From the NCBI GenBank assembly GCA_963664625.1, contig OY761541.1, positions 2,187,670 through 2,251,669 of the forward strand: a DNA stretch of 64,000 bases, in the 5' to 3' direction. Position 1 is the first letter of the stretch. Each line of letters begins with the position of its first letter. Under the pieces are notes generated by a model, which saw nothing but the letters and a program-made list of their open reading frames with translations, made no database searches and had not been told where the DNA came from. The stretch comes from Dehalococcoidia bacterium. Its GTDB lineage: Bacteria; Chloroflexota; Dehalococcoidia; Lucifugimonadales; UBA3495. The translations under genes were made by a program, and so were the position numbers. This document shows positions 1 through 64,000 of the stretch, piece after piece.

Positions 1-453
1 CCGTTCCACCACCGTCACTTGGGGCACGGAATTGAGAGCGCCCTCCGGAGAAGATGCGTCGGGGTCCACGTCGGCGCTGATAACCAAGCGCTTGCTGTCG
101 GGCGACCAGGAAAACTCGAACACCTTGCCGGGAGCCCCTTCCAGCGCACGGGCTTCGCCGCCGTCGGCGTCCATCACCCATATCTCCCTGCCGCGCTGGT
201 CGTCGGCCCGTAGGAAGGCCAGCGTCTTGCCGTCGGGAGAGAACTTGGCCACCGAGTCCCGGTTGCCCTGTGTGAACTCCCGCGACGACCCGTCGGCCAA
301 GTCCATCATTACGATGCGTGACTTGGCCTCTATGCCGTCGCCGCGGTCCACCCAGGACCGGGTGTACGCCAACCGCCGCCCGTCGGGCGATATGGACGGG
401 TCCGTCGCGCCCCGTAGCTGGTAAACGATGTCCGACGTAATGCGGTTGGTCAT
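1..453 (-). CDS. S9 peptidase / TolB-like beta-propeller protein, N-terminal 151 codons (continues beyond left edge)
   Basis: Hand translation of the reverse strand from ATG (451-453): MTNRITSDIVYQLRGATDPSISPDGRRLAYTRSW..KFSPDGKTLAFLRADDQRGREIWVMDADGG..FSWSPDSKRLVISADVD. It has PD40-like SPDG blades. The frame is open to nt 1, so it is absent from the ORF track. Confidence 0.6.
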   Translation of the reverse strand, partial: MTNRITSDIVYQLRGATDPSISPDGRRLAYTRSWVDRGDGIEAKSRIVMMDLADGSSREFTQGNRDSVAKFSPDGKTLAFLRADDQRGREIWVMDADGGEARALEGAPGKVFEFSWSPDSKRLVISADVDPDASSPEGALNSVPQVTVVER

Positions 454-489
454 AACTCTCTCCCCAGCCTCCTGTATGTGACCCCGACA

Positions 490-517
490 AGCGCCCCCTT
501 TTTGGGAAGGGGGCGCT
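490..517 (-). terminator. GC-rich hairpin after the 529..1188 gene (possible terminator, no U-tract)
   Basis: agcgccccctt-tttggg-aagggggcgct forms an 11-bp perfect stem about 12 nt past the stop of the minus-strand gene. Confidence 0.3.
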
Positions 518-528
518 GTTGAGAGTTC

Positions 529-1188
529 CTAAAGCTCGAAGGTCTTGTTCCAGACCCCGGGTGATTGAGGGGCATGGGTCATAAGGGGCCGTATCCTGGC
601 GGTGCTGGGGTCGATGTCCCGTTGTCTCTCCCACTCCGCGCTTTCAGAGACCTTGTCGTGGTCCAACTCGTAGACCACGGCGTACTTGTGCTCGCCGCGG
701 ACGACCCGCCAGCGGCGGCCCCTGATGCAGCCCGGCACCTTCTCATAGTTGGGTACGTAGATGCCGCTGTACCACTTGTTCCACTCGTCCTCATGCTCCG
801 GGGGAATATCCATGCGCCCGATCTGGAGAGTGGGGGCCATGCCGGACCCGGCGATGTCGTCCGTCAACTCGGACGGGTGAATCATCTCGAACACGTAGCT
901 CATGAAGTTGGTCCCGATCAGCGACGGGCTGACCCGTTGCCCCCACTCTGTGCGGGGCCGGTCCTTGAAGGCGTCGGTGTTGATAACGTCGGGACTTTCC
1001 AGTTCGTAGAAGGCCAAGTGCTTGGGGCCGCTCTTCACCGCCTCGTACCGTGCGGCGCTCAACACGCCGGGCACGGACAGAAGCTCGGCCAAGTGTTCCT
1101 CGTTGTACCAGCGGTTGAAGTCGTCCTCCTTGTCGGCGGGTATGTCCGCCATAACCATCATCATCGCGGTGCCTTTCTTGTTAGCCAT
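529..1188 (-). CDS. tandem two-domain dimeric alpha/beta-barrel protein (EthD/DUF4286-like)
   Basis: 219 aa with two internal repeats: DIPADKEDDFNRWYNEEHLAELLSVPGVLSAARYE and DIPPEHEDEWNKWYSGIYVPNYEKVPGCIRGRRW. Single-domain paralog at 6291..6602. Confidence 0.6.
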   Translation of the reverse strand: MANKKGTAMMMVMADIPADKEDDFNRWYNEEHLAELLSVPGVLSAARYEAVKSGPKHLAFYELESPDVINTDAFKDRPRTEWGQRVSPSLIGTNFMSYVFEMIHPSELTDDIAGSGMAPTLQIGRMDIPPEHEDEWNKWYSGIYVPNYEKVPGCIRGRRWRVVRGEHKYAVVYELDHDKVSESAEWERQRDIDPSTARIRPLMTHAPQSPGVWNKTFEL

Positions 1189-1295
1189 GTGGCGCCTCCT
1201 CAGTTTGGGCTGTTTGAAGCTGGATCCATGCCATTATACCGGGATTATCCCGGCGCTTGGGATTATGTCTAGGGCAGACGTGGGCTGCGACGGGT

Positions 1296-2087
1296 TTATT
1301 CCGTCCGGTTTCCCCTGATTTCCCGCACCCTGGCCAGGATAGTCTGTACGTCGGAGTTGACGATGGCTCGGTAGTCGGCGATGTTGGATATAGGGTTTTG
1401 GGTAGGGTGATAGTCCTGGGATCCGGCGTACTGGTTGTAGATGGAGCCGTCGATGCCTTGGCGGAACTGGAAGTCCGGGTCCACCCTTAACGCATCCGAT
1501 GTAAGTTGGTCTATGTCGTGAATACGCTCGTATGCGGTATTGGTGGCGGAGATCAGGGCCTTGAGGGCGTGCTCCATCGCGCCTTGAGCGTGTTGTCCAA
1601 CCATGTCGTCGTGCTCGCCGACGTCTATCAAGGAGTTAAACGCACTGAGATGCTTTTCCGCGTGGCGGTAGCGTTCATCTGTGATTGTCCATTCATACTC
1701 GTAGTCGTTGTCACCGTTGTCGTTGTATCTACTATCGTAGTCTCCGGCGTCGCGCGGCATTATTACCCCGTCTCTTAACGCCTTGGCCACCAGATGGTTG
1801 ACGCTGCGGCGCATCTTGCCGAATTCGTCGGAAGTTTTCCAGATAATCTGCACCGGGACGGCTTTCCGGTAAAGCTCCATAACGGACAGTCTGGCTTGAT
1901 CGCGGGTCCTGGATTCCTGTTCTTTCGACGGCTGGTTTTCCTGCACCAGCATAATGTCAATATCGGAACTGTTGTCATAGTCGCCCCTGGCGCGTGACCC
2001 GAAGAGTATCGTGACTTCCGGCCGTTCGGTCCGGTGCAGGCAACGGGCAACCTCCAGCGCTCTTGAATCGCATTTTGTTGTGGTCAT
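1296..2087 (-). CDS. fused nucleotidyltransferase (MNT-like) + HEPN domain protein
   Basis: The N-terminus ILFGSRARGDYDNSSDIDIMLV carries the GS..D.D polymerase-beta NTase motif. The C-terminal half (AEKHLSAFNSLIDVGEHDDMVGQHAQGAMEHALKALISA) is HEPN-like. ATG 2087 has a GAGGA RBS and is better than ATG 2108. Confidence 0.7.
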   Translation of the reverse strand: MTTTKCDSRALEVARCLHRTERPEVTILFGSRARGDYDNSSDIDIMLVQENQPSKEQESRTRDQARLSVMELYRKAVPVQIIWKTSDEFGKMRRSVNHLVAKALRDGVIMPRDAGDYDSRYNDNGDNDYEYEWTITDERYRHAEKHLSAFNSLIDVGEHDDMVGQHAQGAMEHALKALISATNTAYERIHDIDQLTSDALRVDPDFQFRQGIDGSIYNQYAGSQDYHPTQNPISNIADYRAIVNSDVQTILARVREIRGNRTE

Positions 2088-2184
2088 TCCACGTCCTCGC
2101 CAAGTCATTCCTAGCTTCTTACAGGCGCCAAATTATAACATCGGGCCGTTTTCGGCCTTTGGCTAGGTATGGTACAATCCACCC

Positions 2185-2208
2185 GTCATTCCCGCGAAGG
2201 CGGGAATC
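2185..2208 (+). repeat. REP-like palindromic intergenic repeat, copy 1 (GTCATTCCCGCGAAGGCGGGAATC)
   Basis: ATTCCCGC-N4-GCGGGAAT hairpin between divergent genes. Translates as the spurious FPRRRES peptide in the ORF track. Confidence 0.9.
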
Positions 2209-2233
2209 TATTCCGGTAGATGAGGTGGTTGTA

Positions 2234-4510
2234 ATGGCCTCTAACATTGTCCTTTCCAACACCGATTACAAGGTGGTTGGCACTCGGCCCGTCAGGCATG
2301 ACGGGACCGATAAAGTGACCGGTCGCGCCCAGTACGGCGGCGACTATCATGCAGCCGGGCTGCTCCACGGCAAGGTGCTGCGAAGCCCCCATGCCCATGC
2401 CCGCATAAAGTCCATTGACGTGAGCAAGGCCGCCGCCTATCCGGGCGTCAAGTCGGTCATCACCGGGGCGGACATGCCCGTTGCCAAGATGGACTCTCCC
2501 AGCCGCGGCTCCCGCTTCGCCAGCGAAAACCTGCTGGCCAACGAGAAAGTCCTTTACAGGGGCCATGCCGTGGCCGCCGTAGCGGCGATCAACGCCCACG
2601 TCGCCGCCAGCGCGGTTGAGCTGATAGAGGTAGAGTACGAAGTCCTTCCGTCTTATGTCGAAGTCCGGGAGGCCATGAAAGACTCGGCGGAACTGCTCCA
2701 CTCCGACGTCACCACCACGGAGTTGGGAGAGCGCACCGACAAGCCCAGCAACGTCGCCTCCCACCTGAGGTACGAGCAGGGCGACGTGGACAAGGGGTTC
2801 GAAGAAGCCGACATCATCGTGGAGCGGGAATTCAGCACCGCCACCGTCCACCAAGGCTACATAGAGCCGCACAACGCCACCGCTCTTTGGAACGCCGACG
2901 GCCACGTGACCGTGTGGACCAGCACCCAGGGAGCGTTCACGGCCAGGGACGCGCTGTCGGGCGCGCTGGACGTACCGGTGTCACAGATAACCGTGGTGCC
3001 TATGGAGATCGGCGGCGGGTTCGGCGGGAAGATTCCGATATACCTCGAGCCGCTGGCCGCGCTGTTGTCCCGGAATACCGGGCAACCCGTCAAGATGATC
3101 ATGTCCAGGGACGAGGTATTCGAGTCCACCGGCCCTACCTCAGGCACCTTCATCAAGGTCAAGATGGGCGCCAAAAACGATGGCACACTGGTTGCCGCTT
3201 ACGCAGATATGGCTTATGAAGCCGGCGCTTTCCCAGGCTCGATGGTTTCCGCCGGGGCGCAGTGCATCTTCGCCCCCTACGACATCGAAAACATGAAGGT
3301 CGACGGGTACGATGTTCTGGTCAACAAGCCCAAGACCGCCGCGTACCGGGCCCCCGCCGCGCCCAACGCCGCTTTCGCCGGCGAGGCGGTGGTGGACGAG
3401 ATTGCCCGGAAAGTCGGCATGGACCCCATCGAGTTCAGGCTGCTGAACGCCTCCAAGGAAGGCACCCGCCGCGTTGACGGCCCGGTCTTCCCCGTCGTCG
3501 GCAACATCGAGTGCCTGCAAGCCGCCAGGGACTCGGACCAGTACCAGTCCAAGCTGGAAGGACCCTACCGGGGCCGGGGCGTCGCCTCCGGCTTCTGGTT
3601 CAACATCGGCCTCCAGTCCAGTTGCTCCATCGGCGTCAACGCCGACGGCACCATCACCCTGGTGGAAGGTTCCACCGACATCGGCGGCACCCGGGCCTCT
3701 ATCGCCATGCAGGCCGCCGAGGTGCTGGGCATAGCCTCAGAGGACGTGCACCCCAGCGTTGGGGACACCGACTCGGTGGGCTACACCTTCCTGACCGGCG
3801 GCAGCCGGACCACCTTCGCCAGCGGCTGGGCGGCTTACGAGTGCGCCCAGGACGTCAAGCGGCAGATGATCGAAAGGGCCGCCACCATTTGGGAAGTTGA
3901 AAAGGACGACGTGGAACTGACGGACGGGGTTTTCCACCACACGTCCGACCCCGACCTGAGCATGAGCTTCAAGGAACTGGCGGAGCAGTTGAACGGCACC
4001 GGCGGGCCCATTTCCAGCCAGGTCAGCGTGGACCCCAGGGGCGCCGGCGGAGCCTTCAGCACCCACATCGCCGACGTTGAGGTGGACCCGGAGACCGGAA
4101 AGGTCACCATCCTTGACTACACCGCGATCCAGGACGCCGGAAAGGCCATCCACCCCAGCTACGTCGAGGGACAGATGCAGGGCGGCGTGGTGCAAGGGAT
4201 AGGCTGGGCGTTGAACGAAGAGTACTTCTTCAACCAGGACGGCCAGATGGCCAACTCCAGCTTCCTGGACTACCGGATGCCCACCAGCCTGGACCTGCCG
4301 ATGATCAGCACCATCATCGTCGAGGTCGCCAACCCCGGCCATCCCTACGGCGTCCGCGGAGTGGGCGAAGTGCCCATCGTCCCGCCGATGGCCGCCATCG
4401 CCAACGCCATCCAGGACGCCATTGGCGTGCGGATGGAAGAGTTGCCCATGTCTCCCGGAGCGATCCTGGAGGCCATCTGGAAGAAAGAGGCTGAGGAAGC
4501 CGCAGCCTGA
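2234..4510 (+). CDS. xanthine dehydrogenase-family molybdopterin-binding large subunit (orphan, no adjacent S/M subunits)
   Basis: Internal start ATG 2234 with GAGGTGG RBS (MASNIVLSNTDYKVVGTRPVRHDGTDKVTGRAQY..). 758 aa, with aldehyde oxidase/XDH a/b-hammerhead and Moco domains. The loop AAYRAPAAP is not the CODH AYxCSFR type. Confidence 0.85.
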   Translation: MASNIVLSNTDYKVVGTRPVRHDGTDKVTGRAQYGGDYHAAGLLHGKVLRSPHAHARIKSIDVSKAAAYPGVKSVITGADMPVAKMDSPSRGSRFASENLLANEKVLYRGHAVAAVAAINAHVAASAVELIEVEYEVLPSYVEVREAMKDSAELLHSDVTTTELGERTDKPSNVASHLRYEQGDVDKGFEEADIIVEREFSTATVHQGYIEPHNATALWNADGHVTVWTSTQGAFTARDALSGALDVPVSQITVVPMEIGGGFGGKIPIYLEPLAALLSRNTGQPVKMIMSRDEVFESTGPTSGTFIKVKMGAKNDGTLVAAYADMAYEAGAFPGSMVSAGAQCIFAPYDIENMKVDGYDVLVNKPKTAAYRAPAAPNAAFAGEAVVDEIARKVGMDPIEFRLLNASKEGTRRVDGPVFPVVGNIECLQAARDSDQYQSKLEGPYRGRGVASGFWFNIGLQSSCSIGVNADGTITLVEGSTDIGGTRASIAMQAAEVLGIASEDVHPSVGDTDSVGYTFLTGGSRTTFASGWAAYECAQDVKRQMIERAATIWEVEKDDVELTDGVFHHTSDPDLSMSFKELAEQLNGTGGPISSQVSVDPRGAGGAFSTHIADVEVDPETGKVTILDYTAIQDAGKAIHPSYVEGQMQGGVVQGIGWALNEEYFFNQDGQMANSSFLDYRMPTSLDLPMISTIIVEVANPGHPYGVRGVGEVPIVPPMAAIANAIQDAIGVRMEELPMSPGAILEAIWKKEAEEAAA

Positions 4511-4525
4511 CCCACCGGACCAGCG

Positions 4526-4561
4526 AAGCCGGGCCCTCTGATTGAGCGGCCCGGCTTTTTT
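4526..4561 (+). terminator. rho-independent terminator
   Basis: aagccgggcc-12 nt loop-ggcccggctt (10-bp stem) followed by TTTTTT, 16 nt after the stop at 4510. Confidence 0.8.
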
Positions 4562-4606
4562 GTGTCCAAATATTTCCGACAAGTATTTCCAAGAGGAGGA
4601 AACGTC

Positions 4607-5161
4607 ATGGCGAGAGTACCTTTTGCAACCCGTGAAAACATGACTCCGGCCGACCAAGCGGTCTGGGACGAGATCGAGACTACCCGCGGCGGCGTGGCCC
4701 GCAACTACGCCGCTTTGCTCAACAACGCCCAAGCTGCCGGCAACCTGGCCACTCTGGGCGGCTACGCCCGGTTCGAGACCCCGTTAGACCCGAGGATAAA
4801 GGCGTTCGCCATTCTTACCGCCGCCCGCGAAGCCCGGGGGCATTACGTGTGGACGGTGAACCAACGGCCCGCCCGCGACGCGGGGCTGACCGATGATGAA
4901 ATCAACGCCATCCTGGAATTCCGCGCCCCGGTGGGGTTGCAGCAAAAGGACGCCGAGGTCGTCCAGTTCGTGCTGGAGTTGCTGCGCCAGCACCGCGTAT
5001 CCGACAAGAGTTTCGAGGCCCTCCGCGCGCAGGTGGGCGACGCCGGCGTCATAGACGTTCTGGTGGTGGCCGGCTACTACCACACCCTGGCCCACTGCCT
5101 GCAAGCGCTGGAAGTGGAGCTTCCGGAAGGGGTTGAGACGGCGCTGACATATTTGGGGTAA
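4607..5161 (+). CDS. carboxymuconolactone decarboxylase-family (AhpD-like) protein
   Basis: ATG 4607 follows AAGAGGAGG. Sequence: MARVPFATRENMTPADQAVWDEIETTRGG..LTAAREARGHYVWTVNQRPARDAGLTDDEI. Confidence 0.65.
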   Translation: MARVPFATRENMTPADQAVWDEIETTRGGVARNYAALLNNAQAAGNLATLGGYARFETPLDPRIKAFAILTAAREARGHYVWTVNQRPARDAGLTDDEINAILEFRAPVGLQQKDAEVVQFVLELLRQHRVSDKSFEALRAQVGDAGVIDVLVVAGYYHTLAHCLQALEVELPEGVETALTYLG

Positions 5162-5335
5162 GGCGTAACTGAAAAAAGGAGCGGCCGGCCTCCGAAGAGA
5201 GGGGCCGCTGAAGGAGCGGCCCGCTGCCGGTCGCTGAGGAGCCAATAATACCTTGGTTGCGCAGGGTGGGTCAACCTGAAATTGTCTTAGGTGATGTCAC
5301 GTTTGAGGTGGTCTGTCCGTTGCCGACGGTACCGT

Positions 5336-5360
5336 GGATTCCCGCCTTCGCGGGAATGAC
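5336..5360 (-). repeat. REP-like palindromic repeat, copy 2
   Basis: ggattcccgccttcgcgggaatgac, intergenic. Confidence 0.9.
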
Positions 5361-5432
5361 GATGAATGGCCCCAGCGGTGTGCTATCATGGCAGGAATTC
5401 TACGGCTTGGGCCAGTGGGAAGAGGCCTATAT

Positions 5433-6248
5433 ATGACCACAAGGTTGCCGCTGCCCTTCGACAAGTTGAAGCGGAAAATCACCGGGCCTTCCGACTTGGA
5501 CTATACGGACCTTCCCGCCGACCCTGTCCACGGCATCCTCCCGGACCCGGGTGCTCCCGACGATCACGAACCGCTACCCGATGGTATGCAGCAAGAGACT
5601 GATTTCCTCTACGCCGTCACCGTTCTGCAAGCCTTCTTCTGGGGACGCCCCGGGGTTCTGGTGAGCGGTGATACACCCGTTTACTATCTCGATGCTGAGG
5701 GCATTCAACAGATAGTAAGGCCCGACTGCTACGTTTCCTTCGGCATCAATCCCATCTCCATCCGCCGCCGCAACGGCTATTTCATCAGAGAGGTAGGCAA
5801 GCCACCGGACTTCGTGCTGGAGATAGCCTCGGAAAGCACCCACACCAACGACACGGGTTTCAAGAGGGAGCTGTACGCCCGCTTGGGAGTGGCGGAGTAC
5901 TGGCGGTTTGACGCCAGCGGCGGAGACCTGTACCCCGAGGCGCTGGCTGGGGATCGACTGGTAGACGGAGAGTACGTTCGCATTGAAACGGTGCGGGACA
6001 CTGACGGAGTGGTCCGGGGGCGCAGCGAATGGCTGGGGTTGGACCTGTGCTGGGTCAACGGAGAACTGCGGTACTATAATCCGGCAACGGGTGAATACCT
6101 TCGGAACACACAGGAGGCGGAAGCTGCCCGTCTGGAAGCGGAAAGCCGTGCGGAGGCCGCCGAGAGCCGCGCCGAGGCTGCGGAGGAGCGGGTACGGCAA
6201 CTCGAAGAACAGTTGGGACGACGCCCGGACAATAGTCTTGGTCCTTAG
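5433..6248 (+). CDS. Uma2-family (DUF820) PD-(D/E)xK endonuclease with C-terminal A/E/R coiled-coil tail
   Basis: ATG 5433 (MTTRLPL..). Motifs: RPDCYVSFG, GKPPDFVLEIASEST, LGVAEYWRFD. Tail: EAEAARLEAESRAEAAESRAEAAEERVRQLEEQL. Paralog at 26820..27551. Confidence 0.8.
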   Translation: MTTRLPLPFDKLKRKITGPSDLDYTDLPADPVHGILPDPGAPDDHEPLPDGMQQETDFLYAVTVLQAFFWGRPGVLVSGDTPVYYLDAEGIQQIVRPDCYVSFGINPISIRRRNGYFIREVGKPPDFVLEIASESTHTNDTGFKRELYARLGVAEYWRFDASGGDLYPEALAGDRLVDGEYVRIETVRDTDGVVRGRSEWLGLDLCWVNGELRYYNPATGEYLRNTQEAEAARLEAESRAEAAESRAEAAEERVRQLEEQLGRRPDNSLGP

Positions 6249-6290
6249 GCGACGGCTGGATAAACCTTTCCATCAAAGAGGAGGACACAA

Positions 6291-6602
6291 ATGGCTGATT
6301 ACGTTTACTTGGTACAGATGGATATTCCCGAAGAGTTGGAGGACGACTTCAACCGGATATACGACACCCAGCACGTTCCCAACATCCTGACGGCAAAGGG
6401 AGTACACGGCTGCACCCGCTACAAGCTGGAATCATCTGACGTGGAAGGGGTTGCCCGGTACGCCGCGCTCTACGAGATCGACTCCCCGGACGTGCCCCAG
6501 TCGGATAGTTGGAAGACCGAATCGGACAAGGGGGACTGGATAACCATGATCCGGCCCCACACGCTGAACCGGTCCCACATAACGTTCAGGAAAATCGCCT
6601 GA
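6291..6602 (+). CDS. single-domain dimeric alpha/beta-barrel protein (EthD/DUF4286-like)
   Basis: MADYVYLVQMDIPEELEDDFNRIYDTQHVPNILTAKGVHGCTRYKLE. Paralogous to each half of 529..1188. Confidence 0.6.
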   Translation: MADYVYLVQMDIPEELEDDFNRIYDTQHVPNILTAKGVHGCTRYKLESSDVEGVARYAALYEIDSPDVPQSDSWKTESDKGDWITMIRPHTLNRSHITFRKIA

Positions 6603-6610
6603 CGGAGGCG

Positions 6611-6844
6611 TCAGCCGGCAGCGACGCAGGTAATGGTCCGGATCACCCCCGGGACGCCTTGAACTCGGGAAGTCACCAACTCGGCGATGGCGCTCATATC
6701 GGGGGCTTCGGCCAAGGCAATCACGTCGAAGGCACCGGTGATGACGTCGGCGTACTGGATGCCGTCGAAGGTACGCAGCGTACTGGCCACGGTGCGGGAC
6801 CGCCCAACCTCTGTCTCGATTAGAATAAAGGCCCTGGTCCCCAC
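6611..6844 (-). CDS. stand-alone Lrp/AsnC ligand-binding (RAM) domain protein
   Basis: Sequence GTRAFILIETEVGRSRTVASTLRTFDGIQYADVITGAFDVIALAEAPDMSAIAELVTSRVQGVPGVIRT. The ORF extends to a TTG at 6907, but GTG 6844 preceded by GGAG gives the typical length of about 77 aa. Confidence 0.6.
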   Translation of the reverse strand: MGTRAFILIETEVGRSRTVASTLRTFDGIQYADVITGAFDVIALAEAPDMSAIAELVTSRVQGVPGVIRTITCVAAG

Positions 6845-6936
6845 CGGCTTCTCCAGCTTGGTTGATTTCGCCTTGTCTGCTGCCGGGCGTTCAAGACCCG
6901 GCAGCAAGTATCACGTGCTACCGGCTCCCGGTCCTG

Positions 6937-7323
6937 CTATTCGGGTATACAGGCGGTCGAAGTCACTTCCACCAGGGTGTCGGCTGCGCCAAAGGTCACC
7001 ACTATGGCGGTGCGCGCCGGGCGGTCGTCCGTGAAGTACTCCATGTAAACCCTGTTGAAGGCCGCCATGTCCTCGGTGTTGGCGAGGTAGCAGGTGTTGG
7101 TCATCACGTTGTCTATGGAGGTGCCCGCCGCCTCCAGGATCAGCTTGATCCGGTCCAGGGTGTTGCGGGTCTGCTCCTCGATGCCGTTGCCCATCTCTCC
7201 GGTGGTCGGGTGCCGTCCGGTGCAGCCCTGGACGAACACCATGTTCCCGAACCGGGTGGCTTGGGACAGGTGCGGGGGGTTGGGAGGCAGTTTGTCGCTG
7301 GTGATGATTTCCTTCTGCGCCAT
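6937..7323 (-). CDS. ridA: RidA/YjgF-family reactive intermediate deaminase
   Basis: 128 aa: GNMVFVQGCTG..IEEQTRNTLDRIKLILEAAGTSIDNVMTNTCYLANTEDMAAFNRVYMEYF..PARTAIVV. Confidence 0.85.
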   Translation of the reverse strand: MAQKEIITSDKLPPNPPHLSQATRFGNMVFVQGCTGRHPTTGEMGNGIEEQTRNTLDRIKLILEAAGTSIDNVMTNTCYLANTEDMAAFNRVYMEYFTDDRPARTAIVVTFGAADTLVEVTSTACIPE

Positions 7324-7474
7324 TGCTTCACGTCCTCAATCAACTTCGGTGGCTCCCGCCCTCCGCACCGGGCCATATTGCATTCCTGCCGTTATCGGGG
7401 GCCGAGGCTGCTTCATTATATCCCCACGTCCGGGGGTGTCAAACGCGGGCTTGTGGCGATATGTCAGTGGCATA

Positions 7475-7498
7475 GATTCCCGCCTGCGCGGGAATGAC
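7475..7498 (-). repeat. REP-like palindromic repeat, copy 3
   Basis: gattcccgcctgcgcgggaatgac, in the divergent intergenic region. Confidence 0.9.
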
Positions 7499-7709
7499 TG
7501 TAAACTGGCGAATCGGCTCCTTGGGCTTAGCACAGGTTAAGCCCCACGCCTGCTCCGTGCGTGTTGCAAGGGGAACGGCAAAGCCGCTAAAATGGCGCAA
7601 GAGTCGTCTTTGGTGGCGGGCCGGACGGGCGAGTTACCGGAGTGGCGTTGCGCGCTTTTTGCGCCGGCGCCCTGTGTGCGTTGCCATCGAATATGGAGGG
7701 GGATACCAG

Positions 7710-9749
7710 ATGCCCAGTGTTGATGTACGGAATATCAGAAATGTCGCGCTATTGTCGCATAGCGGCGCCGGCAAAACGTCGCTTTGCGAGTCGATGTTGT
7801 TCAACGTCAAGGCCGTCACCCGCATAGGGCGGGTGGAAGACGGCAACACCTTTTCCGACTATGAGCCGGAAGAGGTGAGGCGGAACAGCAGTATCCAGAC
7901 CACGCTGGTGCCCTTGGCTGGGGACGGGTTCAAAGTCAACTTCCTGGATACGCCGGGCTACGATGACTTTGTGGGCGAGGTTGTCGCCGCGCTGCGGGTT
8001 GTGGAGGGTGCGGTAATCCTGGTGGCTGCTCAGTCGGGTGTGGACGTGGGCACCGAGCGGTCCTGGAAGATGTGTGACCAAGCCGGGCTGCCCCGGATGT
8101 TCTTGGTCAACAAGATGGACCGCGAGAACGCCAGCTTCTCCAGGTGCGTGGCCGACATCCAAGCAACCTTCGGCAACCATTGCGTGCCGCTGCAAGTGCC
8201 GATGGGCGAAGCCCAGGACTTCAAAGGCGTCGTCAGCGTCATAAACCCTCCTGCCGACATTTCCGAGGACGTGGCCGCTGAGGTGGCGGCGGCTTGGGAA
8301 CGGTTGATAGAGGCCGCCGCGGAGAGCGATGACGCCCTGGCCGACAAGTACCTCGAAGGTGAGGAACTGACTACTGAAGAGGTCATAGCCGGGGTACGCG
8401 CCGGCATCCTGAACGGCGACTTGGCGCCCATCCTGGCCAGCTCGGCCACCGGCAATCTGGGCGTCGACGAATGTCTGGACATGGTGCGGGAGTTCCTCCC
8501 CTCGCCGGTTGACGGGCGGAAGCCGCCGGTAGCGGAAAGCGACGATTCCTTGGAGCCGGACCTCGAAGGCCCATTGGCGGCCTTCGTGTTCAAGACCACG
8601 GCAGACCCCTTTGTGGGCAAGCTTTCGGTCTTCCGGGTATACAGCGGCGCCATCAAGAGCAACTCCGAAGTCTGGAACCCGGTGCGCCAGCAGGCGGAGC
8701 GCATCGGACAACTGTACCTGCCCAAGGGCAAGGCCCAGGAAAACGTCGCGGAAGTGACCGCGGGAGACATAGGCGCCATAGGCAAGCTCTCAGAGACGCT
8801 GACCGGCGACACCCTGGGCCAGCGCGACCATCAAGTCACGATAGAAGGCATAGAGTTCCCGACGGGCTTTTACCGGGTGGCGGTTGCACCGGCGACCAAG
8901 GCGGACCTGGACAAAATGTCCACTTCCCTGGCCCGCATCGTCGAGGAGGACCCGACCCTGCGATATTCCAGGGAGCCCGACACCGGCGAGTCCTTGATCA
9001 CCGGCTTGGGCGATGCCCAGATCGACGTGGCGATGGACAAGATACGCCGCAAGTTCGGCGCCGACCTCAAGGTAAAGATGCCGAGGGTTGCCTACAAGGA
9101 GACCATCACCAGGATAACCCAGACCGAGTACCGGCATAAGAAACAGTCCGGCGGCCACGGCCAGTACGGCCACGTTCTCCTTCGCTTGGAGCCCTTGGAA
9201 AGGACCGAGGGGTTCCAGTTTGCGAGCGAGGTGGTGGGCGGACGGGTCCCCAGGGAGTACTTCCCATCGGTGGAAAAGGGCGTCTCAAAAGCCATGGACG
9301 AGGGTGTGCTGGCAGGGTTCCCGATGGTGGACATGAAAGCGGTGCTTTACGATGGCAGCTTCCACGACGTGGACTCTTCGGGTATGTCTTTCGAGATTGC
9401 CGGCAATCAAGCGATGCGGAAGGGTGTGTCTGACGCCGGACCGATACTGCTTGAACCGATTATGAAGTTGAACGTAACGGTGCCCGACGCCTATACCGGT
9501 GAGGTCATGAGCGACCTGAACGGCAAGCGGGCGCGCATCCTTGGCATGAACCCGGGCGATGGCTACACCGAGATCGAGGCCGAGGTGCCCTTGGGCGAGG
9601 TGCAGCGCTACTCCCAGGACCTGCGCTCGGTGAGCCAGGGCCGTGGTTCGTATACGCTGGAGTTTGACCACTACGATCCCTTGCCCCAGAATCTGGAAGG
9701 CAGGGTGATAGAAGAGGCCAAGCGAGCCCGCGAGGAAGAGCGGGTCTAA
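7710..9749 (+). CDS. elongation factor G-family GTPase (EF-G paralog, outside any str operon)
   Basis: ATG 7710 follows GGAGGGGG. Sequence: MPSVDVRNIRNVALLSHSGAGKTSL, DTPGYDDF, NKMD. Domains II-V are present (679 aa). Confidence 0.85.
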   Translation: MPSVDVRNIRNVALLSHSGAGKTSLCESMLFNVKAVTRIGRVEDGNTFSDYEPEEVRRNSSIQTTLVPLAGDGFKVNFLDTPGYDDFVGEVVAALRVVEGAVILVAAQSGVDVGTERSWKMCDQAGLPRMFLVNKMDRENASFSRCVADIQATFGNHCVPLQVPMGEAQDFKGVVSVINPPADISEDVAAEVAAAWERLIEAAAESDDALADKYLEGEELTTEEVIAGVRAGILNGDLAPILASSATGNLGVDECLDMVREFLPSPVDGRKPPVAESDDSLEPDLEGPLAAFVFKTTADPFVGKLSVFRVYSGAIKSNSEVWNPVRQQAERIGQLYLPKGKAQENVAEVTAGDIGAIGKLSETLTGDTLGQRDHQVTIEGIEFPTGFYRVAVAPATKADLDKMSTSLARIVEEDPTLRYSREPDTGESLITGLGDAQIDVAMDKIRRKFGADLKVKMPRVAYKETITRITQTEYRHKKQSGGHGQYGHVLLRLEPLERTEGFQFASEVVGGRVPREYFPSVEKGVSKAMDEGVLAGFPMVDMKAVLYDGSFHDVDSSGMSFEIAGNQAMRKGVSDAGPILLEPIMKLNVTVPDAYTGEVMSDLNGKRARILGMNPGDGYTEIEAEVPLGEVQRYSQDLRSVSQGRGSYTLEFDHYDPLPQNLEGRVIEEAKRAREEERV

Positions 9750-10044
9750 TAGTTGAGCATGGCCTGCGGGGCTGCACCCAAAGCTTTGGCGCGGCCCCCG
9801 CAGGGCAACCCGGAAACCTCCTGAGTCCCTGGAGCCGGACGGCATGGGATCGTATCCAAGTAAGTCGGCTGCCAGGGCTCTAATGAGCGTTTTCTGATTA
9901 TGCCTACTGGCGCTCGTTGGCATCTGTGTTCCAACGGGCGTGTTTCGATTTATCCCTCACTCGGCCCGGGACGGTAAGAACATCGTTTCAGGCTTGGCGC
10001 ATTCCAGCCGACCCCCGGAGTCAGAATCCCGCAGAGGTATTGCC

Positions 10045-11226
10045 ATGGCGCCAACCATGATTCATCAAAAAGCCCTGAGCTGGATACCGGAAGGCCAGAT
10101 AGAGGATGCCGCAAAAGACCAGGTGCGCAACCTGTCGGGGCTTCCCTTTATCTTCAAATACGTAGCGGTTATGCCCGATTGCCACTTTGGTTTGGGCGCC
10201 ACCGTCGGTTCTTGCATACCTACCGCGGGGGCCATCATACCGGCCGCCGTCGGCGTCGACATCGGCTGCGGCATGATTGCCGTCAGGACACCGTTCACCA
10301 GGGCGGACCTGCCGGAAGACCTGTCGGAAATACGAGAAGCCATCGAAGACCAGGTCCCCTTGTCGGTCAGCCGGTACAACAACAGGGTGAAAAAGACGGC
10401 CCGCCCCCGGATAGAAGAGTTGGAGAAGAGTGCGGAAGAAACGGGCCGGCTGGAGTTCTACGATCGGCGGGACAAGAACTGGCGCAAGCAATTGGGGTCC
10501 CTGGGATCGGGCAACCACTTCATCGAGTTGACGGTCGATGAGCATGACCGGGTATGGACCTTCCTGCATTCCGGCTCCAGGGGAATCGGCAACAAGATAG
10601 CCATGTTCCATATCAATGCCGCCAAGCAGTTGATGAAAAAGTGGTTCATCGACTTGCCGGACCCGGACCTGGCCTACTTGGTGCAGGATACCCAGGAGTT
10701 CAAGGACTACCTGACCGACCTGAAGTGGGCCCAAGAATTTGCGTTGCTGAACCGGGCGGAAATGACGGAGAGGATTCTTGGGATACTGAAGCACCGGTTG
10801 GGGGACTTTGACGAGGAAGAACGGATTGAGTGCCACCACAATTTCACCCAGTGGGAGAACCACTTTGGGAAGAATATCCTGGTGTCGCGCAAGGGGGCCA
10901 TTCAAGCCAGGGAAGGACAGATGGGCCTGATACCCGGGTCAATGGGCACCCGCAGCTACGTGGTGAAGGGCAGAGGATGCGAGGCGTCCTTCCACACAGC
11001 GCCCCACGGAGCGGGAAGGAGGATGAGCCGCAACAACGCCAGGAAGCAATTCAGCATGGATGACTTCGACCGGGACATGGCGGGCATTGAAGTCAGAAGG
11101 TCGGAGGCGTTCCTGGACGAGCTTCCCGGCGCGTACAAGGACATCGACTTGGTCATGGAGCAGTCCCGGGACTTGGTGGAGATAGTCCACACCTTCCGGC
11201 AGATCGTCAACGTCAAGGGTAACTGA
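10045..11226 (+). CDS. rtcB: RtcB-family RNA 3'-phosphate ligase
   Basis: MPDCHFGLGATVGS, VGVDIGCGM, GSGNHFIEL, CHHNF..PGSMG, HGAGR. Start at ATG 10045. Confidence 0.9.
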   Translation: MAPTMIHQKALSWIPEGQIEDAAKDQVRNLSGLPFIFKYVAVMPDCHFGLGATVGSCIPTAGAIIPAAVGVDIGCGMIAVRTPFTRADLPEDLSEIREAIEDQVPLSVSRYNNRVKKTARPRIEELEKSAEETGRLEFYDRRDKNWRKQLGSLGSGNHFIELTVDEHDRVWTFLHSGSRGIGNKIAMFHINAAKQLMKKWFIDLPDPDLAYLVQDTQEFKDYLTDLKWAQEFALLNRAEMTERILGILKHRLGDFDEEERIECHHNFTQWENHFGKNILVSRKGAIQAREGQMGLIPGSMGTRSYVVKGRGCEASFHTAPHGAGRRMSRNNARKQFSMDDFDRDMAGIEVRRSEAFLDELPGAYKDIDLVMEQSRDLVEIVHTFRQIVNVKGN

Positions 11227-11386
11227 CGGTTTGCAAGGCTTGGTTGAGGCGGGCACACTGTCCGGCGGCTTTCTCATCATTTCTTTATGTTGTGTCATAA
11301 ACTTTTATCAATTACTACATATTGTGGCTTTTGCCTTGACAAGCCACTAACTCGGTAGGGTTTAATACCTCCCACCAGAGGTATGT

Positions 11387-14300
11387 ATGACGACTCCAAG
11401 CAGCGACAACCGATTCACGCACCTGCACATCCACACCGAATACAGCATGTTGGACGGCATCAGCCGTATCCCGCAGTTGGTGGCCCAAGCCAAGGAGATG
11501 GGCATGGACTCCCTGGCCATCACCGACCACGGGTCCATGTACGGCGTGGTGGACTTCTACCTGGCCTGCAAAGAGGCGGGCATTAAGCCCATCATAGGGT
11601 GCGAGGTCTACGTCGCCAAAGGCAGCCGGTTCGACAAGAACCCCAACGAACGCAGTCCTTATCACTTGGTCCTGCTGGCCCGCAACAACGAGGGTTACCG
11701 CAACCTCATGCAACTGGTCACCCGCGCCCACGTCGACGGGTTCCACTACCGTCCACGCATTGACCGCGAGTTGTTGGAGCAGAATAGCGAAGGCCTCATC
11801 GTGCTGTCAGGGTGCGCTTCGGCGGAAGTGCCTCGTCTCATCGTCGAAGGCAACATGGATGAAGCCGCCAAGGTCGCCAAGTGGTACAAGGACCTGTTCG
11901 GCGACGGGTATTTCTTCGAGTTGCAGCGTCACGAACACGTGGAGCAGCTTCCGGAAATCAACCGAGGGCTGGTCACCCTGAGCGAGCAGTTGGACATTCC
12001 CTTGGTGGTTACCAACGACGCCCACTACGTGGAACAAGGGGAGGCGCACCTCCAGGACGTTTACATCTGCATCCAGACCAACACGACGGTGCAGGATGAA
12101 AAGCGTCTGCACATGGAGGACGATTCTTACTACGTAAAAAGTCCCCAGGAAATGGCGGAGCTTTTCCCCGACTTCCCCGAAGCGTTGAGCAACACCAACT
12201 TTATCGCCGACATGTGCAACGTGGAGCTCAACTTCGACCAGACCCACCTGCCCAAATACCCGGTGCCCGGCGACGCCGGCGCCGATGAATACTTGGCCCA
12301 ACTGTGCTGGGAGGGCTTCAGGCAACGCTATCCATCCGCGCCCGACGAAGCCGTAAAGCGGTTGGAGTATGAGCTGGAGGTCATCAAGCACACCAGCTTC
12401 GCCAATTACTTCTTGGTGGTCTGGGACATCGTCAAGTTCGTCCGCAAGAGCGAAATCCTGTACGGCGTCCGCGGCAGCGCGGCGGCCAGCGTCGCCCTCT
12501 ACTGTTTGAACATCACCAACGTCGATCCCTTGGAGTACCGGCTGGTTTTCGAGCGTTTCCTTAACTTGGAACGCAAGGAAATGCCCGACATCGACATGGA
12601 CTTCCAGGACGACCGCCGGGACGAGGTGCTGCACTACGTTATCGACAAATACGGCAGCGACAAGGTTGCCCAGATCATCACCTTTGGCACGATGGGGGCC
12701 AAGGCCGCGCTGCGGGACGTTGGGCGCGGCCTTGGCATGACCTACAACGAGGTGGACCGGATCGCCCGAATGGTGCCGTTCAAGGCGCGCACAATCGAGG
12801 ACGCCATTCGGATCAACCCGGAGTTCCAGGAGGTATACGATTCCGACCAGGTGGTGCAAAAACTGGTGGACACCGCCCAAGGGCTGGAAGGCATCGTCCA
12901 CCACGTCAGCACTCACGCCGCCGGGGTGCTCATCGCGGAGGACCCGTTGGCGGAAACGGTGCCGTTGCAGCGTCCCAGCAGGGGCGACGAGAGCAGCCCG
13001 GTGCTGATGACCCAGTACTCCATGGACCCGGTCGCCAAGCTGGGCCTGCTGAAAATGGACTTCCTGGGTCTTACCAACCTGACCATCCTCGACCGCGCCG
13101 TGAAACTGGTGGAGGAAAACCAGGGTATCAGGATTGACCTGGACCGGCTCCGATTGGATGACAAGGCAACCTTCGAGTTGCTTTCCTCAGGCAACACCAC
13201 CGACCTGTTCCAACTGGAAAGCGCGGGAATGCGGCGGTACATCAAGGAGTTGAAGCCCTCCAACTTGGGCGACATTGCCGCGATGATTGCCCTCTACCGA
13301 CCGGGGCCGATGGAAAACATCGACTCTTTTATCGATGCGAAGTATGGGCGCATTCCCATCACCTATCCCCACCCCAGCCTCAAGGAGTTGCTGGACGAGA
13401 CCTACGGCATCATCGTTTACCAGGACCAGGTGTTGCTCATCCTGCAACAGTTCGCCGGGTATACCCTGGGCGAGGCCGACATTGTTCGCAAGGCCATGGG
13501 CAAGAAAATCGCCTCCTTGATGGCCGCCGAGAGGGAGCGTTTCGTGGCCGGCGCCCTCGCCAACGGCTACGACTCGGACTTGGCGATCACCATTTTCGAC
13601 CTCATCGAACCCTTTGCCGGGTATGCGTTTAACAAGGCCCACAGCATCAGCTACGCCCTGATTTCTTACTGGACGGCCTATTTCAAGGCCCACTACCCGC
13701 TGGAGTACATGGGAGCAGTGCTGAACTCCCGGATGGACCACCCTGAAAAGATGGTGAGTTCCATCAACGAGTGCTTCCAACTGGGAATCCCGGTGTTGTT
13801 GCCAGACATCAACAAGTCCGGCGAGCATTTCACTATCGACGAGAGCGACGGGACCGAACCGGGATTGCGCGTAGGATTGGCTGCTGTAAAAACCGTGGGT
13901 GAAAGCGCGGTCCGTCCCCTTATCGAGGAACGCGACGCCAACGGGCCGTACAAGTCCATCGACGACTTTTGCCGCCGGGCCAATTCGGGCGGGCTGAACC
14001 GCCGCACCATGGAAAGCTTGGCGAAAGCCGGAGCCTTCGACTCGCTGGCGCCTCGGGGCGCGGTCCTCGCCGTGTTGGACCAGATTGTCGCCCTCGCCCA
14101 ACTGGAGGCCCGCAACCGCAGTTCGGGTCAATCGAGCCTCTTTTCCGATTCCAACGGCGAGGCCGGCAGCGGGGCCCTTCCGGGCGTCAATTTGAGCCAC
14201 TCCGACGCTTCCCCGGAGCAGAAGGTCGCTTGGGAGCAAGAATTGCTGGGCGTTGCTCTTTCGGAGAATCCACGGATACAGTTGGCCGCCCTCAATACCG

Positions 14301-15076
14301 GCGGCGCCTTCAACTCGATGGACCAATTGGACGATGACATGCACGGCCAGACGCTGTCCGTCCTGGGCTGCGTGTCTTCGGTTACCGAGCGGTACACCAG
14401 GGAACAGAAAAAGTTCTTGGTGGTAGCGATGGAGCTGTTGGGTGGCTCGCTCGAGGTGGTGGTCTGGCCTAACGTTCTGGAACGTACCGAGGATAACTGG
14501 GTCCAAGGGGCCATATTGAGGGTCGACGGCAGGTTGCAATTGCGCAACGACCAGTTGACCCTGGTCTGTGACGAAGTGCATCAATACCAGAAAGACGGGA
14601 TGCCTCCCCCAAGCGTCAATGGCAACGGCAAGGCGCACTCCAACGGGAGCAACGGCGTTGCGTCCGCCCCATCCAATGGAGTTTCTCACAACGGGCACAA
14701 CAATGGGACGACAAACGGCTACAATAACGGGGCTGCAACCAACGGCCATAAGAACGGGACGGCGGCAGCCGAACAGGTTGCGCCCCCGCAACGGGTGGCG
14801 GAGACGGTCTCCAACGGTGCGAACCACCGCACCGTATCGCTGGTGGTGAAGGAGTCAAACAACGCCACCGAGGATGCTCACCTGCTCCGGGAAGTGATCG
14901 GGGTGCTGCTGGAGTATTCCGGCCATGACCGCGTCAACCTGGACATCAAGACCGGGTCAGGACGGGTCCTGATGGACCTCCCGATGGTCAACACCAGCTA
15001 TTGCGAAGAGTTGGACCAGCGGGTGTCGGAACTGTTGGGCGCGGAGTCGGTGCGGCTGTCGGTGGAAGCGCCGTAG
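11387..15076 (+). CDS. dnaE: DNA polymerase III alpha subunit
   Basis: PHP domain FTHLHIHTEYSMLDGI, palm/fingers MPDIDMDF, and an OB fold. The C-terminal part contains an Asn/Gly-rich linker. Confidence 0.95.
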   Translation: MTTPSSDNRFTHLHIHTEYSMLDGISRIPQLVAQAKEMGMDSLAITDHGSMYGVVDFYLACKEAGIKPIIGCEVYVAKGSRFDKNPNERSPYHLVLLARNNEGYRNLMQLVTRAHVDGFHYRPRIDRELLEQNSEGLIVLSGCASAEVPRLIVEGNMDEAAKVAKWYKDLFGDGYFFELQRHEHVEQLPEINRGLVTLSEQLDIPLVVTNDAHYVEQGEAHLQDVYICIQTNTTVQDEKRLHMEDDSYYVKSPQEMAELFPDFPEALSNTNFIADMCNVELNFDQTHLPKYPVPGDAGADEYLAQLCWEGFRQRYPSAPDEAVKRLEYELEVIKHTSFANYFLVVWDIVKFVRKSEILYGVRGSAAASVALYCLNITNVDPLEYRLVFERFLNLERKEMPDIDMDFQDDRRDEVLHYVIDKYGSDKVAQIITFGTMGAKAALRDVGRGLGMTYNEVDRIARMVPFKARTIEDAIRINPEFQEVYDSDQVVQKLVDTAQGLEGIVHHVSTHAAGVLIAEDPLAETVPLQRPSRGDESSPVLMTQYSMDPVAKLGLLKMDFLGLTNLTILDRAVKLVEENQGIRIDLDRLRLDDKATFELLSSGNTTDLFQLESAGMRRYIKELKPSNLGDIAAMIALYRPGPMENIDSFIDAKYGRIPITYPHPSLKELLDETYGIIVYQDQVLLILQQFAGYTLGEADIVRKAMGKKIASLMAAERERFVAGALANGYDSDLAITIFDLIEPFAGYAFNKAHSISYALISYWTAYFKAHYPLEYMGAVLNSRMDHPEKMVSSINECFQLGIPVLLPDINKSGEHFTIDESDGTEPGLRVGLAAVKTVGESAVRPLIEERDANGPYKSIDDFCRRANSGGLNRRTMESLAKAGAFDSLAPRGAVLAVLDQIVALAQLEARNRSSGQSSLFSDSNGEAGSGALPGVNLSHSDASPEQKVAWEQELLGVALSENPRIQLAALNTGGAFNSMDQLDDDMHGQTLSVLGCVSSVTERYTREQKKFLVVAMELLGGSLEVVVWPNVLERTEDNWVQGAILRVDGRLQLRNDQLTLVCDEVHQYQKDGMPPPSVNGNGKAHSNGSNGVASAPSNGVSHNGHNNGTTNGYNNGAATNGHKNGTAAAEQVAPPQRVAETVSNGANHRTVSLVVKESNNATEDAHLLREVIGVLLEYSGHDRVNLDIKTGSGRVLMDLPMVNTSYCEELDQRVSELLGAESVRLSVEAP

Positions 15077-15093
15077 GGACAGGCGATAAGACT

Positions 15094-15118
15094 GGATTCT
15101 CGCGCAGGCGGGAATTGC
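15094..15118 (-). repeat. REP-like repeat, degenerate copy 4
   Basis: ggattctcgcgcaggcgggaattgc, between convergent genes. Confidence 0.6.
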
Positions 15119-15205
15119 AGATGGCCTCTTGAGGCCACGTATGAACATGAAAATAGCCTATTTTCATGGCAATGGGACCATCTATCTTGCAGGGCTACCG
15201 GAGCA

Positions 15206-16342
15206 CTAACTTGCCTTCCCATTGAAGTGGGGGATGACGTGCTTGCCGAAGAGACGCAGCGTATCCATCACTTCCTCATGGGATATGCCGCCCACCTGAA
15301 ACAGGGGCATGACCTCGTCCACGCCCGCCTCGGCATAGGCTTCCAGGTAGCGGATACAGTCGTCGGGGTCGCCGATGCAGTAGCGTCCACTCCTTATCTG
15401 GTCGAGGGACGATGTTTCCTCGCGCTTTGGAGAGTCGGTCGCGGTGGAGCGGGTGTAGTGCCACTGGTAGTCTTCGGGAACGTGGGACGGGTCCTGCTCG
15501 CTCCACACCCGGACGTCCCGGAGGGCCTGCTGATGGCGATACCAGTCGATCAATTCGGCGGAGCGTTCCTGCACCTTCTTGCGCGACTCCCCGCAGATGG
15601 CCACAGTGCTTACAGAGACACGGTTGTGGACAAGCCCGGTGGACGGATTGGCGTCCCTGATGCCGTCCCGGTAGGCTTGCACGAGAGGGGCGAGTCCCGC
15701 GGCCCCGCCGCCGGCCATTGAGAGGCAGCCCAAGCCCATGAGTCCCGCCTTCCTGAAGGTGTCTTCCTGGCTGCAACCGAGCCAGATAGGCGGGTGCGGT
15801 TGCTGCACCGGCTTGGGATGGACCTCCCGCAAGGGGATCTGGTAGTGGCTGCCTTGGTAGGTGAACTCTCCCTCGGTCCATGCCCGCGGGATGATTTCCA
15901 GGGCCTCTTCCACCATTCCGGTAGCGTCTTTCAGGTCGGTGCCGAAAGCGGCCATCTGGTAGGGGTAGCCGGACCGGCCCACGCCCAGATCAACCCTGCC
16001 ATTGCTGAGGATGTCGAGGGTGGCGGTGCGGGCCGCGATGTGGAGAGGGTGCTGCACCGGGGGCACCACCACGGCGATGCCCAGACGCATTCGGCTGGTA
16101 CGCTGGCTCAATGCGCCCAGGGTTACGTCGGGGGCGCTGGAGTGGGACCACTCGGTACGGAACTGGTGGTCGGCCATCCAGACGCTGCTCAGGCCCATCT
16201 CTTCAGCATAGGCCACCTGGTCAAGCATTTCCAGGAACCGGTCAGCCTCGTAGGCACGGGATGACGGCCTGGGGACCTGCATCTGATAGAACATGCCGAT
16301 TTGCATGGACATGCTTCCTGCGCTTGACTCCTTGCCGGGCAT
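15206..16342 (-). CDS. LLM-class (luciferase-like) flavin-dependent oxidoreductase
   Basis: MQIGMFYQMQVP..AEEMGLSSVWMADHQF..RMRLGIAVVV..HIAARTATLDILSNGRVDLGVGRS. The start may be an internal Met (16312/16306). Confidence 0.85.
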   Translation of the reverse strand: MPGKESSAGSMSMQIGMFYQMQVPRPSSRAYEADRFLEMLDQVAYAEEMGLSSVWMADHQFRTEWSHSSAPDVTLGALSQRTSRMRLGIAVVVPPVQHPLHIAARTATLDILSNGRVDLGVGRSGYPYQMAAFGTDLKDATGMVEEALEIIPRAWTEGEFTYQGSHYQIPLREVHPKPVQQPHPPIWLGCSQEDTFRKAGLMGLGCLSMAGGGAAGLAPLVQAYRDGIRDANPSTGLVHNRVSVSTVAICGESRKKVQERSAELIDWYRHQQALRDVRVWSEQDPSHVPEDYQWHYTRSTATDSPKREETSSLDQIRSGRYCIGDPDDCIRYLEAYAEAGVDEVMPLFQVGGISHEEVMDTLRLFGKHVIPHFNGKAS

Positions 16343-16400
16343 CCCGGCAGAATTTTTTCTCGTGCAAGTGGGGAGAGCGAATCTTTCGTGCTACCCTGTG

Positions 16401-16424
16401 GATTCCCGCCTTCGAGGGAATGAC
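16401..16424 (-). repeat. REP-like repeat, copy 5
   Basis: gattcccgccttcgagggaatgac. Confidence 0.8.
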
Positions 16425-16475
16425 GAATCGGTGTAGGCGGGCCAGGGACTGTCGACGCAGTCTGGAGATAATTCC

Positions 16476-17348
16476 TTACCCCAGAAACTCCCGGATTACT
16501 TGCGCCAGTTCACCAGGCTTGTGATAGCCGATGTCGTGGATGGTTTCGGGAATCCAGTGGACCCGTCCGTTCTGCAATGCTTGGGCCGCGGCCTCCACCA
16601 TCTGCTCCCGCCTGATTGCGAAGTCCGATCCCGCGTTCTGAGGTCTTGGCCCGGCGGGCACTATCATCGCCGGGCATACGATCTTGGGCAGTATAGAGGC
16701 CGGGGGATGGTCCCACATGGCCCGGATTACCTGGATATGATTGGTGGGCTTCAGGATGTCCCGTATCTGCCCCTCTTCATCCTCGTACACCATGGTCTGA
16801 ACGACCCGCTCCAAGTCGTCAGACCAGCAGTCGGCGAGCTGTGTCCGCAACCTGTCCAGGAATTCTTCCCGGGTGCCTGTAACGTCGCGGGGCCGAACCC
16901 GGTGGGACCATTCCTCCCAAGTTGTGTCGCCTGCGGCCTGCCCTCCCAAGAAACCGCCGTCTATCATCACCACCTTGGTGACGCGCTCGGGCCGCAGGCC
17001 CGCCAAGTGGCTGGCTACGTTACCTCCCCAAGAGTGGCCCAGGACTGCGGCGCGGAGAATGCCCAAGTGGTCCATAAGGCCCGTCACGTCCTCCGCCAGG
17101 GTTTCCCAGTCGTAGCCGCTGTCGGCTTGGGTGGTCTGGCCGTGACCTCGCTGGTCCGGGGTCACTATCCGGTAGCGGTCCCGCAGCAGGGGCGCTACGA
17201 TGTCGTACCAGTGGGCCGATGACGCCAAGCCGTGGAGGGCAACGACGGGCTGGCCGTCGCCTCCCCAGTCCAGGTAGCGCATACGCAGTTCGCCCACATC
17301 CGCCCAACATTCGGCGGGTCCTCGAGAAACGGGTTCCGGCGTGGCCAA
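16476..17348 (-). CDS. alpha/beta-fold hydrolase
   Basis: VVALHGLASSAHWYD..PDQRGHGQT..VLGHSWGGNVA (nucleophile elbow GHSWG). Confidence 0.8.
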   Translation of the reverse strand: MATPEPVSRGPAECWADVGELRMRYLDWGGDGQPVVALHGLASSAHWYDIVAPLLRDRYRIVTPDQRGHGQTTQADSGYDWETLAEDVTGLMDHLGILRAAVLGHSWGGNVASHLAGLRPERVTKVVMIDGGFLGGQAAGDTTWEEWSHRVRPRDVTGTREEFLDRLRTQLADCWSDDLERVVQTMVYEDEEGQIRDILKPTNHIQVIRAMWDHPPASILPKIVCPAMIVPAGPRPQNAGSDFAIRREQMVEAAAQALQNGRVHWIPETIHDIGYHKPGELAQVIREFLG

Positions 17349-17372
17349 TTCATACCCTCCAACGCAAAGCGG

Positions 17373-17885
17373 TCAGTTGCCGTCTTCGATACTTTCAAAC
17401 TCCAGCAGCCGGGCCTTTACCCCCAGCCCGCCGGCGCCATAGCCGCGAAGGTCCCCGTTACTGCCGATTACCCGGTGGCAGGGGATGATCAGGGCAAAGG
17501 GGTTCTTGGCCATCGCCTGCCCTGCGGCCCGGGCGGCCAGGGGGCGTCCCGCTTCGGCGGCGAGCCAAGCGTAGGTCCGGGTCTCTCCCGGAGGGATTTG
17601 CCGGCAGGCTGTCCAAGCCGCCCCGAAGAAGGGCGGCGCGCCGCTCATATCCAAGGCGATGCTATCGAGGGCGGTGGTATCGCCATCGAAGTACCGCTCG
17701 AAGCAGTCCCGGACGTCCAGAAAACTCTCCGCGTCCTCCACCGCGCCGTCGAGAGCGCGGCCCAAATCTTCGACTACCTCTTGGGGAGACGGCTTGAAAC
17801 TCAACCTGCGCAGCCCCTTGTCCGAACCGATCAGTCCTATCCAGCCCATTGGAAACTCAATCAGGCAATACCGGTCTTCCGACAT
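17373..17885 (-). CDS. ogt: methylated-DNA--protein-cysteine methyltransferase
   Basis: C-terminal IIPCHRVIGSNGDLRGYGAGGLGVKARLLEFE (PCHRV active site). Confidence 0.9.
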   Translation of the reverse strand: MSEDRYCLIEFPMGWIGLIGSDKGLRRLSFKPSPQEVVEDLGRALDGAVEDAESFLDVRDCFERYFDGDTTALDSIALDMSGAPPFFGAAWTACRQIPPGETRTYAWLAAEAGRPLAARAAGQAMAKNPFALIIPCHRVIGSNGDLRGYGAGGLGVKARLLEFESIEDGN

Positions 17886-17980
17886 GTTTACCTCTCAAAT
17901 CAGGTCCAGGATAGGTGGATAACGCTAGGAAAGCATAGACAAGATTGGCGCTCTCCGCGACCTCTGCGGTTAAAGAATCC

Positions 17981-20494
17981 TCACAGCGTCCGCGGGCGGA
18001 AAATGCGGAACAACAGGGCCAAGCGGATCCGTACCCATGCCTGTATCAATTGTAGCCGCTGGTCTGCGTCCAGTTCCTTGTTGCCGTAGACCCGGCGCAC
18101 GTAATGTCCGGTAATAACTGACACTTGGTCCCGGTACTCCGGCAAGGCCTCCTCCAAACGCCGCTGGTACTGGTACGGCGTCTGGTGGGCCGCCGGCCGT
18201 AGTGCCCCAAGGGTAGCCAGCAACGCCATGCGGCGGAACGCCACCCTGGGGTCTTCGGGCGCGACCATGAGTCTTCGCCACAGCAGGGTCAGAATTCCGG
18301 CGACTGCCAGCACCGACGCCAGCCCAATAGCTACCCACATGATGATGGTGGCCAACCGGCTGTTGAAGGTCAGGGGCCCGATGTTGCCGAATTGGTCCGG
18401 GTTGTTGGTCAACGCCGGATCGCACTCGCCTATATCCTCCAAGCACTCATCTTCGTTATCATCATCAGGGATAAACAGGGTAGAGGTCTCCGCTTCCGCT
18501 TCCGGCGGTACGGCGGTTGGGATGGCCCGTCCCGGCGTTGCTTCATAGGGTATCCAGCCATAGTTGGGCATGTAGACTTCCAGCCACCCGTGGCTGTTGG
18601 AGTCCAGCACCACGTAGGTGTCCTGGTCTATCACCTTGTTGCCCGTGGTATAGCCGGTGACCATGCGGGCCGGGATGTCTACCGACCGCAGCATGACGGT
18701 CATGGCGGATGCGAAATACTCGCTGTAACCCTTCTTCTGTTCAAACAGGAAGTGGTCCACCCCGTCGGCGTCGAAGGGGGGCGGTTCCACCACCAGGGTG
18801 TAAGGGTACTCCGTGGTCAGGAATTTCTTGATGGCCTCGGCCTTGTCATAGGGAGTCTCGGCGTCGGCGCTCACAGATGCGGCAAGGTCCCGCACCCGCC
18901 GCGGCACACTTTCAGGAAGTTGCAGGTACCGCTGGGTTACCCACGCGGGGTAATCGTCTCCGGCGGAGCGCAACTGGGCGGGCGTGGCGTTGGAGACCAA
19001 CGAGGTAACCGTATAGGTTTCTCTGGCCTTCACTTCCTTCTCGCTGCGCACCGACAGCACGTCGGGCTGGAGCGGGATCACGTCGGCCACCGTCGCCTCG
19101 TTGATCCGGCCTCCCTGGGACCTGGTTACGCCTACCAAGTGGAAGTTGCTGTCCAGCAGGGAAGCCAAGGAGGAGAACTTTATGTCCGACCCCCGCTGGT
19201 GTACGGCTTGGTGCAATTCCGTGGCGGCTTCCAACACCGGCGCTGGCAAAAGATGCCGGGTCAGCGCTTCGGTGAAGTCCACCGAATAAGTGGGAGACTC
19301 GTAGGTCTCGATCTCCACCGGCCGGTCGACGTCGATTACCTGAGTACCGGCAAACAGGTTGTTCGAGGCATACATCGGGGTGACGGAGTAGCTGACTTCA
19401 AACCGCCCTTCGTCGGGCTGGGGCGACGATATGGGCGGCGCCCATCCCACCGGTCTCATCACTGTGTCGTCGGACTTCCAGCCCTTGGGGGTGTAGGTGG
19501 CGTAGGTCCTTGCCTTCCAGTACATGGCCACCGGGGAGTCAACCCACAAGACCTGGGCTTGCGTGGGGTTGATCTCGCCTTGGAAGGCCAGCACATCCCC
19601 CCAGATTCGATACCCCAACGGCTTCCGAGCGGGAAGACCGGCGAAGAGCCGGTTGAAGTCTGCCTCGAAGTTCTTCAACGGCGTCCGCATGTATTCGTAG
19701 GCATCGTTGGTGGGGCCGAATTTGCCGCCGGTCGGGATAACGAAAAAGGCTATCACCATTACGATCATGGCGAGCAGGAAGGTATCGGAGATCGAAAGAA
19801 CGCCCAAGTGGCCGTCGTAAGCAACGTTCCTTTCGTCCCACTCCCGGCGCCGGCGCACCGACTGGACTCGCGCGATTAACAACAGCGCGGTGAACAGGTA
19901 GAAGAGCAGAAAGCGGCTTGCTTCCGGCGGCAAGTAGGTGAGGTTTGACAGCAGGCCCACGCCGCCAAGGACGAACACTCCCCAGAAGTTCCGGTAACGG
20001 CAGAACAGCCAAGCCGCCAGGAAACCTGCCATCCAGGTTGCGCACATTATACCGAAAGCGAAGGGGACCGAATCGATATTGATGGACCCGGTCTCGGCCG
20101 CTTCCCACCAGAGGGCCAGCCGGGTCCAGAGTTGTTCGGCGTTGGTGACCGCAACCTCCCGCGACTGGAAAGAGGTAATCTGCCAGACGGTGGTCAGCAA
20201 CCCCAGGGCAACGCCAAAGGGCAACGCCAGTACGCCCCATCCGGGCAGGCGGGCCAGCAGGATGCCCGCCGCCAGTGCCATCAGCAGCAACCCTTTCAGG
20301 TCGGGCAGCGGCACCCAGTTGGCCTCCTCGACCGACCAGATGACCACCAACAGGTTCAAGGCAAGGACTGCGAGGGCCAGCCAGCCATCGGAAGGCCGGA
20401 AGAACTGGACGACTGCAATCACCCCGTTCAAGGGGTTGGTGGTGACGGGCCGCTCCCTTACCGCAACCGCTTCAACCAGCGCGTTGAAGTTCAT
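17981..20494 (-). CDS. TgpA-like transglutaminase-domain polytopic membrane protein (variant triad)
   Basis: N-terminal multi-TM region. The core KKGYSEYFASAMTVMLRSVDIPARMVTGY..NSHGWLEVYMPNYGWIPYEATPG has Ser where the catalytic Cys is expected. Its start overlaps the stop of the upstream DUF58 gene (20491..20494). Confidence 0.8.
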   Translation of the reverse strand: MNFNALVEAVAVRERPVTTNPLNGVIAVVQFFRPSDGWLALAVLALNLLVVIWSVEEANWVPLPDLKGLLLMALAAGILLARLPGWGVLALPFGVALGLLTTVWQITSFQSREVAVTNAEQLWTRLALWWEAAETGSINIDSVPFAFGIMCATWMAGFLAAWLFCRYRNFWGVFVLGGVGLLSNLTYLPPEASRFLLFYLFTALLLIARVQSVRRRREWDERNVAYDGHLGVLSISDTFLLAMIVMVIAFFVIPTGGKFGPTNDAYEYMRTPLKNFEADFNRLFAGLPARKPLGYRIWGDVLAFQGEINPTQAQVLWVDSPVAMYWKARTYATYTPKGWKSDDTVMRPVGWAPPISSPQPDEGRFEVSYSVTPMYASNNLFAGTQVIDVDRPVEIETYESPTYSVDFTEALTRHLLPAPVLEAATELHQAVHQRGSDIKFSSLASLLDSNFHLVGVTRSQGGRINEATVADVIPLQPDVLSVRSEKEVKARETYTVTSLVSNATPAQLRSAGDDYPAWVTQRYLQLPESVPRRVRDLAASVSADAETPYDKAEAIKKFLTTEYPYTLVVEPPPFDADGVDHFLFEQKKGYSEYFASAMTVMLRSVDIPARMVTGYTTGNKVIDQDTYVVLDSNSHGWLEVYMPNYGWIPYEATPGRAIPTAVPPEAEAETSTLFIPDDDNEDECLEDIGECDPALTNNPDQFGNIGPLTFNSRLATIIMWVAIGLASVLAVAGILTLLWRRLMVAPEDPRVAFRRMALLATLGALRPAAHQTPYQYQRRLEEALPEYRDQVSVITGHYVRRVYGNKELDADQRLQLIQAWVRIRLALLFRIFRPRTL

Positions 20495-21762
20495 GCCGCA
20501 GCCTCCACCGCTCCCCTTGGCGCCACCCCGCTTTCTAACCCGGTTTGGCGGTTAAGAGGCATCCGCAGCGCGTCATTTAGAGATTGCCCTCTTTTGACCA
20601 CGTAGGTCGCCACGTCGTTGTCGAAAAGGTAATCGACCAAGTATCTCTGTTCCCTGGACCCGCCGAAGTCCTTCGGGTCGATCAACACCACGGCAACATT
20701 GACTCCTTTGCGGCGCAGGTCGTTGAGGGCCGGCACCCATTCCGACCGGGTGGAGGGGGTTATCACGGTCAGGGTATTGATCCGGCTCAATTGACCGCGC
20801 ATGTCGTACAAGTACCGCTCCAAGGACATGGTGCCGTTGGCGCGCATCTGGGCGAGAGACTCGAACAACCTGCCTTGGTGCTCCGGGCTGCTGTCGGGCC
20901 GGAAAATATAGGTGTTGTCGCTGTTGGATGCCAAGCCTACCGGCATGGACGATTCCACCAACCGCGAAATCAGGGACGCCGCAATGGTCACGCCCAGTTC
21001 TTCGGTGTTGTCCGACTCGTCGTTGGGGGACGGGTGCGAGGTACGCTGCATGTCCAGCAACACCCACGCCTCCGCCGATTGGCCCAGGTCGAATTCCTTC
21101 ACCATGAGAGTGTTCATGCGGGCCGTGTAGGGCCAGTGAATGCGGCGAAAGCTGTCCCCGTGGGCGTATTCCCTGACCGAGGAAACATCGGTGGTTATCT
21201 GGCTGACCGAGTGGCTTGTCCGGCTCTCACTTGGCAGGTTGGCCAAGCGCAGGTCCATGTCCGGCAGCGGCTCGGTGGCGGGGAAGACTATGAAGGGATC
21301 GGGGTCCCCAAAGATGCGCCGGAACCGGAAAATCCCCAAGGGGTCCTGCCCGACTACCTCAACCTGCCCGACGTGGTAGAGGCCGCGCCTGCTCAAATAA
21401 GTGTCTGTGCGCCAAGTACGGGCTTGGTCTTTTACCATGGCGATGCCCCGGCCCGGAGTGTTGCCCGGCAGATCGGTGAATTCCGTTACCTCCAGCCAGG
21501 ACTTGGGAAGACGGTTGGTGTTGTGGATGGTGACACGCCCTTCGAGATACTCGCCCACCTGTCCCCGGCTGGTGATGCGGCTCAATTGAACATCGAGGCC
21601 CCGCAGATTAAGCAGTGCCCAGCCAATGCCGATCACGCCCATCAATATGAGCGTGTAAAGGAACTGGTAGAAGAACTGGAAGCCGGTGCCTATAGTATAA
21701 AACCCGATGACGAGGAACAGCACGAAGACGCCGGCAGTCCTTTTGGTCAAGAACCTTTTCAT
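20491..21762 (-). CDS. DUF58 (vWA-like) protein
   Basis: VREYAHGDSFRRIHWPYTARMNTLMVKEFD. N-terminal TM helices. Sits between the MoxR and TgpA genes. Confidence 0.85.
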   Translation of the reverse strand: MKRFLTKRTAGVFVLFLVIGFYTIGTGFQFFYQFLYTLILMGVIGIGWALLNLRGLDVQLSRITSRGQVGEYLEGRVTIHNTNRLPKSWLEVTEFTDLPGNTPGRGIAMVKDQARTWRTDTYLSRRGLYHVGQVEVVGQDPLGIFRFRRIFGDPDPFIVFPATEPLPDMDLRLANLPSESRTSHSVSQITTDVSSVREYAHGDSFRRIHWPYTARMNTLMVKEFDLGQSAEAWVLLDMQRTSHPSPNDESDNTEELGVTIAASLISRLVESSMPVGLASNSDNTYIFRPDSSPEHQGRLFESLAQMRANGTMSLERYLYDMRGQLSRINTLTVITPSTRSEWVPALNDLRRKGVNVAVVLIDPKDFGGSREQRYLVDYLFDNDVATYVVKRGQSLNDALRMPLNRQTGLESGVAPRGAVEAAA

Positions 21763-21775
21763 TGTTCGGTTTCAG

Positions 21776-22735
<960 letters not shown>

Positions 22736-22981
22736 CTAAGACCTCCTGATTTCGCCAACGCAACAGCCTGCAGGAATCGACTTCTAGAAGTGGGAATGAG
22801 TTTACCACAGGAACCTAACATCGGACACTGGCATGGTCGGTGTCGCCGGCTGTTCGTGCCGGGCCGGGCTTGTGGCGTAGACTGGTGAAACCGCTGTTTG
22901 CATCCAAACTGTTGGCGCCCGTCGTAAGCTCTATTACCATCAGATTCAGGGATATGATTTATTATCTTGGGGCAAAGTGAA

Positions 22982-24559
22982 ATGAATTTTGGAAAACATC
23001 GTTTCCGGGCCTTTCTAGGCGCCGGCATACTCTTGCTGGGCATGGCGGTTGCCAGTTGCGCCGGAGCCGCTCCGGAGCCGGCAGCCCTGACGCCCGCCGC
23101 GGCCTCCACCGAAGTTCCAAAAGAGCAACCAGCGGCCGCTTCGACGACTGATAAGCTCTCGGCGGAATCTCCCGTGGTGGTTATGGCTCCCACCCAGGAC
23201 CCGGAACGGCAGAAACGGCTGGATGCCGCCGCCGAGACGCCTACCAAGATGCCTGAGACCGCTATGACGGGCAGCACCCCGGAGACCAAGCCGGAAACGC
23301 CTGCCGCCGCGCCGGAGAAGGATGTGTCGAAAGCTCCTGAAGCCGGGGTCAAGCCGGAGATAGAAGAAAAACCCGTAGACACTCCCCAAGTGGACGACTC
23401 CAAGACGCACGCCGTTACTGAGGAAGCGCAGCCCACCGACCCTCCGGCGGCTACCGCCGCCCCACAGTCGACAGAGAAGCCTATCTACGTTCCCGGGGTC
23501 ATGGTTGGAAGCAAGGTAGGCAACGTTTCACCGGAGGTCGACGGGATCGTGGCGTGGATCAACTCCGAACCCCTCACCATGGAAGAGTTGCGCGGCAAGG
23601 TCGTGCTTGTCGACTTCTGGACCTACACCTGCATCAATTGCATTCGGACAATGCCTTTCCTAAAGCAGTGGCACTCCAGGTACCAGGACGACGGCTTGGT
23701 GATCCTGGGGGTCCACGCGCCGGAGTTCGAGTTCGAGAAAGACTTGGGCAACGTCACCAAGGCCGTCAATGACTACGGCATAGGATGGCCTGTCGCCCTG
23801 GACAACGACTTCAGGACCTGGAGGAACTACTCGAACCGTTTCTGGCCGGCCAAGTACCTCATTGATAAGGCAGGCGTCGTAAGATACAGGCACTTTGGCG
23901 AGGGCAAGTACGCGGAGACCGAGGAAAAGATACGGGAACTGATAGAGGAGACGGGGGTAGACCTTTCCGACGCCATTCACGAATTGCCGAAAGACCAGAC
24001 CATAGACGCCGCGTTCCTCAACAACCGCGGGGCCTACGTTACCCGCGAGCTTTACGCCGGTTACGAACGGGGCTTTGGAGACCTGCACTTCGGTCAGGGC
24101 GGTTACGTGTCCCAAGTGGACTACTACCGGAACAGGGACCAGACAGCCGACTTCAAACTTCCCGACTTCTTGCTGCCCCACCAGATATATTTCAACGGCC
24201 CGTGGCACATCGGACCCGAACACGTTCGGCATGGACGAGCCTCCGAGGACTACGAGGACTCGATTTCGCTGGTCTATTCGGCCCGCAGCATCAATGCGGT
24301 GCTTACGTCCGAATCGGGAGAGCCGTACAAGGTCAGGGTGACGGCGGATGGCGAGTACCTGACCGAGGCCACCAAGGGGGCCGACGTTACAATAGGAGAG
24401 GACGGCGAAAGCTACATACTGGTGACCGAACCCAAGATGTACAACATCGTGGAAAACCCGTCTTACGTCGACGGTGAGACCCTGGTGATGAGCTCCATGT
24501 CCCCGGACTTCGGACTCTTCGCCTTCACCTTCGGTGTCTATCAGAAGGCCGCATCGTGA
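22982..24559 (+). CDS. lipoprotein with DipZ-C-terminal-type thioredoxin-like domain
   Basis: Signal/lipobox LLLGMAVASC, followed by a P/A/E/T-rich linker. LRGKVVLVDFWTYTCINCIRTMPFLKQWHSRY..GVHAPEFEFEKD carries a CxxC motif. Confidence 0.75.
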   Translation: MNFGKHRFRAFLGAGILLLGMAVASCAGAAPEPAALTPAAASTEVPKEQPAAASTTDKLSAESPVVVMAPTQDPERQKRLDAAAETPTKMPETAMTGSTPETKPETPAAAPEKDVSKAPEAGVKPEIEEKPVDTPQVDDSKTHAVTEEAQPTDPPAATAAPQSTEKPIYVPGVMVGSKVGNVSPEVDGIVAWINSEPLTMEELRGKVVLVDFWTYTCINCIRTMPFLKQWHSRYQDDGLVILGVHAPEFEFEKDLGNVTKAVNDYGIGWPVALDNDFRTWRNYSNRFWPAKYLIDKAGVVRYRHFGEGKYAETEEKIRELIEETGVDLSDAIHELPKDQTIDAAFLNNRGAYVTRELYAGYERGFGDLHFGQGGYVSQVDYYRNRDQTADFKLPDFLLPHQIYFNGPWHIGPEHVRHGRASEDYEDSISLVYSARSINAVLTSESGEPYKVRVTADGEYLTEATKGADVTIGEDGESYILVTEPKMYNIVENPSYVDGETLVMSSMSPDFGLFAFTFGVYQKAAS

Positions 24560-24602
24560 GAGAACGTTACAATCCGTGCGGCCTGTTCTTCGGACCAACC
24601 GG

Positions 24603-24624
24603 CATTCCCGCGAAGGCGGTAATC
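24603..24624 (+). repeat. REP-like repeat, degenerate copy 6
   Basis: cattcccgcgaaggcggtaatc. Confidence 0.7.
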
Positions 24625-24720
24625 TACCTCACCAGGGCAGCGGAAAAGACCACATGTTACGAACACAGCAAAACAGGCTGTCATCAAACCAGGATTTATA
24701 GTAAGGAGCCCACAGTATCC

Positions 24721-25668
24721 ATGCGAGGACTGCGCTTAAGAAAATTATTCCGCTGGAGCACCATGGCATTACTCGCCATGCTTCCTGTGCTGGCGATGGC
24801 CTGCGGCCCTGCGGCAGCGACTCCCGACACCGCTCCGGCCCAGCCCTCTGCGAGCACTTCCGGGAACAGGCCCGGGCTGGAGGCGATAGTTGCCACCAAG
24901 GTATTGAACACAGGGACGCAGCGGTTTGCGTTCCTGCTGACCACGCCTACCGGGATAGTCAACGCGCCGGAGGTGGAGGTTACGCCGGTGTACTTGGGCG
25001 ATGGGGATGCCGCGCAGGAGACAAAGACGGCGAAGTTTTATATATGGCCCTACGGAATCCGCGGCTCCTATGTTACCGAAATGAATTTCGACCGTCCGGG
25101 GCCTTGGCGGTTGGACATCGGCCTCGCCCATGAAGACCTTGCCGGAAGCACCCAAGCGACAGTGGAAGTAGTCGAAGAAGGACCCGTCCCCACCATAGGT
25201 TCGCTCCCTCCGTTCAGCCGGAACAAGACTCTGGACAGCGCCGGCTCCTTGGAAAAGTTGACCACCCACTTCACCCCCGACCCGGACTTGTACCGGTTGA
25301 CCATTGCAGAGGCGGCGGAAAACGGCAAGCCCACCGTGGTCGTTTTTGCGTCGCCGGCCTTCTGCACCAGTCCTACCTGCGGGCCGCAGACCGACGCTCT
25401 GTCGGCGCTGAAGGATGCCAACCCGGGCCGGGCCAACTTCATTCACGTTGAGATATACGACAACCCCGGCGAAATTCAGGGTGACCTAAGCAAGGCCCGG
25501 CTGTCGCAGCCGGTCCTGGACTGGGGGATAAGCGATATACCGGACTGGTTCAACGAGTCCTGGACTTTTGTGCTGGACACCCAAGGCCGGGTTTCCCACC
25601 GGTACGAAGGATTTGCCTCCATGGAAGAGTTGCAGCAAGCCTTGGACCAATTGCTGGTTTCGAGTTGA
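24721..25668 (+). CDS. secreted thioredoxin-fold protein with CxxxC motif (SCO/TlpA-like)
   Basis: ATG 24721 follows TAAGGAG. Signal peptide ..LPVLAMAC. KPTVVVFASPAFCTSPTCGPQ. Confidence 0.6.
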   Translation: MRGLRLRKLFRWSTMALLAMLPVLAMACGPAAATPDTAPAQPSASTSGNRPGLEAIVATKVLNTGTQRFAFLLTTPTGIVNAPEVEVTPVYLGDGDAAQETKTAKFYIWPYGIRGSYVTEMNFDRPGPWRLDIGLAHEDLAGSTQATVEVVEEGPVPTIGSLPPFSRNKTLDSAGSLEKLTTHFTPDPDLYRLTIAEAAENGKPTVVVFASPAFCTSPTCGPQTDALSALKDANPGRANFIHVEIYDNPGEIQGDLSKARLSQPVLDWGISDIPDWFNESWTFVLDTQGRVSHRYEGFASMEELQQALDQLLVSS

Positions 25669-25675
25669 GGAGTGC

Positions 25676-26161
25676 TCAGGGAGTGTTGTTTGGGCCGACA
25701 CTCGGCGGTTTATTGGGCTTTCCCTCTTGAGCGTCCCTGTAACCCAATTGGTAACCCTCTTCACGACCTCTCCTGAGTCCCTCTTGGGTCGCCTCTTCGC
25801 GTCCTATCCTGAGTCCCTCTTGAAGTCCCTGCTGGATTCCCTCTTGAAGTCCTTCTTGGATTGCCTCTTCGCGTATTCTTTGACGGATTCTGTCGGCACG
25901 CGCTCTGATCAAGTCGCCAATTGCCATAATCACATCCTTTGTTTGCAGTATGCCCCAAGACAGAAAACCGGACGACACAAAACTTGCGCTAATTCCCAGA
26001 AGGAGGTTCCGTGCCGTTTCGTTGGGCGCGGCGCTGCCGTAGATAAGCTCCAAGCGTATCATTATGATGGAGTAGGCTATTCCGCCTACCAGGGTCAGCA
26101 ATTGGAACCATATACGGTCTTTCGGGTCGATTCCCCAAATCGTTTCTCTTGAATCGTACAT
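25676..26161 (-). CDS. hypothetical 2-TM membrane protein with QEG(L/I) repeat tail
   Basis: 161 aa with TM segments WFQLLTLVGGIAYSIIMI and LLLGISASFVSSGFLSWGIL. Tail: IQEGLQEGIQQGLQEGLRIGREEATQEGLRRGREEG. No family recognised. Confidence 0.5.
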   Translation of the reverse strand: MYDSRETIWGIDPKDRIWFQLLTLVGGIAYSIIMIRLELIYGSAAPNETARNLLLGISASFVSSGFLSWGILQTKDVIMAIGDLIRARADRIRQRIREEAIQEGLQEGIQQGLQEGLRIGREEATQEGLRRGREEGYQLGYRDAQEGKPNKPPSVGPNNTP

Positions 26162-26287
26162 AACTTGGTGCGTTCATTGTATCATCGGTCGCAGTTCGGT
26201 CTGCTCCCTTGTTGAAGTACAGCCCTTGGAGTAGCATAGCGGCTGACATCCTTAAACTCCTGTATATTGTTCACTCCAAAGGAATGG

Positions 26288-26791
26288 ATGCCTTTTATGC
26301 TCGACTCTGACACCCCATCCCTCCACACTTCAGACCTTATTCTGAACGTCAACGGCATTAACCGCCGCTTGGTGGCGGCGCACCACGCGACGTTGTTGGA
26401 TGTGCTGCGGGAAGACCTGGACCTTACCGGAGCCAAGCGGGGGTGCGACCGGGGGGAATGCGGCTCGTGCACCGTCCTGTTGTCTGGCAAGACAGTCTAT
26501 GCCTGCCAGCTTCTTGCCGTCCAGGTTGGGGAACGGCCCGTGCTTACCATCGAAGGCTTGGCGTCGGGAGACGAGTTGCACCCGGTGCAGCAGGCCTTTC
26601 TGGACAACGACGGCGGCCAGTGCGGTTTTTGCACTCCCGGCTTTGTTTTAGCGGCCAAGGCTCTGCTGGACGTCAACCCGGCCCCGAGCGAGCAGGAAAT
26701 CCGCGAGGCTTTGTCGGGCAACCTGTGCCGGTGCAATGCCTACGGACGGATTATTGAATCGGTACGCGCCGCCGCCAAAATGCAACCATGA
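26288..26791 (+). CDS. (2Fe-2S)-binding small subunit of XDH/CODH-family enzyme
   Basis: GCDRGECGSCTVLLSG..YACQ, GGQCGFCTPG, CRCNAYGRI. The start is ATG 26288 or 26297. Confidence 0.9.
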   Translation: MPFMLDSDTPSLHTSDLILNVNGINRRLVAAHHATLLDVLREDLDLTGAKRGCDRGECGSCTVLLSGKTVYACQLLAVQVGERPVLTIEGLASGDELHPVQQAFLDNDGGQCGFCTPGFVLAAKALLDVNPAPSEQEIREALSGNLCRCNAYGRIIESVRAAAKMQP

Positions 26792-26819
26792 TCCTATCTT
26801 CTTCCAGTGAGGGCCGGTT

Positions 26820-27551
26820 ATGACCCCAAGGCCCATGACCCCAAAGGCGGAAGCAGGAGAAATCATCCCATTTCCAGACGCGCCGCCTGAAGAATTGACT
26901 GCCTTCTTCAGCATTAACTTCCCGGGATATCCGCCTTCACTGGCCGAACATTTCGGCAACCCGGAGACCACCATCATCCTTAGTGAAGTCGCCGCAGCCC
27001 TTATACCTACGCGGAGCTATGAGGGGGTGTTGTATCCCGACCTGCTCATCGCTTTCGACGTCCATCCTCACCTCTGGAGTGTACGCAACGGCTACCTTAT
27101 TCCTGAGCAAGGCAAGCCCCCCGACTTTGTGATGGAGGTAGCCTCGGAAAGCACTGCCCGCCGTGATGAGACGTTGAAGAGGGAGGCCTACGCGGCGATG
27201 GGCGTACCTGAGTACTGGCGTTTCGACTCCACGGGCGGGCGCCGGTATTCGACGCACTTGGCCGGAGACCGGTTGGTGGACGGCATATATGTGCCCATCA
27301 CCATCCACAGGACAGACGACGAACATTTGTGGGGTCACAGCGACTCTCTGGACCTGGACTTGTGCTGGGAGGAGGGTGACCTGCGCTTTTGGGATCCTGT
27401 GGCCCAGCGTTACCTGCACACGTTCATGGAGGAAAGCGCCGCCCGCCGTGAGGCGGAGGCCCGCGCCGCTATGGCGGAAACCCGTGCTGACGCGGCCGAG
27501 ACGCGAGTCCGGCAACTGGAAGAGGAGCTTCGCCGCCGTCAAAATTCATAA
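26820..27551 (+). CDS. Uma2-family (DUF820) endonuclease with coiled-coil tail, paralog 2
   Basis: YPDLLIAFD, GKPPDFVMEVASEST, MGVPEYWRFD, LAGDRLVDGIYV. Tail: REAEARAAMAETRADAAETRVRQLEEEL. Confidence 0.8.
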   Translation: MTPRPMTPKAEAGEIIPFPDAPPEELTAFFSINFPGYPPSLAEHFGNPETTIILSEVAAALIPTRSYEGVLYPDLLIAFDVHPHLWSVRNGYLIPEQGKPPDFVMEVASESTARRDETLKREAYAAMGVPEYWRFDSTGGRRYSTHLAGDRLVDGIYVPITIHRTDDEHLWGHSDSLDLDLCWEEGDLRFWDPVAQRYLHTFMEESAARREAEARAAMAETRADAAETRVRQLEEELRRRQNS

Positions 27552-27671
27552 CATGTGAAGGTGTCCTTGGCTATTGTCCCGAGCCGCTAGCGTCGGGTTG
27601 ACTGGGAAGTAGTCCGCCCATAAACTCGAATGCGCTGACTATATCCGCACCCGTCTAAGGAGGGTCCCATC

Positions 27672-28661
27672 ATGGCATCAGTCCTATCCCAGCCGCAGGC
27701 AGCGGCGCAGATGGCCGCCGCCGCCAAGAATTTTCTGAATAGCTTGAGCGAGCCGCAAAAGGCCAAGGCTACTTTCGAGTACATGGATGGGGAGCGGATG
27801 TACTGGTACTACCCGCCCATCAACCGCCACGGCCTGGCCCTGCGCGACATGGACCAGAACCAGCGCGGCTTGGCCATGGCGCTCCTTGAGACCGGCCTCA
27901 CTCCCCGCTCGTTCGAGCAGGCCAAGCAGATTATTGAGCACGAGGACGTGCTGGGCCCGCTGGAAAAAGAAATGGGTATGGTTACCTTCGTGAGGGACAC
28001 GGAGTTGTACTACTTCACCGTCTTCGGCGAGCCGGGGCCCGACGCGCCTTGGGGTTGGCGCACCGAGGGTCATCACGTTTCCCTGCATTTCAGCGTCTGG
28101 GGAGACAACATTATCTCGGTGACGCCGTTCTTCTTCGGCGCCAACCCGGCGGAAGTAAGGAAAGGCCCCAAGACCGGCCTGCGCATCTTGGGAGACCGGG
28201 AAGACATCGCTTTCCAATTGATGGACAGCCTGGACCAGGCCCAGCTTGGGAAGGCAGTGATTTACGAGGAAGCACCCCTGGACATTCTGACCTACAACAG
28301 CACCAAGGTGTCGTTTCCCTTCCGCCCCGAAGGGCTGCCCGCCGCCGACATGACCGGCAGCCAGAGGGAGGCTCTATTGAGCTTGATCGCCGAGTACGTG
28401 GGACAAGTACGCACCGACCTGGCCGAGCAGAAGCTTGTGGCTATCAGGGAAGGTGGGCTGGACCACTTCCACTTGGCTTGGGCCGGGCCCGTGTCCAAGA
28501 GCGATGCCCACTACTATCGCATTCACGGGGGCGATTTCGTCGTGGAGTTCGATAACCGCCAAGACGGCGCCAACCATATCCACTCCGTGTGGCGGGACAT
28601 AGAGAATGACTTCGCGGCAGACGTTCTCAGGGAGCACTTGCTGCTTTATCATGTCCTCTAA
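27672..28661 (+). CDS. DUF3500-family protein
   Basis: AAKNFLNSLSEPQKAKATFEY..ERMYWYYPP..WGWRTEGHHVSLHFSV..FFGANP. Confidence 0.7.
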   Translation: MASVLSQPQAAAQMAAAAKNFLNSLSEPQKAKATFEYMDGERMYWYYPPINRHGLALRDMDQNQRGLAMALLETGLTPRSFEQAKQIIEHEDVLGPLEKEMGMVTFVRDTELYYFTVFGEPGPDAPWGWRTEGHHVSLHFSVWGDNIISVTPFFFGANPAEVRKGPKTGLRILGDREDIAFQLMDSLDQAQLGKAVIYEEAPLDILTYNSTKVSFPFRPEGLPAADMTGSQREALLSLIAEYVGQVRTDLAEQKLVAIREGGLDHFHLAWAGPVSKSDAHYYRIHGGDFVVEFDNRQDGANHIHSVWRDIENDFAADVLREHLLLYHVL

Positions 28662-28709
28662 AACCTTTTTGAAACAGGTTCTATGTATTCTGAGCGGGAC
28701 TGATTGACA

Positions 28710-29291
28710 ATGGCCAAATGGAAGCGACGCACTTACAGGATGCCTCAAGACCATGAATGGAAAGCCGCGCCTGGCAACAAGATATTCGTGGCCGACCGGG
28801 GCACGATGCAGTTCGAGTACCCGGGGGACTGGATTATGAGCTTCGGCGAAAGCGGGTCCATCAGGTTCTTCGACCGTGAAGAAGCCGACGCGGATATACG
28901 TCTCGAAGTCTCGTTGATTTACGTTCCGCCCATAGACTGGAGCGGGTTGTCTCTGGCACGGTTGCTCGAAGATGTCGCCCTCTCCGATGATCCAAGGAAC
29001 TTGACTGAACGCGGCCGATTCCACGAGATGCGGCGCGCCAACCTGGAGGCGACATGGTTGGAGGTTGGGTTCACGGACGCGGAGGAAAATCGGAAGGCCC
29101 ACTCGCGTATCTGCTTGGCCAGGGGCCCTGCCGCATACTCCTTTATCACCTTGGACTTCTGGGTGGACGATTCTGCCCGCGCTCGCAAAGTCTGGAACAC
29201 TGTTCTGGACACGCTGAAACTGGACGGACGTAACCAGGACCGGCTGACACTCGATGGCCGACAGCAGCCGCCCAAGCTCAGCATGAATTAG
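28710..29291 (+). CDS. hypothetical protein
   Basis: Coding-like composition, ATG 28710 (MAKWKRRTYRMPQDHEW..). No motif recognised. Confidence 0.45.
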   Translation: MAKWKRRTYRMPQDHEWKAAPGNKIFVADRGTMQFEYPGDWIMSFGESGSIRFFDREEADADIRLEVSLIYVPPIDWSGLSLARLLEDVALSDDPRNLTERGRFHEMRRANLEATWLEVGFTDAEENRKAHSRICLARGPAAYSFITLDFWVDDSARARKVWNTVLDTLKLDGRNQDRLTLDGRQQPPKLSMN

Positions 29292-29337
29292 CAACCCCCC
29301 CGAATTTCGAGTAGGCGCCCATCCGAGAGATCGTAAC

Positions 29338-31584
29338 ATGACCCTGTCGGCCGTTGGAAAAAACTTAACGCGGACTGACCTGCGGGACAAGCTGACCGGC
29401 GAAGCCAAGTACTCCGCCGACTTGAAGTTGCCGGGGATGCTTTACGGATTGGTGCTGCGCAGTCCACATCCCCATGCGGAAATAACCGGTATCGATACCG
29501 AAAGGGCGAAGCAACTGCCGGGGGTCTTTGCGGTGGTGACTCCCTTCGACGTTCCCCAAGGCCGGTTGGCCCATGACGTGGCCGTGCTGGATGCTCACGT
29601 CAGGTTTGTGGGCGACGAAGTCGTGGCAGTGGCGGCGGTTGATTTGGACACGGCCCGGCGCGCACTCGATCTCATCCGAGTGGACTACCGGGTGCTGCCC
29701 TTCGTATTGGAGCCGGAAGAAGCGCTGAAGGACGATGCGATCGCCATCCATCCCGGCGGCAATCTGGCCAGTGATCCCATATATTTGGAACGGGGCGACG
29801 TTGACCAGGGACTGGCTGAGGCCGACCTGGTCCTGGAAGGCGACTACGTTATTCCAACTCACTCGGCGACGCCGTTGGAGCCGCGGGTCGCGTTGGCCTC
29901 GTGGGAAGGAGACTCGTTGACCGTCTGGAAGACCAGCCGCGGCGTTCACGTGGACCGGGACGCCTTGGCCGGAGCGTTGAGCATCCCCGCGTCGCGGGTG
30001 CGAGTGGTCGGCCCCTACATGGGCGGCGGCTACGGCAACAAGGACGAGTCCCGGTTGGGCGCCTTGGCGGCGGTGCTGGCCCAGCGGGCCGGCAGGCCGG
30101 TGCGCTTGGAGTACTCGCGTGAAGAGGAATTCGTCGCCGGACGGGTGCGTCACGCCGCCCGTATCAAGATGAAAGTGGGCGTCAAGAATGACGGTAGCAT
30201 AACCGCGATCCACGCCGATGCTCTTCTCGACACCGGCGCATACCTGTCCTCGGGTCCCGGCGTGGCGCGCCGCACCGGCCAGGGAGCGTTGTACCTGTAC
30301 CACTGCGCCAACGCAAGGTACCAAGCCCGCTTGGCCTACACCAACCGCCCCTCCGCCGGCTCTTACCGGGCATTGGGTGCGCCCCAGGGCCACTTCGCTC
30401 TGGAGACCCTGATGGACCGCGCTGCGGAAGCGTTGGGCATGGACCCGCTGGAGTTCAGGCTCAAGAACCACGTTCGCCCCGAAGGGCAACCCGGAGTCCG
30501 CCTGTCTCCTCCCGACCAGATAGTGGACAGCCAGCCGGTGGAGGGCGGTATTCCTTTTTCCAGCAACGCCCTGGGCCAGTGCTTGGAACTGGGCGCTGCC
30601 GCCTTCGGGTGGGACTATCGGCGAAAGGGCTATGATTCCGGCGACCCTGACAGGAAGACCGGCCGCGGGATGAGCATGATGATTTACCGCGGCGGGCCAG
30701 GGTCGGTGTCGGCGGCCGAGGTGTCTATCGACAAGTCCGGCAGGACCACCTTGACTACCGGGCTTATCGACGTGGGAGAGGGGGCCACAACAGTGCTGGC
30801 GCAGATGGCGGCTGAAGTGCTTGGGATGGAAGCTCGAGATATCGACGTTGTGTCCGCCGATACCGGCAGCACTCCCCCGGCGCCGATAACCGCTGGCTCG
30901 GCGGCCACCTTTTCCACCGGGACGGCGGTGGTCGAAGCCGCGACCCAGGTCAAGGAGAAGCTTCTGGAGTTGGCCTCCGTCGGCCTGGAGGTCCCGGCCC
31001 AGGAATTGGACTTGCTTGAAGAGTCCGTTTTCGTCAAGAGCGACCCGTCCCGGCGCATGTCGGTGGCAGAGGTGACCCAAGCTACGGGCGATGAAGTGAT
31101 TTCGGTATTGGCCACCATCAACCCGGGAAGTACGGACTACGTCGTCAATTCCTTCGGAGCGCATTTCGTGGAAGTGGAAGTCGACAAGGTCACCGGACGG
31201 GTGACCGTGCTCCGTTATGTGGCCGCCCATGATTCAGGCCGCATAATCAACCCACAAATGGCGCTGAACCAAGCCGAGGGAGCTATTTCGCAGATGCTGG
31301 GATTCGCGCTGTCCGAGGAGTTGGTCACCGACGGTCCCACCGGCATCACCCTGAACGCCAGCTACCTTGAGCATAAATCGCCTACGGTATTGGACTATCC
31401 GGATATCGAGGTGATTTTTGCCGACGTCGTCGACCCGGTGGGTCCCTTGGGAGCGAAAGCCTTGGGAGAGGTGCCGAGCATCGGCCAGGCCCCGGCCATA
31501 GCCAACGCCATTTACGACGCCGTTGGCCTGCGTTTGACGCGGGTGCCTTTCACGCCCGACCTGATGCTGCAAGCCTTGGAATGA
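29338..31584 (+). CDS. XDH-family molybdopterin-binding large subunit
   Basis: MTLSAVGKNLTRTDLRDKLTGEAKYSADL... Loop SYRALGAPQG. 748 aa. The next gene starts with an ATGA overlap. Confidence 0.9.
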   Translation: MTLSAVGKNLTRTDLRDKLTGEAKYSADLKLPGMLYGLVLRSPHPHAEITGIDTERAKQLPGVFAVVTPFDVPQGRLAHDVAVLDAHVRFVGDEVVAVAAVDLDTARRALDLIRVDYRVLPFVLEPEEALKDDAIAIHPGGNLASDPIYLERGDVDQGLAEADLVLEGDYVIPTHSATPLEPRVALASWEGDSLTVWKTSRGVHVDRDALAGALSIPASRVRVVGPYMGGGYGNKDESRLGALAAVLAQRAGRPVRLEYSREEEFVAGRVRHAARIKMKVGVKNDGSITAIHADALLDTGAYLSSGPGVARRTGQGALYLYHCANARYQARLAYTNRPSAGSYRALGAPQGHFALETLMDRAAEALGMDPLEFRLKNHVRPEGQPGVRLSPPDQIVDSQPVEGGIPFSSNALGQCLELGAAAFGWDYRRKGYDSGDPDRKTGRGMSMMIYRGGPGSVSAAEVSIDKSGRTTLTTGLIDVGEGATTVLAQMAAEVLGMEARDIDVVSADTGSTPPAPITAGSAATFSTGTAVVEAATQVKEKLLELASVGLEVPAQELDLLEESVFVKSDPSRRMSVAEVTQATGDEVISVLATINPGSTDYVVNSFGAHFVEVEVDKVTGRVTVLRYVAAHDSGRIINPQMALNQAEGAISQMLGFALSEELVTDGPTGITLNASYLEHKSPTVLDYPDIEVIFADVVDPVGPLGAKALGEVPSIGQAPAIANAIYDAVGLRLTRVPFTPDLMLQALE

Positions 31585-32579
31585 TGAGGGACTTCCAGTT
31601 TTTCCAACCCGGTTCCGTTGACGAGGCCGTGTCGTTGCTGGCAAGTCGGCCCCACGGGTCGTTGCCTATTGCCGGCGGCAGCGACCTGCTGTCTGAAATG
31701 AAAGACGGGGTGGTAAGCCCCGATCGGCTGGTCAGCCTTTCCAGTCTGGACGAGTTGAAAGGGATTTCTCAGACCTCGAGCGGGACGACGTTGGGGGCTA
31801 TGACTACCATCGCCGAGATCGCTGAAAGCGAGGTTATCCGCACCCGTTACGCGGCCTTGGCCCAAGCGGCGGCGGGATTGGCCACCCCGCAAATCCGCAA
31901 CGTGGGCACCCTTGGCGGCAACCTGAACCAGCGGCCCCGGTGCTGGTACTATCGCCATCCCCTGTCGGTCTGCTTGAAGAAAGGCGGGGACCGTTGCTTC
32001 GCGTTGGAAGGCGTCGGCAAGTACCTGTGCATAACCGGCGGAGACCGTTGCTACATAGTCCATCCGTCCGACACTGCCGTTGCGCTTGCCGCCTTCGACG
32101 CTGCAATTGAGATAGCCGGTCCCCCCGGGCTGCGAACCGTGCCGATTGAAGAATTTTTCACAGGGCCGGGCCGGGACATCACCAGGGAAAACGTGCTGGC
32201 TCCGGGAGAGATTGTTACCCGGGTATACCTGCCCCTGGCTGACGGCAGTGATCAGGTCGGGCCTTCCAAAAGCCTGTACCTGAAGGCCAGGGAACGGGAG
32301 GCGGGGGACTTTGCCTTGGTCAGTGTTGCGGCGGTGGTGCGGTTGGACGGCGCCAAAGTGCAAGAAGCAAGGGTTGTGCTAGGCGGAGTAGCGCCGACGC
32401 CTTACCGGTCCCGCCAGGTGGAAGACTACTTGATCGGCATGGAAACGTCGGAGGTTGACCCGGTTGTGGCCGGAGGCGCGGCAGTTCCTGATGCCCGGCC
32501 TATGGCGGACAATCGCTACAAAGTTTCTCTCGCATCCAACATGGTCAAGCGGGCAATCGCGCAACTGCTGTCAGCCTAG
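31581..32579 (+). CDS. FAD-binding medium subunit of XDH/CODH-family enzyme
   Basis: FQFFQPGSVDEAVSLL..PIAGGSDLL..IRNVGTLGGNL. Translationally coupled to the large subunit. Confidence 0.85.
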   Translation: MMRDFQFFQPGSVDEAVSLLASRPHGSLPIAGGSDLLSEMKDGVVSPDRLVSLSSLDELKGISQTSSGTTLGAMTTIAEIAESEVIRTRYAALAQAAAGLATPQIRNVGTLGGNLNQRPRCWYYRHPLSVCLKKGGDRCFALEGVGKYLCITGGDRCYIVHPSDTAVALAAFDAAIEIAGPPGLRTVPIEEFFTGPGRDITRENVLAPGEIVTRVYLPLADGSDQVGPSKSLYLKAREREAGDFALVSVAAVVRLDGAKVQEARVVLGGVAPTPYRSRQVEDYLIGMETSEVDPVVAGGAAVPDARPMADNRYKVSLASNMVKRAIAQLLSA

Positions 32580-32728
32580 CCTCTTCTCACCTTCGGCTTC
32601 GTTTCACCGAACCCAGGCCTCTCTCCTTCGTCCGCCCTTGCCCTCAAAGTTCCCCGTCATCCGCAATGCGGATCAACAAAACCGCCAAACTTTGCATTGG
32701 CGCAAAGACTGAACAGAATTTAAGACTT

Positions 32729-32736
32729 TGTATAAT
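32729..32736 (+). promoter_or_regulatory. candidate -10 element (TG-TATAAT) in the leader of the tubulin-like operon
   Basis: Perfect TATAAT at 32731..32736 preceded by TG, about 120 nt upstream of ATG 32858. I found no convincing -35. Confidence 0.3.
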
Positions 32737-32857
32737 ACTTTTGCACAGGGCGCCAGGGCTTTTCACCCGCATCAAGGTCCATGGACGCCCCGGAATTAGC
32801 GGGAGTCTTGCCAACAAAATTGGAGAGACACCCAGTTACATAATCAAGGAGTTCGGC

Positions 32858-34114
32858 ATGAAGCTAGTCTTAGTGGGCGCAGGCCAGGGTGGTTCCAATA
32901 TAGCGGACGAGTTCGTCGCGCTTGGGAAATGGGTTTGGAAAAACAGGCGGATACGGATTTTCACTGGTTCGGAACACGATGACATTGCCAAGGGCGTGTT
33001 CGCAGTCAACTTGGGTGCGGGAGACCTCTACAGCCTTCAACACATCCCTCAAACCGAAGACCACACGATCCTGTTGGGAACGACCGACGAGTTCCGGGGG
33101 CGCGGCGCGGGTAAGGTCAATGCCGACGGCGCCGAGCAGGCTCGGCGGGGTGCGCACAAGATCGTGTCCACCATCCGCGACCATGGTGACGTTCCGTCGG
33201 CAGACGCCATCATGGTCATTGCCACCACTGCCGGCGGCACAGGCTCCGGCTCCGTGGGCGTCATCGTGGACTTGCTGAAAGACGCCTTCAAGAAACCCGT
33301 ATACGCTTTGTTGGTCCTTCCATTCGAGAACCAATATGACGATCCGGACAGCATGGTGAACACGGCCACCTGTATCAAGCGGGTGCTGGACAATTCCAAC
33401 GCCGACGCCGTTTTCTTTGTGGACAACCAGAAGTTCGTCCGCGGCAGTCAGTCGATGTCCTACAACTACCAGCAGATAAACCGCAAGATAGCCGATTCGT
33501 TCCTTGACATCCTGTGTGTTGGAGAGGAGACCGACCGGCGCTACATCGGTGAGGTATTGGACGCCAACGACGTGATACGCATCCTGCACGGCCCTACGGC
33601 GATCGGAGTCTCTCAGGCGACGGTGCCCAAGAAGAGCAGCAGCGGGTTGTTTGGCCGGTTACGCGGCGAACCCAAGGTCAATCACTTCTCAGTATCCAAG
33701 CTGCAAATAGAGCGGGCCCACAACGTGCTCCAGCAAGCGTTGGGCGAGTTGTCCATCGACTGCGAGGTCTGGGAAAACGGGTGTTCCTACTATGACGCCC
33801 AGAATGTGTTGGGACTCTTCAGCGGCCCCGTCGAAGAAGCCAGCGAAGAGATAGTGGAAATGATGGACACCACGTTGGCGGAACGGGTACCGGGCGCCGG
33901 GCGCCGGAAGGGCACCTACCCGGGCCGGGTTTCCGACACCATCGGCTTCACCATCGTTGTGTCCAATATCGGAAGGGGCGCGGCCATGGACCGGGTCGAG
34001 AAGTTCTTCCTCGACGCCACCAGAATGCTTGGCGAAGTCCAGCACAAGCGGGAGGGCAGAGAAAAACTGTGGGAAGCCACGGCCCGGACCGCATCGCAGA
34101 TCCCTGACCTGTAA
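32858..34114 (+). CDS. tubulin/FtsZ-superfamily GTPase, CetZ-like (not housekeeping FtsZ)
   Basis: ATG 32858 follows AAGGAG. T1 loop MKLVLVGAGQGGSNIADEF, T4 tubulin signature ATTAGGTGSGSVG, FFVDNQKF, T7-like VLDANDVIRIL. Confidence 0.8.
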   Translation: MKLVLVGAGQGGSNIADEFVALGKWVWKNRRIRIFTGSEHDDIAKGVFAVNLGAGDLYSLQHIPQTEDHTILLGTTDEFRGRGAGKVNADGAEQARRGAHKIVSTIRDHGDVPSADAIMVIATTAGGTGSGSVGVIVDLLKDAFKKPVYALLVLPFENQYDDPDSMVNTATCIKRVLDNSNADAVFFVDNQKFVRGSQSMSYNYQQINRKIADSFLDILCVGEETDRRYIGEVLDANDVIRILHGPTAIGVSQATVPKKSSSGLFGRLRGEPKVNHFSVSKLQIERAHNVLQQALGELSIDCEVWENGCSYYDAQNVLGLFSGPVEEASEEIVEMMDTTLAERVPGAGRRKGTYPGRVSDTIGFTIVVSNIGRGAAMDRVEKFFLDATRMLGEVQHKREGREKLWEATARTASQIPDL

Positions 34115-34176
34115 AAGTTGCGGGAGTTTAATCCCCTAGTCCGGATGGCAAGATACACCAAATCAGGAGGTTCATC

Positions 34177-35127
34177 ATGAGGAGCTCGAGAGCGCCTGAG
34201 CACCGAAGCGGCTCATCAAGGCTCATAATATTACTGGGTTTGTTTGTCCTGGTCGTTGGCCTGGGCTTGGCCATTACCTACTTTACCCAAGGGTTTGGCT
34301 CGTTGTCGGCGGAGACCACCGAGCCGGTCCCCGCAGTAACTGGAACTGACGCCCCTTTGGCGCCGAAAGTAGTCTCTGGATCTCCGGCGTCCGACCGAGC
34401 GGAAATGAAGGCCGAAGTAGTGGTGCCGGAGTCCCAGGTTGACGAGCCCGCCGGGGAGGCCAAAATGGAGCCTGCCGCTCTTGGACGCGACTCTGGGGAA
34501 AATACGGTTGATGCTGCCAAAACGGAAGGATCGGACGGCGAGCAGACCCCATCCCTTGCCCAGGAGACGGAACGGAATTTGGAATTTTTGCCCCAGGTGC
34601 GGTTTGGCGAAGTGCTTGGCGAAGGGCTGATGGAACTGCCGATGCCCAGCGGAGAAAAGGTTGATACTTGGTACACCTTCCAAGTGGACACCACCAGCGG
34701 GGAAATCATAGTCTACTTCGCCTTGTTCGACGAGGAGGAACAGTCGATATTGAGCACCGTTCGAGTGGACAACTATTCCAAGGGCAATGACTTGACCCAG
34801 GCCGAAGTTACCCTTTTCTACGAAGACGGGATGCAACGGGTCATCGGATTTGACGGCGTTGCCGGCGCCATGTCCATCGCGCAACGCTATAATCTCCCCC
34901 AGGGCCCCAGCATCTTTTCACGCGAACTGCGCCGCTCGATGGTGTATCGAGGAATGGAGTTGAAGGACGCGGAGAATAACGCGTTCCTGGACTTGGACCT
35001 GGACGTAAGCGGCCTGTCCAGAGGTGAAAAGATACGCTTCACGCATTCGGCGCCCGCTGAAGTAGCGATGGCGTTGGAGGAGTTGAAGGAATTGATCGGC
35101 GTCATTGAAGTGGTGAGGCAAAGCTGA
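34177..35127 (+). CDS. single-pass membrane protein, partner of the tubulin-like GTPase (unknown family)
   Basis: AGGAGG RBS. R-rich N-terminus, TM helix LIILLGLFVLVVGLGLAITYF, acidic/Pro-rich linker, then a C-terminal domain of about 190 aa. The gap to the upstream gene is 62 nt and the two genes share one terminator. Confidence 0.7.
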   Translation: MRSSRAPEHRSGSSRLIILLGLFVLVVGLGLAITYFTQGFGSLSAETTEPVPAVTGTDAPLAPKVVSGSPASDRAEMKAEVVVPESQVDEPAGEAKMEPAALGRDSGENTVDAAKTEGSDGEQTPSLAQETERNLEFLPQVRFGEVLGEGLMELPMPSGEKVDTWYTFQVDTTSGEIIVYFALFDEEEQSILSTVRVDNYSKGNDLTQAEVTLFYEDGMQRVIGFDGVAGAMSIAQRYNLPQGPSIFSRELRRSMVYRGMELKDAENNAFLDLDLDVSGLSRGEKIRFTHSAPAEVAMALEELKELIGVIEVVRQS

Positions 35128-35193
35128 ATCGAACAAAGACACACACGATCAACCGCCCTGGGCCTCGATAATCGAGCGTTGCAATGGGCGACT

Positions 35194-35237
35194 GAACACC
35201 GGCAACTGTTTGAACGCAGAGGCCGGTGTTCTTTTTC
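35194..35237 (+). terminator. rho-independent terminator of the tubulin-like operon
   Basis: gaacaccggc-18 nt loop-gccggtgttc followed by TTTTT. Confidence 0.75.
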
Positions 35238-35394
35238 TCAGCGCACGCTCTGGCCCGTGCGCTTTCAAGCCTTGTGCCAAGGTTATCCCTCTGCTAAAAT
35301 CGGCCCAAATTCACCAAGCCAACCTCCCAAGGGGCCCACTGGGCCGTTGATAGTCCCGCCGGGTGGGGATAGACCGTAGGTAGGAGGAGAAGAG

Positions 35395-36165
35395 ATGCCG
35401 TCATTTTGGGAAAACCTTAGATTCCCTGGCGAAAGAGAAATGGATGACCTTCATGGCTACCAGGGCTTGGACATGGTCTGTTACGTCAGTCATCCCGCGC
35501 CCTCCGCCGGGAGTTCGTGGCCTGCCATCATCGTGGTCCAGGAAGCGTTCGGCGTCACCAGGCACATTGAGAAAGTATGCGACCGGTTCGCGCAAGAGGG
35601 TTACGTAGCCGCGGCCCCGGCCCTGTTCCACCGGGAGCACCCCAATCCCAAGCTGGGCTACGACGAGATGCCCCAGGTCCAGCGCTACATGGGAATGCTG
35701 CGGGACGACGAGCTTGTTGAAGACATCAACGTTACGATCGACTACCTGCAGAACACTTACGGTCGCACCAGGGGACAGAAAATCGGCATCGTCGGCTATT
35801 GCGTCGGCGGCCGCATCACCTACTTAGCCGCGACCAGTTGCCCGGGTCTCAGCGCCGCCTCGGCCTACTACCCGGGCCGCGTTCTCATTCCCTTCGGGGA
35901 TGGACCCGCTCCCATAGACCTGACGAATCAGATCCAAATCCCTGTTATGGGCAACTTCGGTGCTTTGGACGCCAACCCAACCGTTGAAGATGTTGGGGTC
36001 ATTGAAGACAAGCTCAAGGAAGCTGGTGTCACCTATGACTTCAAGATATACCCCGACGCGGACCACGGTTTCAATTGCGATGAACGGGGCAGCTACCATC
36101 AAGCCTCGGCAGAGGACGCCCTTGCCCGCACCTTGGGCTGGTTCGATAAGTACCTGAAGAACTAA
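35395..36165 (+). CDS. dienelactone hydrolase-family protein
   Basis: WPAIIVVQEAFGVTRHIEKVCDRFAQEGYVAAAPALF, GIVGYCVGG, YPDADHGF. Confidence 0.85.
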   Translation: MPSFWENLRFPGEREMDDLHGYQGLDMVCYVSHPAPSAGSSWPAIIVVQEAFGVTRHIEKVCDRFAQEGYVAAAPALFHREHPNPKLGYDEMPQVQRYMGMLRDDELVEDINVTIDYLQNTYGRTRGQKIGIVGYCVGGRITYLAATSCPGLSAASAYYPGRVLIPFGDGPAPIDLTNQIQIPVMGNFGALDANPTVEDVGVIEDKLKEAGVTYDFKIYPDADHGFNCDERGSYHQASAEDALARTLGWFDKYLKN

Positions 36166-36191
36166 CGGCGCGTTTCAGAGTTACGTCGAAT

Positions 36192-36226
36192 AACAAAAAG
36201 CGGTACAAATCGTACCGCTTTTTGTT
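36192..36226. terminator. bidirectional rho-independent terminator
   Basis: aacaaaaagcggtac-aaatc-gtaccgctttttgtt forms a 15-bp perfect stem with A- and T-tracts, between convergent genes. Confidence 0.8.
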
Positions 36227-36260
36227 ATTGCTGACGGCATCCATCAGCCCTCAGGTTCTT

Positions 36261-36336
36261 CATTCCCGCGAAGCCTGCCCCCAGGTTCCCGCCTTCGCGG
36301 GAATGACAAAGGTGGGGGGCGGGAATCCATAGGTCT
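36261..36336 (-). repeat. composite REP-like repeat cluster, copy 7 (half copy + full copy + gggaatccataggtc piece)
   Basis: cattcccgcgaag/cctgcccccag/gttcccgccttcgcgggaatgac ... ggcgggaatccataggtc. The last piece recurs at 52453..52467. Confidence 0.75.
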
Positions 36337-36592
36337 ATTCGTCTTCGTCGTTCAGGTCTATGGGAATCTTGATTGCGATCTTTGGCGTGCCGGCGTCGTT
36401 GTCCCGGTCGTTGCGCCTGGAATCTCCCCAAGCCCCCGCTTCGACGTAGTTCTTGAACTCGCGGACCTCGCCGCAAACCTGGCACACGCCTTGGCTGACC
36501 AGTCCATCGGCCGGTTGAATTACCCAGTAGTGACGGCATTGGGGCGCGGCCTCAGTCTCTTCGATTGTCTGGATGGCCGTGTTTTGGACCAT
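36335..36592 (-). CDS. small zinc-ribbon-like protein
   Basis: ATG 36592 follows GGAGG. MVQNTAIQTIEETEAAPQCRHYWVIQPADGLVSQGVCQVCGEVREFKNY has a C-x-H...C-x2-C pattern, followed by an acidic tail. Confidence 0.55.
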   Translation of the reverse strand: MVQNTAIQTIEETEAAPQCRHYWVIQPADGLVSQGVCQVCGEVREFKNYVEAGAWGDSRRNDRDNDAGTPKIAIKIPIDLNDEDE

Positions 36593-36850
36593 GGCCTCAT
36601 ACCTCCTTAAGATACAACGTAATGTTACCACCGAGTTGCGGTATTCGTCAATCATAGCAGGTAGTTGTTAACAAATATTTAACACCGTGTTAGGAATACG
36701 GACACGGCTTGGAATATCGAAATAGCTTTCGTTGGAACCGTGGATGTTGTAAGGGATTACAACCGGCGTGGCGGCCTGTGGGGCCGGAATTTCGAACGAG
36801 GGAGTATCCGGGGAGTTATGAGCAGTGTTGGAGGCGGCGGGACCCGGGAT

Positions 36851-37933
36851 TCAGCCCGGCAGCGAGACCTTTTCAGTGCTCATCCTGGTGACGCCCCAGC
36901 CGGCCAGCCACGCCGAATGTCTGCCGTCTCCTCCGGCGACCACCACCGCCAAGTCCTCGGCGGACCGCACTATGGGCACCAGTGTGTCCGGGTTGGTCTC
37001 GTCTATCCAGGTTGGCCAGTTGCGGTTGGCGTAGTGGGCCACGTCCTTCAGTTGGCGCAACGGCATACGGGCGTTCTGGTAAATGAACTCTCTCACGTCG
37101 TCCTTGGAGAGGCCGGAGTCGGCTATCTCGGCGGCGTGTTCCGGGCAAAGCACCACTATTATCTGCACGCCGGTGCCCAGTTGATAGTAACTGGGGATGC
37201 CCACCGCCTTCATGGTGCCGACGATCGTTTGGAGTACCTCTATGCCGGTGGAGACGGTGGTCTCCATCACCGGGTAGTTCCCCCGGATTCCGGCCACGGT
37301 CACGATGCTGTCGTCGGGGCCGAAACCCAGCTCCAAGTGCCGCGGCTCCCAAGGACTGCGGGCCTCGTTTTCAGCAAAGCAGAAGGTGTACCGGTCCGAT
37401 GACGCCAGCGTCGCCTTGTCCATGTCGCCCGGAATCAGCCCGCCAACATTGCGGACTACCAGCCGCAACGCCCGTCCGATCACCGCGTTGGCTTGGTGAC
37501 CGGGGCCAAAGCAACCAGTGTCGCCGTTGACGCCCAACTGGCGGGCAATGGGACCGTTCACAATCACCACCGGAGCCGCTCCGCCGGTGGTGGACGACAC
37601 TCCGGCCAGGTTGAAGTCATCCCGCAGCACCGCCCTTACCGCGGCCACAACCACGGGGAAATGCTCCGGCCCGCAACCGGCCATAGCAGCGTTGACCGCC
37701 ACCTTTTCCAGCGTGACCGGCGCATTGCGGGGCTGGATTACCCCCAAGGACTCCGAAGGGTCCCGGCCATACCGGCCCAGGACTTCCCGGACCAATTCCT
37801 CGGTGGCCGGAACAACCGGCAGCCCGTCGGTCCAGCCCTGTTTCACGTAGTAGTCCTGTATGGCCCGGGCCGAGTTATTGACTTCCACCCGGCGGGACTG
37901 GAGGGTTTGTGATTCCGTTTGCTCCCGCATCAT
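36851..37933 (-). CDS. conserved protein of unknown function (360 aa)
   Basis: Clean 360-aa ORF: QSRRVEVNNSARAIQDYYVKQGWTDGLPVVPATEELV..NAAMAGCGPEHFPVV..GVSSTTGGAAPVVIVNGP... A decayed 5' paralog copy lies at 38525..38712. Confidence 0.7.
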   Translation of the reverse strand: MMREQTESQTLQSRRVEVNNSARAIQDYYVKQGWTDGLPVVPATEELVREVLGRYGRDPSESLGVIQPRNAPVTLEKVAVNAAMAGCGPEHFPVVVAAVRAVLRDDFNLAGVSSTTGGAAPVVIVNGPIARQLGVNGDTGCFGPGHQANAVIGRALRLVVRNVGGLIPGDMDKATLASSDRYTFCFAENEARSPWEPRHLELGFGPDDSIVTVAGIRGNYPVMETTVSTGIEVLQTIVGTMKAVGIPSYYQLGTGVQIIVVLCPEHAAEIADSGLSKDDVREFIYQNARMPLRQLKDVAHYANRNWPTWIDETNPDTLVPIVRSAEDLAVVVAGGDGRHSAWLAGWGVTRMSTEKVSLPG

Positions 37934-38005
37934 GAGCCCAGTATAGTAGCTTCACCCTGCCGTCTCAAGCCACGGAGTTGTGGCTATTTCCACGGAGCGC
38001 CCTCG

Positions 38006-38296
38006 ATGCAGCCGATACGGACCATATTCGCCGGAGGCGGGGAACGGAGGCTCTCAACACACGTTCTTATCAGGATGAGAGAACGCAATATCCCCATAGA
38101 TTGGATTATTCAGGTGATAAATTCTCCGGCAGCAATTGAAGATGATGAATATAACGACTCTACAAACTACTATGGTTTCGTTGGAGGGAATGTTACGTTA
38201 CTGGTAGTTCCCATTTCCAAGAGAGACGGACAGACTATTCCGACGGCTTTCTTTGACGGACCAGCGACAAGAAGGTATCGGCGAGGTGAATTGTGA
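38006..38296 (+). CDS. DUF4258-like putative toxin
   Basis: MQPIRTIFAGGGERRLSTHVLIRMRERNIPIDWIIQVINSP... GTGA start/stop overlap with the next gene. Confidence 0.55.
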   Translation: MQPIRTIFAGGGERRLSTHVLIRMRERNIPIDWIIQVINSPAAIEDDEYNDSTNYYGFVGGNVTLLVVPISKRDGQTIPTAFFDGPATRRYRRGEL

Positions 38297-38520
38297 ACTT
38301 AGAAGCCAGCTACGATAAAGAGTTTGACATCTTGAGAATGCTCATTCCCGGACGGCGCATCGCAACGTCGAGCCGGGTCAGCCCGCCCCTGATAATCGAC
38401 TTTGGCAGCGAAGAGGACGGTTTTGATGTAGTAGGGTTTGAACTCAGCCATGCTTCAGAGCACTTGGCCCCGTTCCTCGAATTGCTGACCGAGCAGGCAA
38501 CAAGCGTGGAAAATGTTTAA
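38293..38520 (+). CDS. DUF2283-like putative antitoxin
   Basis: MNLEASYDKEFDILRML..IIDFGSEEDGFDVVGFELSHASEHL (YD.E.D.L / G.EiL.AS pattern). Confidence 0.55.
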   Translation: MNLEASYDKEFDILRMLIPGRRIATSSRVSPPLIIDFGSEEDGFDVVGFELSHASEHLAPFLELLTEQATSVENV

Positions 38521-38524
38521 CGTC

Positions 38525-38712
38525 GCCAAGTAAACGCGAATAGCCGGGCGACTCGTCGCAAGCCTCCAGCATCCTTCGTACCAGCGGTTCGGTAACTGGA
38601 CCACGGGCTGTCTGTCGGTCCAGCCCTGCTGGACGTAATAGTCCTGGATGGCCCGGGCCGAGTTGTTGACTTCCACCCGGCGCGACTGGAGGTTGATGTT
38701 TGTTGTAGTCAT
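38525..38712 (-). pseudogene. truncated, frameshifted 5' remnant of a paralog of 36851..37933
   Basis: MTTTNINLQSRRVEVNNSARAIQDYYVQQGWTD aligns with the N-terminus of the intact gene. In my hand alignment 69 of 76 nt are identical (38617..38692 vs 37829..37904). Similarity continues in another frame (TEPLVRRMLEA vs TEELVREVLGR) and stops at the TA cassette. Confidence 0.6.
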
Positions 38713-38760
38713 AACTTAAAAGAACCAGACACCTGATTACAAGGTAAGGTACAGAAGAGC

Positions 38761-40800
38761 CTACGGCACCAGTCCGAAAAACCGGCGTGGCGGTGCCACT
38801 TTTTGCCCTAAGAAGTCTTCCAACAGGTTCCTTTTCATGGCTATTTGGTCGGAAACGCTGGCGGTGTCGTCCAGTATCCAATCGGGAATGTCGGCCTTGG
38901 TCTGACGAGAAGTAATCGGCTCGACACCGACGATTACCAAGTTGCCGGATAGTGCCCAACTGCCTACAGCAGGACGCCGGTCCTTACTGTACTTGTCGCG
39001 GTGCAACAGGTTCTCCAGAACCATCCGGGGTCTGTCGAAAGCACGGTTCTGATACTCGTCCAGTGTCATGGGAGAGCACCACTCCGGGACTCTCGAATTC
39101 TCAGGAAGGTTCCGCTCGATTATCCGGCACAGGACTGTCGAAGATAGTTCAAGGACGTCCAGTCCCTCTTGTTTGTGTTCCGCGATTGCGTCCAATTCGC
39201 TTATAACATGGGCAAGGTATTCACTGTAAAGACCTGTGGTCAGCCGATCGCGTATGGCCGCCACTGACCTTTGAAGTCGGCGACGGGATGATGGGTCGTC
39301 GCCAGGTAATGAGGTGCGGGTGTAGATCATCAGGCATCGCTTGATGATTTCGGCGGGGAAATTGCGTGCCTCGGCATTCATGGATATGGCGAAGCATGGA
39401 TACTCGGCGTCATGAACCGTTTCGTCTTTAATTATCTCCGGTGCGTGACGATTGAAACGGTCTCTGGTCACGTCATCGAATACTATTGGGAATCGCAAGA
39501 AGTTCTGCTGCAATCCGCGCAAGCTGCTGCGCGTGAAAGCCTGCGTATCAACAATCTTGGGATGGCCGAACATCGAAACAAGCAGGGTCTCAATGAGGCT
39601 GCTCTTCCCGCAGTTGCTCTGGCCGTAGAGGACAGCGAACATGGGTTGATCGAAGCTGAAATTGCCCTGCCTGAGCGCGGAGTTTCGCAGGTCACACATC
39701 AGTGGGGCGAAGTAAAACCAGCACATAAATGTGAAGTAGTCGCGTTGCAACCGTGGAACGTCCCCAACAAACCCGTTTTCATAGTTCTCGAAAAACTCCA
39801 GGAACGCCGCCACATCGTTGCGAACGTCTTCCGGGCTTGCACCCAGGCTGATGTCTGTACCCGACAGGTTGAAGTGGTCACCGTTTCGGGTAAGAAATGT
39901 TTTCGGGGCTTCATCGTCTTTTCTGGTGATGGCAGTGCGGATAATCTCCCGCACTACTCGCGGCAATAGCTTGACGTTGCCGTCGCGGTCGGGGCGAATG
40001 TCGGCCAACGCCTGCCGGCGCACAGGACGGATTCGTTCAACGGTCTGCAACACTTGCGGTATGCTGAATTCAACCGTGTCGTCCGGCTCGGCGGGGACGT
40101 AAATGGTTACGCCATCAGCATGGGATTCCGCATCTTTGAGCACGGGAGTTTCCTCTAACGGCAAACTCTCGACGGCGATGGGTTTCTCTCTAAGGGGCAG
40201 GCTGCTGGTGGCGGTCTCGCGTACCGCCTCGTACTGGGCGCAGTAGTGCTGCCATGCTTCTTCGTCGTTGTCGAATACGATTAGGGTTTCTGCTTGACGC
40301 CCCGAAAAGGCTGTCTCCGACAAGTTGGCGGAGCCGACGATTACCCGTCGCAGTTCCGGTCGCTCAAGCAGATAGATTTTTGCGTGGGCGATGGCGTCCT
40401 TCACCACGTAGAACCTGGCAGTACCAGCGGCGGCCCGGTCGTAAATCAGGCGGCGTCGTTCCTCGGACATTCCCTTGATGCCAACGAACCCCTTGTTCAG
40501 CTTTTCGTCCACCACGCTTTGAAAGGACAATATGGCATCCACGTCACGCGGCAATATGCCGCCGTGACCAAAGACACACTCGAAATCTTGGAAGTCACAA
40601 TCTCTTAGCAGTGTCAGAATCATTGGGATGCTGGCGGTATAGGTGAGAGCCCGCATGGAGGTGAAATTGTGGAAAAGGCCGGGGTCAAACCGGCCTACAG
40701 ATTCAGCGCGTGCATAGACGACTTCCAGCGTATTGCTGCGAGTGCGAGACTCGGGGTCATCGAATTCAAAACCGGGCTGTGATTGACTCATTCTAGCCAT
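38761..40800 (-). CDS. single-HKD PLD-family nuclease fused to P-loop NTPase (candidate defence/selfish-element protein)
   Basis: HKD motif AHAKIYLLERPELRRVIVGSANLS (H139/K141 .. GSxN). Walker A LYGQSNCGKSSL (~393-401). Walker B PIVFDDV (~438-443). Composition is lower in GC than the flanks by eye. Confidence 0.75.
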   Translation of the reverse strand: MARMSQSQPGFEFDDPESRTRSNTLEVVYARAESVGRFDPGLFHNFTSMRALTYTASIPMILTLLRDCDFQDFECVFGHGGILPRDVDAILSFQSVVDEKLNKGFVGIKGMSEERRRLIYDRAAAGTARFYVVKDAIAHAKIYLLERPELRRVIVGSANLSETAFSGRQAETLIVFDNDEEAWQHYCAQYEAVRETATSSLPLREKPIAVESLPLEETPVLKDAESHADGVTIYVPAEPDDTVEFSIPQVLQTVERIRPVRRQALADIRPDRDGNVKLLPRVVREIIRTAITRKDDEAPKTFLTRNGDHFNLSGTDISLGASPEDVRNDVAAFLEFFENYENGFVGDVPRLQRDYFTFMCWFYFAPLMCDLRNSALRQGNFSFDQPMFAVLYGQSNCGKSSLIETLLVSMFGHPKIVDTQAFTRSSLRGLQQNFLRFPIVFDDVTRDRFNRHAPEIIKDETVHDAEYPCFAISMNAEARNFPAEIIKRCLMIYTRTSLPGDDPSSRRRLQRSVAAIRDRLTTGLYSEYLAHVISELDAIAEHKQEGLDVLELSSTVLCRIIERNLPENSRVPEWCSPMTLDEYQNRAFDRPRMVLENLLHRDKYSKDRRPAVGSWALSGNLVIVGVEPITSRQTKADIPDWILDDTASVSDQIAMKRNLLEDFLGQKVAPPRRFFGLVP

Positions 40801-41106
40801 TTTGGCTGATTAGTAGTCCACCATGCTAGGGAAAACTCAGAAGATAATGTAAGGACGTTATATTCTTCGGTCAGACGGTCCACTGCGTTTCGTCAATGGT
40901 TATACTTTCTGAATGGTCAACCTCCTTCGAGAAGGTGACTTGCCTCACCCCGGCAGCAGTCTATCCAAAGAGTCAACGAAACTGGCGACCTGCCCTAGCC
41001 GCATGGTCACACCGTCCCGGTCCAGCGTATCCTCGCCCAAGTATTCCCGGCTGCGTCCTGGTAGGTCTGTTCCCTTTGCATTGCCCCTCTCCCTTTCGGA
41101 CGGCTT

Positions 41107-41652
41107 CTACGCCCGTCCCGTAAGCAACCCCACAATCTCCGGCGCGTAATCGTGGGCCATCTGCTGCACCTCGGCGACGCTGCGGATTGCCAGCGGGCTG
41201 GGCAGCGTGACTATGCGGGCGCCGGGCATTCCCAGTATGGCGCAACGGGCTTGGGCGGCCCGCGTAAAGGCGCTGGTTATGACGCTGACTGACGGCACTC
41301 CCTTGGATTCGGTGGCTACTGTGTCGTGGAGACCCCACGTCGTGCAGGACCCTCAATCAGCCACGCCGTGGACCACCACGTCGCACTCGTTTATGAGAGA
41401 GTCGAGGGTTTCCACGGCGCACGGGGCGCTGTAGCTGTACTTGGTGGCGTACACCACTTTCTTCGCCCCGTACTCCCCGACCAGCACCTGCTGAAGCTCT
41501 CGCAAAAAGGAGTCGGCGTGGTACTTCCGGTTTTCCAGTAGCCCAATGGTCTTGCCTTCCAGCCCCGGCAGGTTGGGACTCAGGCCAAGCTCCTCGGGTA
41601 CGTCCTCCGCACGAGGGTCCAGTATTTCGATGGTGGAAGTCATGTCCGCCAT
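41107..41652 (-). CDS. UGSC-family selenoprotein (in-frame TGA = Sec at 41353..41355)
   Basis: Two same-frame ORFs (41353..41667 and 41107..41298) join through the TGA: ..VVVHGVAD-U-GSCTTWGLHDTVATESKGVPSVSVITSAF... ATG 41652 follows GGAGG. A SECIS-like hairpin lies 13 nt downstream. Confidence 0.75.
41325..41339 (-). other. candidate bacterial SECIS apical hairpin
   Basis: mRNA CGUGG-GGUCU-CCACG. The loop begins with GGU about 18 nt after the UGA. Confidence 0.45.
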
Positions 41653-41963
41653 GTTCAGCACCTCCAATAACGCTTGCCCTGGTGGGTTTCCCGCCCCCGC
41701 ATCCGCGAGGGCAGGCTCTTCGCGGGAAGACAGGAATGGGGACGGGCAACCAAGTCGTTGATTCGTGGTGATACGTTATTGTAGACAGGGCAAAATGTCC
41801 AGTAAAAGCGGGACGATCGGAGGGCCTTTCGATTCTTCGTCTGCACTGTGATTCATGGGATTGATGGATTGCCATGATTCGGAAAATCATGGTAATCCGG
41901 GAATCAAAGAAATCACAGTTCAGATAATTACCCCAAGGACCGAAGAGAGAACAGGGCGGCCGG

Positions 41964-43100
41964 CTACCCGGCCATCTGGAAGTATTTGCCCTCGGTCTTG
42001 ATGGAGGGGGCGATCACCATTTCCGCCTTGTGGAAGTCGCGGACGGTGTACGCGCCGCACATTCCCATGGACACTCGCAGGGCGCCAACCAGGTTCTGGG
42101 TGCCGTCGGTGCGGCTGCTGGGGCCGTACAGGATCTGTTGGAGAGGCCCCTTGGTGCCTACCTTGATGCGGGTGCCCCGGGGCAGTTCAGGATGGGCGTT
42201 GGCCATTCCCCAGTTGTAGCCGCGGCCCGGCGCCTCTTCCGCTTGGGCGAAGGGGGTGCCCAGCATCACGCCGTCGGCGCCGCTGGCTATGGCCTTGCAA
42301 ACATCCCCCCCGGTGCGCAGTCCTCCGTCGGTGATGACGGTGACGTAGCGGCCGGTGCGGCGGAAATAGTCTTCCCTGGCGGCCGCGCATTCCAGGGTGG
42401 CGGTCACTTGGGGTATACCCACCCCGGTAACCTCGCGGGTGGTGCAGGCCGCGCCAGGTCCCACGCCGACCAGGATGCCGTCAATGCCGGTCTGCATCAA
42501 TTCTTGGGCTACGTTGTAGGTAACGCAGTTGCCCACCACCACCGGCACCTTCAGGGCGTCGATCAGTTCGGAGAACACCAGCCCCCGGTAGCTGCGGGAC
42601 ATGTGCCTGGCGGTGGTGACGGTGGACTGGACCACTACGATGTCCGCGCCGGCCTCCACGGCCACCGGGGACATTCGCTTGGTTGTCTGGGGGGTGAACG
42701 AAACGGCGCACACTGCGCCGGACCTGCGGATTTCCTGGACGCGCTCACCGATAAGGTTTTCTTGGATCGGCTCGGAGTAGACCTGTTGCAGGTGCCCGGT
42801 GACCTCCTCCTGGGGCATGGAGGTAAGCTCTTCAAGCACTGAGTAGGGGTCTTCGTAGCGAGTGTACAGGCCTTCGGCGTTCAACACCCCAAGGCCGCCC
42901 ATCTGGTGCATCAAGGTCGCAAAGCGGGGCGACACCGCTCCGTCCATCGCGGACGCAACAACGGGTATGTCGAAAGCCCTGTCGCCGATGGTCATCTTGG
43001 TCGAGGTCAGGTCCGGGTTGATGGTAACCTCGCCAGGAACGATCGCAACCTCGTCAAAGCCGTAAGACCTTTCCAACTCTTTGAACAGGCGCCTCGGCAT
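41964..43100 (-). CDS. GuaB3-type IMP dehydrogenase-related protein (no CBS pair)
   Basis: YGFDEVAIVPGEVT, VVASAMDGAVSP, GVGPGAACTTREVTGVGIPQ, ITDGGLRTGGDVCKAIASGADGVMLG. 378 aa. Confidence 0.85.
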   Translation of the reverse strand: MPRRLFKELERSYGFDEVAIVPGEVTINPDLTSTKMTIGDRAFDIPVVASAMDGAVSPRFATLMHQMGGLGVLNAEGLYTRYEDPYSVLEELTSMPQEEVTGHLQQVYSEPIQENLIGERVQEIRRSGAVCAVSFTPQTTKRMSPVAVEAGADIVVVQSTVTTARHMSRSYRGLVFSELIDALKVPVVVGNCVTYNVAQELMQTGIDGILVGVGPGAACTTREVTGVGIPQVTATLECAAAREDYFRRTGRYVTVITDGGLRTGGDVCKAIASGADGVMLGTPFAQAEEAPGRGYNWGMANAHPELPRGTRIKVGTKGPLQQILYGPSSRTDGTQNLVGALRVSMGMCGAYTVRDFHKAEMVIAPSIKTEGKYFQMAG

Positions 43101-43263
43101 CCCTTCATACCTCGACTGAAGTCTTATTTTAGGTTGCGGCTGACTCTATCAGGAACTCGGCCATCAAGTCAACGGAAATAGGATGGCTTGGATGGCATGT
43201 TTCCATTCGGTCTCGTGGACCGAATAAAATCGGCCAATTCTCAAACAAGTTAGCGTTTGACTC

Positions 43264-43292
43264 TTGCCAGGTTGTGAAAAATAGTGCATACT
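43264..43292 (+). promoter_or_regulatory. candidate sigma70-type promoter for the 5S rRNA
   Basis: TTGCCA-17 nt-CATACT, ending about 17 nt before the mature 5' end. Confidence 0.3.
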
Positions 43293-43308
43293 TCAATACG
43301 ACGGTACT

Positions 43309-43426
43309 TCCTGGTGGTTTGAGCGTGGCGGACCCACCCGTTCCCATCCCGAACACGGTAGTGAAACGCCTCAGCGCCGACGATACTGCCTTGGTAACGG
43401 GGTGGGAAAATAGGTCACCGCCGGGG
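43309..43426 (+). rRNA. rrf: 5S ribosomal RNA (stand-alone, no 23S/16S nearby)
   Basis: Conserved core ..CACCCGUUCCCAUCCCGAACACGGUAGUGAAACGCCUCAGCGCCGACGAUACUG..AAUAGGUCACCGCC... Terminal helix CCUGGUGG/CCGCCGGG. Confidence 0.9.
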
Positions 43427-43576
43427 GGTATGTCGTAACCGCAACTTACATCTGCTTAAAACCACGGCCTTGGCGGAGAAGTCTATACCACTGATGGAAC
43501 GCCAGGGTCGGTCTGCCGCCATTCTTCCCGACTTCTAATGTTGGCGGTTATGTAATTTTAGTGGCGGTTTTGCAAC

Positions 43577-43606
43577 TTTACACGATACTTGCCTGTAAAC
43601 TATAAT
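43577..43606 (+). promoter_or_regulatory. candidate sigma70-type promoter for clpC
   Basis: TTTACA-18 nt-TATAAT, about 100 nt upstream of ATG 43707. Confidence 0.4.
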
Positions 43607-43706
43607 CGGCGAATGTTCGTTGGCACACCTCGCGTTGTTCCGAGTCGCAGGCGGCGGAGCAGCAGGACTGAGTAACTCTCCAGCTTCATCACCAGGAGCA
43701 TTTGTT

Positions 43707-46193
43707 ATGGGAAGTCGGTTCGAGAAATTCTCCGAGAGAGCCCGCCGGGTTTTATCGTTGGCGCAGGAGGAAGCCCAGCGATTCAACCATAACTATATTG
43801 GCACCGAGCATATTCTGTTGGGGTTGGTACGGGAGACCGAGGGCGTCGCCGCCCGGGTCCTGTCCAGCCTGACCGTGGACCTCAGCAAGGTTCGCTCTGC
43901 CGTTGAGTTCATCATCGGGCGCGGCGAGAAGCCGGCCCAAGGGGAGATCGGGCTGACCCCGCGCGCCAAGAAGGTAGTGGAGTTGGCCGTCGACGAAGCC
44001 CGCCGGATGAACCACACCTATATAGGGACTGAACACCTGCTGATTGGCTTGCTCCGCGAAGGAGAGGGCGTGGCCGCCGGAGTGCTGGAAAGCTTGGGGG
44101 TCACTCTTGACAAGGTGCGGGCGGAGACCCACCGCATTTTGAGCCACAGCGCCGGCGCCGGTACTCAAGGCTCTCGCACTACTTCCCGTACTCCTACGCT
44201 TGACCAGTTGGGCGTTGACCTGACGGTGGCCGCCAGGTCCGACAAGCTCGACCCGGTTGTGGGACGGGAACAGGAAATCCAGCGGGTGATACAGATACTC
44301 AGCCGCCGCACCAAGAACAACCCCGTCCTGGTGGGCGAACCGGGCGTCGGCAAGACCGCCATCGTAGAGGCTTTGGCCCAGCGCATCGGCGGCGGAGAAG
44401 TGCCGGAGACCCTGCAAGGCAAGCGTCTCGTCACGCTGGACATGGGGGCTTTGGTGGCGGGCACCAAGTACCGCGGCGAGTTCGAGGAACGCCTCAAGAA
44501 GGTCATTGACGAGATCAAGACGTCCGGCAACTGCGTGTTGTTCATCGACGAGGTGCACACCATCGTGGGAGCAGGGGCCGCTGAGGGCGCAGTCGATGCG
44601 TCCAACATCCTCAAGCCGTCGCTGGCCAGGGGAGAGCTCCAGTGCATCGGCGCCACCACCCTGGACGACTATCGCAAGTACGTTGAGAGAGACCCGGCCT
44701 TGGAGCGAAGGTTGCAGCCTGTCCGGGTGGAAGAGCCCACCAGTGACGAGACCATCCAGATTCTCCAGGGCGTCAAGGGACGCTACGAAGACCACCATAA
44801 GGTGGACTTCACTGACGAAGCGATACGGAACGCCGCCGTGTTGGCAGCGCGGTTCATCTCCGACCGCTTCCTTCCTGACAAGGCCATAGACCTGATCGAC
44901 GAGGCCGGCTCCCGTGTACGCCTGCGGGGCAGCGTTACCCCGGCATCGGTGAAAGACGCGATGCAGGTGCTGGAGGAGGTCCGAAAGGAAAAGGACGAGG
45001 CCATCGCCTCTCAGCAGTATGAAGCCGCCGCCGAGTTGCGCGACCGCGAATTGCGCCACAATGCCGACCTGAACAACCTGGAAAAGGAGTGGCAGGAAGG
45101 CCGCGGCAAGGACCGGCCGGTGGTCACCGAAGATGACATCGCCGAAGTGGTGAGCATGTGGACCGGCATCCCGGTGACGCGGCTCGCCCAGGAAGAGACC
45201 GACCGCTTGCTTCGCATGGAGCAGGAAATCCACAAGCGCATCATAGGCCAGGACGAAGCTATCGTCGGCATCGCCAAGTCGGTGCGAAGAGCCAGGGCGG
45301 GCCTGAAAGACCCCCGGCGTCCCATCGGCGTGTTCCTGTTCCTGGGTCCCACCGGCGTCGGCAAGACCGAGTTGGTAAGGGCGATGGCCGAGTTCATGTT
45401 CGGCGACGAAGATACCATGATCCGGCTGGATATGTCCGAGTTCCAGGAGCGGCACACGGTGGCCCGGCTTATCGGCGCTCCTCCGGGTTACGTTGGCTAC
45501 GACGAGGGCGGCCAGTTGACCGAGGGCGTCCGCCGGAAGAACTACTGCGTGGTGTTGCTGGACGAGATAGAGAAGGCCCACCCCGAGGTCTTCAACATCC
45601 TCCTGCAGATTTTCGACGCCGGCACTTTGACCGACGCCAGGGGCCGCAAGGTTGACTTCCGGAACTCCATACTGGTGATGACCAGCAACCTTGGCTCCGA
45701 CCTGATCAAGCGGGAGACCAACCTGGGCTTCAGCATCAAGACCGACCAAGCCCAGACCGAGGAGAGCTCCTACCAGCGGATGAAGGACAAGGTGATGGAC
45801 GAGGTGCGACGCTTCTTCCGTCCCGAGTTCCTCAACCGCATCGACGCTACGGTGGTGTTCCACCAGCTCAACCGGGCGGAAATCCTGTCCATCGTGGAAC
45901 TTATGATAGGACAGGTCCGGAAAGAGCTGGACGAGAAGAAGATTGCCCTTGAGATAACCGAGGCAGCCCGGGAGCACTTGGGAGAAAAGGGGTTCGACCC
46001 GGTAATGGGCGCCCGCCCGTTGCGTAGGCTGATCCAGAACGTGGTCGAAGACAACCTGTCGGAAGAGGTGCTCAGCGGACGGTTGAGCGCCGGGGACACC
46101 GCGTTGATCGATGTGGAAGAGGGAGAGGTCGTGATTCGCAACAAATCAAAAATGGATGCGGAGATACCCGCTGAAGCTGCTACCCCCGCATAG
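43707..46193 (+). CDS. clpC: ATP-dependent Clp protease ATP-binding subunit ClpC
   Basis: ATG 43707 follows AGGAG. Double Clp_N ([40 protein letters not shown]), two AAA+ modules ([18 protein letters not shown]), UVR-like linker. Confidence 0.95.
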
Positions 46194-46234
46194 TCCGTAT
46201 CCCACGTCTTCCCCGTGAAGCTTGCCCCCGGCGC

Positions 46235-46259
46235 GGATTCCCGCGCAGGCGGGAATGAC
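46235..46259 (-). repeat. REP-like repeat, copy 8
   Basis: ggattcccgcgcaggcgggaatgac. Confidence 0.9.
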
Positions 46260-46268
46260 GGTTGACAG

Positions 46269-46298
46269 AAGGCCCCGCCAGCGCGGGGCCTTTCGATT
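46269..46298 (+). terminator. hairpin terminator after clpC (member of a second repeat family)
   Basis: aaggccccgc-cagc-gcggggcctt followed by tcgatt. A near-identical hairpin lies at 52601..52630. Confidence 0.45.
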
Positions 46299-46444
46299 AG
46301 GGCAGGCGGCGGGAAACTATATAGTCTTGCCAAGAGAAGTGCCTGCCCCTGTGGAGACGGGGGTTGCCAAACGAAAAAGGATGATCGGATGGGATAAGTA
46401 ATGCGCCGCCAGGCGCTTCGCGTCCAGAGCCGTGGCTGGAAAGA

Positions 46445-47695
46445 TTGCTGGTTGTATCCCTCTTGGTGATGTTGAACCTGCCGGCAGTCTTGACTGGCGT
46501 CACCGGAATGGACCAGTACGGGTTCTTCACCCTTGACCCGGTGGCGGGCCGGCCGTGGCCGCTGCTTCTTTCCCTTGCGCTGGGCTCCGCCTCCGCCGGA
46601 GCGGGTTATCTCGCCTACCGCCTGTTGCGGCGGCGGGCTTGGTTCGTCGGCAACCGGTACGAGGCTTACCACCACAACGCAGTGGTCTTCGGAACGCCGG
46701 TCGCTGTTGCTTTCCTCCCGGTGTTCTTTCTTACCGGTTACGACAACAAGCCCCTCGTGGTGGGCGTGGCCGGAATCATGGCGACTTCGCTGTGCCTCAT
46801 TGCCGCCCTCAACGACCACAAAATCCGTATCGACGCCGCAATGGCCCGCGCGTTGTTCGTTGTCGGCGCCGCCATCATCCTGGTATTGCTGGCCCTGTCC
46901 GTATCGGGGATGCTGGCGATGTATTTCATTGAGCACTCGCCTTCCGGCGGCAACTTTTTCTGGACTTGGGAGTTCGCTTGGAGCGATTTGGGCTACCCGG
47001 CGGAAGAATTCAGCCAGCGGCATCGAAACGGCCTGTTGGCTTTCGGCGTCGCCGGGACCGTCTACATGACCGTCGCCCTCGGCGCCCCCTTGCTGGGAGA
47101 AGTCCTGAGCTTGTCGCAGCGCAAGCCGGGGAAGGGCGCCGTTCCGGTAACGGCGGCAGCGGCGCTCTCCGAACAGCCGGAGACGTTCCCGGACCTGCCG
47201 GATGCCGTAGAAGCCCAGTCTCAGGACCCGCCGGAGTTTGTGGCCGTGCTGGACGGGCGCGAGGAGGAAATCGACCGGGGCCATTACGAAAACCTGCTTG
47301 CCGAGAAAGACCGCCTTCTGCCCGACACCAAGCTGCTGGTGGACAAAATCTCCGGGGACGTGTTCGCCAAGGTTGGCGGTTCCTGGAGAAAAATTGTTTT
47401 CCGAAAGCGGCAGGCGCCGTTCCAGTTGCTGTGCGTTTACGCCCGGCATCCGGGAAGGCGGTTCACCGTCCAGGAGCTGGAAGCGCTGCTGTGGATGGAG
47501 TTGCCGGAACGGTCGGACTTCAACGTCAACGACCTTTTAGCCCAATTGCAGAGGAAGCCCCACGTCCCCGTCGAGCGTGACGAGGACGGCTCTTACATTC
47601 CCGAATCGGTCAGGGTCTGTTTCCTGGACTACCAGCCCTGCCCTGCCAACGACTCCCCCACCCCGGATGTTTCAATGCCCGCATCGTTATCATAG
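46445..47695 (+). CDS. polytopic membrane protein with C-terminal OmpR/PhoB-type winged-helix DNA-binding domain
   Basis: The N-terminal ~220 aa hold 5-6 hydrophobic helices. The C-terminus FQLLCVYARHPGRRFTVQELEALLWMELPERSDFNVNDLLAQLQRK matches the trans_reg_C pattern (LL..La..pG..vs.eeL...lW....). The start is uncertain (TTG 46445 or ATG 46508). Confidence 0.65.
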   Translation: MLVVSLLVMLNLPAVLTGVTGMDQYGFFTLDPVAGRPWPLLLSLALGSASAGAGYLAYRLLRRRAWFVGNRYEAYHHNAVVFGTPVAVAFLPVFFLTGYDNKPLVVGVAGIMATSLCLIAALNDHKIRIDAAMARALFVVGAAIILVLLALSVSGMLAMYFIEHSPSGGNFFWTWEFAWSDLGYPAEEFSQRHRNGLLAFGVAGTVYMTVALGAPLLGEVLSLSQRKPGKGAVPVTAAAALSEQPETFPDLPDAVEAQSQDPPEFVAVLDGREEEIDRGHYENLLAEKDRLLPDTKLLVDKISGDVFAKVGGSWRKIVFRKRQAPFQLLCVYARHPGRRFTVQELEALLWMELPERSDFNVNDLLAQLQRKPHVPVERDEDGSYIPESVRVCFLDYQPCPANDSPTPDVSMPASLS

Positions 47696-47728
47696 CGTAA
47701 TCATAGAGAAATCATAGTGTAATCATAG
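47689..47728 (+). promoter_or_regulatory. array of four ATCATAG direct repeats at 11-bp spacing (candidate winged-helix operator)
   Basis: ATCATAG at 47689, 47700, 47711 and 47722. The first overlaps the TAG stop of 46445..47695. Confidence 0.55.
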
Positions 47729-48083
47729 TTGTACCCCTCTTTACGGATACTATTACGGTGGTTAGGGTAGAGCTATCAGTCGGGGCTTCCTGGTATGACG
47801 ACGTCGCCTCCGTCGCTATTCCGCGTGTTGCCTCCGCCGTAACGGCCCAGCCCAAGCCCTGGGCCGGGCATTAAGTTTTTGGGATGCGCTTATGCAAGTG
47901 AATCTTGCGCTTAGTGAAACAGTTAGGCTATCAATTGAGAGGGGGAATCCCATTCGATAGCTTCGTTCATTTAATCGAAACCGCCCGCCAAGCCAATGTC
48001 CGCGGGTGACGTCCGCTGCTTCCTCCGGTAAATCGTTGATGCGGGGCGGGTGATTCTACAAGGAGAACGAAGGAGAAAACGTT

Positions 48084-49067
48084 ATGACGACGCAAATCAC
48101 CAACGCGGCCAATGAGTTGTTGGAAGATTGGCTCCGGAAATCGTGGCTGCGACGAATATTCCTGCCGGGGGATTTCTTGGAGCAGGTCGGCGAGGTCGGC
48201 TCGGAGAACTTAGTTTGCCAAAAGACTGCTACCGAGTATCTGACTATGAGCGAGCAGGTGGAGACGAAGACCGTCCGCGGCAGCGACGCCGGCAAATACT
48301 CCACCAACATAAATTACCTGCCGCAAGAATTCAAAAACGAGACCATCAAAATAATCACCAACAATATGGATGTTGGATGCGGCGAGTGTTCCGGAAGAGG
48401 GGCAGTCGCCTGCCCGACCACAATGAGGTGCGGAGAGTGCAAAGGGTCCGGTCAGCGCAGCGGCCGCCGTGAAGAATGCACACAGTGCGATGGAAATGGC
48501 GAAGTCAAGCAAGCCGGCTTTATGAATTTCTCCAAGGAGCGTTGTATGACCTGCTCCGGCTCGGGCAAGCGCATGGTCACTGGCCCTTGCGGGAGATGCG
48601 GCGGGAGAGGCCAGGAAATCTGCAATAAATGCAATGGAAGCGGGTCTGTATCCTGTGGTCAATGCGAGGGCTTGGGCAAGCTGGTGCAGGGCGACTTCAT
48701 AACCAGGAAGTTTTCATGCTTGAAAGAGTTAACGTACCAATTGAGCGGGTTGGGAGAGAATGAGTTCAAGAATGGTCTGGCCGGGGAGCACTTCAAGTCG
48801 ATGGCTGGGGATGAAATACGTCAAGAATTTCAGACTCCAAGCTATGCGGATACGGTGTTGCAGCGGGAGACCGTCCATTCTTATGACGTGCTTTCGCACC
48901 ACTACGTTTACAGGGACGAACCATTCTGCTTGAACCGCATAACTTCCGCCGTCGCCTTGAAGTACGTGGCCTCGGGCGTGCCTTTGTCCAAGGTCAAGGT
49001 TGCCGTGATAGGCGCGTTGGCGTCCGTTGTTGCAGTATCCGCCGCAGCCCTGTTGGTACTGCTCTAG
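48084..49067 (+). CDS. tail-anchored protein with seven DnaJ-type CxxCxGxG zinc knuckles
   Basis: AAGGAG RBS. Knuckles: CGECSGRG, CGECKGSG, CTQCDGNG, CMTCSGSG, CGRCGGRG, CNKCNGSG, CGQCEGLG. C-terminal TM segment VAVIGALASVVAVSAAALLVLL. Confidence 0.75.
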   Translation: MTTQITNAANELLEDWLRKSWLRRIFLPGDFLEQVGEVGSENLVCQKTATEYLTMSEQVETKTVRGSDAGKYSTNINYLPQEFKNETIKIITNNMDVGCGECSGRGAVACPTTMRCGECKGSGQRSGRREECTQCDGNGEVKQAGFMNFSKERCMTCSGSGKRMVTGPCGRCGGRGQEICNKCNGSGSVSCGQCEGLGKLVQGDFITRKFSCLKELTYQLSGLGENEFKNGLAGEHFKSMAGDEIRQEFQTPSYADTVLQRETVHSYDVLSHHYVYRDEPFCLNRITSAVALKYVASGVPLSKVKVAVIGALASVVAVSAAALLVLL

Positions 49068-49350
49068 GGGCGCGGGAATACTTGCCTTGCGGCTTGGGCT
49101 ACTGCCACAGGTCAAGAACTGTGTATGCTGGCGGGCATTCTATCGCCTGCGCCGGAACAGGCGCCATACGGGGGTGGCGAAGCCGGGAGGAGAAGGATGC
49201 ACTGGGCAAAGAGCAGATTTTTCCGGCGCCTCGCAACGGACGGTCCAGCCTACGCGGCAGACGCCCCCGCCGCCTCCTGCCGCGCCCGTCGTCGAAATTA
49301 CCGAGTTGGAGCAGCAGATTATGGAGCGGGTAAACTGAGCCCGCATCGTT

Positions 49351-49368
49351 ATCATAGCCTTATCATAG
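49351..49368 (+). promoter_or_regulatory. two ATCATAG direct repeats at 11-bp spacing (second copy of the operator module)
   Basis: ATCATAG at 49351 and 49362. The identical 20-mer gcccgcatcgttatcatagc occurs at 49339..49358 and 47677..47696. Confidence 0.5.
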
Positions 49369-49525
49369 TCCTACTCCCTTTACTATCGCCGCCAAGGTAG
49401 GGAAGAATTGCCTGAGCCTGTCGCGGCGATTGCGCTTTTGTTGCCGGTTTTCAGGCCCCGGTCTTTCCCCGGAGCGATTTTAGAATCGCGCCTTGGTCCG
49501 GTAATAGAGGTCTTTGGGGGTGTCT

Positions 49526-52132
49526 ATGCGGGTCAATTTCACGCTTGGCGAAACAACCTTTGCTCGACTCTTACGGATGATTGGCATCCTGCCCCTGCTG
49601 CTGGTCATGGCCTTGACTGCCTGCGAAGGCGGCTTATCAACGGTGCGAGATGCCAGCGAGCGCCTCACGCAGCATGAAGATAGTCGGGCCACGGCGCCGG
49701 ATGGAGAGTCCGCCACCGTTGGCGCTCCCACCGGGGACGCGGCTGCTCAGCCCGGTACATCGGAGGCGACGGTAGAACCGGCTCCCGGTTTCACCCCCGG
49801 CGTGGTGACTATCGGCGGCGCGTCGTTCCAGGTGGAGGTGGCGGACACTTCAGCGGCCCGGGAGTCCGTGCCAGAAAGCGCGGGTACATTGTACGTCTTT
49901 GACGAGGAGCAGCTTATAACCTTCTGGATGAAGGATATGAAGTTCCCGGTGGACTGGGTATGGATTGACGCTTCCTGCCAGGTGGTGGACATTACCAGGG
50001 ACGCGCCGGTCCCGGAACCGGGCCAGGCTTCTGCCGACCTGCCGACCTACCAGCCGAAGACGCCCGCGATGTACGTGCTGGAGATAAGCGCCGGGGCGTC
50101 CGCCGCTGCCGGGTTCGGGCCGGGTGATACGGCGGCCTTCACCGGCATTCTGGAAGGCAAGCATGGCTGCCTACCTGCGCTGGCTCCGGGTTCCACGCCG
50201 GGCGATGGCGGACATCCGGGCACCGTGCCAACGCCGGAGCCCGTTGTGAGCCTTCGCCTGACTGTGGGTGAGGTCATCAGCGCCGAGGGCTATCACACCT
50301 GCGGGGTGAAGAGGGACGGCTCCGTAGAATGCTGGGGCAATGATGATTATGACCAGGCCACGCCGCCGGCCGGGAAGTTCGTCTCGGTCAGCGCCGGGGC
50401 GTGGTACACCTGCGGGGTGCGGCGGGAAGACGGCGCCGTGGAATGCTGGGGCAGTAATTTCAAAGACTTGGCCTCGCCGCCGGAGGGGGAGTTCGCCTTG
50501 GTCAGCGCCAGGAATAACTACATCTGCGGAGTGAGACGGCAAGGCACCGTTGCCTGCTGGGGCGTTAATGACGATGTCCAAGCCTCGCCGCCGGAGGGGA
50601 AGTTCGCCTCGGTCAGCGCTGGGAGGGACCACACCTGCGGGGTGAAGGTGGACGGCATCGTCAAGTGCTGGGGATCTGATGCAGATGGCCGGGCCATGCC
50701 GCCGGAGGGGAAGTTCGCCTCGGTCAGCGCTGGGTGGGACCACACCTGCGGGGTGAAGGTGGACGGCGCCGTTGCCTGCTGGGGCGTTAATTACGATGGC
50801 CAAACCGCGCCGCCGGCCGGGGTGGTGTTCGCCACTGTTGAAACCGTTCTTCAGCAGATGCCGGACTGGAGGGCTCTTGGCGACTTCTATAAGGTCACGG
50901 GCGGCAGTGAATGGAAATGGGATAAGCTACGGGAGCAGAATAGAGGATGTTCCCGGTGGGAGGTGGACAATGATAACTCGAACGTTGGCAAGTGGTGCGG
51001 CGTGACCGTTGCGAATGGCCGAGTCACCAGGCTGGAGCTTGCGGGCGTTGGCCTGAACAATGGCATTCGCAAGCTCGGCGTCCTCACAGGGCATCACAAG
51101 CTGGCGATGTTGGGCGACTTGACCGGCCTTACTTACTTGGACCTCTCCGGCAATGACCTGAGCAGCGCCTTGCCGCCGGAACTGGACCAACTCACCGGCC
51201 TCACCCATCTGGACCTGTCGGGCAATGCGTTCCGGGGGGATATAAGCAAGCAGAACCCGGACCATCCCCGCGGCATCAAGTGGCAAAACCTGGTGAACCT
51301 GGTCGAACTGGACTTGTCGGATAACAGGCGCAGCGGCCAGCATGGGTTGAGCGGTCGGATTCCCGCAGAGTTGGGCTCCCTTCCCAATCTAACCGTGCTG
51401 GATCTTTCGGGGAACAATCTGGAGGGCGCGGTGCCGCGGAAGCTGGCCGATCTGGAACTGGACCAGAGCCAATCCAGTCTGGAGGGAAATGCCAAGCTCA
51501 CCATCTGCAATCCGGTGGCGTTTGCATCATTGGGGATTGATTATACGATGAATTGCACGGACAAGGACCGGCTTGAGGAGTTCTACTACACAGCGGGGGG
51601 CAAGCACTGGACGATGAAGGATCGCTGGCTTGAATGGCCCGACAACGAGCCACGGCCAATCCCAATCAGTCAGTGGCACGGCGTCATCACCGCCCCGGAA
51701 GATCCGAACAAGGTTATCGGGCTGTTCTTGCCGAACAACGAACTGGCCGGCGACTTTGATGAGGTGCTGGGGGTGTTGAGCGGGTTTGAAGGCATGAAGT
51801 ACATGGACATCAGCACGAATCCGTTGGTCAACGACGACTTGGTGGATTTCAAGAATAAAATTCTGGGTACCACATGGGGGACACGCTTTAATGCTGGACA
51901 GGGAACATATCTCCTTATCACGGGGGAACCGACAGTCGAAGCCGTGGCGGCATTGACCAGAGATCTGGCCGAACTGTCGCTTCAAATCCCCGAAATCAGC
52001 GGCAATCGGCATCTAAAGAGGCTGTTGTCATTATTATCAGACAGTATTGGCGATGCAACGACTGTGCTTGACTTCGCCGTTGAAGTGGCGCAATACGCGA
52101 GTTGTTCAGCGTGCTGCATTCGGCGGACTTAA
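49526..52132 (+). CDS. lipoprotein with DUF192, RCC1-like repeat and leucine-rich repeat domains
   Basis: Lipobox LLLVMALTAC. DUF192 (GTLYVFDEEQLITFWMKDMKFPVDWVWID..YVLEISAG). Five ~37-aa repeats (H.TCGV..DG.V.CWG......PP.GKF.SVSAG). Plant-type LRRs (LTGLTHLDLSGNAFRGDI, LPNLTVLDLSGNNLEGAVP). Confidence 0.8.
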   Translation: MRVNFTLGETTFARLLRMIGILPLLLVMALTACEGGLSTVRDASERLTQHEDSRATAPDGESATVGAPTGDAAAQPGTSEATVEPAPGFTPGVVTIGGASFQVEVADTSAARESVPESAGTLYVFDEEQLITFWMKDMKFPVDWVWIDASCQVVDITRDAPVPEPGQASADLPTYQPKTPAMYVLEISAGASAAAGFGPGDTAAFTGILEGKHGCLPALAPGSTPGDGGHPGTVPTPEPVVSLRLTVGEVISAEGYHTCGVKRDGSVECWGNDDYDQATPPAGKFVSVSAGAWYTCGVRREDGAVECWGSNFKDLASPPEGEFALVSARNNYICGVRRQGTVACWGVNDDVQASPPEGKFASVSAGRDHTCGVKVDGIVKCWGSDADGRAMPPEGKFASVSAGWDHTCGVKVDGAVACWGVNYDGQTAPPAGVVFATVETVLQQMPDWRALGDFYKVTGGSEWKWDKLREQNRGCSRWEVDNDNSNVGKWCGVTVANGRVTRLELAGVGLNNGIRKLGVLTGHHKLAMLGDLTGLTYLDLSGNDLSSALPPELDQLTGLTHLDLSGNAFRGDISKQNPDHPRGIKWQNLVNLVELDLSDNRRSGQHGLSGRIPAELGSLPNLTVLDLSGNNLEGAVPRKLADLELDQSQSSLEGNAKLTICNPVAFASLGIDYTMNCTDKDRLEEFYYTAGGKHWTMKDRWLEWPDNEPRPIPISQWHGVITAPEDPNKVIGLFLPNNELAGDFDEVLGVLSGFEGMKYMDISTNPLVNDDLVDFKNKILGTTWGTRFNAGQGTYLLITGEPTVEAVAALTRDLAELSLQIPEISGNRHLKRLLSLLSDSIGDATTVLDFAVEVAQYASCSACCIRRT

Positions 52133-52332
52133 AGGACGTGAGAGGCACGTATGATGCCGTCTATAAGTTCCTCGGTGTACCCGAAGGGACTAGGTATTAT
52201 CCGTTGCAGGATGCCATGTTACGGGCGTGCGAGAATGGATATATTGGAAAGGGGCACAATTTTACCAGTGAGCAAATAGCCTGGAGGTGCGAGCAGGGGC
52301 TGGAGTGGGGGACTCCGTATCCGGATAATTAG
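52102..52332 (+). CDS. overlapping small ORF or frameshifted C-terminal continuation of the RCC1-LRR protein
   Basis: 76 codons in the other frame, overlapping the last 31 nt of 49526..52132. The only start is TTG. The protein-like sequence LFSVLHSADLKDVRGTYDAVYKFLGVPEG.. contrasts with the odd main-frame tail SCSACCIRRT. Confidence 0.35.
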   Translation: MFSVLHSADLKDVRGTYDAVYKFLGVPEGTRYYPLQDAMLRACENGYIGKGHNFTSEQIAWRCEQGLEWGTPYPDN

Positions 52333-52435
52333 CTGGGAATGCCCGCGGCCGGGCCGCGTTCTCCGGCTGTTTCTGCCGTGCTATGATTGGCTGTGCGATG
52401 TGGTAATCCCCCGGCCGGGGCAGGCCTGTTTACGC

Positions 52436-52459
52436 GTCATTCCCGTTTCCACGGGAATC
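52436..52459 (+). repeat. REP-like repeat, variant-loop copy 9
   Basis: gtcattcccgtttccacgggaatc. Confidence 0.8.
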
Positions 52460-52503
52460 CATAGGTCGTTCGGCAAGGTAAATTTGCTATTGCGAGGCGG
52501 TGT

Positions 52504-52528
52504 GGATTCCCGCCTTCGCGGGAATGAC
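52504..52528 (-). repeat. REP-like repeat, copy 10
   Basis: ggattcccgccttcgcgggaatgac. Confidence 0.9.
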
Positions 52529-52664
52529 GCCTGCCCTCGTGGAGACGGGGGGTGGACCGGCAAACTAGCGCACACGACTTTGCACAGGTCTTATGACAGA
52601 AGACCCCGCCAGCGCGGGGCCTTCCGTTGTTATAATTGGTCAACCCTGATTGGGAGGTCAACGG

Positions 52665-54059
52665 TTGACTCGCCAAAGAGACCGTGCCCGCTCCGTATTT
52701 TTCTGTCCAACCTGCGGCTTCGAGAGCCCCAAGTGGATGGGGTTCTGTCCCTCTCCGTCCTGTGGTTCGGGCCAACCCTTGGTCGAGGGCAACGCCCGCG
52801 CCAAGGGGGCGACTCATTCCCCCTGGGTGGCTGCTTCGTCGGCGGACTTTCAGGAATTGTCTGAACTGGACTCCGGCGAAGGGCAGCGAATAGAGTTGCC
52901 TTGCCGGGAGCTTAACCGCGCCCTCGGCGGCGGCATTGTCCCCGGTTCGGTGGTGTTGCTGGCGGGCGAGCCGGGAGTGGGCAAGTCCACGCTGCTTCTC
53001 CAAGTCGCCCGGTACATGTCCGAAGCCGGGCAAACGTCGGTCTACGTCGCCGGAGAAGAGTCTCCCCAGCAGATCAAGCTGCGGTCGGAAAGGCTGGGGT
53101 TTTCCGGGCGGGGCGTGTTGTTGTTGTCGGAAACCGACGTGGATACGGTCATCAACAGGCTGGACGAATGCCGGCCGTCCTTGGCGATATTCGACTCCAT
53201 CCAGACCATGTACTGCCCCGACGTCGCCTCGGCGCCGGGCACGGTGGGGCAGGTGCGGGAGGCGGGCTTGCGGCTGATGCGCTGGTCCAAGGCCCGGCAG
53301 GTGCCGGTGGTCTTGGCGGGGCATGTGACCAAGGACGGCTCGGTGGCGGGCCCCAGGACATTGGAGCACATGGTGGACGTGGTCATATCACTGGAATCGC
53401 AGGAATTCGGGTCCCTGCGCCTGCTGCGATGCAGCAAGAACCGCTTCGGTTCCACCTACGAGGTGGGCGTGTTCGAGATGTCCGGGCGCGGGTTGATAGA
53501 AGTGGAGGACCCGTCGAAGGCGATACTGGAGCAGAGGTACGCTCAAGCCGTAGGCGCGGCCTTGACGCCGGTGCTGGAAGGCACCCGCCCGATGGTGCTG
53601 GAAGTCCAAGCATTGACCTCTCCGTCCCACCTTCCCGCTCCGCGTAGAGTCGCCAACGGCTTGGACTTCAACCGCCTGCTGATGCTGATTGCGGTGGCGG
53701 GACGGCGCGGCGGGTTGGACCTGTCGGGACAGGACATTATCGTCAACGTTGCCGGAGGACTGAAGGTCAGCGAACCGGCGGCGGACTTGGCTGTCGTTCT
53801 TGCCATAGGGTCCAGCCTGCACAATCGACCGCTGGACCCGGGGCTGGTGGCCTTTGGGGAACTGGGCCTCGGCGGGGAGGTCCGGTCGGTGCCGCAAGCC
53901 CAGCGGCGTTTACAGGAGGCGCAACGGCTGGGCCTTGGAAAGGCCGTTCTCCCGGCGTCGACGCCGGCGGAGGAAACGAACGGAGTGGGTTTGGACTTAT
54001 CGTTGGCGCGGACCGTGCGCCAAGCGCTTCAAGCGGGACTGGGAGGCCCCCGGCCTTAG
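52665..54059 (+). CDS. radA: DNA repair protein RadA/Sms
   Basis: Zn finger FFCPTCGFESPKWMGFCPSPSCG, Walker A LLAGEPGVGKSTLLLQ, KNRFGST, Lon-like C-terminus. Likely TTG start at 52665 after GGGAGG. Confidence 0.9.
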   Translation: MTRQRDRARSVFFCPTCGFESPKWMGFCPSPSCGSGQPLVEGNARAKGATHSPWVAASSADFQELSELDSGEGQRIELPCRELNRALGGGIVPGSVVLLAGEPGVGKSTLLLQVARYMSEAGQTSVYVAGEESPQQIKLRSERLGFSGRGVLLLSETDVDTVINRLDECRPSLAIFDSIQTMYCPDVASAPGTVGQVREAGLRLMRWSKARQVPVVLAGHVTKDGSVAGPRTLEHMVDVVISLESQEFGSLRLLRCSKNRFGSTYEVGVFEMSGRGLIEVEDPSKAILEQRYAQAVGAALTPVLEGTRPMVLEVQALTSPSHLPAPRRVANGLDFNRLLMLIAVAGRRGGLDLSGQDIIVNVAGGLKVSEPAADLAVVLAIGSSLHNRPLDPGLVAFGELGLGGEVRSVPQAQRRLQEAQRLGLGKAVLPASTPAEETNGVGLDLSLARTVRQALQAGLGGPRP

Positions 54060-54093
54060 AAACTATCTCGAAACTTGGGGCACTACCCAACTC

Positions 54094-54117
54094 GTCATTC
54101 CCGCGAAGGCGGGAATC
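54094..54117 (+). repeat. REP-like repeat, copy 11
   Basis: gtcattcccgcgaaggcgggaatc, between convergent radA and moaE. Confidence 0.9.
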
Positions 54118-54179
54118 TATAGGCTTTGGTCAGCGATAAGAGGGAGCATAGCAGGGGCTGTTGGTTTTGAGATAGTCTC

Positions 54180-54641
54180 TTAACCCCCGCCGGTTGCTGT
54201 GGTTGACGCGGCGTGGTCCGGCTCGAATTCGTGGTCCTCGCACGCCACCCAGCGGGACCCGTCCTCGTACACCTCTTTTTTCCAGATGGGGACGGTTTCC
54301 TTCAGCCGGTCCACTGCCTGATGGCACGCCAGGAAGGCCTCTTTGCGGTGGGGCGACGCTACGGCCACCACCAAGCTGATTTCGCCGATGTCCACCCGGC
54401 CAATGCGGTGGGAGATGGCGATGTCTTCAATCCCGAACTCGGCCATCAGCCCTTGCCGGACCTCCTCCAGCTTCTTCAACGCCATCTCTTCGAAGGCTTC
54501 GTATTCCAGCGTGACCACCCGTTTGCCCTCGAAGTTGTCGCGGGTGGCGCCAAGGAAAGTCACCACCGCGCCATTGGTGTCTTTCTGCACCAGGGCGGTC
54601 ACCTTGGCCGGGTCCAGTGGTTGATGGGTGATTTCGATCAT
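54180..54641 (-). CDS. moaE: molybdopterin synthase catalytic subunit MoaE
   Basis: GAVVTFLGATRDNFEGKRVVTLEYEAFEEMA..ISHRIGRVDIGEISLVVAVASPHRKEAF..LKETVPIWKKE. Confidence 0.9.
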   Translation of the reverse strand: MIEITHQPLDPAKVTALVQKDTNGAVVTFLGATRDNFEGKRVVTLEYEAFEEMALKKLEEVRQGLMAEFGIEDIAISHRIGRVDIGEISLVVAVASPHRKEAFLACHQAVDRLKETVPIWKKEVYEDGSRWVACEDHEFEPDHAASTTATGGG

Positions 54642-54644
54642 GGG

Positions 54645-54890
54645 TTATCCTCCGCTGACCGGTGGAATCAAACAAACGTCGTCGCCGGGGCGCAGGACAA
54701 CTTCGGCCTCGGCATAGTCGGTGTTCACCGCCACCACTATCTTGACTTGGGGCGGCGCAAGCATCGGGAATTGCCGCCTGACCTCCGCGGTCAGGTCCGC
54801 AACAGTCGCGCCTTCAGGCAGCTCCAGCGCGACGGCGCTGCGCCCGGCCCTCTCCCGGTAAAGAGCAAAAAATCTAACGGTTATGTCCAC
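54645..54890 (-). CDS. moaD: MoaD/ThiS-family sulfur carrier
   Basis: 81 aa ending ..GDDVCLIPPVSGG. Lies immediately upstream of moaE. Confidence 0.85.
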   Translation of the reverse strand: MDITVRFFALYRERAGRSAVALELPEGATVADLTAEVRRQFPMLAPPQVKIVVAVNTDYAEAEVVLRPGDDVCLIPPVSGG

Positions 54891-55099
54891 AGTAGTCCCC
54901 GGACCAGCATTACTGGCAAGCTGGCGGCGCTCCCGCCACCGGGCGCCGGTGAATATAGACCAAGCACCGGAACATGATGGGCTTGAGCCAGTTTGCTCGC
55001 GACCATATTATCATACAGCGAGTGAATCTATCATGGACCGCGCCCCACCTCGAACAAGCCCGCCCTGCTATGCCTCACAGGTGTTAAAATGCTCCAATA

Positions 55100-56341
55100 A
55101 TGATCGGTCCCGCGGAACAACATAACTCCTCTTCGCCTCAGCCCCTCGCGGGCTACCGGGTGTTGGACCTGTCCGGGCCCATGGGCGTCTACTGCGGCAA
55201 GCTGTTGGCCGACATGGGCGCCGACGTCATCAAGGTCGAGCCGCCCGGCGGCGACCCCATGCGCGACATCGGCCCCTTCATCGACGGCCAACCCGGTCCA
55301 AGCCGCAGCTTGTACTGGCTCCACTTCAACACCAACAAGCGCAGCGTGACCCTTGACCTTGGCGCGCCGGAGGGCGCTGCCTTGCTGCGCAAGCTTGCCT
55401 TGGCCTCTGATGTGCTGCTGGAGACCTACCCGCCCGGTTATATGGACTCTTTGGGGTTGGGATACGAGGGTTTGGCGAAGGACTCGCCCGGACTGGTCTA
55501 CGTCTCCATCACGCCATTCGGGCAGACCGGCCCCTACCGCGACTTCAAGGCGTCGGACCTGGTGGGCTTCGCAATGGGCGGCTATATGTATGTGACCGGC
55601 TGGCCCCACACGCCGCCCACGCGGCTGTGGGGATCGCAGGCCTACCATACCGCCTCCAACCGCGCCTACATCGCCATCCTTCTGGCCCTTTACCACCGCA
55701 TGTTGACCGGCGAAGGTCAGTACATCGACGTTTCAATGCAGGAAGCGGTTGCCGCCACCACCGAGCACGTCAACACCACCTACAACTACACTGGCGAGCC
55801 GGCGGTGCGCTGCGGCTTCCGTCACGGGGGCCAGTTCATCGCAACCTGGAAATGCAAGGACGGCTATGCCAGTATAACCACCAACACCCAGCAGGCTTGG
55901 GACGACCTGCGGGCCTGGATGGACAGGGATGGCATGGCCGGCGACCTGATGGACGAGAAATACAACGACCGTTTCATTCTGCGGGGCGAGTTGTCGGACT
56001 ACATCGAGGACCTTATCCAGCAGTGGGCCTTGCTCCACACCAGGGAGGAGATAACCGAGTTCGGCCAGTCCAACCACCACCCCTGGGGTCCAGCCGCCAC
56101 TCCCGGCGAAATACTGGAAAACGAGCAGCTATGGGACAGAGGCTACCTTACGACAGTCCAATCCACCGACGATGGCCCGCCGTTGGTATACCCCGGAGCG
56201 CCTTACCGTCTGACCGAGTCCCCGTGGCGGCTGCACCACACCGCTCCCGACCCCGGCCAACACAACGCCGAAGTCCTATCCGGCATTCTGGGCCTTTCGC
56301 CTCAGGAAGTGGACCGCCTTTCCAGTTCAGAGGTAATTTAA
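55100..56341 (+). CDS. CaiB/BaiF family III CoA-transferase
   Basis: LAGYRVLDLSGPMGVYCGKLLADMGADVIKVEPPGGDPMR. Confidence 0.9.
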   Translation: MIGPAEQHNSSSPQPLAGYRVLDLSGPMGVYCGKLLADMGADVIKVEPPGGDPMRDIGPFIDGQPGPSRSLYWLHFNTNKRSVTLDLGAPEGAALLRKLALASDVLLETYPPGYMDSLGLGYEGLAKDSPGLVYVSITPFGQTGPYRDFKASDLVGFAMGGYMYVTGWPHTPPTRLWGSQAYHTASNRAYIAILLALYHRMLTGEGQYIDVSMQEAVAATTEHVNTTYNYTGEPAVRCGFRHGGQFIATWKCKDGYASITTNTQQAWDDLRAWMDRDGMAGDLMDEKYNDRFILRGELSDYIEDLIQQWALLHTREEITEFGQSNHHPWGPAATPGEILENEQLWDRGYLTTVQSTDDGPPLVYPGAPYRLTESPWRLHHTAPDPGQHNAEVLSGILGLSPQEVDRLSSSEVI

Positions 56342-56499
56342 GAGATTTATGAGGTTGAAAATCCACTCTTATGACTATCAAACTGGCAACGATGTTTCGG
56401 CCAATTTTGACCGTTTTTCGAGCGACTGGAGAAGTCATAAGAATAAGTGCCGGTCATCAACCGGTGCTGTTTGGTGTTGGTATGGTTAGTACTGGGGAG

Positions 56500-56793
56500 C
56501 TATTCATAGCTGTGAGAATCGATCTCAGGGTCGTCCGGGTTAGGCTCAGGCTCATCGGGGCCGGTGTCAGGCTCTCCAGTATAGTCTAATGACGGCAGAT
56601 CATAGTAAGGCTCAAAGTCATTATCGATCTCAGTATCCCTACCATCCATCCTTGCCATCCTTGCTAATTCTTCGGGAGTGAGATTGGCTTCCAATTCTTC
56701 GAGCGCGTGAGCAGTTTCATCTTCTTCCGGTTTCTGTTGGACTTCCGTTTCTATCATGTCTTTAATAATGTCGGTGAAGTCGGGCTGTGACAT
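56500..56793 (-). CDS. hypothetical highly acidic protein
   Basis: 97 aa, D/E/P-rich (..DYTGEPDTGPDEPEPNPDDPEIDSHSYE). Lies in a lower-GC islet. No family recognised. Confidence 0.4.
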   Translation of the reverse strand: MSQPDFTDIIKDMIETEVQQKPEEDETAHALEELEANLTPEELARMARMDGRDTEIDNDFEPYYDLPSLDYTGEPDTGPDEPEPNPDDPEIDSHSYE

Positions 56794-56856
56794 ATCGTGG
56801 CCTCCGTACTTGTGATGCCATGCAAGTCGAGAATAGAAGCGGCTGAGGCACTTGCT

Positions 56857-57060
56857 CTATCGCTTGCCTTGATGGTCGTTGAGGTTGGGGTCGCCGTGCT
56901 CCAACATGCACTCGATATAAAGCTGTGCGCCTTGGCGCAACTCCTCTATTGCGTCGCTTCTGGTATACGCCCAGACCGCGCAACCGGGCAAGGAATCAAT
57001 CCATGCGCTCCATCGCCCATCTTCCTCTTCTTGCAGGGAAACCTTGAAAGTGTAGTCCAT
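56857..57060 (-). CDS. HicB-like / UPF0150 antitoxin-fold protein (no HicA partner seen)
   Basis: MDYTFKVSLQEEEDGRWSAWIDSLPGCAVWAYTRSDAIEELRQGAQLYIECMLEHG. Confidence 0.65.
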   Translation of the reverse strand: MDYTFKVSLQEEEDGRWSAWIDSLPGCAVWAYTRSDAIEELRQGAQLYIECMLEHGDPNLNDHQGKR

Positions 57061-57117
57061 CTCTCTTAACCTCTTGCTATGGTCACTCCGATAACATTAT
57101 ACGGTAGCGGAGCCAAT

Positions 57118-58353
57118 ATGAACCCTAACAATCAACACCAACAACCCGCCTCCGCCCTCCGGAACATCCGAGTGCTGGACTTCACTTGGATTCACGCCGG
57201 GCCTTCGGCCACCCGCATCCTGTCCGACCAAGGCGCGGAGGTAATCAAGGTCGAGTCCAACAACGCCCTCTCCGTCATCGGCGGCCCGGCCTCCGCCACT
57301 GCCAGGGGGCTGGGCCAGCGCCACAACTGGAACGCCGGCAAGCTGTCCATCTCCCTGAACATGAAGACCCCCCAAGCCATCGACATCGCCAAGCGGCTGG
57401 TGGCGGTGTCCGACGTGGTGGCGGAGAACTTCAGCGGGCGGGTGATGCCTTCCTGGGGACTTGACTATGACTCCCTGTGCAAGGTTAATCCCGGCATAAT
57501 CATGCTCAGCATGTCCGGCTTGGGACGGACCGGCCCGTGGAAAGACCGGGTCAGCTACGGCCAGACCCTTCAGGCTTGGTCGGGATTCACGGAATTGACC
57601 GGGTTCCCTGACGCCGACCCCAGCGGCCCGGCCAGTGCCTACAGCGATGCGGTGGGCGGCATGGCCGGCGCTCAAGCGGTGCTGCTGGCCTTGATTCACC
57701 GCGCCAAAACCGGCCGGGGCCAGTGGCTCGACGTTTCCCAGTTCGAGTCCCTGTCATCCCTTCTGGAAACCTTGGTGTTGGACATGAGCGCCAACGGTCC
57801 CGCTGCGGCTTCCACCCGCGCGGGCAACCGCCTGCCCTACGGCGGCGGCGCTCCCCACGGAGCTTATCGTTGCGCCGGAGACGACCGCTGGGTTGCGATC
57901 ACGGTCTTCACCGACGATGAATGGCGCGCCTTTATGGACGCCATCGGCAACCCTGAATGGGCCCAAGACCAACGCTTCGTCACCGCCGATGACCGTTGCC
58001 GTAATGCCGACGCTCTGGACTCCTTCGTCGAGGCCTGGACCACCCGGAACACTGCTGAAGATGTGATGCATCTCCTTCAAGCCGCGGGCGTCGCTGCCGG
58101 AGTGGTGCAGACCGGGGCCGACGTAGCCCGCGACCCCCAGTTAAAGGAGCGAGCATTCTTCCGCCGGGTCGTCGACCATCAAGGAGAATACCGGACGATA
58201 GAGAGTGCCCCCTACAAGCTGTCCCGCACTCCCGGCAGCGTCACCAAGGGTGCTCCCGCCTTCGGCGCGGACCTGACCTACGTCCTGAGCGAAGTGCTGG
58301 GCATGTCCGACGACGAACTGGCCGACTGCGCCATCGCCGGCGTCTTCGACTGA
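57118..58353 (+). CDS. CaiB/BaiF family III CoA-transferase, paralog 2
   Basis: LRNIRVLDFTWIHAGPSATRILSDQGAEVIKVES. ATG 57118. Confidence 0.9.
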   Translation: MNPNNQHQQPASALRNIRVLDFTWIHAGPSATRILSDQGAEVIKVESNNALSVIGGPASATARGLGQRHNWNAGKLSISLNMKTPQAIDIAKRLVAVSDVVAENFSGRVMPSWGLDYDSLCKVNPGIIMLSMSGLGRTGPWKDRVSYGQTLQAWSGFTELTGFPDADPSGPASAYSDAVGGMAGAQAVLLALIHRAKTGRGQWLDVSQFESLSSLLETLVLDMSANGPAAASTRAGNRLPYGGGAPHGAYRCAGDDRWVAITVFTDDEWRAFMDAIGNPEWAQDQRFVTADDRCRNADALDSFVEAWTTRNTAEDVMHLLQAAGVAAGVVQTGADVARDPQLKERAFFRRVVDHQGEYRTIESAPYKLSRTPGSVTKGAPAFGADLTYVLSEVLGMSDDELADCAIAGVFD

Positions 58354-58392
58354 GTCCTGTGGACATTGCTTGTCACTCCTACCCTTCAACCC

Positions 58393-58416
58393 GTCATTCC
58401 CGCGAAGGCGGGAATC
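58393..58416 (+). repeat. REP-like repeat, copy 12
   Basis: gtcattcccgcgaaggcgggaatc, between convergent genes. Confidence 0.9.
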
Positions 58417-58447
58417 CACGCCCTCCGGTCGGCGACCGACGGGCGCA

Positions 58448-59752
58448 TTATATCCTCAAGTTGCGCAGCGTGGGCCGCGCCACTCCCAGCAAGATGGCCA
58501 CCGCCATGAACACCAGAGCCCCGCCGGTTATCGATACCCTCCAGTCGAACCAGTCCGCCACCACCGCCGAGGGCAACGCCCCGATGAACATCAACCCCGC
58601 GCTCACGTACCACAGGCTCATTATCCGTCCCTGAAGGTCGTTGGGCACGCTCAGTTGCAGCACCGCGGTCCCCATGGAAATGAACCCCGTGCTGCCCATG
58701 CCGATGAACAGCATGATCGCCAGCGAGACCCGGTACCAGGGCGACCACGAAAACGCCAGCAGCGATACCCCGAAGATTAGCAACATCCCCAGCAGCAACC
58801 AGTTCTTGTACCGGAAGTTTCCCAGCGTCGCCAGCGTCAGCGTCCCTGCCAAGGCTCCCACGGCCCCCGCCGTCATCAACAGGCCCGCTTCCGCTGCCCC
58901 CGCATCCAGTAGCTCTTTTGCGAACGCAGGCATCACCTGCGTTATAGGCATACCGAAGAACCCGAACACGAAACCGATGCCGATGATCGTGAACACCACC
59001 GGGTTCGACCAGACGTGCACTATCCCTGTGGCCAAGTCTCCCGCCACCGAACTGCGCCGCGCGCCTTGTCGCTTGGGCACGCCGCGAATGGACAGCACGC
59101 AGGCGGTGGCCAGCAGGTAGCCCGCTGCGTTCAGGTACAGCGCCGGCCCTATGTCGGTCCACTCTATGATGAACCCCGCCGCCGCCGGGCCGACGATCCT
59201 GCCGGTGAACATCATCGACGAGTTCAACGACACCGCGTTCATCATGTCACTGCGGTCCACCAAGTCGGCGACGATGGCCAGCCGGGCCGGCATGTTCAGG
59301 GCTTGCAGCGTCCCCAGGATGAACCCCGCGGCGTATACGTGCCAGTCCTCAACCAACTCCAGCGTGGTCAATGTCGCCAAGGTAAAGACCACGAAGGTGA
59401 CGATTGACTGGGTTGCGATCAACACGGTGCGTCTGTCGATGCGGTCGGCGAAGATGCCGCCGAACATGAACAGCGACAGATTGGGAACGCCGTACAGGAA
59501 CAGCACGATGCCCAGCTTGGCCGGCGAGTCGGTCAGTTCCAGCATCAGCCAGCCCAGGATGAGGAACTGCATCCCTTGCGCCATACCCGACCCGCTGGTG
59601 TTGAACCAGAACCAGCGGAAGTTGCGGTTGCGCAACGCCCGGAAGGTCTGGAGCTTGTGCCTGGCCGCCGTGACCTGCGCCAGCAGCGGCAGGCTGCCAA
59701 GGCTGAGAAGCAGAACGCCCGAGGCGAGAATTGCCAAGCCTGCGACGGTCAT
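58448..59752 (-). CDS. MFS transporter
   Basis: 434 aa with about 12 hydrophobic helices. FRALRNRNFRWFWFNTSGSGMAQGMQFLILGWL, GGIFADRIDRR. Confidence 0.85.
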   Translation of the reverse strand: MTVAGLAILASGVLLLSLGSLPLLAQVTAARHKLQTFRALRNRNFRWFWFNTSGSGMAQGMQFLILGWLMLELTDSPAKLGIVLFLYGVPNLSLFMFGGIFADRIDRRTVLIATQSIVTFVVFTLATLTTLELVEDWHVYAAGFILGTLQALNMPARLAIVADLVDRSDMMNAVSLNSSMMFTGRIVGPAAAGFIIEWTDIGPALYLNAAGYLLATACVLSIRGVPKRQGARRSSVAGDLATGIVHVWSNPVVFTIIGIGFVFGFFGMPITQVMPAFAKELLDAGAAEAGLLMTAGAVGALAGTLTLATLGNFRYKNWLLLGMLLIFGVSLLAFSWSPWYRVSLAIMLFIGMGSTGFISMGTAVLQLSVPNDLQGRIMSLWYVSAGLMFIGALPSAVVADWFDWRVSITGGALVFMAVAILLGVARPTLRNLRI

Positions 59753-59820
59753 GGGTCAACAATCGCGTGAAGTACGCGCAGAGTCCCCTCTCCAGCACGG
59801 AGAGGGTCGGGATAGAGCAT

Positions 59821-61275
59821 CTATTCCTGCTCCAGGAACTCGCGCACCCACGCGCTGGCCGGCTCCTTGTCGGCCATGTTGTACAGGATTATGGCATTGC
59901 GCACCCAGTCGGCCTGGAAGAACCGCTCGTAGAGTATCTGCCTCGCCCCGAAGGCGCTGCAACTGGTGTCCCACGCCAAGCGGAACAACCGCACCCGGTC
60001 CCGGGCCGACGCGGTGTCAGTCTCCAGGTACTTGTTGATCTCCTCGGCCAGCGGCCCCTCCAGGTCCGCCTCGGTGGGCAGGGCCATCAAGCTGCTGGAT
60101 CCCAGCAGGTGGATGATCTCTCCCATCCTGGGGTACATGCGGATAAACAGGTTGCGGGCCGCCTGTAAAGGCAGTTCGGCGGGGCACATCACGCCCCACT
60201 CGTCCAGCGACGCGTCGACCTCCGCCGCCCGCAGGCAGGCCTTGGTCACTTCCAGGTTCTCGATTATCTCCGCGATCAACTGCTGCACTTGGGGTTGCTT
60301 GCTGGACCCTAGGGTCTCCGTCATCAGGTTGGCTACGCCCAGCATGAACTCGCACTTGGCCACGTTCTTGGTGACGACCTGGTGGCCGGAATGGAGGTGT
60401 CGGTTGGTGGCCAGTTGCAGGTTGTTGCACATCTCCACGTCGCCCAGCAGGAACACCCGCTCCCAAGGCACGAACACGTTGTCGAAGAACGCCACCGCGT
60501 CCATCTCCTCGAACCGCGATCCCAACGGATGGTCGAAGTGGGACCGGCCCAGGTCGAAGCTCTCCCGGCACTGGAACCGCAGCCCCGGTGCATTGCACGG
60601 CACGGCGAAGGCGAAGGAGTAACGCGAGGGCGCTTGACCCGGCAGTTGGTGAGACTGGGTGGGGTACAACGCGATCTCTTCCGACAAGGGCGCAAGTGTC
60701 GCCAGCACCCGCGCCCCGTGCACCACTATGCCGGCGTCGGTCTCCTTGACTACTCCCAGCGCTACGTCGGTGCGGTCCTCCAGGGGAGTGGTGCCGGGAG
60801 TGCGGCTGCGTTGCAGGTTGAGCAGGGTGTGGGTCAACACCAGGTCGTTCTCCCGGATGAACTCGTAGTAGTCCTCGATGTTCTTCTTGAAATCCGGGCG
60901 GTTGCGCGCAAAGTAATCGCTTGCCGCCGCCATCGCCATAATGTTCACGTTCATAAAGTCCGGGCTGCGGCCCATCATGCCAAAGGTCTGCCGTGCCCAA
61001 TGCCGCATCATCACCCGCCGCCGCTCCAGGTCCTCAATCGTCCGCGGGATGATGAACGACGTCCCCACCGGGTTTCCCGTGGTGGGCGAGGCGTAGGTCA
61101 TTTCGTCCTTGTAGGCCGGGTCGTGTTGCAGGTCGTACATCCGGGCCAGCGTCTCCACCCCGTTGCGCAGCGCCGGGTGGGTGGTTACGTCCTTCACCCG
61201 CTCGCCGTTCATGTAAATCTCCGGGTGGTTCTGCTTCAGCCCTGCTATGTATTCCGCTCCGGTCCTGGCTGGCAT
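59821..61275 (-). CDS. 4-hydroxyphenylacetate 3-monooxygenase oxygenase-component (HpaB) family protein
   Basis: ATG 61275 follows GGAG. MPARTGAEYIAGLKQNHPEIYMNGERVKDVTTHPALRNGVETLARMYDL..GRSPDFMN. Confidence 0.8.
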   Translation of the reverse strand: MPARTGAEYIAGLKQNHPEIYMNGERVKDVTTHPALRNGVETLARMYDLQHDPAYKDEMTYASPTTGNPVGTSFIIPRTIEDLERRRVMMRHWARQTFGMMGRSPDFMNVNIMAMAAASDYFARNRPDFKKNIEDYYEFIRENDLVLTHTLLNLQRSRTPGTTPLEDRTDVALGVVKETDAGIVVHGARVLATLAPLSEEIALYPTQSHQLPGQAPSRYSFAFAVPCNAPGLRFQCRESFDLGRSHFDHPLGSRFEEMDAVAFFDNVFVPWERVFLLGDVEMCNNLQLATNRHLHSGHQVVTKNVAKCEFMLGVANLMTETLGSSKQPQVQQLIAEIIENLEVTKACLRAAEVDASLDEWGVMCPAELPLQAARNLFIRMYPRMGEIIHLLGSSSLMALPTEADLEGPLAEEINKYLETDTASARDRVRLFRLAWDTSCSAFGARQILYERFFQADWVRNAIILYNMADKEPASAWVREFLEQE

Positions 61276-61439
61276 GGCGTTGCTCCTTGAGTCCAGCTTG
61301 GGGTGGTTGAATGGAATAAGGGAAACGATCAACCGCAGAGGGCACCGAAAACGCAAAGGTTTTGGGATTCCTTTATAAATCCCTCTGCGTTCTTGGCGCC
61401 CTCTACGTTGAAACCGGGACTATTTTAATGGGTTGATTG

Positions 61440-61808
61440 TCAACCTTGGGATTGTGCGCCCCAAGGTTTCAAACCGTGTTCCTTGGCATGAGATTCCAAG
61501 TCCAGTTGAAGCGGTGCGGGGACCGTTGGGCGCGTCAAGCCTCGTTTCCCCAACTGGTCCCATGCTACTTCGACATCTACGGCGCCAATCCCCTCGATCG
61601 CCCCCAGGCCGTCCTTCACTGACGTAACAAGACGGGTCATGCCGAAAACGCAGCAAGGCAGCACCTTCACCGATACCCGTCCGTCGTCGGCCACTTCCAC
61701 ATCGGAGATCAAGCCAAGCTGTTCGACGCTGAACCTGAAATCGCAGCAACCCGCCCCCTTCAGGGACTCCATCACCTGTTCACTCAACGTTACCTTTGGA
61801 TCACCCAC
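61440..61808 (-). CDS. DUF59/MIP18-like Fe-S assembly-related protein
   Basis: LGLISDVEVADDGRVSVKVLPCCVFGMTRLVTSVKDGLGAIEGIGAVDVEV. Likely GTG start at 61808, 6 nt after GGAGGA. Confidence 0.55.
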   Translation of the reverse strand: MGDPKVTLSEQVMESLKGAGCCDFRFSVEQLGLISDVEVADDGRVSVKVLPCCVFGMTRLVTSVKDGLGAIEGIGAVDVEVAWDQLGKRGLTRPTVPAPLQLDLESHAKEHGLKPWGAQSQG

Positions 61809-61843
61809 TGTCTGTCCTCCCAAGGATTAAGGAAGCGTTGCTT

Positions 61844-62896
61844 CTACCGCGAAGACCAGGGTTCAGCCAGTCCATTTGCCCGGCGCTTGGCGAACTCGTC
61901 ATTGCTGATCTTCTGCTGGATGGTTTCAATATCCATTCCGTGCAACCGGGCCAGGTTGCCCCCAAGAATCTTCTGTTTAATCTCCGTGGTGAGTTGGGGG
62001 TAGCCGTATCCGTCGGTCAGGTCCTGGGGCATCTGGAATTCCCAGAATGCTTTCAGCGGCCATTGGGGGTGCCACAGCGGGACCTCGGAGCCGGATATTA
62101 TCTTGTCCGGGCCGCCCCAGAACAGCAGTTTCCCCAGTACCTCGGCGAACCACCTGGGCGCCTTGCCGATGAAATTCAGCGTGGCCGCCAAGGAGACATA
62201 GACGTTGGGGAACCTTACTATCTGCCAGCATATCTCGTCTATAAATGGCAGGCCCGGATGGAAGATCACGAAATTGAGGTCGGGAAATGATGCGGCGGCT
62301 TGGTCGATGTCGAAAACCTGGGTGCCCTCGGTGGGCTGAGGCCCCAGGGGCACTCCCTTATGCACCGCGATCAAGTTGATGCCCAGTTCCCTGGCTTTTT
62401 CATAAACCGGGAAAGCCACCCTGGGGTCATCCATTCTCCAAGGGAACGGCGAGCCGAAGTCGTAGCGTATGTTGTAAAACTTGAACGCTTTTGCCCCGTA
62501 CTCCTTGACCTGGAGTTCCATCAGGTCCAGTGCTTTGTCTCCCTCCAGCGGGTTCACAGTGCCCCAGGTAATCACTCTGTCCGGGTACCTCTTGGCCATT
62601 TCGGCGCATCTCTCCCAGTCCGACAGGCCATCATGGAAGAAGTCGGTCAAAGGCAGAGGTTGCGCTATCAATATATCCGTATCACTTTCGGCGAACACGG
62701 TATTGGCTATTGTATCTATGTCCCAGTTCAGCAAAAACTCCTCTTGTGGGAGAATCTTCTCACCGGGAGGAGTCAAAGCCGCGTGGAAGCCGTAAAGGTG
62801 ATTGTTGAATAACTCCCCGCCTGAATTTTTCACATTTGAGGCATCCATGTTGTAGAGGTGAGTAACCGCATCGAAAACAAAAGCATCACCAATCAT
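61844..62896 (-). CDS. amidohydrolase-2 (ACMSD-like) family metal-dependent hydrolase
   Basis: 350 aa: MIGDAFVFDAVTHLYN.., IAVHKG, VIFHPGLPF, ISGSEVPLWHPQW. Confidence 0.65.
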   Translation of the reverse strand: MIGDAFVFDAVTHLYNMDASNVKNSGGELFNNHLYGFHAALTPPGEKILPQEEFLLNWDIDTIANTVFAESDTDILIAQPLPLTDFFHDGLSDWERCAEMAKRYPDRVITWGTVNPLEGDKALDLMELQVKEYGAKAFKFYNIRYDFGSPFPWRMDDPRVAFPVYEKARELGINLIAVHKGVPLGPQPTEGTQVFDIDQAAASFPDLNFVIFHPGLPFIDEICWQIVRFPNVYVSLAATLNFIGKAPRWFAEVLGKLLFWGGPDKIISGSEVPLWHPQWPLKAFWEFQMPQDLTDGYGYPQLTTEIKQKILGGNLARLHGMDIETIQQKISNDEFAKRRANGLAEPWSSR

Positions 62897-63145
62897 GACG
62901 TTGCCCTTCCCAACCGTGCAACGATTTGCAACACTAACTTAAATAGGCACGGCTAACGAGCGGTATTATAGATACCGGCCTACACCTCAGCAAGTTTCCT
63001 ACTGTGTCCCGTCGCTGTCCCGTGTGTAAGTTGACCGTCTAATTCTTTGAGCGAGTGGCCGTTGCCTTGGCATCCCAAAGAATGTACGATTCCCCAAGAC
63101 TCGGCTGGATCGAAATCGCCAGTCCGAATATGAATGGAGGCACTC

Positions 63146-63463
63146 ATGTACGTTATTATTGCGCCCATACAGATCAAGGAAGGGCACCGGGAAGAGTTCA
63201 TAGAAGCCATGCTCGACGACGCCAGAGGGTCGGTAAACGACGAGCCGGGCTGCCTGCGGTTCGACGTAATCCAGGACGCCGGCGACCCTCACCGCATCTG
63301 GCTCTACGAGGTCTACGAGGATGAGGCTGCCTTCCAAGCCCATACCCAGGCGCCCCACTTCATCAAGTGGCGGGACGCTACTCAGGACCTCCGTGTCGAG
63401 GGTATTCAGGGGGCCGCCCGCGGCAGCACCAACATCTGGCCTCCCGATGCGGAGTGGAAGTAA
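63146..63463 (+). CDS. antibiotic-biosynthesis-monooxygenase (ABM) family protein
   Basis: ATG 63146 follows GGAGG. MYVIIAPIQIKEGHREEFIEAMLDDARGSVNDEPGCLRFDVIQD..WLYEVYEDEAAFQAHTQAPHF. Confidence 0.8.
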   Translation: MYVIIAPIQIKEGHREEFIEAMLDDARGSVNDEPGCLRFDVIQDAGDPHRIWLYEVYEDEAAFQAHTQAPHFIKWRDATQDLRVEGIQGAARGSTNIWPPDAEWK

Positions 63464-63525
63464 CGGCCCTTCACCGGTTCAAAGAGCAACTCCGCTTTCC
63501 ATATCCAACACAAGGAGATTGACTG

Positions 63526-63849
63526 ATGTACGTGATCATCGCGCCAATCCAGATTAAAGAGGGTGTGAAGGAGCAATTCCTGGAAGCAATGCTCCCCAAC
63601 GCCCAAGGAGCGGCCAACACCGAACCGGGTTGCCTGCGGTTCGACGTTATCCAGGACGCCGGCGACCCCAACCGTGTCTGGCTTTACGAAGTGTACGTTG
63701 ACGAAGCCGCGTTCCAAGCCCACCAACAAGCGCCCCACTACCTGAACGCCATAGGCACCATCCAATCGCTGCGCGAAGAGTCGTCGGGACTCCAAGGCGC
63801 GGCGAGAGGCAGCACCAACATCTGGCCCTCCGACGCCGAATGGAAGTAG
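63526..63849 (+). CDS. ABM family protein, tandem paralog
   Basis: MYVIIAPIQIKEGVKEQFLEAMLPNAQGAANTEPGCLRFDVIQD..WLYEVYVDEAAFQAHQQAPHY. Confidence 0.8.
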   Translation: MYVIIAPIQIKEGVKEQFLEAMLPNAQGAANTEPGCLRFDVIQDAGDPNRVWLYEVYVDEAAFQAHQQAPHYLNAIGTIQSLREESSGLQGAARGSTNIWPSDAEWK

Positions 63850-63938
63850 GGGAGCGTCCCCAACCGTTGTGGATGGTACAATAGAATCCTGCACTTGGCG
63901 TTAGCCGCCGCCAACCCCGGCGATGGTGCGCCAATCAT

Positions 63939-64000
63939 GGGCCGTTAGCTCAGTTCGGCAGAGCACCGGACTTTTAATCCGGGTGTCGTGGGTTCGATCC
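63939..64000 (+). tRNA. tRNA-Lys (anticodon UUU), 3' end cut by window edge
   Basis: GGGCCGT acceptor, GCTC/GAGC D-stem, CCGGA-CTTTTAA-TCCGG anticodon arm, GTGGG-TTCGATC T-arm start. Confidence 0.85.

Follow-up and report, generated by a model that had tools for sequence, protein, structure and literature searches.

A CetZ-type tubulin-superfamily GTPase and a dedicated bitopic membrane protein encoded as an operon on a Dehalococcoidia chromosome

The locus lies within a 64-kb stretch of genomic DNA (64,000 nucleotides, hereafter the window) and consists of a gene for a CetZ-like protein followed by a gene for a single-pass membrane protein, referred to here as the partner (Table 1). Together they make up a bicistronic operon, carried by the bacterial chromosome of a marine-type, SAR202-like member of the Dehalococcoidia (Chloroflexota). 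The CetZ-like frame runs from the ATG at 32858 to a stop codon at 34112–34114, and its product begins with MKLVLVGAGQGGSNIADEF. An internal start within a longer open reading frame had been preferred from the sequence alone. Its coordinates hold, and this start is supported because both the homologue lengths (393–437 aa, mostly 417–424, among the 120 homologues listed) and the first Met of the aligned homologues agree with it.

Table 1. Features of the operon (positions within the window)
Feature	Position	Strand	Basis
Operon leader and promoter region, 278 bp, 51.8% GC	32580..32857	+	GC compared with 59.9% for the window
TATAAT, −10-like hexamer (conserved TAnAAT), inferred promoter	32731..32736	+	Comparison across 11 aligned related loci
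AAGGAG ribosome-binding site of the CetZ-like gene	32846..32851	+	Direct sequence reading; AGGAG invariant in 11 loci
CetZ-like tubulin-superfamily GTPase, 418 aa	32858..34114	+	Pfam, PDB, Foldseek and hhalign matches
T1 loop GAGQGGSN, residues 7–14	32876..32899	+	G7, G9, Q10, G11, G12, S13 and N14 invariant in 40 homologues
13-residue insert after helix H1, residues 22–34, LGKWVWKNRRIRI	32921..32959	+	Gap opposite haloarchaeal CetZ1
T4 tubulin signature TTAGGTGSGS, residues 123–132	33224..33253	+	Counterpart in CetZ1 is GLGGGTGSGG
T7 loop VLDANDVIRIL, residues 233–243, catalytic-position D238	33554..33586	+	Alignment to CetZ1
M-loop tip GLFGRLRG, residues 263–270	33644..33667	+	Pairs with CetZ1 GLLSRLTG in alignment
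Long C-terminal helix, residues 375–413	33980..34096	+	AF2 model; partial alignment to the CetZ1 C-terminal helix
C-terminal tail QIPDL, residues 414–418	34097..34111	+	P416 and L418 invariant in 40 sequences
Intergenic spacer, 62 nt, with AGGAGG at 34165–34170	34115..34176	+	Direct sequence reading
Partner, predicted type-II bitopic membrane protein, 316 aa, orphan family	34177..35127	+	Synteny; AF2 model
N-terminal peptide MRSSRAPEHRS, predicted cytoplasmic	34177..34209	+	Family consensus MRxSRxPExRG
Transmembrane helix, residues 14–37	34216..34287	+	AF2 model
Disordered hypervariable Pro/Ala/Glu-rich spacer, residues 38–131, predicted extracytoplasmic	34288..34569	+	pLDDT <50
Conserved β-rich C-terminal domain and terminal helix, residues 137–316, predicted extracytoplasmic	34585..35124	+	AF2 model
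Intrinsic terminator closing the pair	35194..35237	+	Inverted repeat 35194–35208 / 35217–35231, then TTTTTCT

The leader matches no Rfam family, and no convincing conserved RNA structure was detected in it. Every position of the −10-like hexamer except the third is invariant among the 11 related loci, while the sequence around it is otherwise poorly conserved. A terminator scan of the spacer between the two genes found no terminator-like site, and the corresponding spacers in relatives measure 9–195 nt (median about 69). Downstream of the partner, the terminator folds into a 10+4-pair hairpin (35194–35231, −24.8 kcal/mol). The upstream neighbours encode xanthine-dehydrogenase-family subunits, and the downstream neighbour encodes a dienelactone hydrolase. 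The lower-GC leader, the strong terminator and the unrelated metabolic flanks described in the sequence-only reading were thus all recovered. The pair is also self-contained, as had been proposed, with a conserved hexamer before it, a terminator after it and neighbours that differ among genomes.

The product of the first gene is a CetZ-type tubulin-superfamily GTPase and no FtsZ. It matches the Pfam Tubulin model (76 bits, E = 5e-21) and CetZ_C (PF21011; 48.6 bits against a cutoff of 21.6, E = 8e-13), and both scores far exceed chance. The identity of a housekeeping FtsZ was rejected: the protein scores 35.5 bits with the FtsZ equivalog model TIGR00065, as compared to a cutoff of 295 and 472 bits for the E. 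coli control, and a neighbour-joining tree splits the CetZ group, bacterial clade included, from FtsZ at 100% bootstrap. In the same tree, the haloarchaeal CetZs and the bacterial clade group together at 94% bootstrap. Among PDB entries, Haloferax volcanii CetZ1 ranks first over nearly the complete length (phmmer, 2e-25; profile search, 2e-30), followed by CetZ2, M. thermophila CetZ, TubZ, γ-tubulin and FtsZ. The identity with CetZ1 is 26–28% over ~400 residues, nearly the whole length, and hhalign against the CetZ1 orthologues gives a probability of 99.8% over 342 columns. The AF2 model (pLDDT 83, pTM 0.84) has 4b46, 4b45 and 3zid as its best three Foldseek matches (TM 0.89, 0.90 and 0.81), and the CetZ1 and CetZ2 crystal structures are the best structural matches (TM 0.89–0.90). 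These searches bear out the earlier assignment as CetZ-like, but they overturn the claim that the C-terminal half is unrelated. This region is the CetZ_C domain, which can be aligned with CetZ1 to residue ~398.

The nucleotide-contact and T7 motifs, previously placed by eye, are all present and intact in an alignment of 40 homologues. T123, T124, G126, G127, T128, G129, S130 and G131 of the T4 signature are invariant, and FFVDNQKF (residues 186–193) is kept. In the T7 loop, D235 and D238 align with D215 and E218 of CetZ1, and both are invariant. The latter two sites and the M-loop GLLSRLTG are functionally required in CetZ1; studies of CetZ1 have mutated E218 as its catalytic residue, and the hydrophobic tip LLSRL is described as a hallmark of the CetZ1 subfamily, required for function. 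As in CetZ1 (4b46) and the archaeal CetZs, the GTPase domain and CetZ_C are collinear over ~400 residues. Further features that the bacterial protein shares with CetZ1 are the GQxGG of T1, the GGTGSG of T4, the pair of acidic residues in T7, a long M-loop tipped by the hydrophobic G-L-(L/F)-x-R-L and, at the C-terminus, a helix and then a short hydrophobic tail. The AF2 confidence is low in the M-loop region (residues 261–275). On the other hand, the bacterial proteins carry a 13-residue Trp/Arg-rich insert after H1, in which W25, W27, N29, R30 and R33 are invariant among the 40 homologues. They have Asp rather than Glu at the catalytic position, and their tail is (L/I)PxL, as compared to LESLF in CetZ1; across loci it reads (L/I/V)P(D/N/S/L)L. 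Unlike the archaeal CetZs, they occur in bacterial hosts (Dehalococcoidia and CPR), where they make up a clade of their own with very high sequence conservation. Their gene is always accompanied by one for a specific bitopic membrane protein, a kind of partner not described for CetZ1.

The CetZ family is otherwise studied only in archaea, and the sequence-only reading had regarded it as archaeal. This view needs amendment, as Santana-Molina et al. (2023; PMC9871819) recorded CetZ-like proteins in Chloroflexota–Dehalococcoidia, and the occurrence of CetZ in bacteria is therefore no novelty. The relevant part of that survey consists of one sentence and tree leaves, where the sequences are called 'sparse paraphyletic groups'; it makes no mention of a partner gene or an operon, nor of members in CPR, and offers no functional proposal. 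The lineage is the same and the CetZ C-terminal HMM matches at ~1e-10, so these sequences very probably belong to the same protein family as the present one. The partner family, by comparison, appears to be new.

The partner has no match in Pfam, NCBIfam, PADLOC, PHROGs or the PDB. Its family comprises only 39 representative clusters among 1.84 billion proteins and is without relatives away from CetZ-like genes. The length, the single transmembrane helix, the 62-nt gap and the AGGAGG site given by the sequence-only reading stand, whereas the estimates of ~110 aa for the linker and ~190 aa for the globular domain are replaced by residues 38–131 and 137–316 of the AF2 model. The C-terminal domain is modelled with pLDDT 80–97 as ~10 strands and a helix (293–315). 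Foldseek found no credible match to it: none in the PDB at E<1e-3, and in BFVD a single match at 3e-4 (TM 0.04–0.10). The domain HMM retrieves CPR homologues at 1.5e-26 and 2.4e-19. Conservation is highest in the N-terminal peptide (top-residue frequency 0.76, as compared to 0.56 in the C-terminal domain and 0.22 in the linker), where M1, R2, R5, E8 and R10 each reach 90% conservation or more in a homology-derived alignment, and the CPR homologues also carry this peptide. The spacer varies from 35 to 133 aa across the family (P 19.5%, A 15.6%).

The two genes are strictly linked. The partner lies immediately 3′ of the CetZ-like gene on the same strand in all 62 informative loci (those with enough sequence), two CPR genomes among them. 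Look-ups starting from the partner found the CetZ-like gene upstream in 4/4 cases. No other neighbour is common to all loci, and the neighbours turn over completely. This synteny substantiates the earlier suggestion of a dedicated membrane partner; the co-occurrence shows a shared function and is no proof of contact. The pair was found in 68 loci, representing about 66 species representatives, among 185,579 scanned genomes; it is thus too sparse to serve a core function of the class. In one subclade, a ParA/MinD-type ATPase gene lies directly upstream of the pair.

In 60 homologues of the partner, the net charge averages +3.1 on the N-terminal side of the transmembrane helix, where it is +2 to +7 in every case, and −1.5 after the helix. 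Because of this bias, the linker and globular domain are placed outside the cell; the predicted N-in orientation derives from the positive-inside rule and the linker composition. Only the ~12–15 N-terminal residues would then be able to reach a cytoplasmic polymer. The proposal of a membrane anchor therefore carries a caveat on topology, with the linker and globular domain predicted to lie on the opposite side of the membrane from the polymer.

We propose that the CetZ-like protein, by homology with H. volcanii CetZ1, assembles at the inner membrane face into protofilaments or sheets that are dynamic and depend on GTP, and that the 11-residue peptide MRxSRxPExRG of the partner docks on this polymer. 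The variable Pro/Ala-rich spacer and the conserved β-rich domain would extend outside the cell, so that the partner could transmit the position of the polymer through the membrane. We give an even chance to this docking, with its coupling of cytoskeleton to envelope; if it is true, the pair may connect an internal filament with the cell envelope. As a hypothesis, the pair would constitute a cytomotive or membrane-remodelling system. It might direct the shape of the cell or where surface structures are placed, beside the canonical FtsZ/FtsA division machinery, a role considered because an S-layer and a lack of peptidoglycan have been reported for relatives, and CetZ1 itself has been proposed as a guide of envelope remodelling. 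Dehalococcoidales and SAR202 have lost the dcw/peptidoglycan genes while keeping ftsZ–ftsA, and have S-layer-type walls and, in some, archaellum genes (PMC10608941, PMC11994032). These papers do not cover the CPR hosts of the pair, for which the S-layer argument may not hold. Any target named for the outer domain (S-layer, lipid or glycan) is conjectural, since the domain has no recognisable fold, and an anchor may be unnecessary, given that CetZ1 alone binds liposomes in vitro.

The two products might instead share an operon or pathway without contact, the partner being a protein that is secreted or displayed at the surface, such as an accessory of the envelope or S-layer, whose N-terminus serves targeting, insertion or turnover, with the CetZ-like protein acting independently. 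Interaction is indeed only inferred, a basic N-terminus with a hydrophobic stretch is formally a signal-anchor, and the partner evolves much faster (27–74% identity among relatives, as compared to 60–97% for the CetZ-like protein). However, ordinary signal or anchor n-regions lack sequence conservation, whereas M1, R5, E8 and R10 are kept from Dehalococcoidia to CPR while the helix and linker drift. The hydrophobic stretch of 21–23 residues has the length of a transmembrane anchor and not of a cleavable signal peptide, and adjacency persists despite the turnover of all other neighbours. We consider this explanation unlikely.

An accessory or alternative division module, with a CetZ-like ring at mid-cell and the partner remodelling the septal envelope in the manner of the late-divisome proteins FtsN, FtsQ or DivIB, is improbable to a similar degree. 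A small cytoplasmic N-terminus and a large outer domain are typical of bitopic divisome proteins. The polymer fold with its T7 loop and the ATPase gene upstream in one subclade also fit, and related lineages lack ftsW/ftsI and peptidoglycan, so that division must remodel another envelope. However, CetZ1–6 are dispensable for division in H. volcanii, where FtsZ1 and FtsZ2 perform it, and SAR202 and Dehalococcoidales keep ftsZ–ftsA. In addition, none of the subclades has division genes near the pair, and its distribution is sparse.

E. coli ZipA, which binds the C-terminal peptide of FtsZ, starts with a transmembrane segment, continues with a Pro-rich linker and ends in a globular domain. The AF2 model of the partner shows the same order, and a ZipA-like arrangement would be N-out/C-in, with a cytoplasmic C-terminal domain on a flexible Pro-rich tether binding the (L/I)PxL tail. 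The invariant P416 and L418 and the requirement of CetZ1 function for its C-terminal tail accord with this, but the charge bias is the reverse of that required for N-out, and the top conservation of the N-terminal 11 residues would be left unexplained. Spacers rich in Pro, Thr and Ala are typical of extracytoplasmic tethers, and no similarity to ZipA was found in Pfam, the PDB or Foldseek; we regard this arrangement as very unlikely.

DNA segregation of the TubZ/PhuZ kind on a mobile element, or archaeal DNA mis-binned in a bacterial genome, is effectively refuted: although TubZ follows the CetZs in structure and sequence matches, a weak PHROG match to PhuZ exists (E 0.0097) and the closest characterised relatives are archaeal, neither a TubR-like DNA-binding gene nor iteron repeats were found around the pair, tblastn gave 0 matches in 50,697 phage records and 33 in 72,556 plasmid records (all 25 listed being CetZ paralogues of haloarchaeal megaplasmids), the window carries DnaE, EF-G, RtcB, Clp ATPase, RadA and 5S rRNA, the GC of the pair is near the window average, and the pair also resides in closed 2.6–5.1 Mb Dehalococcoidia chromosomes with bacterial flanks.

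The docking proposed here would resemble the FtsZ tethers ZipA, FtsA and SepF, in that a short conserved peptide holds a tubulin-superfamily polymer at the membrane. The polarity is reversed, since here the conserved peptide belongs to the membrane protein, whose bulk is predicted outside, and the partner has no sequence or fold similarity to these tethers in Pfam, the PDB or Foldseek. By analogy only, the logic may be that of MreB–RodZ, in which a cytoplasmic polymer meets a single-pass N-in protein with an extracytoplasmic domain tied to envelope synthesis. However, the polymers belong to unrelated families (actin and tubulin), and RodZ has a folded cytoplasmic HTH domain in place of an 11-residue peptide.

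A gene directly 3′ of haloarchaeal cetZ1 (L083:5157-5951 and its orthologues) also encodes a bitopic protein, of ~260 aa, a large part of which is extracytoplasmic and which leaves a tiny conserved peptide in the cytoplasm. No homology to the partner was detected (hhalign, 0.4%), and its orientation is opposite, with a signal peptide and, at the C-terminus, a transmembrane helix and a tail. In Haloferax, Halobacterium and Halomicrobium the gene and the 3′ end of cetZ1 overlap, while Halalkaliarchaeum lacks it at that place.

The CetZ-like protein (418 residues) is almost certainly a tubulin-superfamily GTPase of the CetZ type. Pfam recognized its Tubulin/FtsZ GTPase domain (PF00091, E 5e-21), and the CetZ C-terminal domain PF21011 (CetZ_C) scored 48.6 bits against a cutoff of 21.6 over residues 198-384; the latter domain is present in all 120 listed homologues, the best of 413 significant clusters. 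In a search of PDB sequences, the three best matches were the solved CetZs, namely CetZ1 of Haloferax volcanii (4b46, E 2e-25, residues 1-398 against 1-376), CetZ2 (4b45) and the M. thermophila protein (3zid). TubZ, gamma-tubulin and FtsZ ranked far below them, an order that the family profile sharpened. BLASTP aligned the protein with CetZ1 over 414 columns at 26% identity, and profile-profile comparison with CetZ1 orthologues gave a probability of 99.8% over 342 columns. The AlphaFold2 model (pLDDT 83, pTM 0.84) adopts a tubulin fold with a long C-terminal helix (375-413), and Foldseek of this predicted model ranked 4b46, 4b45 and 3zid first to third (TM 0.89, 0.90 and 0.81; E 6e-24 to 4e-20), with TubZ and FtsZ lower.

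The nucleotide-contact motifs placed by an earlier, sequence-only reading of this DNA, among them T1 GAGQGGSN and T4 AGGTGSGS, are present and are invariant among 40 homologues. In the T7 loop, D235 and D238 align with D215 and E218 of CetZ1 and are both invariant in the same 40 proteins; Asp replaces Glu at 238, E218 being the catalytic residue of the CetZ1 mutant studies (CetZ1 literature). Two further features had escaped the sequence-only reading. The M-loop tip GLFGRLRG (residues 263-270) aligns with GLLSRLTG of CetZ1, and the pattern G-(L/F)-(L/F/M)-x-R-(L/F/I) recurs among the homologues. In de Silva et al. 2024, an unusually long M-loop whose tip is hydrophobic or amphipathic (LLSRL) defines the CetZ1 subfamily, and this tip is described as necessary for function. 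The protein also ends in a hydrophobic tail, (L/I)PxL, in which P416 and L418 are invariant, and the CetZ1 tail, LESLF, is likewise needed for function (CetZ1 literature). In contrast to haloarchaeal CetZ1, the bacterial proteins carry a 13-residue insert after H1 (residues 22-34), with W25, W27, N29, R30 and R33 invariant.

The claim that this is not a housekeeping FtsZ held. The FtsZ model TIGR00065 gave 35.5 bits against a cutoff of 295.2, as compared to 471.7 bits for E. coli FtsZ and 83.7 bits for HvCetZ1 as controls. The FtsZ_C domain (PF12327) was absent at E<=1, the neighbouring genes are metabolic and not dcw or ftsA, and the tail reads QIPDL instead of an FtsA/ZipA-binding peptide. 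A housekeeping FtsZ was rejected on these grounds. In current records, homologues are annotated either 'hypothetical protein' or 'cell division GTPase FtsZ', and the second annotation is misleading.

The protein search scored 8,000 candidates. The best 120 of the 413 significant clusters show 70-96% identity, and those with a named source belong to MAGs of Chloroflexi, Dehalococcoidia or SAR202. A scan with one genome per GTDB species yielded 68 loci, some of them on closed chromosomes (2.6-5.1 Mb); by the labels of the deposited MAG records, nearly all belong to Dehalococcoidia, Chloroflexota or SAR202. Two of the 68 are CPR (Candidatus Spechtbacteria and a MAG labelled Saccharibacteria), and one is a short contig labelled Neomarinimicrobiota. 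The CetZ family is found here outside the euryarchaeal host expected of it: the window is bacterial, and the relatives are Dehalococcoidia and CPR. The MAG JADFFS01 (isolate B28T3L11) contains two CetZ-like/partner pairs (loci L009 and L055), whose identity with the protein of the window is 79% and 68%; the pairs are either true paralogous modules or a sign of a mixed bin.

In a neighbour-joining tree of 28 sequences, a thin sampling in which two references are partial (374 columns, 200 bootstraps), the CetZ group, including the bacterial clade, split from FtsZ at 100%. The references included CetZ paralogues from haloarchaeal megaplasmids and FtsZs encoded on plasmids or chromids; a profile built on the three CetZs of the PDB found CetZ1 orthologues only and so did not broaden the tree. 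The bacterial clade was monophyletic (100%) with the CPR sequences basal; its sister group was the haloarchaeal CetZs (94%), and the M. thermophila CetZ branched outside both. This neighbour-joining topology of 28 sequences hints that the bacterial clade is nested in archaeal CetZ diversity.

The coordinates and sequence features reported for the pair in the sequence-only reading were all correct when re-read from the sequence. The ORF 32666..34114 has an internal start, ATG 32858, with AAGGAG at 32846-32851 upstream. Since aligned homologues begin at that Met, and since the listed lengths are 393-437 aa, mostly 417-424 (best 120 of 413 clusters), the true product has 418 aa. The 278-bp leader has a GC content of 51.8%, against 59.9% window-wide. 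Its 5' UTR of ~120 nt contains conserved sequence blocks; for a structured leader or riboswitch, Rfam gave no match and RNAalifold (-0.5 kcal/mol) no convincing consensus structure. As had been described, the flanks are metabolic: genes for subunits of the xanthine-dehydrogenase family precede the pair, and one for a dienelactone hydrolase follows it.

Features of the CetZ-like/partner operon (positions in the window)
Feature	Position	Strand	Details
A-rich block ACAAAACC..CAAACTT	32679-32699		upstream of TAnAAT; conserved in the same 11 related leaders as TAnAAT
-10-like TAnAAT	32731-32736	+	invariant in 11 related, otherwise diverged leaders
CetZ-like gene	32858..34114	+	418 aa
Partner ORF	34177..35127	+	316 aa; 62 nt past the CetZ-like stop; AGGAGG 34165-34170 ahead
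Partner N-terminal peptide, window version			MRSSRAPEHRSGSSR
Terminator hairpin	35194-35231	+	-24.8 kcal/mol, followed by TTTTTCT; ends the pair

The partner gene follows the CetZ-like gene in 62 of 62 informative loci, defined among the 68 by a complete CetZ-like 3' end and at least 900 nt of downstream sequence. In 58 of them, an ORF with the N-terminal motif and a TM helix starts no more than 400 nt downstream, and the other four gave a tblastn match to the partner. The synteny on which the sequence-only reading had staked the pairing is therefore conserved. The CPR loci share the architecture, and their partner C-domains were caught by an HMM built from Dehalococcoidia only (1.5e-26 and 2.4e-19). 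In a reverse look-up that began with four different partner proteins, each had the CetZ-like gene immediately upstream. Among the loci examined, no other gene is a universal neighbour: dienelactone hydrolase, panB and ABC-transporter permeases occur by subclade, and the CPR loci have two comEC halves. The dienelactone hydrolase gene of the window (35395..36165) was rejected as a third component, lying as it does behind the terminator and recurring in only 23 of the 68 loci, all of one subclade. From this turnover of neighbours and the conserved TAnAAT, the conserved unit consists of the putative promoter, the CetZ-like gene, the partner gene and the terminator. The two genes very probably form one functional module. 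That their products merely share an operon and do not interact is improbable in our judgement.

Some neighbourhoods deserve mention in their own right. In both CPR loci (L056:6686-11105 and L062:6628-11174, read by eye), the pair lies between a ComEC-N-terminal-membrane-like gene and a C-terminal-metallo-beta-lactamase-like gene, and a nucleoside-diphosphate-kinase-like gene comes next. In one Dehalococcoidia subclade, a gene for a ParA/MinD-type ATPase (CbiA, AAA_31, faint MipZ) is located directly upstream on the same strand (L001:3272-4291, equivalent to the L008 region upstream of 8001). There, the ATPase might serve to position the polymer.

The partner itself has no match in Pfam, NCBIfam, PADLOC, PHROGs or PDB sequences, and neither Pfam on 36 family members at E<=5 nor a PDB profile search returned anything credible. 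When 1.84 billion cluster representatives were searched exhaustively with phmmer, only 39 proteins of the family were found. The partner is a small orphan family. In the AlphaFold2 model, a TM helix (14-37) is followed by a disordered segment (38-131) and a domain modelled with confidence (137-316, pLDDT 80-97), which is built of about ten antiparallel strands and a C-terminal helix. The best Foldseek matches in the PDB were the beta-meanders of nitrobindin, GFP and OspA (TM <=0.27), none of them credible, and the single BFVD match below E 1e-3 (TM 0.04-0.10) was not credible either.

The most conserved segment of the partner is its first 11 residues, with the consensus MRxSRxPExRG among 60 homologues. 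Over the same set, the mean frequency of the top residue is 0.76 in the N-peptide, 0.56 in the C-domain, 0.50 in the TM helix and 0.22 in the linker, which spans 35-133 residues with a high content of Pro (19.5%) and Ala (15.6%). In an alignment from homology hits alone, M1, R2, R5, E8 and R10 are conserved at 90% or more. This alignment serves as the independent evidence, because in the locus-derived set the start-finding pattern itself partly imposed that R5, E8 and R10 be invariant. The motif falls on the start codon (ATG in 33, TTG in 24 and GTG in one). The net charge of the 60 homologues is +3.1 on average before the TM helix, with a minimum of +2, and -1.5 after it. By the positive-inside rule, this bias predicts a cytoplasmic N-terminus, with the linker and the domain outside.

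Overall, the finding of the sequence-only reading is real and its main lines had been read correctly, while the CetZ-like protein itself is of a known kind. The idea that CetZ is archaeal only does not stand: in Santana-Molina et al. 2023 (PMC9871819), Dehalococcoidia proteins are matched by a CetZ C-terminal HMM at about 1e-10 and are placed as 'CetZ-like', outside the canonical CetZ node of that study. Given this brief notice, a CetZ-like protein in the class is not new. The text consulted makes no mention of the downstream gene, and a full-text literature search found no other treatment of CetZ in Chloroflexota, Dehalococcoidia or Patescibacteria, or of tubulin in SAR202. What appears to be new to the literature is the obligatory membrane partner and its invariant cytoplasmic peptide, together with the operon and the occurrence in CPR. 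The finding extends an 'archaeal' cytoskeletal family to two bacterial lineages, the Dehalococcoidia and the CPR.

Three observations are in hand for a mechanism: intact catalytic and assembly motifs, a co-inherited single-pass protein, and conservation focused on the N-peptide of the latter. By analogy with CetZ1, the CetZ-like GTPase would polymerise at the membrane. The partner would be inserted N-in, leaving the conserved N-peptide as its only cytoplasmic segment, and this peptide would dock on the CetZ-like polymer, while the spacer and the beta-domain would reach the outer envelope layer. The pair might in this way couple the cytoskeleton to the envelope, for cell shape or for the placement of surface structures, beside FtsZ-based division. 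We consider the chances evenly balanced that contact is made via the N-peptide; a role in shape or envelope is more tentative, and we lean slightly against it. In Haloferax, rod formation and motility depend on CetZ1, whose mechanism and partners are described as unknown, and CetZ1 has been proposed as a guide of envelope remodelling rather than a rigid scaffold (CetZ1 literature). The Dehalococcoidales and SAR202 are reported to have lost dcw and peptidoglycan genes but kept ftsZ-ftsA; they have S-layer-type walls, and some SAR202 have archaellum genes (PMC10608941, PMC11994032). For the link between CetZ polymers and the envelope, a strictly co-inherited partner with a tiny invariant peptide offers a concrete, testable binding hypothesis. 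The system also bears on shape maintenance in wall-less bacteria and on gene flow between archaea and Chloroflexota.

Other functions and arrangements of the pair were weighed against this coupling. A cell-division module is improbable in our judgement; the gene context lends it no support. In a ZipA-like topology, the C-domain of the partner would instead lie inside the cell and bind the LPxL tail of the CetZ-like protein. The order of domains in the partner agrees with such an arrangement; however, the charge bias opposes it in 60 of 60 homologues, for which an N-in orientation is predicted, and it leaves the conserved N-peptide without explanation. Nor was there a ZipA match in Pfam or NCBIfam, or a structural match to the partner, as for a ZipA-type anchor. 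We regard this topology as very unlikely. A mobile segregation system or archaeal contamination is effectively excluded. The window is a stretch of a 3.76-Mb contig and is otherwise ordinary bacterial chromosome, with genes for DnaE, EF-G, RtcB, a Clp ATPase, RadA, MoxR, a luciferase-like monooxygenase, family III CoA-transferases, 5S rRNA and a tRNA. A TubZ/PhuZ system was rejected on the chromosomal location, the lack of phage matches, of a TubR gene and of iterons or repeats, and the membrane nature of the partner. The 50,697 phage records held no relatives of the CetZ-like protein, and 33 of 72,556 plasmid records matched it, the 25 matches listed being, against such a system, all haloarchaeal-megaplasmid CetZ paralogues. 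Anti-phage defence was likewise rejected, with no PADLOC match for the pair or the dienelactone hydrolase gene.

A parallel to the proposed cytoskeleton-envelope coupling was seen in haloarchaea, where a gene of ~260 aa follows the canonical cetZ1 on the same strand in Haloferax (L083:5157-5951), Halobacterium (L085:3657-4442) and Halomicrobium (L086:3660-4442). It overlaps the last 23-32 nt of cetZ1, and cofC is next; in Halalkaliarchaeum (L087), it is missing after cetZ1. The product, which has no Pfam match, begins with a signal peptide and an extracytoplasmic domain, and its C-terminal TM helix is followed by a conserved cytoplasmic tail of ~11 residues (..SQQ..YDKLG). A limited literature check found no paper on this gene. 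Homology to the bacterial partner was rejected (hhalign probability 0.4%). Both are predicted to combine a large portion outside the cell with a very short, conserved peptide inside it, the same design in mirrored orientation. On this non-homologous parallel, CetZ with a single-pass envelope adaptor may be a general, unrecognised design.

A bolder version of the coupling model, which we think somewhat unlikely as a whole, would make the pair the first dedicated transmembrane adaptor for a CetZ cytoskeleton. The 11-residue peptide would capture the polymer, and the Pro-rich-stalked extracellular domain would engage the S-layer, so that a wall-less bacterium would pattern its envelope as haloarchaea are thought to. 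CetZ plus adaptor might then be a general design, and the bacterial clade may have come from archaea with other archaeal-type envelope traits of SAR202 (S-layer, archaella).

Several other loci in the window were recorded. A lone 5S rRNA gene lies at 43310-43426; as Rfam found no 23S or 16S anywhere in the 64 kb, it has no linkage here to the genes of the large rRNAs. Two genes are of the Uma2 family (putative restriction endonuclease-like; 5334-6248 and 26820-27551), and one encodes a PLD/NgoFVII-like nuclease domain (38761-40800, minus strand). An 872-aa protein (49514-52132) combines DUF192, RCC1-like repeats and leucine-rich repeats, an odd mix for a bacterium. On the minus strand at 17981-22735, a three-gene cluster encodes a MoxR AAA+ ATPase, a DUF58 protein and a transglutaminase-like/DUF4129 protein, a common and poorly understood bacterial module. 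Finally, the window holds two gene sets for molybdoenzymes of the xanthine-dehydrogenase/CO-dehydrogenase family (2063-4510 and 29338-32579), the luciferase-like monooxygenase (15206-16342), two family III CoA-transferases (55100-58353) and HpaB, a content that we take to fit SAR202-type degraders of recalcitrant organic matter.

Follow-up and report, generated by a model that had tools for sequence, protein, structure and literature searches.

The UGSC family has been described since the Sargasso/GOS selenoproteome papers (PMC2398784; Zhang & Gladyshev 2008), which list it as a family of selenoproteins with SECIS elements. With 255 selenocysteine (Sec) forms in GOS, it is among the most abundant of the selenoprotein families predicted from aquatic metagenomes (PMC2398784). 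A 'likely Trx-like fold' was proposed for UGSC in 2008 (PMC2398784), and no member has been characterized biochemically (PMC13188914, PMC9312934). The UxxC/CxxU selenoproteins (Trx-, Prx-, AhpD- and SelW-like) and PrdB/GrdB resemble UGSC in having a Sec and, three residues from it, a resolving Cys, in the location of this site at a strand-to-helix junction and in the interchange of Sec and Cys, but in sequence UGSC matches none of them. Bacterial SECIS (bSECIS) elements are described by an apical loop of 3-9 nt with at least one G in its first two positions (G[G|U] pattern), an upper stem of 4-16 bp, a distance of 16-37 nt from the UGA to the apical loop, and an MFE of -7.5 kcal/mol or lower (PMC13188914, Fig. 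2 legend).

A complete UGSC-family selenoprotein gene was identified on the minus strand at 41107..41652 of the window, which denotes here the whole 64-kb stretch of DNA that was analyzed, from a Dehalococcoidia bacterium of SAR202-type Chloroflexota. The gene, delimited by translation and by the NF041046/PF24696 profiles, is predicted to encode 180 residues. It starts with ATG at 41652-41650, carries the putative Sec-UGA as codon 100 (41353..41355) and stops with TAG at 41109-41107. A Shine-Dalgarno-like GGAGG (41661..41665, minus strand) was read from the sequence 8 nt 5' of the ATG. The original prediction held that an upstream ORF (41667/41652..41353, minus strand) ending in ..VVVHGVAD is followed by TGA (41355-41353) and that a second ORF (41298..41107) continues in the same frame. 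Both points were borne out by the sequence, and read-through yields HGVAD-U-GSC. The translated minus strand reads ..HGVAD-U-GSCTTWGLHDTVATESKGVPSVSVITSAF..GRA-TAG over 181 codons, with the TGA at 41355-41353 as the sole in-frame TGA, and the sequence around residue 100 is ..HGVAD-U-GSCTTWGLHDTVATESK... The U-G-S-C motif, with Sec at residue 100 as its first residue, is encoded at 41355..41344 (minus strand). Gene callers cut this one selenoprotein gene in two at the in-frame UGA.

The assignment to the UGSC family was upheld by profile searches in which U was replaced by C in the query. The read-through product scored above the curated cut-offs of both NF041046 (138 bits versus 125; profile positions 1-147 of 147, residues 32-178) and PF24696 (169 bits versus 25; profile positions 1-171 of 172), and both alignments spanned the two halves of the protein. 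In a 64-sequence alignment, G101 and C103 were found to be invariant and C100 nearly so. Residues 1-178 were 97% identical to the products of three Dehalococcoidia MAG loci (L007-L009). Like the family as described, the window gene has a U-G-S-C site that is Cys in some homologues and a SECIS directly 3' of the UGA; nothing in it excludes membership, and the gene adds an ordinary member to a family that was described before. By contrast to the UGSC elements described, the Dehalococcoidia/SAR202 clade has a short hairpin variant with 5 bp and a GGUCU loop. Considering the locus as a whole, we find it highly likely that it comprises a single UGSC selenoprotein gene which is recoded by means of a SECIS and which encodes an alpha/beta redox subunit of a two-gene module.

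The SECIS upper hairpin was located at 41325..41339 (minus strand), where CGUGG (41339-41335) and CCACG (41329-41325) enclose the loop GGUCU (41334-41330). The sequence agreed with the earlier claim of a CGUGG-GGUCU-CCACG hairpin 13 nt past the UGA, and the spacing from loop to UGA was 18 nt, inside the 16-37 nt range as had been supposed. The 5-nt loop and 5-bp stem lie within the bSECIS size limits, and the loop begins with G-G-U as the loop-G pattern has it. A possible outer SECIS helix of 3 bp (41319..41347, minus strand; CUG at 41347-41345 with CAG at 41321-41319) is tentative. When 67-79 SAR202 sequences were folded with RNAalifold, the consensus contained this helix, and Thr codon +11 was ACA or ACG in 71 of 79 sequences, which fits pairing with U10, while other Thr codons favour ACC. 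The MFE depends on the stretch that is folded: it was -5.8 to -7.1 kcal/mol for the 15-18-nt hairpin alone, -6.8 kcal/mol with the outer helix included, and -10.6 to -11.9 kcal/mol for a 42-45-nt fold containing the hairpin. By single-sequence folding, the stability of the hairpin was unremarkable when compared to shuffled sequences (z = +1.3 and +0.75), so it is the comparative data that carry the case for the hairpin. No Rfam family was detected at the site, either at gathering thresholds or at E values up to 10, where only a spurious lncRNA match was returned, and promoter and terminator scans gave counts at chance level.

The SECIS of E. coli fdhF likewise lies immediately 3' of the UGA and inside the coding sequence. 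The original prediction had also cited GGUC in the fdhF loop, and this proved correct, as fdhF carries GGUCU (the fdhF SECIS sequence used here matched fdhF at 100% in all but 7 of 5426 E. coli genomes, 5419 in total). Counted from the U of the UGA, this pentanucleotide spans nt 22-26 in the window gene as well as in fdhF. The loop G23-U24 of the window gene (41333-41332, minus strand) is thus in the same register as in fdhF, where G23-U24 are contacts of SelB, and the spacing is identical. By contrast, the stem sequence differs between the two elements, and the window hairpin has neither an equivalent of the bulged U17 nor a conserved lower helix containing the UGA. The window hairpin can be drawn with a 5-bp stem and 5-nt loop, or with 6 bp (one of them G·U) and a GUC triloop, unlike that of fdhF, which has a 4-nt loop closed by A-U.

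On the model of canonical bacterial Sec decoding, UGA codon 100 would be read as Sec. The mRNA just 3' of the UGA would fold into the CGUGG-GGUCU-CCACG hairpin, and the hairpin would bring SelB·GTP·Sec-tRNA(Sec) to the ribosome, where this complex would compete with release factor 2. ARAGORN and Pfam scans of 40 ORFs detected no selA, selB, selD or tRNA-Sec in the 64-kb window, and ARAGORN and tblastn with E. coli SelD/SelA queries detected no Sec machinery in 86 related loci (~1.6 Mb). A SelD-like match in one of these loci (L051) was identified as ThiL, followed by TsaE, and is not selD. When the window and the loci were searched for further selenoprotein genes by filtering on hairpins and on GC3, no convincing candidate was obtained. 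The lack of Sec machinery in the window and the 86 related loci would fit a UGA that is reassigned, or that is read through by a near-cognate Trp or Cys tRNA with the hairpin acting merely as a stimulator. We nevertheless regard such decoding as very improbable. TGA was found to be the ordinary stop of 11 of the 34 Pfam-supported genes in the window, so the code is the standard one; the site aligns with the redox Cys of a CxxC-type motif, a classic Sec/Cys signature; the G-U dinucleotide of the loop stands at the register of the E. coli SECIS; and the family is one catalogued as a selenoprotein with SECIS (PMC2398784).

Decoding of codon 100 as Sec was also weighed against a TGA that serves as a genuine stop, either of a decayed gene or of a 99-aa protein followed by an independently started C-terminal protein. 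Public annotation agrees with such a stop, since database entries all split the gene in this way: the best 120 database homologues all end in ..[AIV]D, cut at the same TGA, 115 of them are 99 aa in length, and some C-terminal fragments are called from an internal GTG or ATG. The window, in having no Sec machinery, is also in keeping with a genuine stop. By contrast, all 86 Dehalococcoidia/SAR202 homologous loci have TGA at the aligned codon, as do 112 further genes from metagenomes, and none of the 86 homologues was found to end there, as each keeps the TGA and then a conserved, selected frame. The pN/pS ratio was 0.22 downstream of the TGA compared to 0.27 upstream, and mean column identity was 0.86 for the C-terminal half versus 0.78 for the N-terminal half. 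Synonymous variation starts at codon +1, with coding conservation right after the TGA. No part of the protein is more conserved than GSCTxWGLHD, the segment immediately after the TGA, which nonetheless varies synonymously. As judged from these sequence comparisons, purifying selection acts on the downstream half.

No candidate start codon in the downstream half occurred in more than 44% of homologues or was conserved, and an RBS was not conserved either; the two halves did not behave as separate genes, as conservation begins at the codon after the TGA. The suggestion that the downstream piece has no start of its own and that its apparent GTG start simply encodes Val was likewise sustained, since among 86 homologues codon +19 is GTG in just 38, most of the remainder having GTT or GTA. 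In about 50 more distant homologues, which are single full-length proteins, CGSC was found at the UGA site, such that their Cys aligns with the TGA. Taken together with the conservation of the TGA, these results leave a genuine stop with almost no likelihood.

Comparative data were then used to examine the hairpin. In 84 distinct genes every synonymous site of codons +5 and +7 to +10 was invariant, compared to a median synonymous entropy of 1.37 bits over the whole gene, and among 140 degenerate conserved codons only codons -1, +5 and +7 to +10 had near-zero synonymous entropy. Across 113 distinct Sec-UGSC sequences, 90.7% of the helix cells were paired compared to 83.9% in shuffled data (0 of 500 shuffles reaching the observed value), and the covariation score was 0.202, compared to 0.104 after shuffling (0 of 500) and no more than 0.122 with slid partners; these covariation statistics ignore phylogeny and concern a helix that sits within coding sequence. 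In these sequences pair 21-27 was C-G in 74, G-C in 37, G-U in 1 and U-A in 1 and was never unpaired, pair 18-30 was G-C in 81, G-U in 30 and A-U in 2, and G23-U24 was kept in 112 of the 113. Synonymous codon choice tracked the opposite strand of the helix: the Val/Leu codon +8 ended in C in 27 of 28 cases when codon +6 was UGG and in G in 54 of 54 when codon +6 was UGC (Fisher p = 8e-21, uncorrected for phylogeny). No covariation was seen inside the SAR202 clade, where the hairpin sequence is invariant. With its synonymous-site invariance and family-wide compensatory changes added to a loop, stem and spacing of bSECIS type, the SECIS reading of the original prediction was strengthened, and on this comparative footing the putative recoding hairpin is well supported. 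That the nucleotide conservation past the UGA is due instead to codon usage, to constraint on the amino acids or to a hairpin with a role in pausing or regulation rather than a SECIS is scarcely credible: the helix does fall within the most conserved peptide segment, with no covariation inside the SAR202 clade and unremarkable z-scores, but GGU, CUC and GCG are invariant here whereas the same amino acids elsewhere use several codons, clades that differ in their amino acids (WGL, CSV, WSV and CCM) keep the helix through compensatory and synonymous changes, and position, loop content and spacing agree with the bSECIS model.

The fold of the predicted selenoprotein was approached through P0125, a 40%-identical Cys homologue that stands in for the window protein. 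Its AlphaFold2 model (pLDDT 92, pTM 0.84) consists of five beta-alpha units, for which the best PDB matches were lumazine synthase, FMN reductase and GTPase domains, and Foldseek returned generic flavodoxin-like matches only (TM ≤0.5). Judging from this model, the window product is probably a five-strand parallel alpha/beta domain of flavodoxin/Rossmann-like type, with the U-G-S-C motif likely lying where strand 3 leads into the N-terminus of the next helix. The P0125 model does not support a thioredoxin fold, in which the beta-sheet is mixed (beta-alpha-beta-alpha-beta-beta-alpha) and the CxxC lies at the N-terminus of helix 1. Kinship with PrdB/GrdB (PF07355), prompted by a 'UxxC…PHP' pattern, found no support either, as no PF07355 match was obtained for 60 members at E ≤5, and neither sequence profile nor fold gave a PrdB/GrdB match in the PDB. 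A Pfam scan of the 60 members detected UGSC only, plus NifU in 3 members. One further candidate relative, P0127 (1346 aa, 8 matched stretches), was discarded as a low-complexity repeat protein. In the most likely mechanism, Sec100 and Cys103 would alternate between selenol/thiol and selenenylsulfide states, and UGSC would most likely supply the redox-active subunit in a two-gene module with a 360-aa protein.

This 360-aa partner protein ('unk360'; 36851..37933, minus strand) has an invariant Cys87 in an AMAGC motif, belongs to a family of at least 4,800 homologues, and had no Pfam, NCBIfam or PDB match. Its association with UGSC, which the original prediction called speculative, is now strongly supported by adjacency in either order and by gene fusions. 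The partner was found downstream on the same strand in 82 of 86 SAR202 loci, the relatives of the window carrying a 356-aa gene directly after UGSC. It adjoins Sec-UGSC in 51 of 54 metagenomic loci, with the two genes either way round, and adjoins 4 of 5 sampled distant Cys-UGSC homologues. Relatives of the 360-aa protein also occur within UGSC fusion proteins: the C-terminal domain of P0145 is 41% identical to it (E 6e-80), and P0148 is 34% identical. The 'Unknown_1' fusion domain of the earlier survey (PMC2398784) is most likely the domain that is fused to UGSC here. A NifU-like domain is fused to UGSC in some proteins or encoded separately by a 90-aa gene just upstream. A second protein of the window, unk316 (34177..35127), was considered as a paralogue of the 360-aa protein and was ruled out by comparison.

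In the window itself, UGSC and its partner are separated by a window-specific islet of 3.2 kb (37895..41119), seen as a synteny gap by megablast: compared to L001, L007, L008 and L009, synteny stops at ~41120 and resumes at ~37894. Co-transcription of the two genes is unlikely in the window because of this islet. The GC content of the islet is 0.53-0.57 versus about 0.60. By Pfam, the islet contains a PLD/NgoFVII-like ORF of 679 aa (38761..40800, minus strand) and a DUF4258 ORF (37919..38296, plus strand), the latter overlapped by a 75-aa ORF (38293..38520, plus strand). A decayed second copy of the 360-aa family had been noted, and a 5' fragment was indeed detected by tblastn at 38599..38706 (minus strand; 81% identity, aa 6-41). 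On the other side of UGSC is a gene for a GuaB3-family IMP-dehydrogenase-related protein (41964..43100, minus strand; TIGR01304, 438 bits versus a cut-off of 342). This gene is upstream of UGSC in 82 of 86 SAR202 loci but in only 3 of 132 other loci (L087-L218), and GuaB3 was rejected as a functional partner because the adjacency is confined to the SAR202 clade. An AhpC/TSA protein of the window (22967..24559) was found not to be homologous to the AhpC-like gene that lies beside UGSC in L096-L098.

SAR202/Dehalococcoidia orthologues of this gene are cut to 99 residues in the public records examined, including those listed by NCBI as 'hypothetical protein', and the window gene presents a clear case for mending a truncated annotation. 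The near-obligatory partner, adjacent in either order or fused, makes the function of UGSC experimentally approachable, and the E. coli-like register of G23-U24 suggests that E. coli could serve as a heterologous host with no re-engineering. Tentatively, UGSC and the 360-aa protein may together form a widespread Se-dependent two-component enzyme that a small NifU-like CxxC domain joins in some lineages, and the module may represent new reductase chemistry. If this two-component reading is true, the 360-aa protein and UGSC would include a catalytic subunit without a clear relative of solved fold, and the module would be a core, syntenic feature of SAR202/Dehalococcoidia genomes.

The UGSC gene was read on the minus strand at 41652..41107, from an ATG at 41652-41650 (with GGAGG 8 nt 5' of it) through 99 sense codons ending in ..VVVHGVAD, an in-frame TGA (41355-41353), 80 further sense codons and a TAG stop (41109-41107). 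The mechanical ORF list holds this gene as two pieces in a common frame (41353..41667 and 41107..41298), and direct reading gave GGG TCC TGC as the first codons after the TGA; re-reading of the minus strand found the coordinates and sequence statements of the original prediction to be correct throughout. With U replaced by C, the read-through product of about 180 residues matched NCBIfam NF041046 'UGSC family (seleno)protein' at 138 bits (cut-off 125 bits; profile 1-147 of 147; residues 32-178) and Pfam PF24696 'UGSC' at 169 bits (profile 1-171 of 172). Both matches cross the UGA and bear out the predicted family assignment. UGSC was reported as a major selenoprotein family of GOS metagenomes (255 Sec forms and 21 Cys forms), with a UxxC motif, a 'likely Trx-like fold' and fusion to an 'Unknown_1' domain (PMC2398784), and is listed in recent reviews without known function (PMC13188914, PMC9312934). 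This gene belongs to a described selenoprotein family, one that Sec-aware annotation pipelines already name, and will not surprise specialists.

Decoding of the UGA was examined by comparison. Among 5.8 billion proteins searched, 532 homologues were found; the top 120 all end in ..[AIV]D (115 of them at exactly 99 residues), which means that every one was cut at the Sec-UGA codon. Related loci were obtained by exact protein look-up (6) and by scanning a single genome for each species (80), nearly all from Dehalococcoidia, SAR202 or Chloroflexota MAGs, several of them closed 3-5 Mb chromosomes. TGA was found at the aligned codon in all 86. In the read-through alignment, mean column identity was 0.86 for the C-terminal half vs 0.78 for the N-terminal half, and purifying selection was similar on the two sides of the UGA (pN/pS 0.22 downstream vs 0.27 upstream). 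The first codon after the UGA already varies synonymously (GGC/GGG/GGA/GGT), so translation runs straight on. Alignment to Cys homologues, a check proposed with the original prediction, placed Cys at the UGA site (C-G-S-C) in about 50 full-length proteins of 165-290 aa, detected when only the C-terminal half was run by HMMER against 1.84 billion representatives; one of these, P0125, reads VHGVAD-C-GSCITWG. Two separate genes would agree with the ORF list, in which the downstream piece opens at a GTG; this reading is contradicted by the synonymous variation from codon +1, by the full-length CGSC homologues, and by the GTG itself, which is kept in only 38 of 86 genes and is, as predicted, an in-frame codon of a piece without its own start. 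That the TGA marks a pseudogene is contradicted by its presence in 86 of 86 loci, by the selected C-terminal half and by the full-length CGSC homologues. The comparative data thereby contradict two of the three circumstances that the original prediction had named as counting against it, homologues ending at the TGA and halves carried as separate genes. TGA also serves as the stop of 11 among the 34 window genes with Pfam support, so the code in use is the standard one. Taken together, by the usual comparative criteria the UGA is a predicted Sec codon.

The hairpin CGUGG-GGUCU-CCACG (41339..41325, minus strand) begins 13 nt after the UGA. Folded in isolation, this region did not exceed shuffled sequence in stability (z = +1.3 and +0.75), and no Rfam family was found at the site. 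Synonymous entropy was calculated for 140 conserved degenerate codons in 84 distinct SAR202-clade genes, with a median of 1.37 bits; only six codons fell below 0.15, namely -1, +5, +7, +8, +9 and +10 relative to the UGA. Codon +5 was GCG in 63 of 63 (Thr variants being ACG), codons +7 GGU, +8 CUC and +9 CAC were near zero, and +10 was GAC in 83 of 84; codons +5 and +7 to +10 are exactly those of the hairpin. At codon -1 (Asp, 41356..41358), GAU was present in 84 of 84 of these genes, GAC being dominant elsewhere (as at +10), and in 72 of 117 of the wider family vs 35% GAU among other Asp codons, a bias that might reflect an influence of codon context on UGA recoding. The alifold consensus included an outer 3-bp helix, CUG 41347-41345 with CAG 41321-41319, compatible with an unusual ACA/ACG preference at Thr +11 and possibly a SECIS extension. 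At one related locus (L080, match 5204..5740), TAG replaces the invariant Trp UGG within the SECIS stem (..GSCTA*GLHD..); that gene is probably inactivated, or the TAG an assembly error.

Because the hairpin is invariant in the SAR202 clade, covariation could not be seen there and the wider family was scanned. The pattern GAY-TGA-GGN-TCN-TGY-N15-CAY-GAY recovered 112 further distinct Sec-UGSC genes from a metagenome collection, with hairpin-codon residues including WGL, CSV, CSL, WSV, CCM and CCT. In the resulting 113-row alignment (nt 15-22 with nt 26-33, counted from the U of UGA), standard pairs occupied 90.7% of helix cells vs 83.9% in shuffles, and the covariation score was 0.202 vs 0.104; neither value was reached by any of 500 shuffles, and slid controls gave at most 0.122. 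Pair 21-27 was C-G in 74 rows, G-C in 37, G-U in 1 and U-A in 1, with none unpaired; pair 18-30 was G-C in 81, G-U in 30 and A-U in 2. Where codon +8 is Val or Leu, its final base was C in 27 of 28 genes with UGG at +6 and G in 54 of 54 with UGC at +6 (Fisher p = 8e-21, uncorrected for phylogeny), a pattern in which one amino acid is apparently coded differently so as to preserve the hairpin pair. The loop dinucleotide G23-U24 was present in 112 of 113 sequences. By published bSECIS criteria (loop 3-9 nt, stem 4-16 bp, a G among the first two loop nucleotides, spacing 16-37 nt; PMC13188914), the window hairpin conforms in all four, and the SECIS-like hairpin originally predicted is upheld by geometry, loop and family-wide covariation. 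The 42-45-nt fold, at -10.6 to -11.9 kcal/mol, reaches the energy criterion of -7.5 or lower, and the bare hairpin, at -5.8 to -7.1, falls short of it. The predicted likeness to the E. coli fdhF loop also held, GGUCU lying at nt 22-26 in fdhF and window alike; the fdhF SECIS sequence used matched fdhF at 100% in 5,419 of 5,426 E. coli genomes.

No tRNA-Sec was detected in the 64-kb window, no SelA, SelB or SelD among the 40 window ORFs scanned, and none of the four in the 86 related loci, where the lone SelD-like match was ThiL. A source genome devoid of Sec machinery is very unlikely, because selection has kept the UGA, frame and hairpin across dozens of genomes.

To stand for the protein, its closest Cys homologue, P0125 (40% identical), was modelled from an alignment of 60 rows. 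This model (pLDDT 92.2, pTM 0.84) has five beta-alpha units, with CGSC between strand 106-112 and helix 115-130. Foldseek against the PDB gave only generic flavodoxin-/Rossmann-like matches (lumazine synthase, FMN reductase MsuE and GTPase domains; TM 0.5 or less), with neither thioredoxin-fold nor PrdB/GrdB proteins among them; PDB profile searches, and Pfam applied to each of the 60 members, found only UGSC itself, plus NifU in three. Thus, the fold proposed in 2008 (Trx-like) is not supported, and the model corrects the fold assignment. From its motif and its place at the N-terminal end of a helix, the U-x-x-C pair would be redox-active.

Relatives at 85-92% nucleotide identity lose synteny at about 41120 and regain it at about 37894, bounding a 3.2-kb inserted islet (37895..41119). 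As predicted, this islet is lower in GC than its surroundings and separates UGSC from the 360-aa gene. It holds a decayed copy of the latter (38599..38706; first ~40 codons, 5' end), a gene for a 679-aa PLD/NgoFVII-like protein with a P-loop (GQSNCGKSS), and a DUF4258 ORF that a 75-aa ORF overlaps. The 360-aa partner gene is likewise set apart from UGSC, by more than 1.5 kb measured from the UGA, in 17 of the 82 related loci. Different inserts were directly seen in three loci: L009 has only the DUF4258 part in common with the window, L008 a different 3.7-kb insert, and L003 three other unknown genes. From these sequences, the spacer looks like an insertion hotspot. A second window-specific island (46192..52593) lies between ClpB-like and RadA/KaiC-like genes that adjoin in relatives, and encodes a 416-aa ORF without Pfam match, a 327-aa protein with only a DnaJ CXXCXGXG zinc-finger domain, and an 872-aa DUF192, RCC1-repeat and LRR protein. 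The window also encodes, at dispersed positions (1296..2108, 5334..6248 and 26820..27551), a HEPN and nucleotidyltransferase protein and two putative endonucleases of the Uma2 family; these genes and the two islands together point to a genome with many small genes of defence or toxin-antitoxin type. A 5S rRNA gene (43310..43426, plus strand; 88 bits) lies by itself between the GuaB3 and ClpB-like genes, and neither 23S nor 16S is nearby, indicating that rRNA genes are unlinked in this genome. The gene at 32666..34114 (plus strand) is syntenic with one in relatives (L001, 14844..16100) annotated with Tubulin and CetZ_C Pfam domains; a CetZ-like tubulin homologue would be unusual for a bacterium.

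The link between UGSC and the 360-aa family (36851..37933, minus strand), originally offered as speculation, proved real, with fusions and conserved adjacency in either order. Several full-length UGSC homologues (about 410-570 aa) are fusions: the window 360-aa protein matched the C-terminal 337 residues of P0145 (41% identity, E 6e-80), whose N-terminus passes NF041046, and P0148 (34% identity, E 2e-63). A 360-aa homologue lies downstream of UGSC on a common strand in 82 of 86 SAR202 loci (directly adjacent in 65), is found beside distant UGSC genes of the Cys type in 4 of the 5 contexts sampled, and is immediately adjacent on a common strand in 51 of 54 metagenomic Sec-UGSC loci flanked on both sides (35 upstream, 16 downstream). 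Adjacency that survives changed gene order, plus the fusions, is strong genomic evidence that the two families form a functional module. The 360-aa family has at least 4,824 matches and lacks sequence relatives in Pfam, NCBIfam and the PDB; its model (pLDDT 84, pTM 0.85) found nothing below E = 1e-3 among PDB folds, and its invariant residues include Cys87 (AMAGC), T116, N149, R154, D172, E188 and N189. Some lineages carry a NifU-like CxxC domain, either at one end of UGSC as an N- or C-terminal fusion or as the product of a separate 90-aa gene directly upstream (proteins P0140, P0178, P0196, P0233 and P0224; separate gene at L088, 3617..3889, before a Cys-type UGSC gene), an association that may point to Fe-S or thiol chemistry in the module. 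The upstream GuaB3-family gene (TIGR01304) was not counted, because its synteny is confined to the SAR202 clade. A small Cys-rich ORF (36335..36655, minus strand; ..QCRHYW..GVCQVCGE..; 85 aa in relatives), without a family match, follows the 360-aa gene in 72 of 86 SAR202 loci; it may represent a third component specific to the clade, or mere synteny. One Sec-UGSC lineage without the partner (L096-L098, 1213..1734) is flanked by an Exo_endo_phos gene and a 522-aa AhpC/TSA-like gene, the latter with no homology to the window AhpC/TSA protein (22967..24559). The comparison puts numbers behind the SECIS, corrects the fold and firmly establishes a two-gene module, through which the function of UGSC becomes testable.

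Follow-up and report, generated by a model that had tools for sequence, protein, structure and literature searches.

What reads the short, strictly phased repeats that occur twice in this part of a Dehalococcoidia genome, and what do they do there? The window (the entire stretch of 64,000 nucleotides that was analysed) contains two modules built of the heptamer ATCATAG, each followed by a gene in the same orientation. PhoB, PhoP, PmrA, WalR and GlnR are known to recognise direct repeats with an 11-bp period, and sites of the Pho-box type are read head-to-tail by winged helices of the OmpR/PhoB type. To our knowledge, very little is known about the control of transcription in Dehalococcoidia and the related uncultured Chloroflexota. 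We propose, with a probability of about two in three, that the arrays are operators of a new membrane-tethered one-component regulator with a winged helix-turn-helix (wHTH) domain and a local regulon; its binding to the arrays is what we infer, and its gene, here called F2, ends inside the first repeat.

The first-pass annotation had described four and then two copies of ATCATAG at an exact 11-bp period, a 20-mer shared by both modules, similar CTTTAC..TAT segments 3' of the arrays, a TAG stop codon lying within repeat 1, and a location ahead of two genes (48084 and 49514/49526). All six positions were recovered on the plus strand (47689, 47700, 47711 and 47722 in module 1, 49351 and 49362 in module 2), the 20-mer GCCCGCATCGTTATCATAGC has the same letters at 47677..47696 and 49339..49358, the segments follow both arrays, the stop codon of ORF 46445-47695 is indeed the TAG of repeat 1, and both genes lie downstream of the arrays (Table 1). 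The heptamer is present in 14 copies in the window compared to 2.63 expected, and the other eight are isolated, in unrelated contexts and mostly within long ORFs, while the phased dimer ATCATAG-N4-ATCATAG is confined to the two modules even if three mismatches are allowed. The same phased-dimer search found no array upstream of F2 itself in the window. Around the 20-mer the modules are 93% identical over 30 nt, and their local alignment scores 50 compared to 30 for the highest of 200 shuffles. In terms of the PWM dimer score, the array of module 1 reaches 26.5 bits (shuffle maximum: 19.5) and module 2 reaches 28.9 bits.

Table 1. Coordinates of the features discussed in the text (positions in the window)
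Feature	Position	Strand	Description
F2 gene	46445..47695	+	ORF; predicted polytopic membrane N-terminus, disordered linker and C-terminal OmpR/PhoB-like winged helix; proposed regulator
F2 winged-helix core coding region	47327..47644	+	beta-sheet, alpha1-alpha3, wing hairpin (predicted)
20-mer common to both modules	47677..47696	+	last 4 sense codons and stop of F2, and repeat 1
Module 1 array	47689..47728	+	4 x ATCATAG, 11-bp period; proposed operator/UAS
Putative module 1 promoter	47740..47768	+	-35-like TTTACG (47740-47745), 17-nt spacer, -10-like TAGGGT (47763-47768)
Zn-finger gene	48084..49067	+	DnaJ CXXCXGXG-type, Pfam PF00684 E=3.4e-9; first gene after module 1
Uma2-family C-terminus remnant	49143..49187	-	tblastn: 15 aa, 87-100% identity to family F10
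ORF fragment	49291..49335	+	tblastn: 15 aa, 93% identity to L019 11895-12425; ends 3 nt before module 2
Module 2	49339..49368	+	20-mer and 2 x ATCATAG, 11-bp period
Putative module 2 promoter	49379..49408	+	-35-like TTTACT (49379-49384), -10-like AAGAAT (49403-49408)
RCC1-LRR lipoprotein gene	49514..52132	+	Pfam RCC1_2, DUF192, LRR; downstream of module 2

Repeats of this kind could in principle be a neutral 11-bp minisatellite, generated by replication slippage and duplicated by chance. TRF calls a period-11 array at 47689-47729 (3.7 copies, 86% matches), and a motif-first scan reveals that unrelated metagenome contigs frequently contain 11-bp tandem repeats whose cores are similar. However, the unrelated contigs repeat the entire 11-mer, whereas module 1 combines four identical cores with three unlike spacers (cgta, agaa and tgta), a pattern of variable spacers between identical 7-mers that we count as selection on the core. 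In addition, the position, orientation and core of the arrays are conserved beside F2 across distant MAGs and absent elsewhere, and we regard the neutral origin as highly improbable.

The protein that would read the arrays has no family in Pfam or NCBIfam, no Pfam domain was found among its 94 homologues, only 220 representatives were found among 1.84 billion proteins, and the family is essentially restricted to Dehalococcoidia MAGs. In the full-length AF2 model (pLDDT 81.7, with 86-94 over the C-terminal domain) a polytopic transmembrane module of about 5-6 helices (residues 2 to 225) is followed by a linker (229-258) and a C-terminal wHTH domain. The predicted structure exhibits the N-terminal antiparallel beta-sheet, three-helix bundle and C-terminal beta-hairpin wing of the OmpR/PhoB fold, with the succession of elements E297-317, H323-334, H342-352, H361-369 and E377-384 in the full-length model and E34-54, H60-71, H79-89, H98-107 and E114-121 in the model of the domain alone; the recognition helix, alpha3, reads FNVNDLLAQLQ. 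Foldseek searches of the PDB with both models return as top matches the DNA-binding domains of the OmpR/PhoB family (BaeR, with E=1.8e-3, CovR, AdeR, ToxR, CadC, PhoB and PhoP); all high-probability matches belong to this family, and the rest have probabilities below 0.1. The superposition on CovR has a target-normalised TM score of 0.72 (rmsd 2.6 over 100 columns), and the scores for AdeR and NsrR are 0.69 and 0.71, respectively. The OmpR/PhoB-type winged helix that had been claimed for this gene is therefore upheld at the level of the fold, by the PDB matches and by a domain-only model with pLDDT 91.7 and pTM 0.86, but not at the Pfam threshold, as the match to Trans_reg_C (PF00486, residues 325-371) has E=0.13 and scores 12.8 bits where the cut-off is 26.2, and only two of 42 family members give a match of any strength. 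Comparison of the F2 sequence with the PDB by phmmer and profile searches gave DNA-binding domains of DrRRA, CssR and ArlR with E values of 0.4-1.1, weak matches that agree with the fold assignment.

The possibility that F2 is a two-component response regulator was considered and rejected: there is no Response_reg match in Pfam or NCBIfam, and the N-terminal 225 residues form transmembrane helices in the model. We predict instead a membrane-anchored one-component protein. The remoter relatives of the membrane module carry it at the C-terminus, and 11 of the 13 tested (440-493 aa) possess an N-terminal XRE-type HTH domain (HTH_31/HTH_3), which supports the view of the module as a partner of DNA-binding domains.

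The comparison of orthologous loci, which the first-pass annotation had called for, reveals phased heptamers conserved beside the F2 family across Dehalococcoidia: the orthologues are adjoined by two to four direct repeats of ATCCTAG or ATCATAG with an 11-bp period, and at least two 7-bp repeats with 4-bp spacing, the arrangement of Pho-box-type sites, are found in the window as well as in the orthologous loci. Loci from related Dehalococcoidia, about 1.25 Mb in total (6-10 kb on either side of F2 or of Zn-finger homologues), were scanned for PWM dimers with a threshold above every shuffle. With a matrix (unit consensus aTATCCTAGcy at the 11-bp period) trained on the arrays that it later recovered, and with shuffles and the remainder of the loci as controls, the scan yielded 38 arrays of 2-4 phased units, 33 of them in L001-L053 and the window and five in L174, L175, L177 and L178. 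All 38 lie about 2.1 kb or less from an F2 gene, and for most of them the stop or the start of this gene is no more than 300 bp away; in the scanned loci no array was found away from F2. Arrays are present in 27 of the 29 clade-A loci. In the clade-B loci, with about 40% identity, the scan detected no clear arrays, and a weaker match to CTATCCTAC-N4-ATTCnGG is found downstream of F2; in roughly half of these loci it is among the best 1%.

The heptamer core is kept across F2 proteins of only 50-73% identity, and from the comparison ATCCTAG is the family consensus and ATCATAG a local variant. Recognition helices with SDFF pair only with ATCCTAG, and ATCATAG units pair with NDLL (in the window) and SDIF (L005, L006, L021 and L174); this co-variation is weak, with an exception in L009 and L010, which have NDLF yet ATCCTAG. 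The arrangement of gene and arrays is found again next to the relatives of F2 in many uncultured members of the Dehalococcoidia, and F2 is therefore the protein most likely to bind the arrays.

On the other hand, F2 is proposed as the binder from adjacency only, and direct repeats of the 7+4 type would suit any OmpR/PhoB-type protein, e.g. a canonical response regulator of that family encoded elsewhere, with F2 and its neighbours as its targets. A response-regulator gene (family F11) is indeed located directly upstream of F2 in L013-L015 and in clade B. However, F11 is absent from most of the array-bearing loci and, judged by eye from its sequence, we take it to be of the NarL/LuxR type. Moreover, the arrays track F2 rather than the targets: none was found in three loci with no F2 gene within 8 kb, two of which contain a pair of bPH and Zn-finger genes (L179 and L180) and one a Zn-finger gene (L181). 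The tendency of the heptamer variant to change with the recognition helix of F2 and the confinement of arrays to its vicinity also speak against another binder, which we consider unlikely.

Counted from the last repeat, the -35-like hexamer lies at +12..17 in module 1 and +11..16 in module 2, and the -10-like hexamer at +35..40 in both. In the orthologous modules TTTACA or TTTATA are found as -35-like hexamers at matching offsets. The last unit is followed by a conserved CCAcTTTCGGTTTAy; the -35-like TTTACN falls within +11..17 and the -10-like hexamers within +33..41, and the two modules of the window conform to this. Wherever the next gene was identified, the array has its orientation. These results bear out the earlier proposal that the arrays precede transcription units. 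Given the fixed distance to the hexamers, the repeats would span roughly -48 to -92 relative to the putative transcription starts. The arrays sit upstream of the -35-like element, in an OmpR-like, class I position. The suggested likeness to the Pho box fails in this respect: the Pho box replaces the -35 element, some 10 bp upstream of the -10, whereas the last repeat of the F2 arrays ends 10-11 nt ahead of the putative TTTACN and about 34 nt ahead of the -10-like hexamer, in the window as in the orthologous modules. The -10 candidates TAGGGT and AAGAAT are poor, and a strict sigma-70 scan of 46100-49700 returned no promoter. The implied leader of module 1 before the Zn-finger gene is about 310 nt long. 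The leaders contain no Rfam match at the gathering threshold and, at E<=1, a single one (E=0.48) that we take as chance, and the segment 47775-48090 is no more stable than its shuffles (z=-0.27).

The Zn-finger protein probably spans the membrane with a hydrophobic C-terminal segment, and its orthologues adjoin F2 in L009-L011, L017, L018, L177 and L178. The RCC1-LRR protein has an N-terminal signal peptide with a lipobox-like LTAC motif, and its relatives (family F3) occupy the same neighbourhood in 19 loci. The gene of a bPH-like small membrane protein, the usual first target in relatives, is missing from the window. Between the two genes that follow the modules we found relics. Family F10, to which the first relic is similar, is Uma2 in L052, and the remnant appears to be left from an ancestral gene order; in relatives, the genes of small membrane proteins are followed by ORFs of which a short part resembles the ORF fragment, and the fragment has shorter tblastn matches in L029, L044 and L001. 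As module 2 abuts these remnants, the locus has been rearranged. Module 2 appears to be a secondary, lineage-specific copy of module 1.

This history invites the explanation that the repeats are boundaries of recombination or mobile elements, i.e. of a 1662-bp Zn-finger cassette, or rearrangement hot spots, and play no role in transcription. The Zn-finger gene is flanked by direct repeats, module 2 abuts the remnants, gene order around F2 is fluid among the loci, IS elements (DDE_3) separate a truncated F2 gene from the remaining part of the array in L051, and an additional gene lies between F2 and the array in L022. However, most loci show no recombinase or transposase associated with the array, and most have a single array, so that nothing is flanked there. 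The number of units varies from two to four, yet neither their phasing nor their spacing from the -35-like hexamer changes, which is the behaviour of a promoter module and not of a recombination site, and the core is conserved despite the divergence of the proteins noted above. We therefore regard this explanation as very unlikely. A role in the initiation of replication, as iterons or a cluster of DnaA boxes, has a practically negligible probability. Low-affinity DnaA sites can show 11-bp phasing, and the TATCC of the unit resembles the beginning of the DnaA box TTATCCACA; however, comparison by eye reveals four mismatches in nine positions per unit to TTATCCACA, cumulative GC skew climbs steadily over the region with no switch, and the arrays follow F2 through many genomic contexts. 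The neighbouring genes are clpC, radA and those of envelope proteins, and the gene maps and called-gene tables show no dnaA, dnaN or rep gene beside the arrays.

The operator reading can be phrased as a mechanism. The N-terminal polytopic module of F2 would serve as a sensor of a presumed signal or as an anchor, with the disordered linker connecting it to the cytoplasmic OmpR/PhoB-like winged helix. By analogy to PhoB, OmpR and ToxR, each 11-bp unit would accommodate one winged helix, and several of these would line up head-to-tail along a single face of the DNA. The bound F2 would occupy the region from about -48 to -92 of a promoter of the sigma-70 type and control it. The position of the arrays suggests activation, which we slightly favour over repression. 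In this genome module 1 would drive the Zn-finger gene, and module 2, a short copy of module 1 in which the final 12 coding nucleotides of F2 are still present, would have been placed before the RCC1-LRR gene. The targets would be adjacent genes of envelope proteins: in relatives, the bPH-like and other small membrane proteins, the Zn-finger membrane protein and the RCC1/LRR lipoproteins, and in several of them probably F2 itself.

The closest known systems share some of these elements with F2 and its arrays and differ in others. The arrays share 7-bp direct repeats with 4-bp spacers with the sites of PhoB (the Pho box of Escherichia coli), PhoP, PmrA, WalR and GlnR, and like Pho-box-type sites they lie immediately upstream of the promoter thought to be regulated; PhoB effector domains are among the fold matches of F2. 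However, the array heptamer is unrelated in sequence to that of the Pho box, the similarity of the F2 winged helix to the PhoB family is below the Pfam threshold, and PhoB, a response regulator, is soluble and possesses a receiver domain, whereas F2 is predicted to be membrane-embedded and lacks such a domain. The arrangement resembles that of OmpR at ompF and ompC, where several tandem sites in a class I-like position cover the region from about -40 to -100, ahead of the -35 element, and the C-terminal domain of OmpR (1opc) is also among the fold matches. OmpR, however, is a phosphorylated soluble response regulator that uses half-sites of roughly 10 bp in 20-bp boxes, as opposed to 2-4 units of 11 bp and a regulator tethered to the membrane. 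As in ToxR, CadC and TcpP, an OmpR-like wHTH domain and, according to the model, a membrane segment are united in one polypeptide with no phosphorelay, and the DNA-binding domains of ToxR and CadC are among the best fold matches. The order is reversed: ToxR and CadC have an N-terminal wHTH domain, one transmembrane helix and a periplasmic sensor, whereas in F2 the polytopic module comes first and the wHTH domain last, and outside this domain there is no detectable sequence relationship to ToxR, CadC or TcpP. The layout of BcrR, with an N-terminal XRE HTH and a C-terminal transmembrane domain, is that of the remote relatives of the module rather than of F2, in which the DNA-binding domain is different and located at the opposite end; the likeness is one of architecture.

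It is tempting to go further and regard F2 as an undescribed class of one-component regulators that act locally, with a module that is a general membrane sensor of transcription factors in Chloroflexota, an extension to which we give even odds. The fusion of the same module to XRE-type HTH domains is what suggests such a general role, in which the module would govern small envelope proteins, Zn-finger proteins and RCC1/LRR proteins. The promoters under the control of F2 would all lie no more than a kilobase or two from the F2 gene; from the stop codon of the regulator to the start of the operator the distance is typically at most about 100 bp, and here the operator overlaps the stop. The tethered protein may capture its target DNA by transertion, i.e. 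during the transcription, translation and membrane insertion of its own gene product. ToxR occupies multiple sites near promoters in tandem, with about one DNA turn between neighbours, and this draws the DNA to the membrane (PMC10629549).

Comparison of sequences alone thus pairs a regulator family that had no annotation with the operator that it probably uses, together with a consensus, a promoter geometry and a small set of targets. A function can be proposed for F2 and its homologues, which no Pfam or NCBIfam model covers, and a conspicuous repeat would be accounted for by their binding. The predictions can be approached with the soluble C-terminal domain and short oligonucleotides, with no need to culture the organism. 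The reversed topology and the strictly local sites would add to the known diversity of membrane-tethered transcription factors, and the F2 system may be a clean case in which to study how a tethered factor locates its DNA.

The heptamer ATCATAG lies, as the first-pass annotation had it, on the forward strand of the window at 47689, 47700, 47711, 47722, 49351 and 49362, and a sequence search confirms that observation. The 20-mer GCCCGCATCGTTATCATAGC stands at the head of both arrays (module 1 with four units and module 2 with two), and the TAG of the first repeat is indeed the stop codon of the ORF 46445-47695, which encodes the proposed regulator F2. The window contains 14 copies of the heptamer against 2.6 expected; the remaining eight are solitary, in unrelated contexts and mostly within long ORFs, and the phased dimer ATCATAG-N4-ATCATAG is found in just two places with three mismatches permitted. 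TRF assigns to the module 1 array a period of 11 and 3.7 copies, and local alignment of the module 1 and module 2 regions gives a score of 50, compared to at most 30 for shuffled sequences. The heptamer cores are identical and the spacers (cgta, agaa, tgta) differ, which argues against a fresh product of slippage.

Phased repeats are conserved beside F2 in orthologous loci, where the first-pass annotation had suggested looking for them. Our comparative set comprised 50 loci around F2 relatives, three around close homologues and four added later. Right after the stop codon of F2 orthologues there are two to four direct repeats, of period 11 bp and with the unit consensus aTATCCTAGcy, in which the heptamer reads ATCCTAG or, for certain lineages, ATCATAG. 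A PWM scan for pairs of neighboring units, run at a threshold above the best shuffled-locus score, 19.5 bits, retrieved 38 arrays: 33 in L001-L053 and the window, and five in the further loci L174, L175, L177 and L178. All of them lie no more than about 2.1 kb from an F2 gene, with none elsewhere in the approximately 1.25 Mb scanned. They are situated mostly just 3' of the F2 stop codon; six loci have a second array just 5' of the F2 start, in three loci an array lies some 2 kb upstream of F2 on the opposite strand (in L014 it precedes a hydrolase gene), and in L022 an additional gene, from family F23, separates F2 from the array. An array is present in 27 of the 29 loci with F2 at least ~50% identical to the query. 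In the distant clade, with F2 identity of ~40%, only the weaker motif CTATCCTAC-N4-ATTCnGG is found downstream of F2, its match being the best or near-best score in about half of the loci, and a de novo search for 10- or 11-bp repeats around these F2 genes returned nothing convincing, only weak PWM matches.

Two irregular arrangements were also seen. In L002, L003, L004 and L022 a second, inverted two-unit array (9912-9933, minus strand) lies between the promoter of the upstream array and the F2 start codon, where it would fall within the leader. It is devoid of the promoter sequence conserved after the other arrays, and could serve for autoregulation or for looping. In a close relative, L051 (region 10819-14000), two IS copies (HTH + DDE_3) in opposite orientation lie between a truncated F2 of 272 aa and the last array unit, and the remaining array and promoter are about 2.9 kb from the truncated F2.

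A control search anchored on the Zn-finger protein, the product of the gene downstream of module 1, separated the regulator from its putative targets. In L177 and L178, where F2 adjoins the Zn-finger gene, the array follows the F2 stop codon, and in L179-L181, which have the Zn-finger gene, alone or paired with bPH, but no F2, there is no array. Thus, the repeats track the regulator gene and not the targets, which makes it unlikely that some protein other than F2 binds them. It is less likely again that the arrays are recombination sites, as most loci have a single array and no recombinase associated with it, and the promoter geometry is conserved. Their origin as mere slippage repeats is more improbable still, because the spacers vary where the cores do not and because the position is kept across distant MAGs.

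A scan of metagenome contigs with ATCMTADNNNNATCMTADNNNNAWCMTAD matched at least 120 contigs, mostly of low GC content and with generic perfect 11-bp tandem repeats, and neither tblastn nor HMM searches found F2 relatives among the matches listed. In five contigs of ~41-55% GC (L074, L114, L118, L126 and L135), TATCCTATGCG units form arrays with CTGTTTT after them, and no F2 relative is near; another regulator might use these as an analogous operator, or they could simply be tandem repeats. Literature searches on heptamer direct repeats and on membrane-bound OmpR-like regulators whose DNA-binding domain is C-terminal yielded nothing on the F2/array system.

Alignment of the modules at the last repeat reveals a common post-array sequence, CCAcTTTCGGTTTAy, with a -35-like hexamer (TTTACA, TTTATA or TTCACA) at +11 to +17 from the last repeat and -10-like hexamers (TAATAA, TACTAT, TATGCT, CATAGT) at +33 to +41, which puts the repeats at about -48 to -92 relative to the putative promoter. 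A strict sigma-70 consensus scan of 46100-49700 found no promoters, and those we propose for both modules (see the table) are therefore placed solely by the comparative offsets. The fixed distance to promoter-like hexamers, together with the orientation of the arrays, which is that of the next gene wherever that gene was identified, bears out the claim that the arrays stand in front of transcription units. The likening of the arrays to Pho boxes holds for the 11-bp direct-repeat period but not for the position: a Pho box replaces the -35 element, whereas the arrays sit upstream of the -35-like hexamer, as does the upstream site of OmpR. That the arrays are DnaA boxes of a replication origin is hardly credible, given that the skew profile has no switch and that the units, taken one by one, match the DnaA box poorly.

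Features of the two modules and of the F2 protein, with the basis of assignment or remarks
Feature	Position	Strand	Basis or remarks
Putative module 1 promoter	TTTACG 47740-47745, TAGGGT 47763-47768	+	comparative offsets
Putative module 2 promoter	TTTACT 49379-49384, AAGAAT 49403-49408	+	comparative offsets
Uma2-family gene remnant, 15 aa	49143-49187	opposite strand	between Zn-finger gene and module 2
Fragment like a stretch of ORFs following small membrane-protein genes in relatives	49291-49335		ends 3 nt before module 2
Predicted transmembrane helices	F2 residues 2-225		AlphaFold2 model
Predicted disordered linker	F2 residues 229-258		AlphaFold2 model
Predicted C-terminal domain			confident, pLDDT 86-94; AlphaFold2 full-length model

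The F2 product (416 aa) matches no Pfam or NCBIfam family. Its 94 homologues in a large protein collection are all unannotated, an exhaustive profile search retrieved just 220 representatives among 1.84 billion proteins, and the genome matches come without exception from Dehalococcoidia/Chloroflexi MAGs, which places the window in that group. The AlphaFold2 model, calculated with 42 family members as input, has a mean pLDDT of 81.7 for the full-length protein, and the C-terminal domain modeled alone reaches a pLDDT of 91.7 and a pTM of 0.86. With both models, the top Foldseek matches in the PDB are DNA-binding domains of the OmpR/PhoB family (BaeR, CovR, AdeR, NsrR, ToxR, CadC, PhoB, PhoP and OmpR), e.g. 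BaeR with E=1.8e-3 and CovR with a target-normalised TM score of 0.72 and an rmsd of 2.6 Å over 100 columns. Hence the winged helix postulated at the C-terminus stands as a predicted fold but not at the sequence level, where the relationship is merely hinted at (E=0.13 for Trans_reg_C, 0.4-1 for PDB sequences). With no receiver domain found, F2 appears to be a one-component protein integrated into the membrane, with its winged helix, OmpR-like but divergent, at the C-terminus, a domain order opposite to that of ToxR and CadC.

The membrane module of F2 has an invariant loop, GNFFWxWEFxWSDLGYPxEEF. Remote relatives (among P0140-P0237) carry an F2-type membrane module at the C-terminus, and 11 of 13 tested (440-493 aa) have an XRE-type HTH at the N-terminus, indicating that this module accompanies DNA-binding domains; in another, P0235 (836 aa), a phage-integrase domain takes the place of the HTH. 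The first canonical start codon of F2 is the TTG at 46445, with a stop codon at 46382 and no ATG, GTG or TTG between them. The 20 in-frame codons at 46385-46444 give ...RPEPWLERLL, a sequence with homology to orthologue N-termini, and the gene may therefore use a rare start codon or have undergone N-terminal shortening.

We propose that the N-terminal module would anchor F2 in the membrane, possibly sensing an envelope or membrane signal, and that the winged helix would bind the arrays as a head-to-tail oligomer, with one monomer per 11-bp unit on a single side of the double helix upstream of the -35 element, so that bound F2 would control the adjacent promoter. The position upstream of -35 favors activation. 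This binding model is drawn by analogy with PhoB, OmpR and ToxR, the last of which occupies tandem positions spaced by one DNA turn and anchors the DNA at the membrane (PMC10629549). Strictly local sites would suit a membrane-tethered factor. A weak hint that F2 is the reader of the arrays comes from co-variation: recognition helices of the type ...SDFF... go with ATCCTAG only, and ...NDLL... (the window) and ...SDIF... (L005, L006, L021, L174) with ATCATAG units, the exception being L009 and L010, with NDLF and ATCCTAG.

In the relatives, the gene after the array usually encodes a small membrane protein, either of ~180 aa (F18, classified as bPH_2 in the precomputed annotation of L174, L179 and L180), of ~100 aa, or another one, often with Zn-finger and RCC1/LRR proteins encoded next. 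F18 (L009-L011, L019, L029, L044) and the unrelated F60 (L001-L004, L022) share a C-terminal tail, PPRV(T/E)L(R/V)(E/D) or RARVQ(L/V)GN, perhaps a tag for sorting, processing or recognition. F18 is missing from the window, where the Zn-finger gene comes about 350 nt after module 1, and no significant match to an F18 remnant was found between them. RNA elements in the leaders were considered and rejected, as no Rfam family fits either leader at the gathering threshold or at E<=1, and the predicted fold of the 316-nt leader before the Zn-finger gene is no more stable than those of its shuffles. A tRNA scan found no tRNA genes; a tRNA is cut by the window end at 63939, and a lone 5S rRNA gene (43310-43426, 87.8 bits) lies ~190 nt upstream of clpC.

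The genes clpC and radA adjoin in many bacteria, as in the clpC operon of B. subtilis; here clpC (43620-46193) and radA (52650-54059) are separated by a 6.4-kb block of the F2, Zn-finger and RCC1-LRR genes. F2 orthologues elsewhere have quite different neighbors, e.g. PEP-mutase, Uma2 and luciferase-like genes, and the block thus looks inserted or relocated. The repeats at 46229-46366 and 52434-52630 were rejected as the ends of a mobile island, being members of a REP-like hairpin family, GGATTCCCGC-N4-GCGGGAATGAC, which has 12 copies in the window (2185-58417) against 0 expected, including copies on both sides of the block (46235-46259, 52436-52460 and 52504-52528). In L052 and L053 the leaders that follow arrays contain a related hairpin, cgtcattccagcgaaagcaggaacccgg. 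Within the lipoprotein gene, the RCC1 part (50277-50821) consists, at the DNA level, of five tandem repeats 111-114 bp long with 63-80% identity.

Taken with these corrections, the interpretation of the first-pass annotation is supported. The architecture of the putative operators is classical. Their proposed regulator represents a family without annotation, whose predicted membrane topology is unusual in being reversed and whose regulon appears to be local. The first 12 nt of module 2 are the final 12 nt of the F2 coding sequence, which identifies this module as the secondary copy; it is, judging from the sequence, a copy of module 1 that a rearrangement probably put before the RCC1-LRR lipoprotein gene. 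In L005, L021 and L174 the upstream array has the same post-array sequence as the downstream one, and these arrays hence appear to be duplicated as well. This is, in all probability, a case of regulon growth via promoter duplication.
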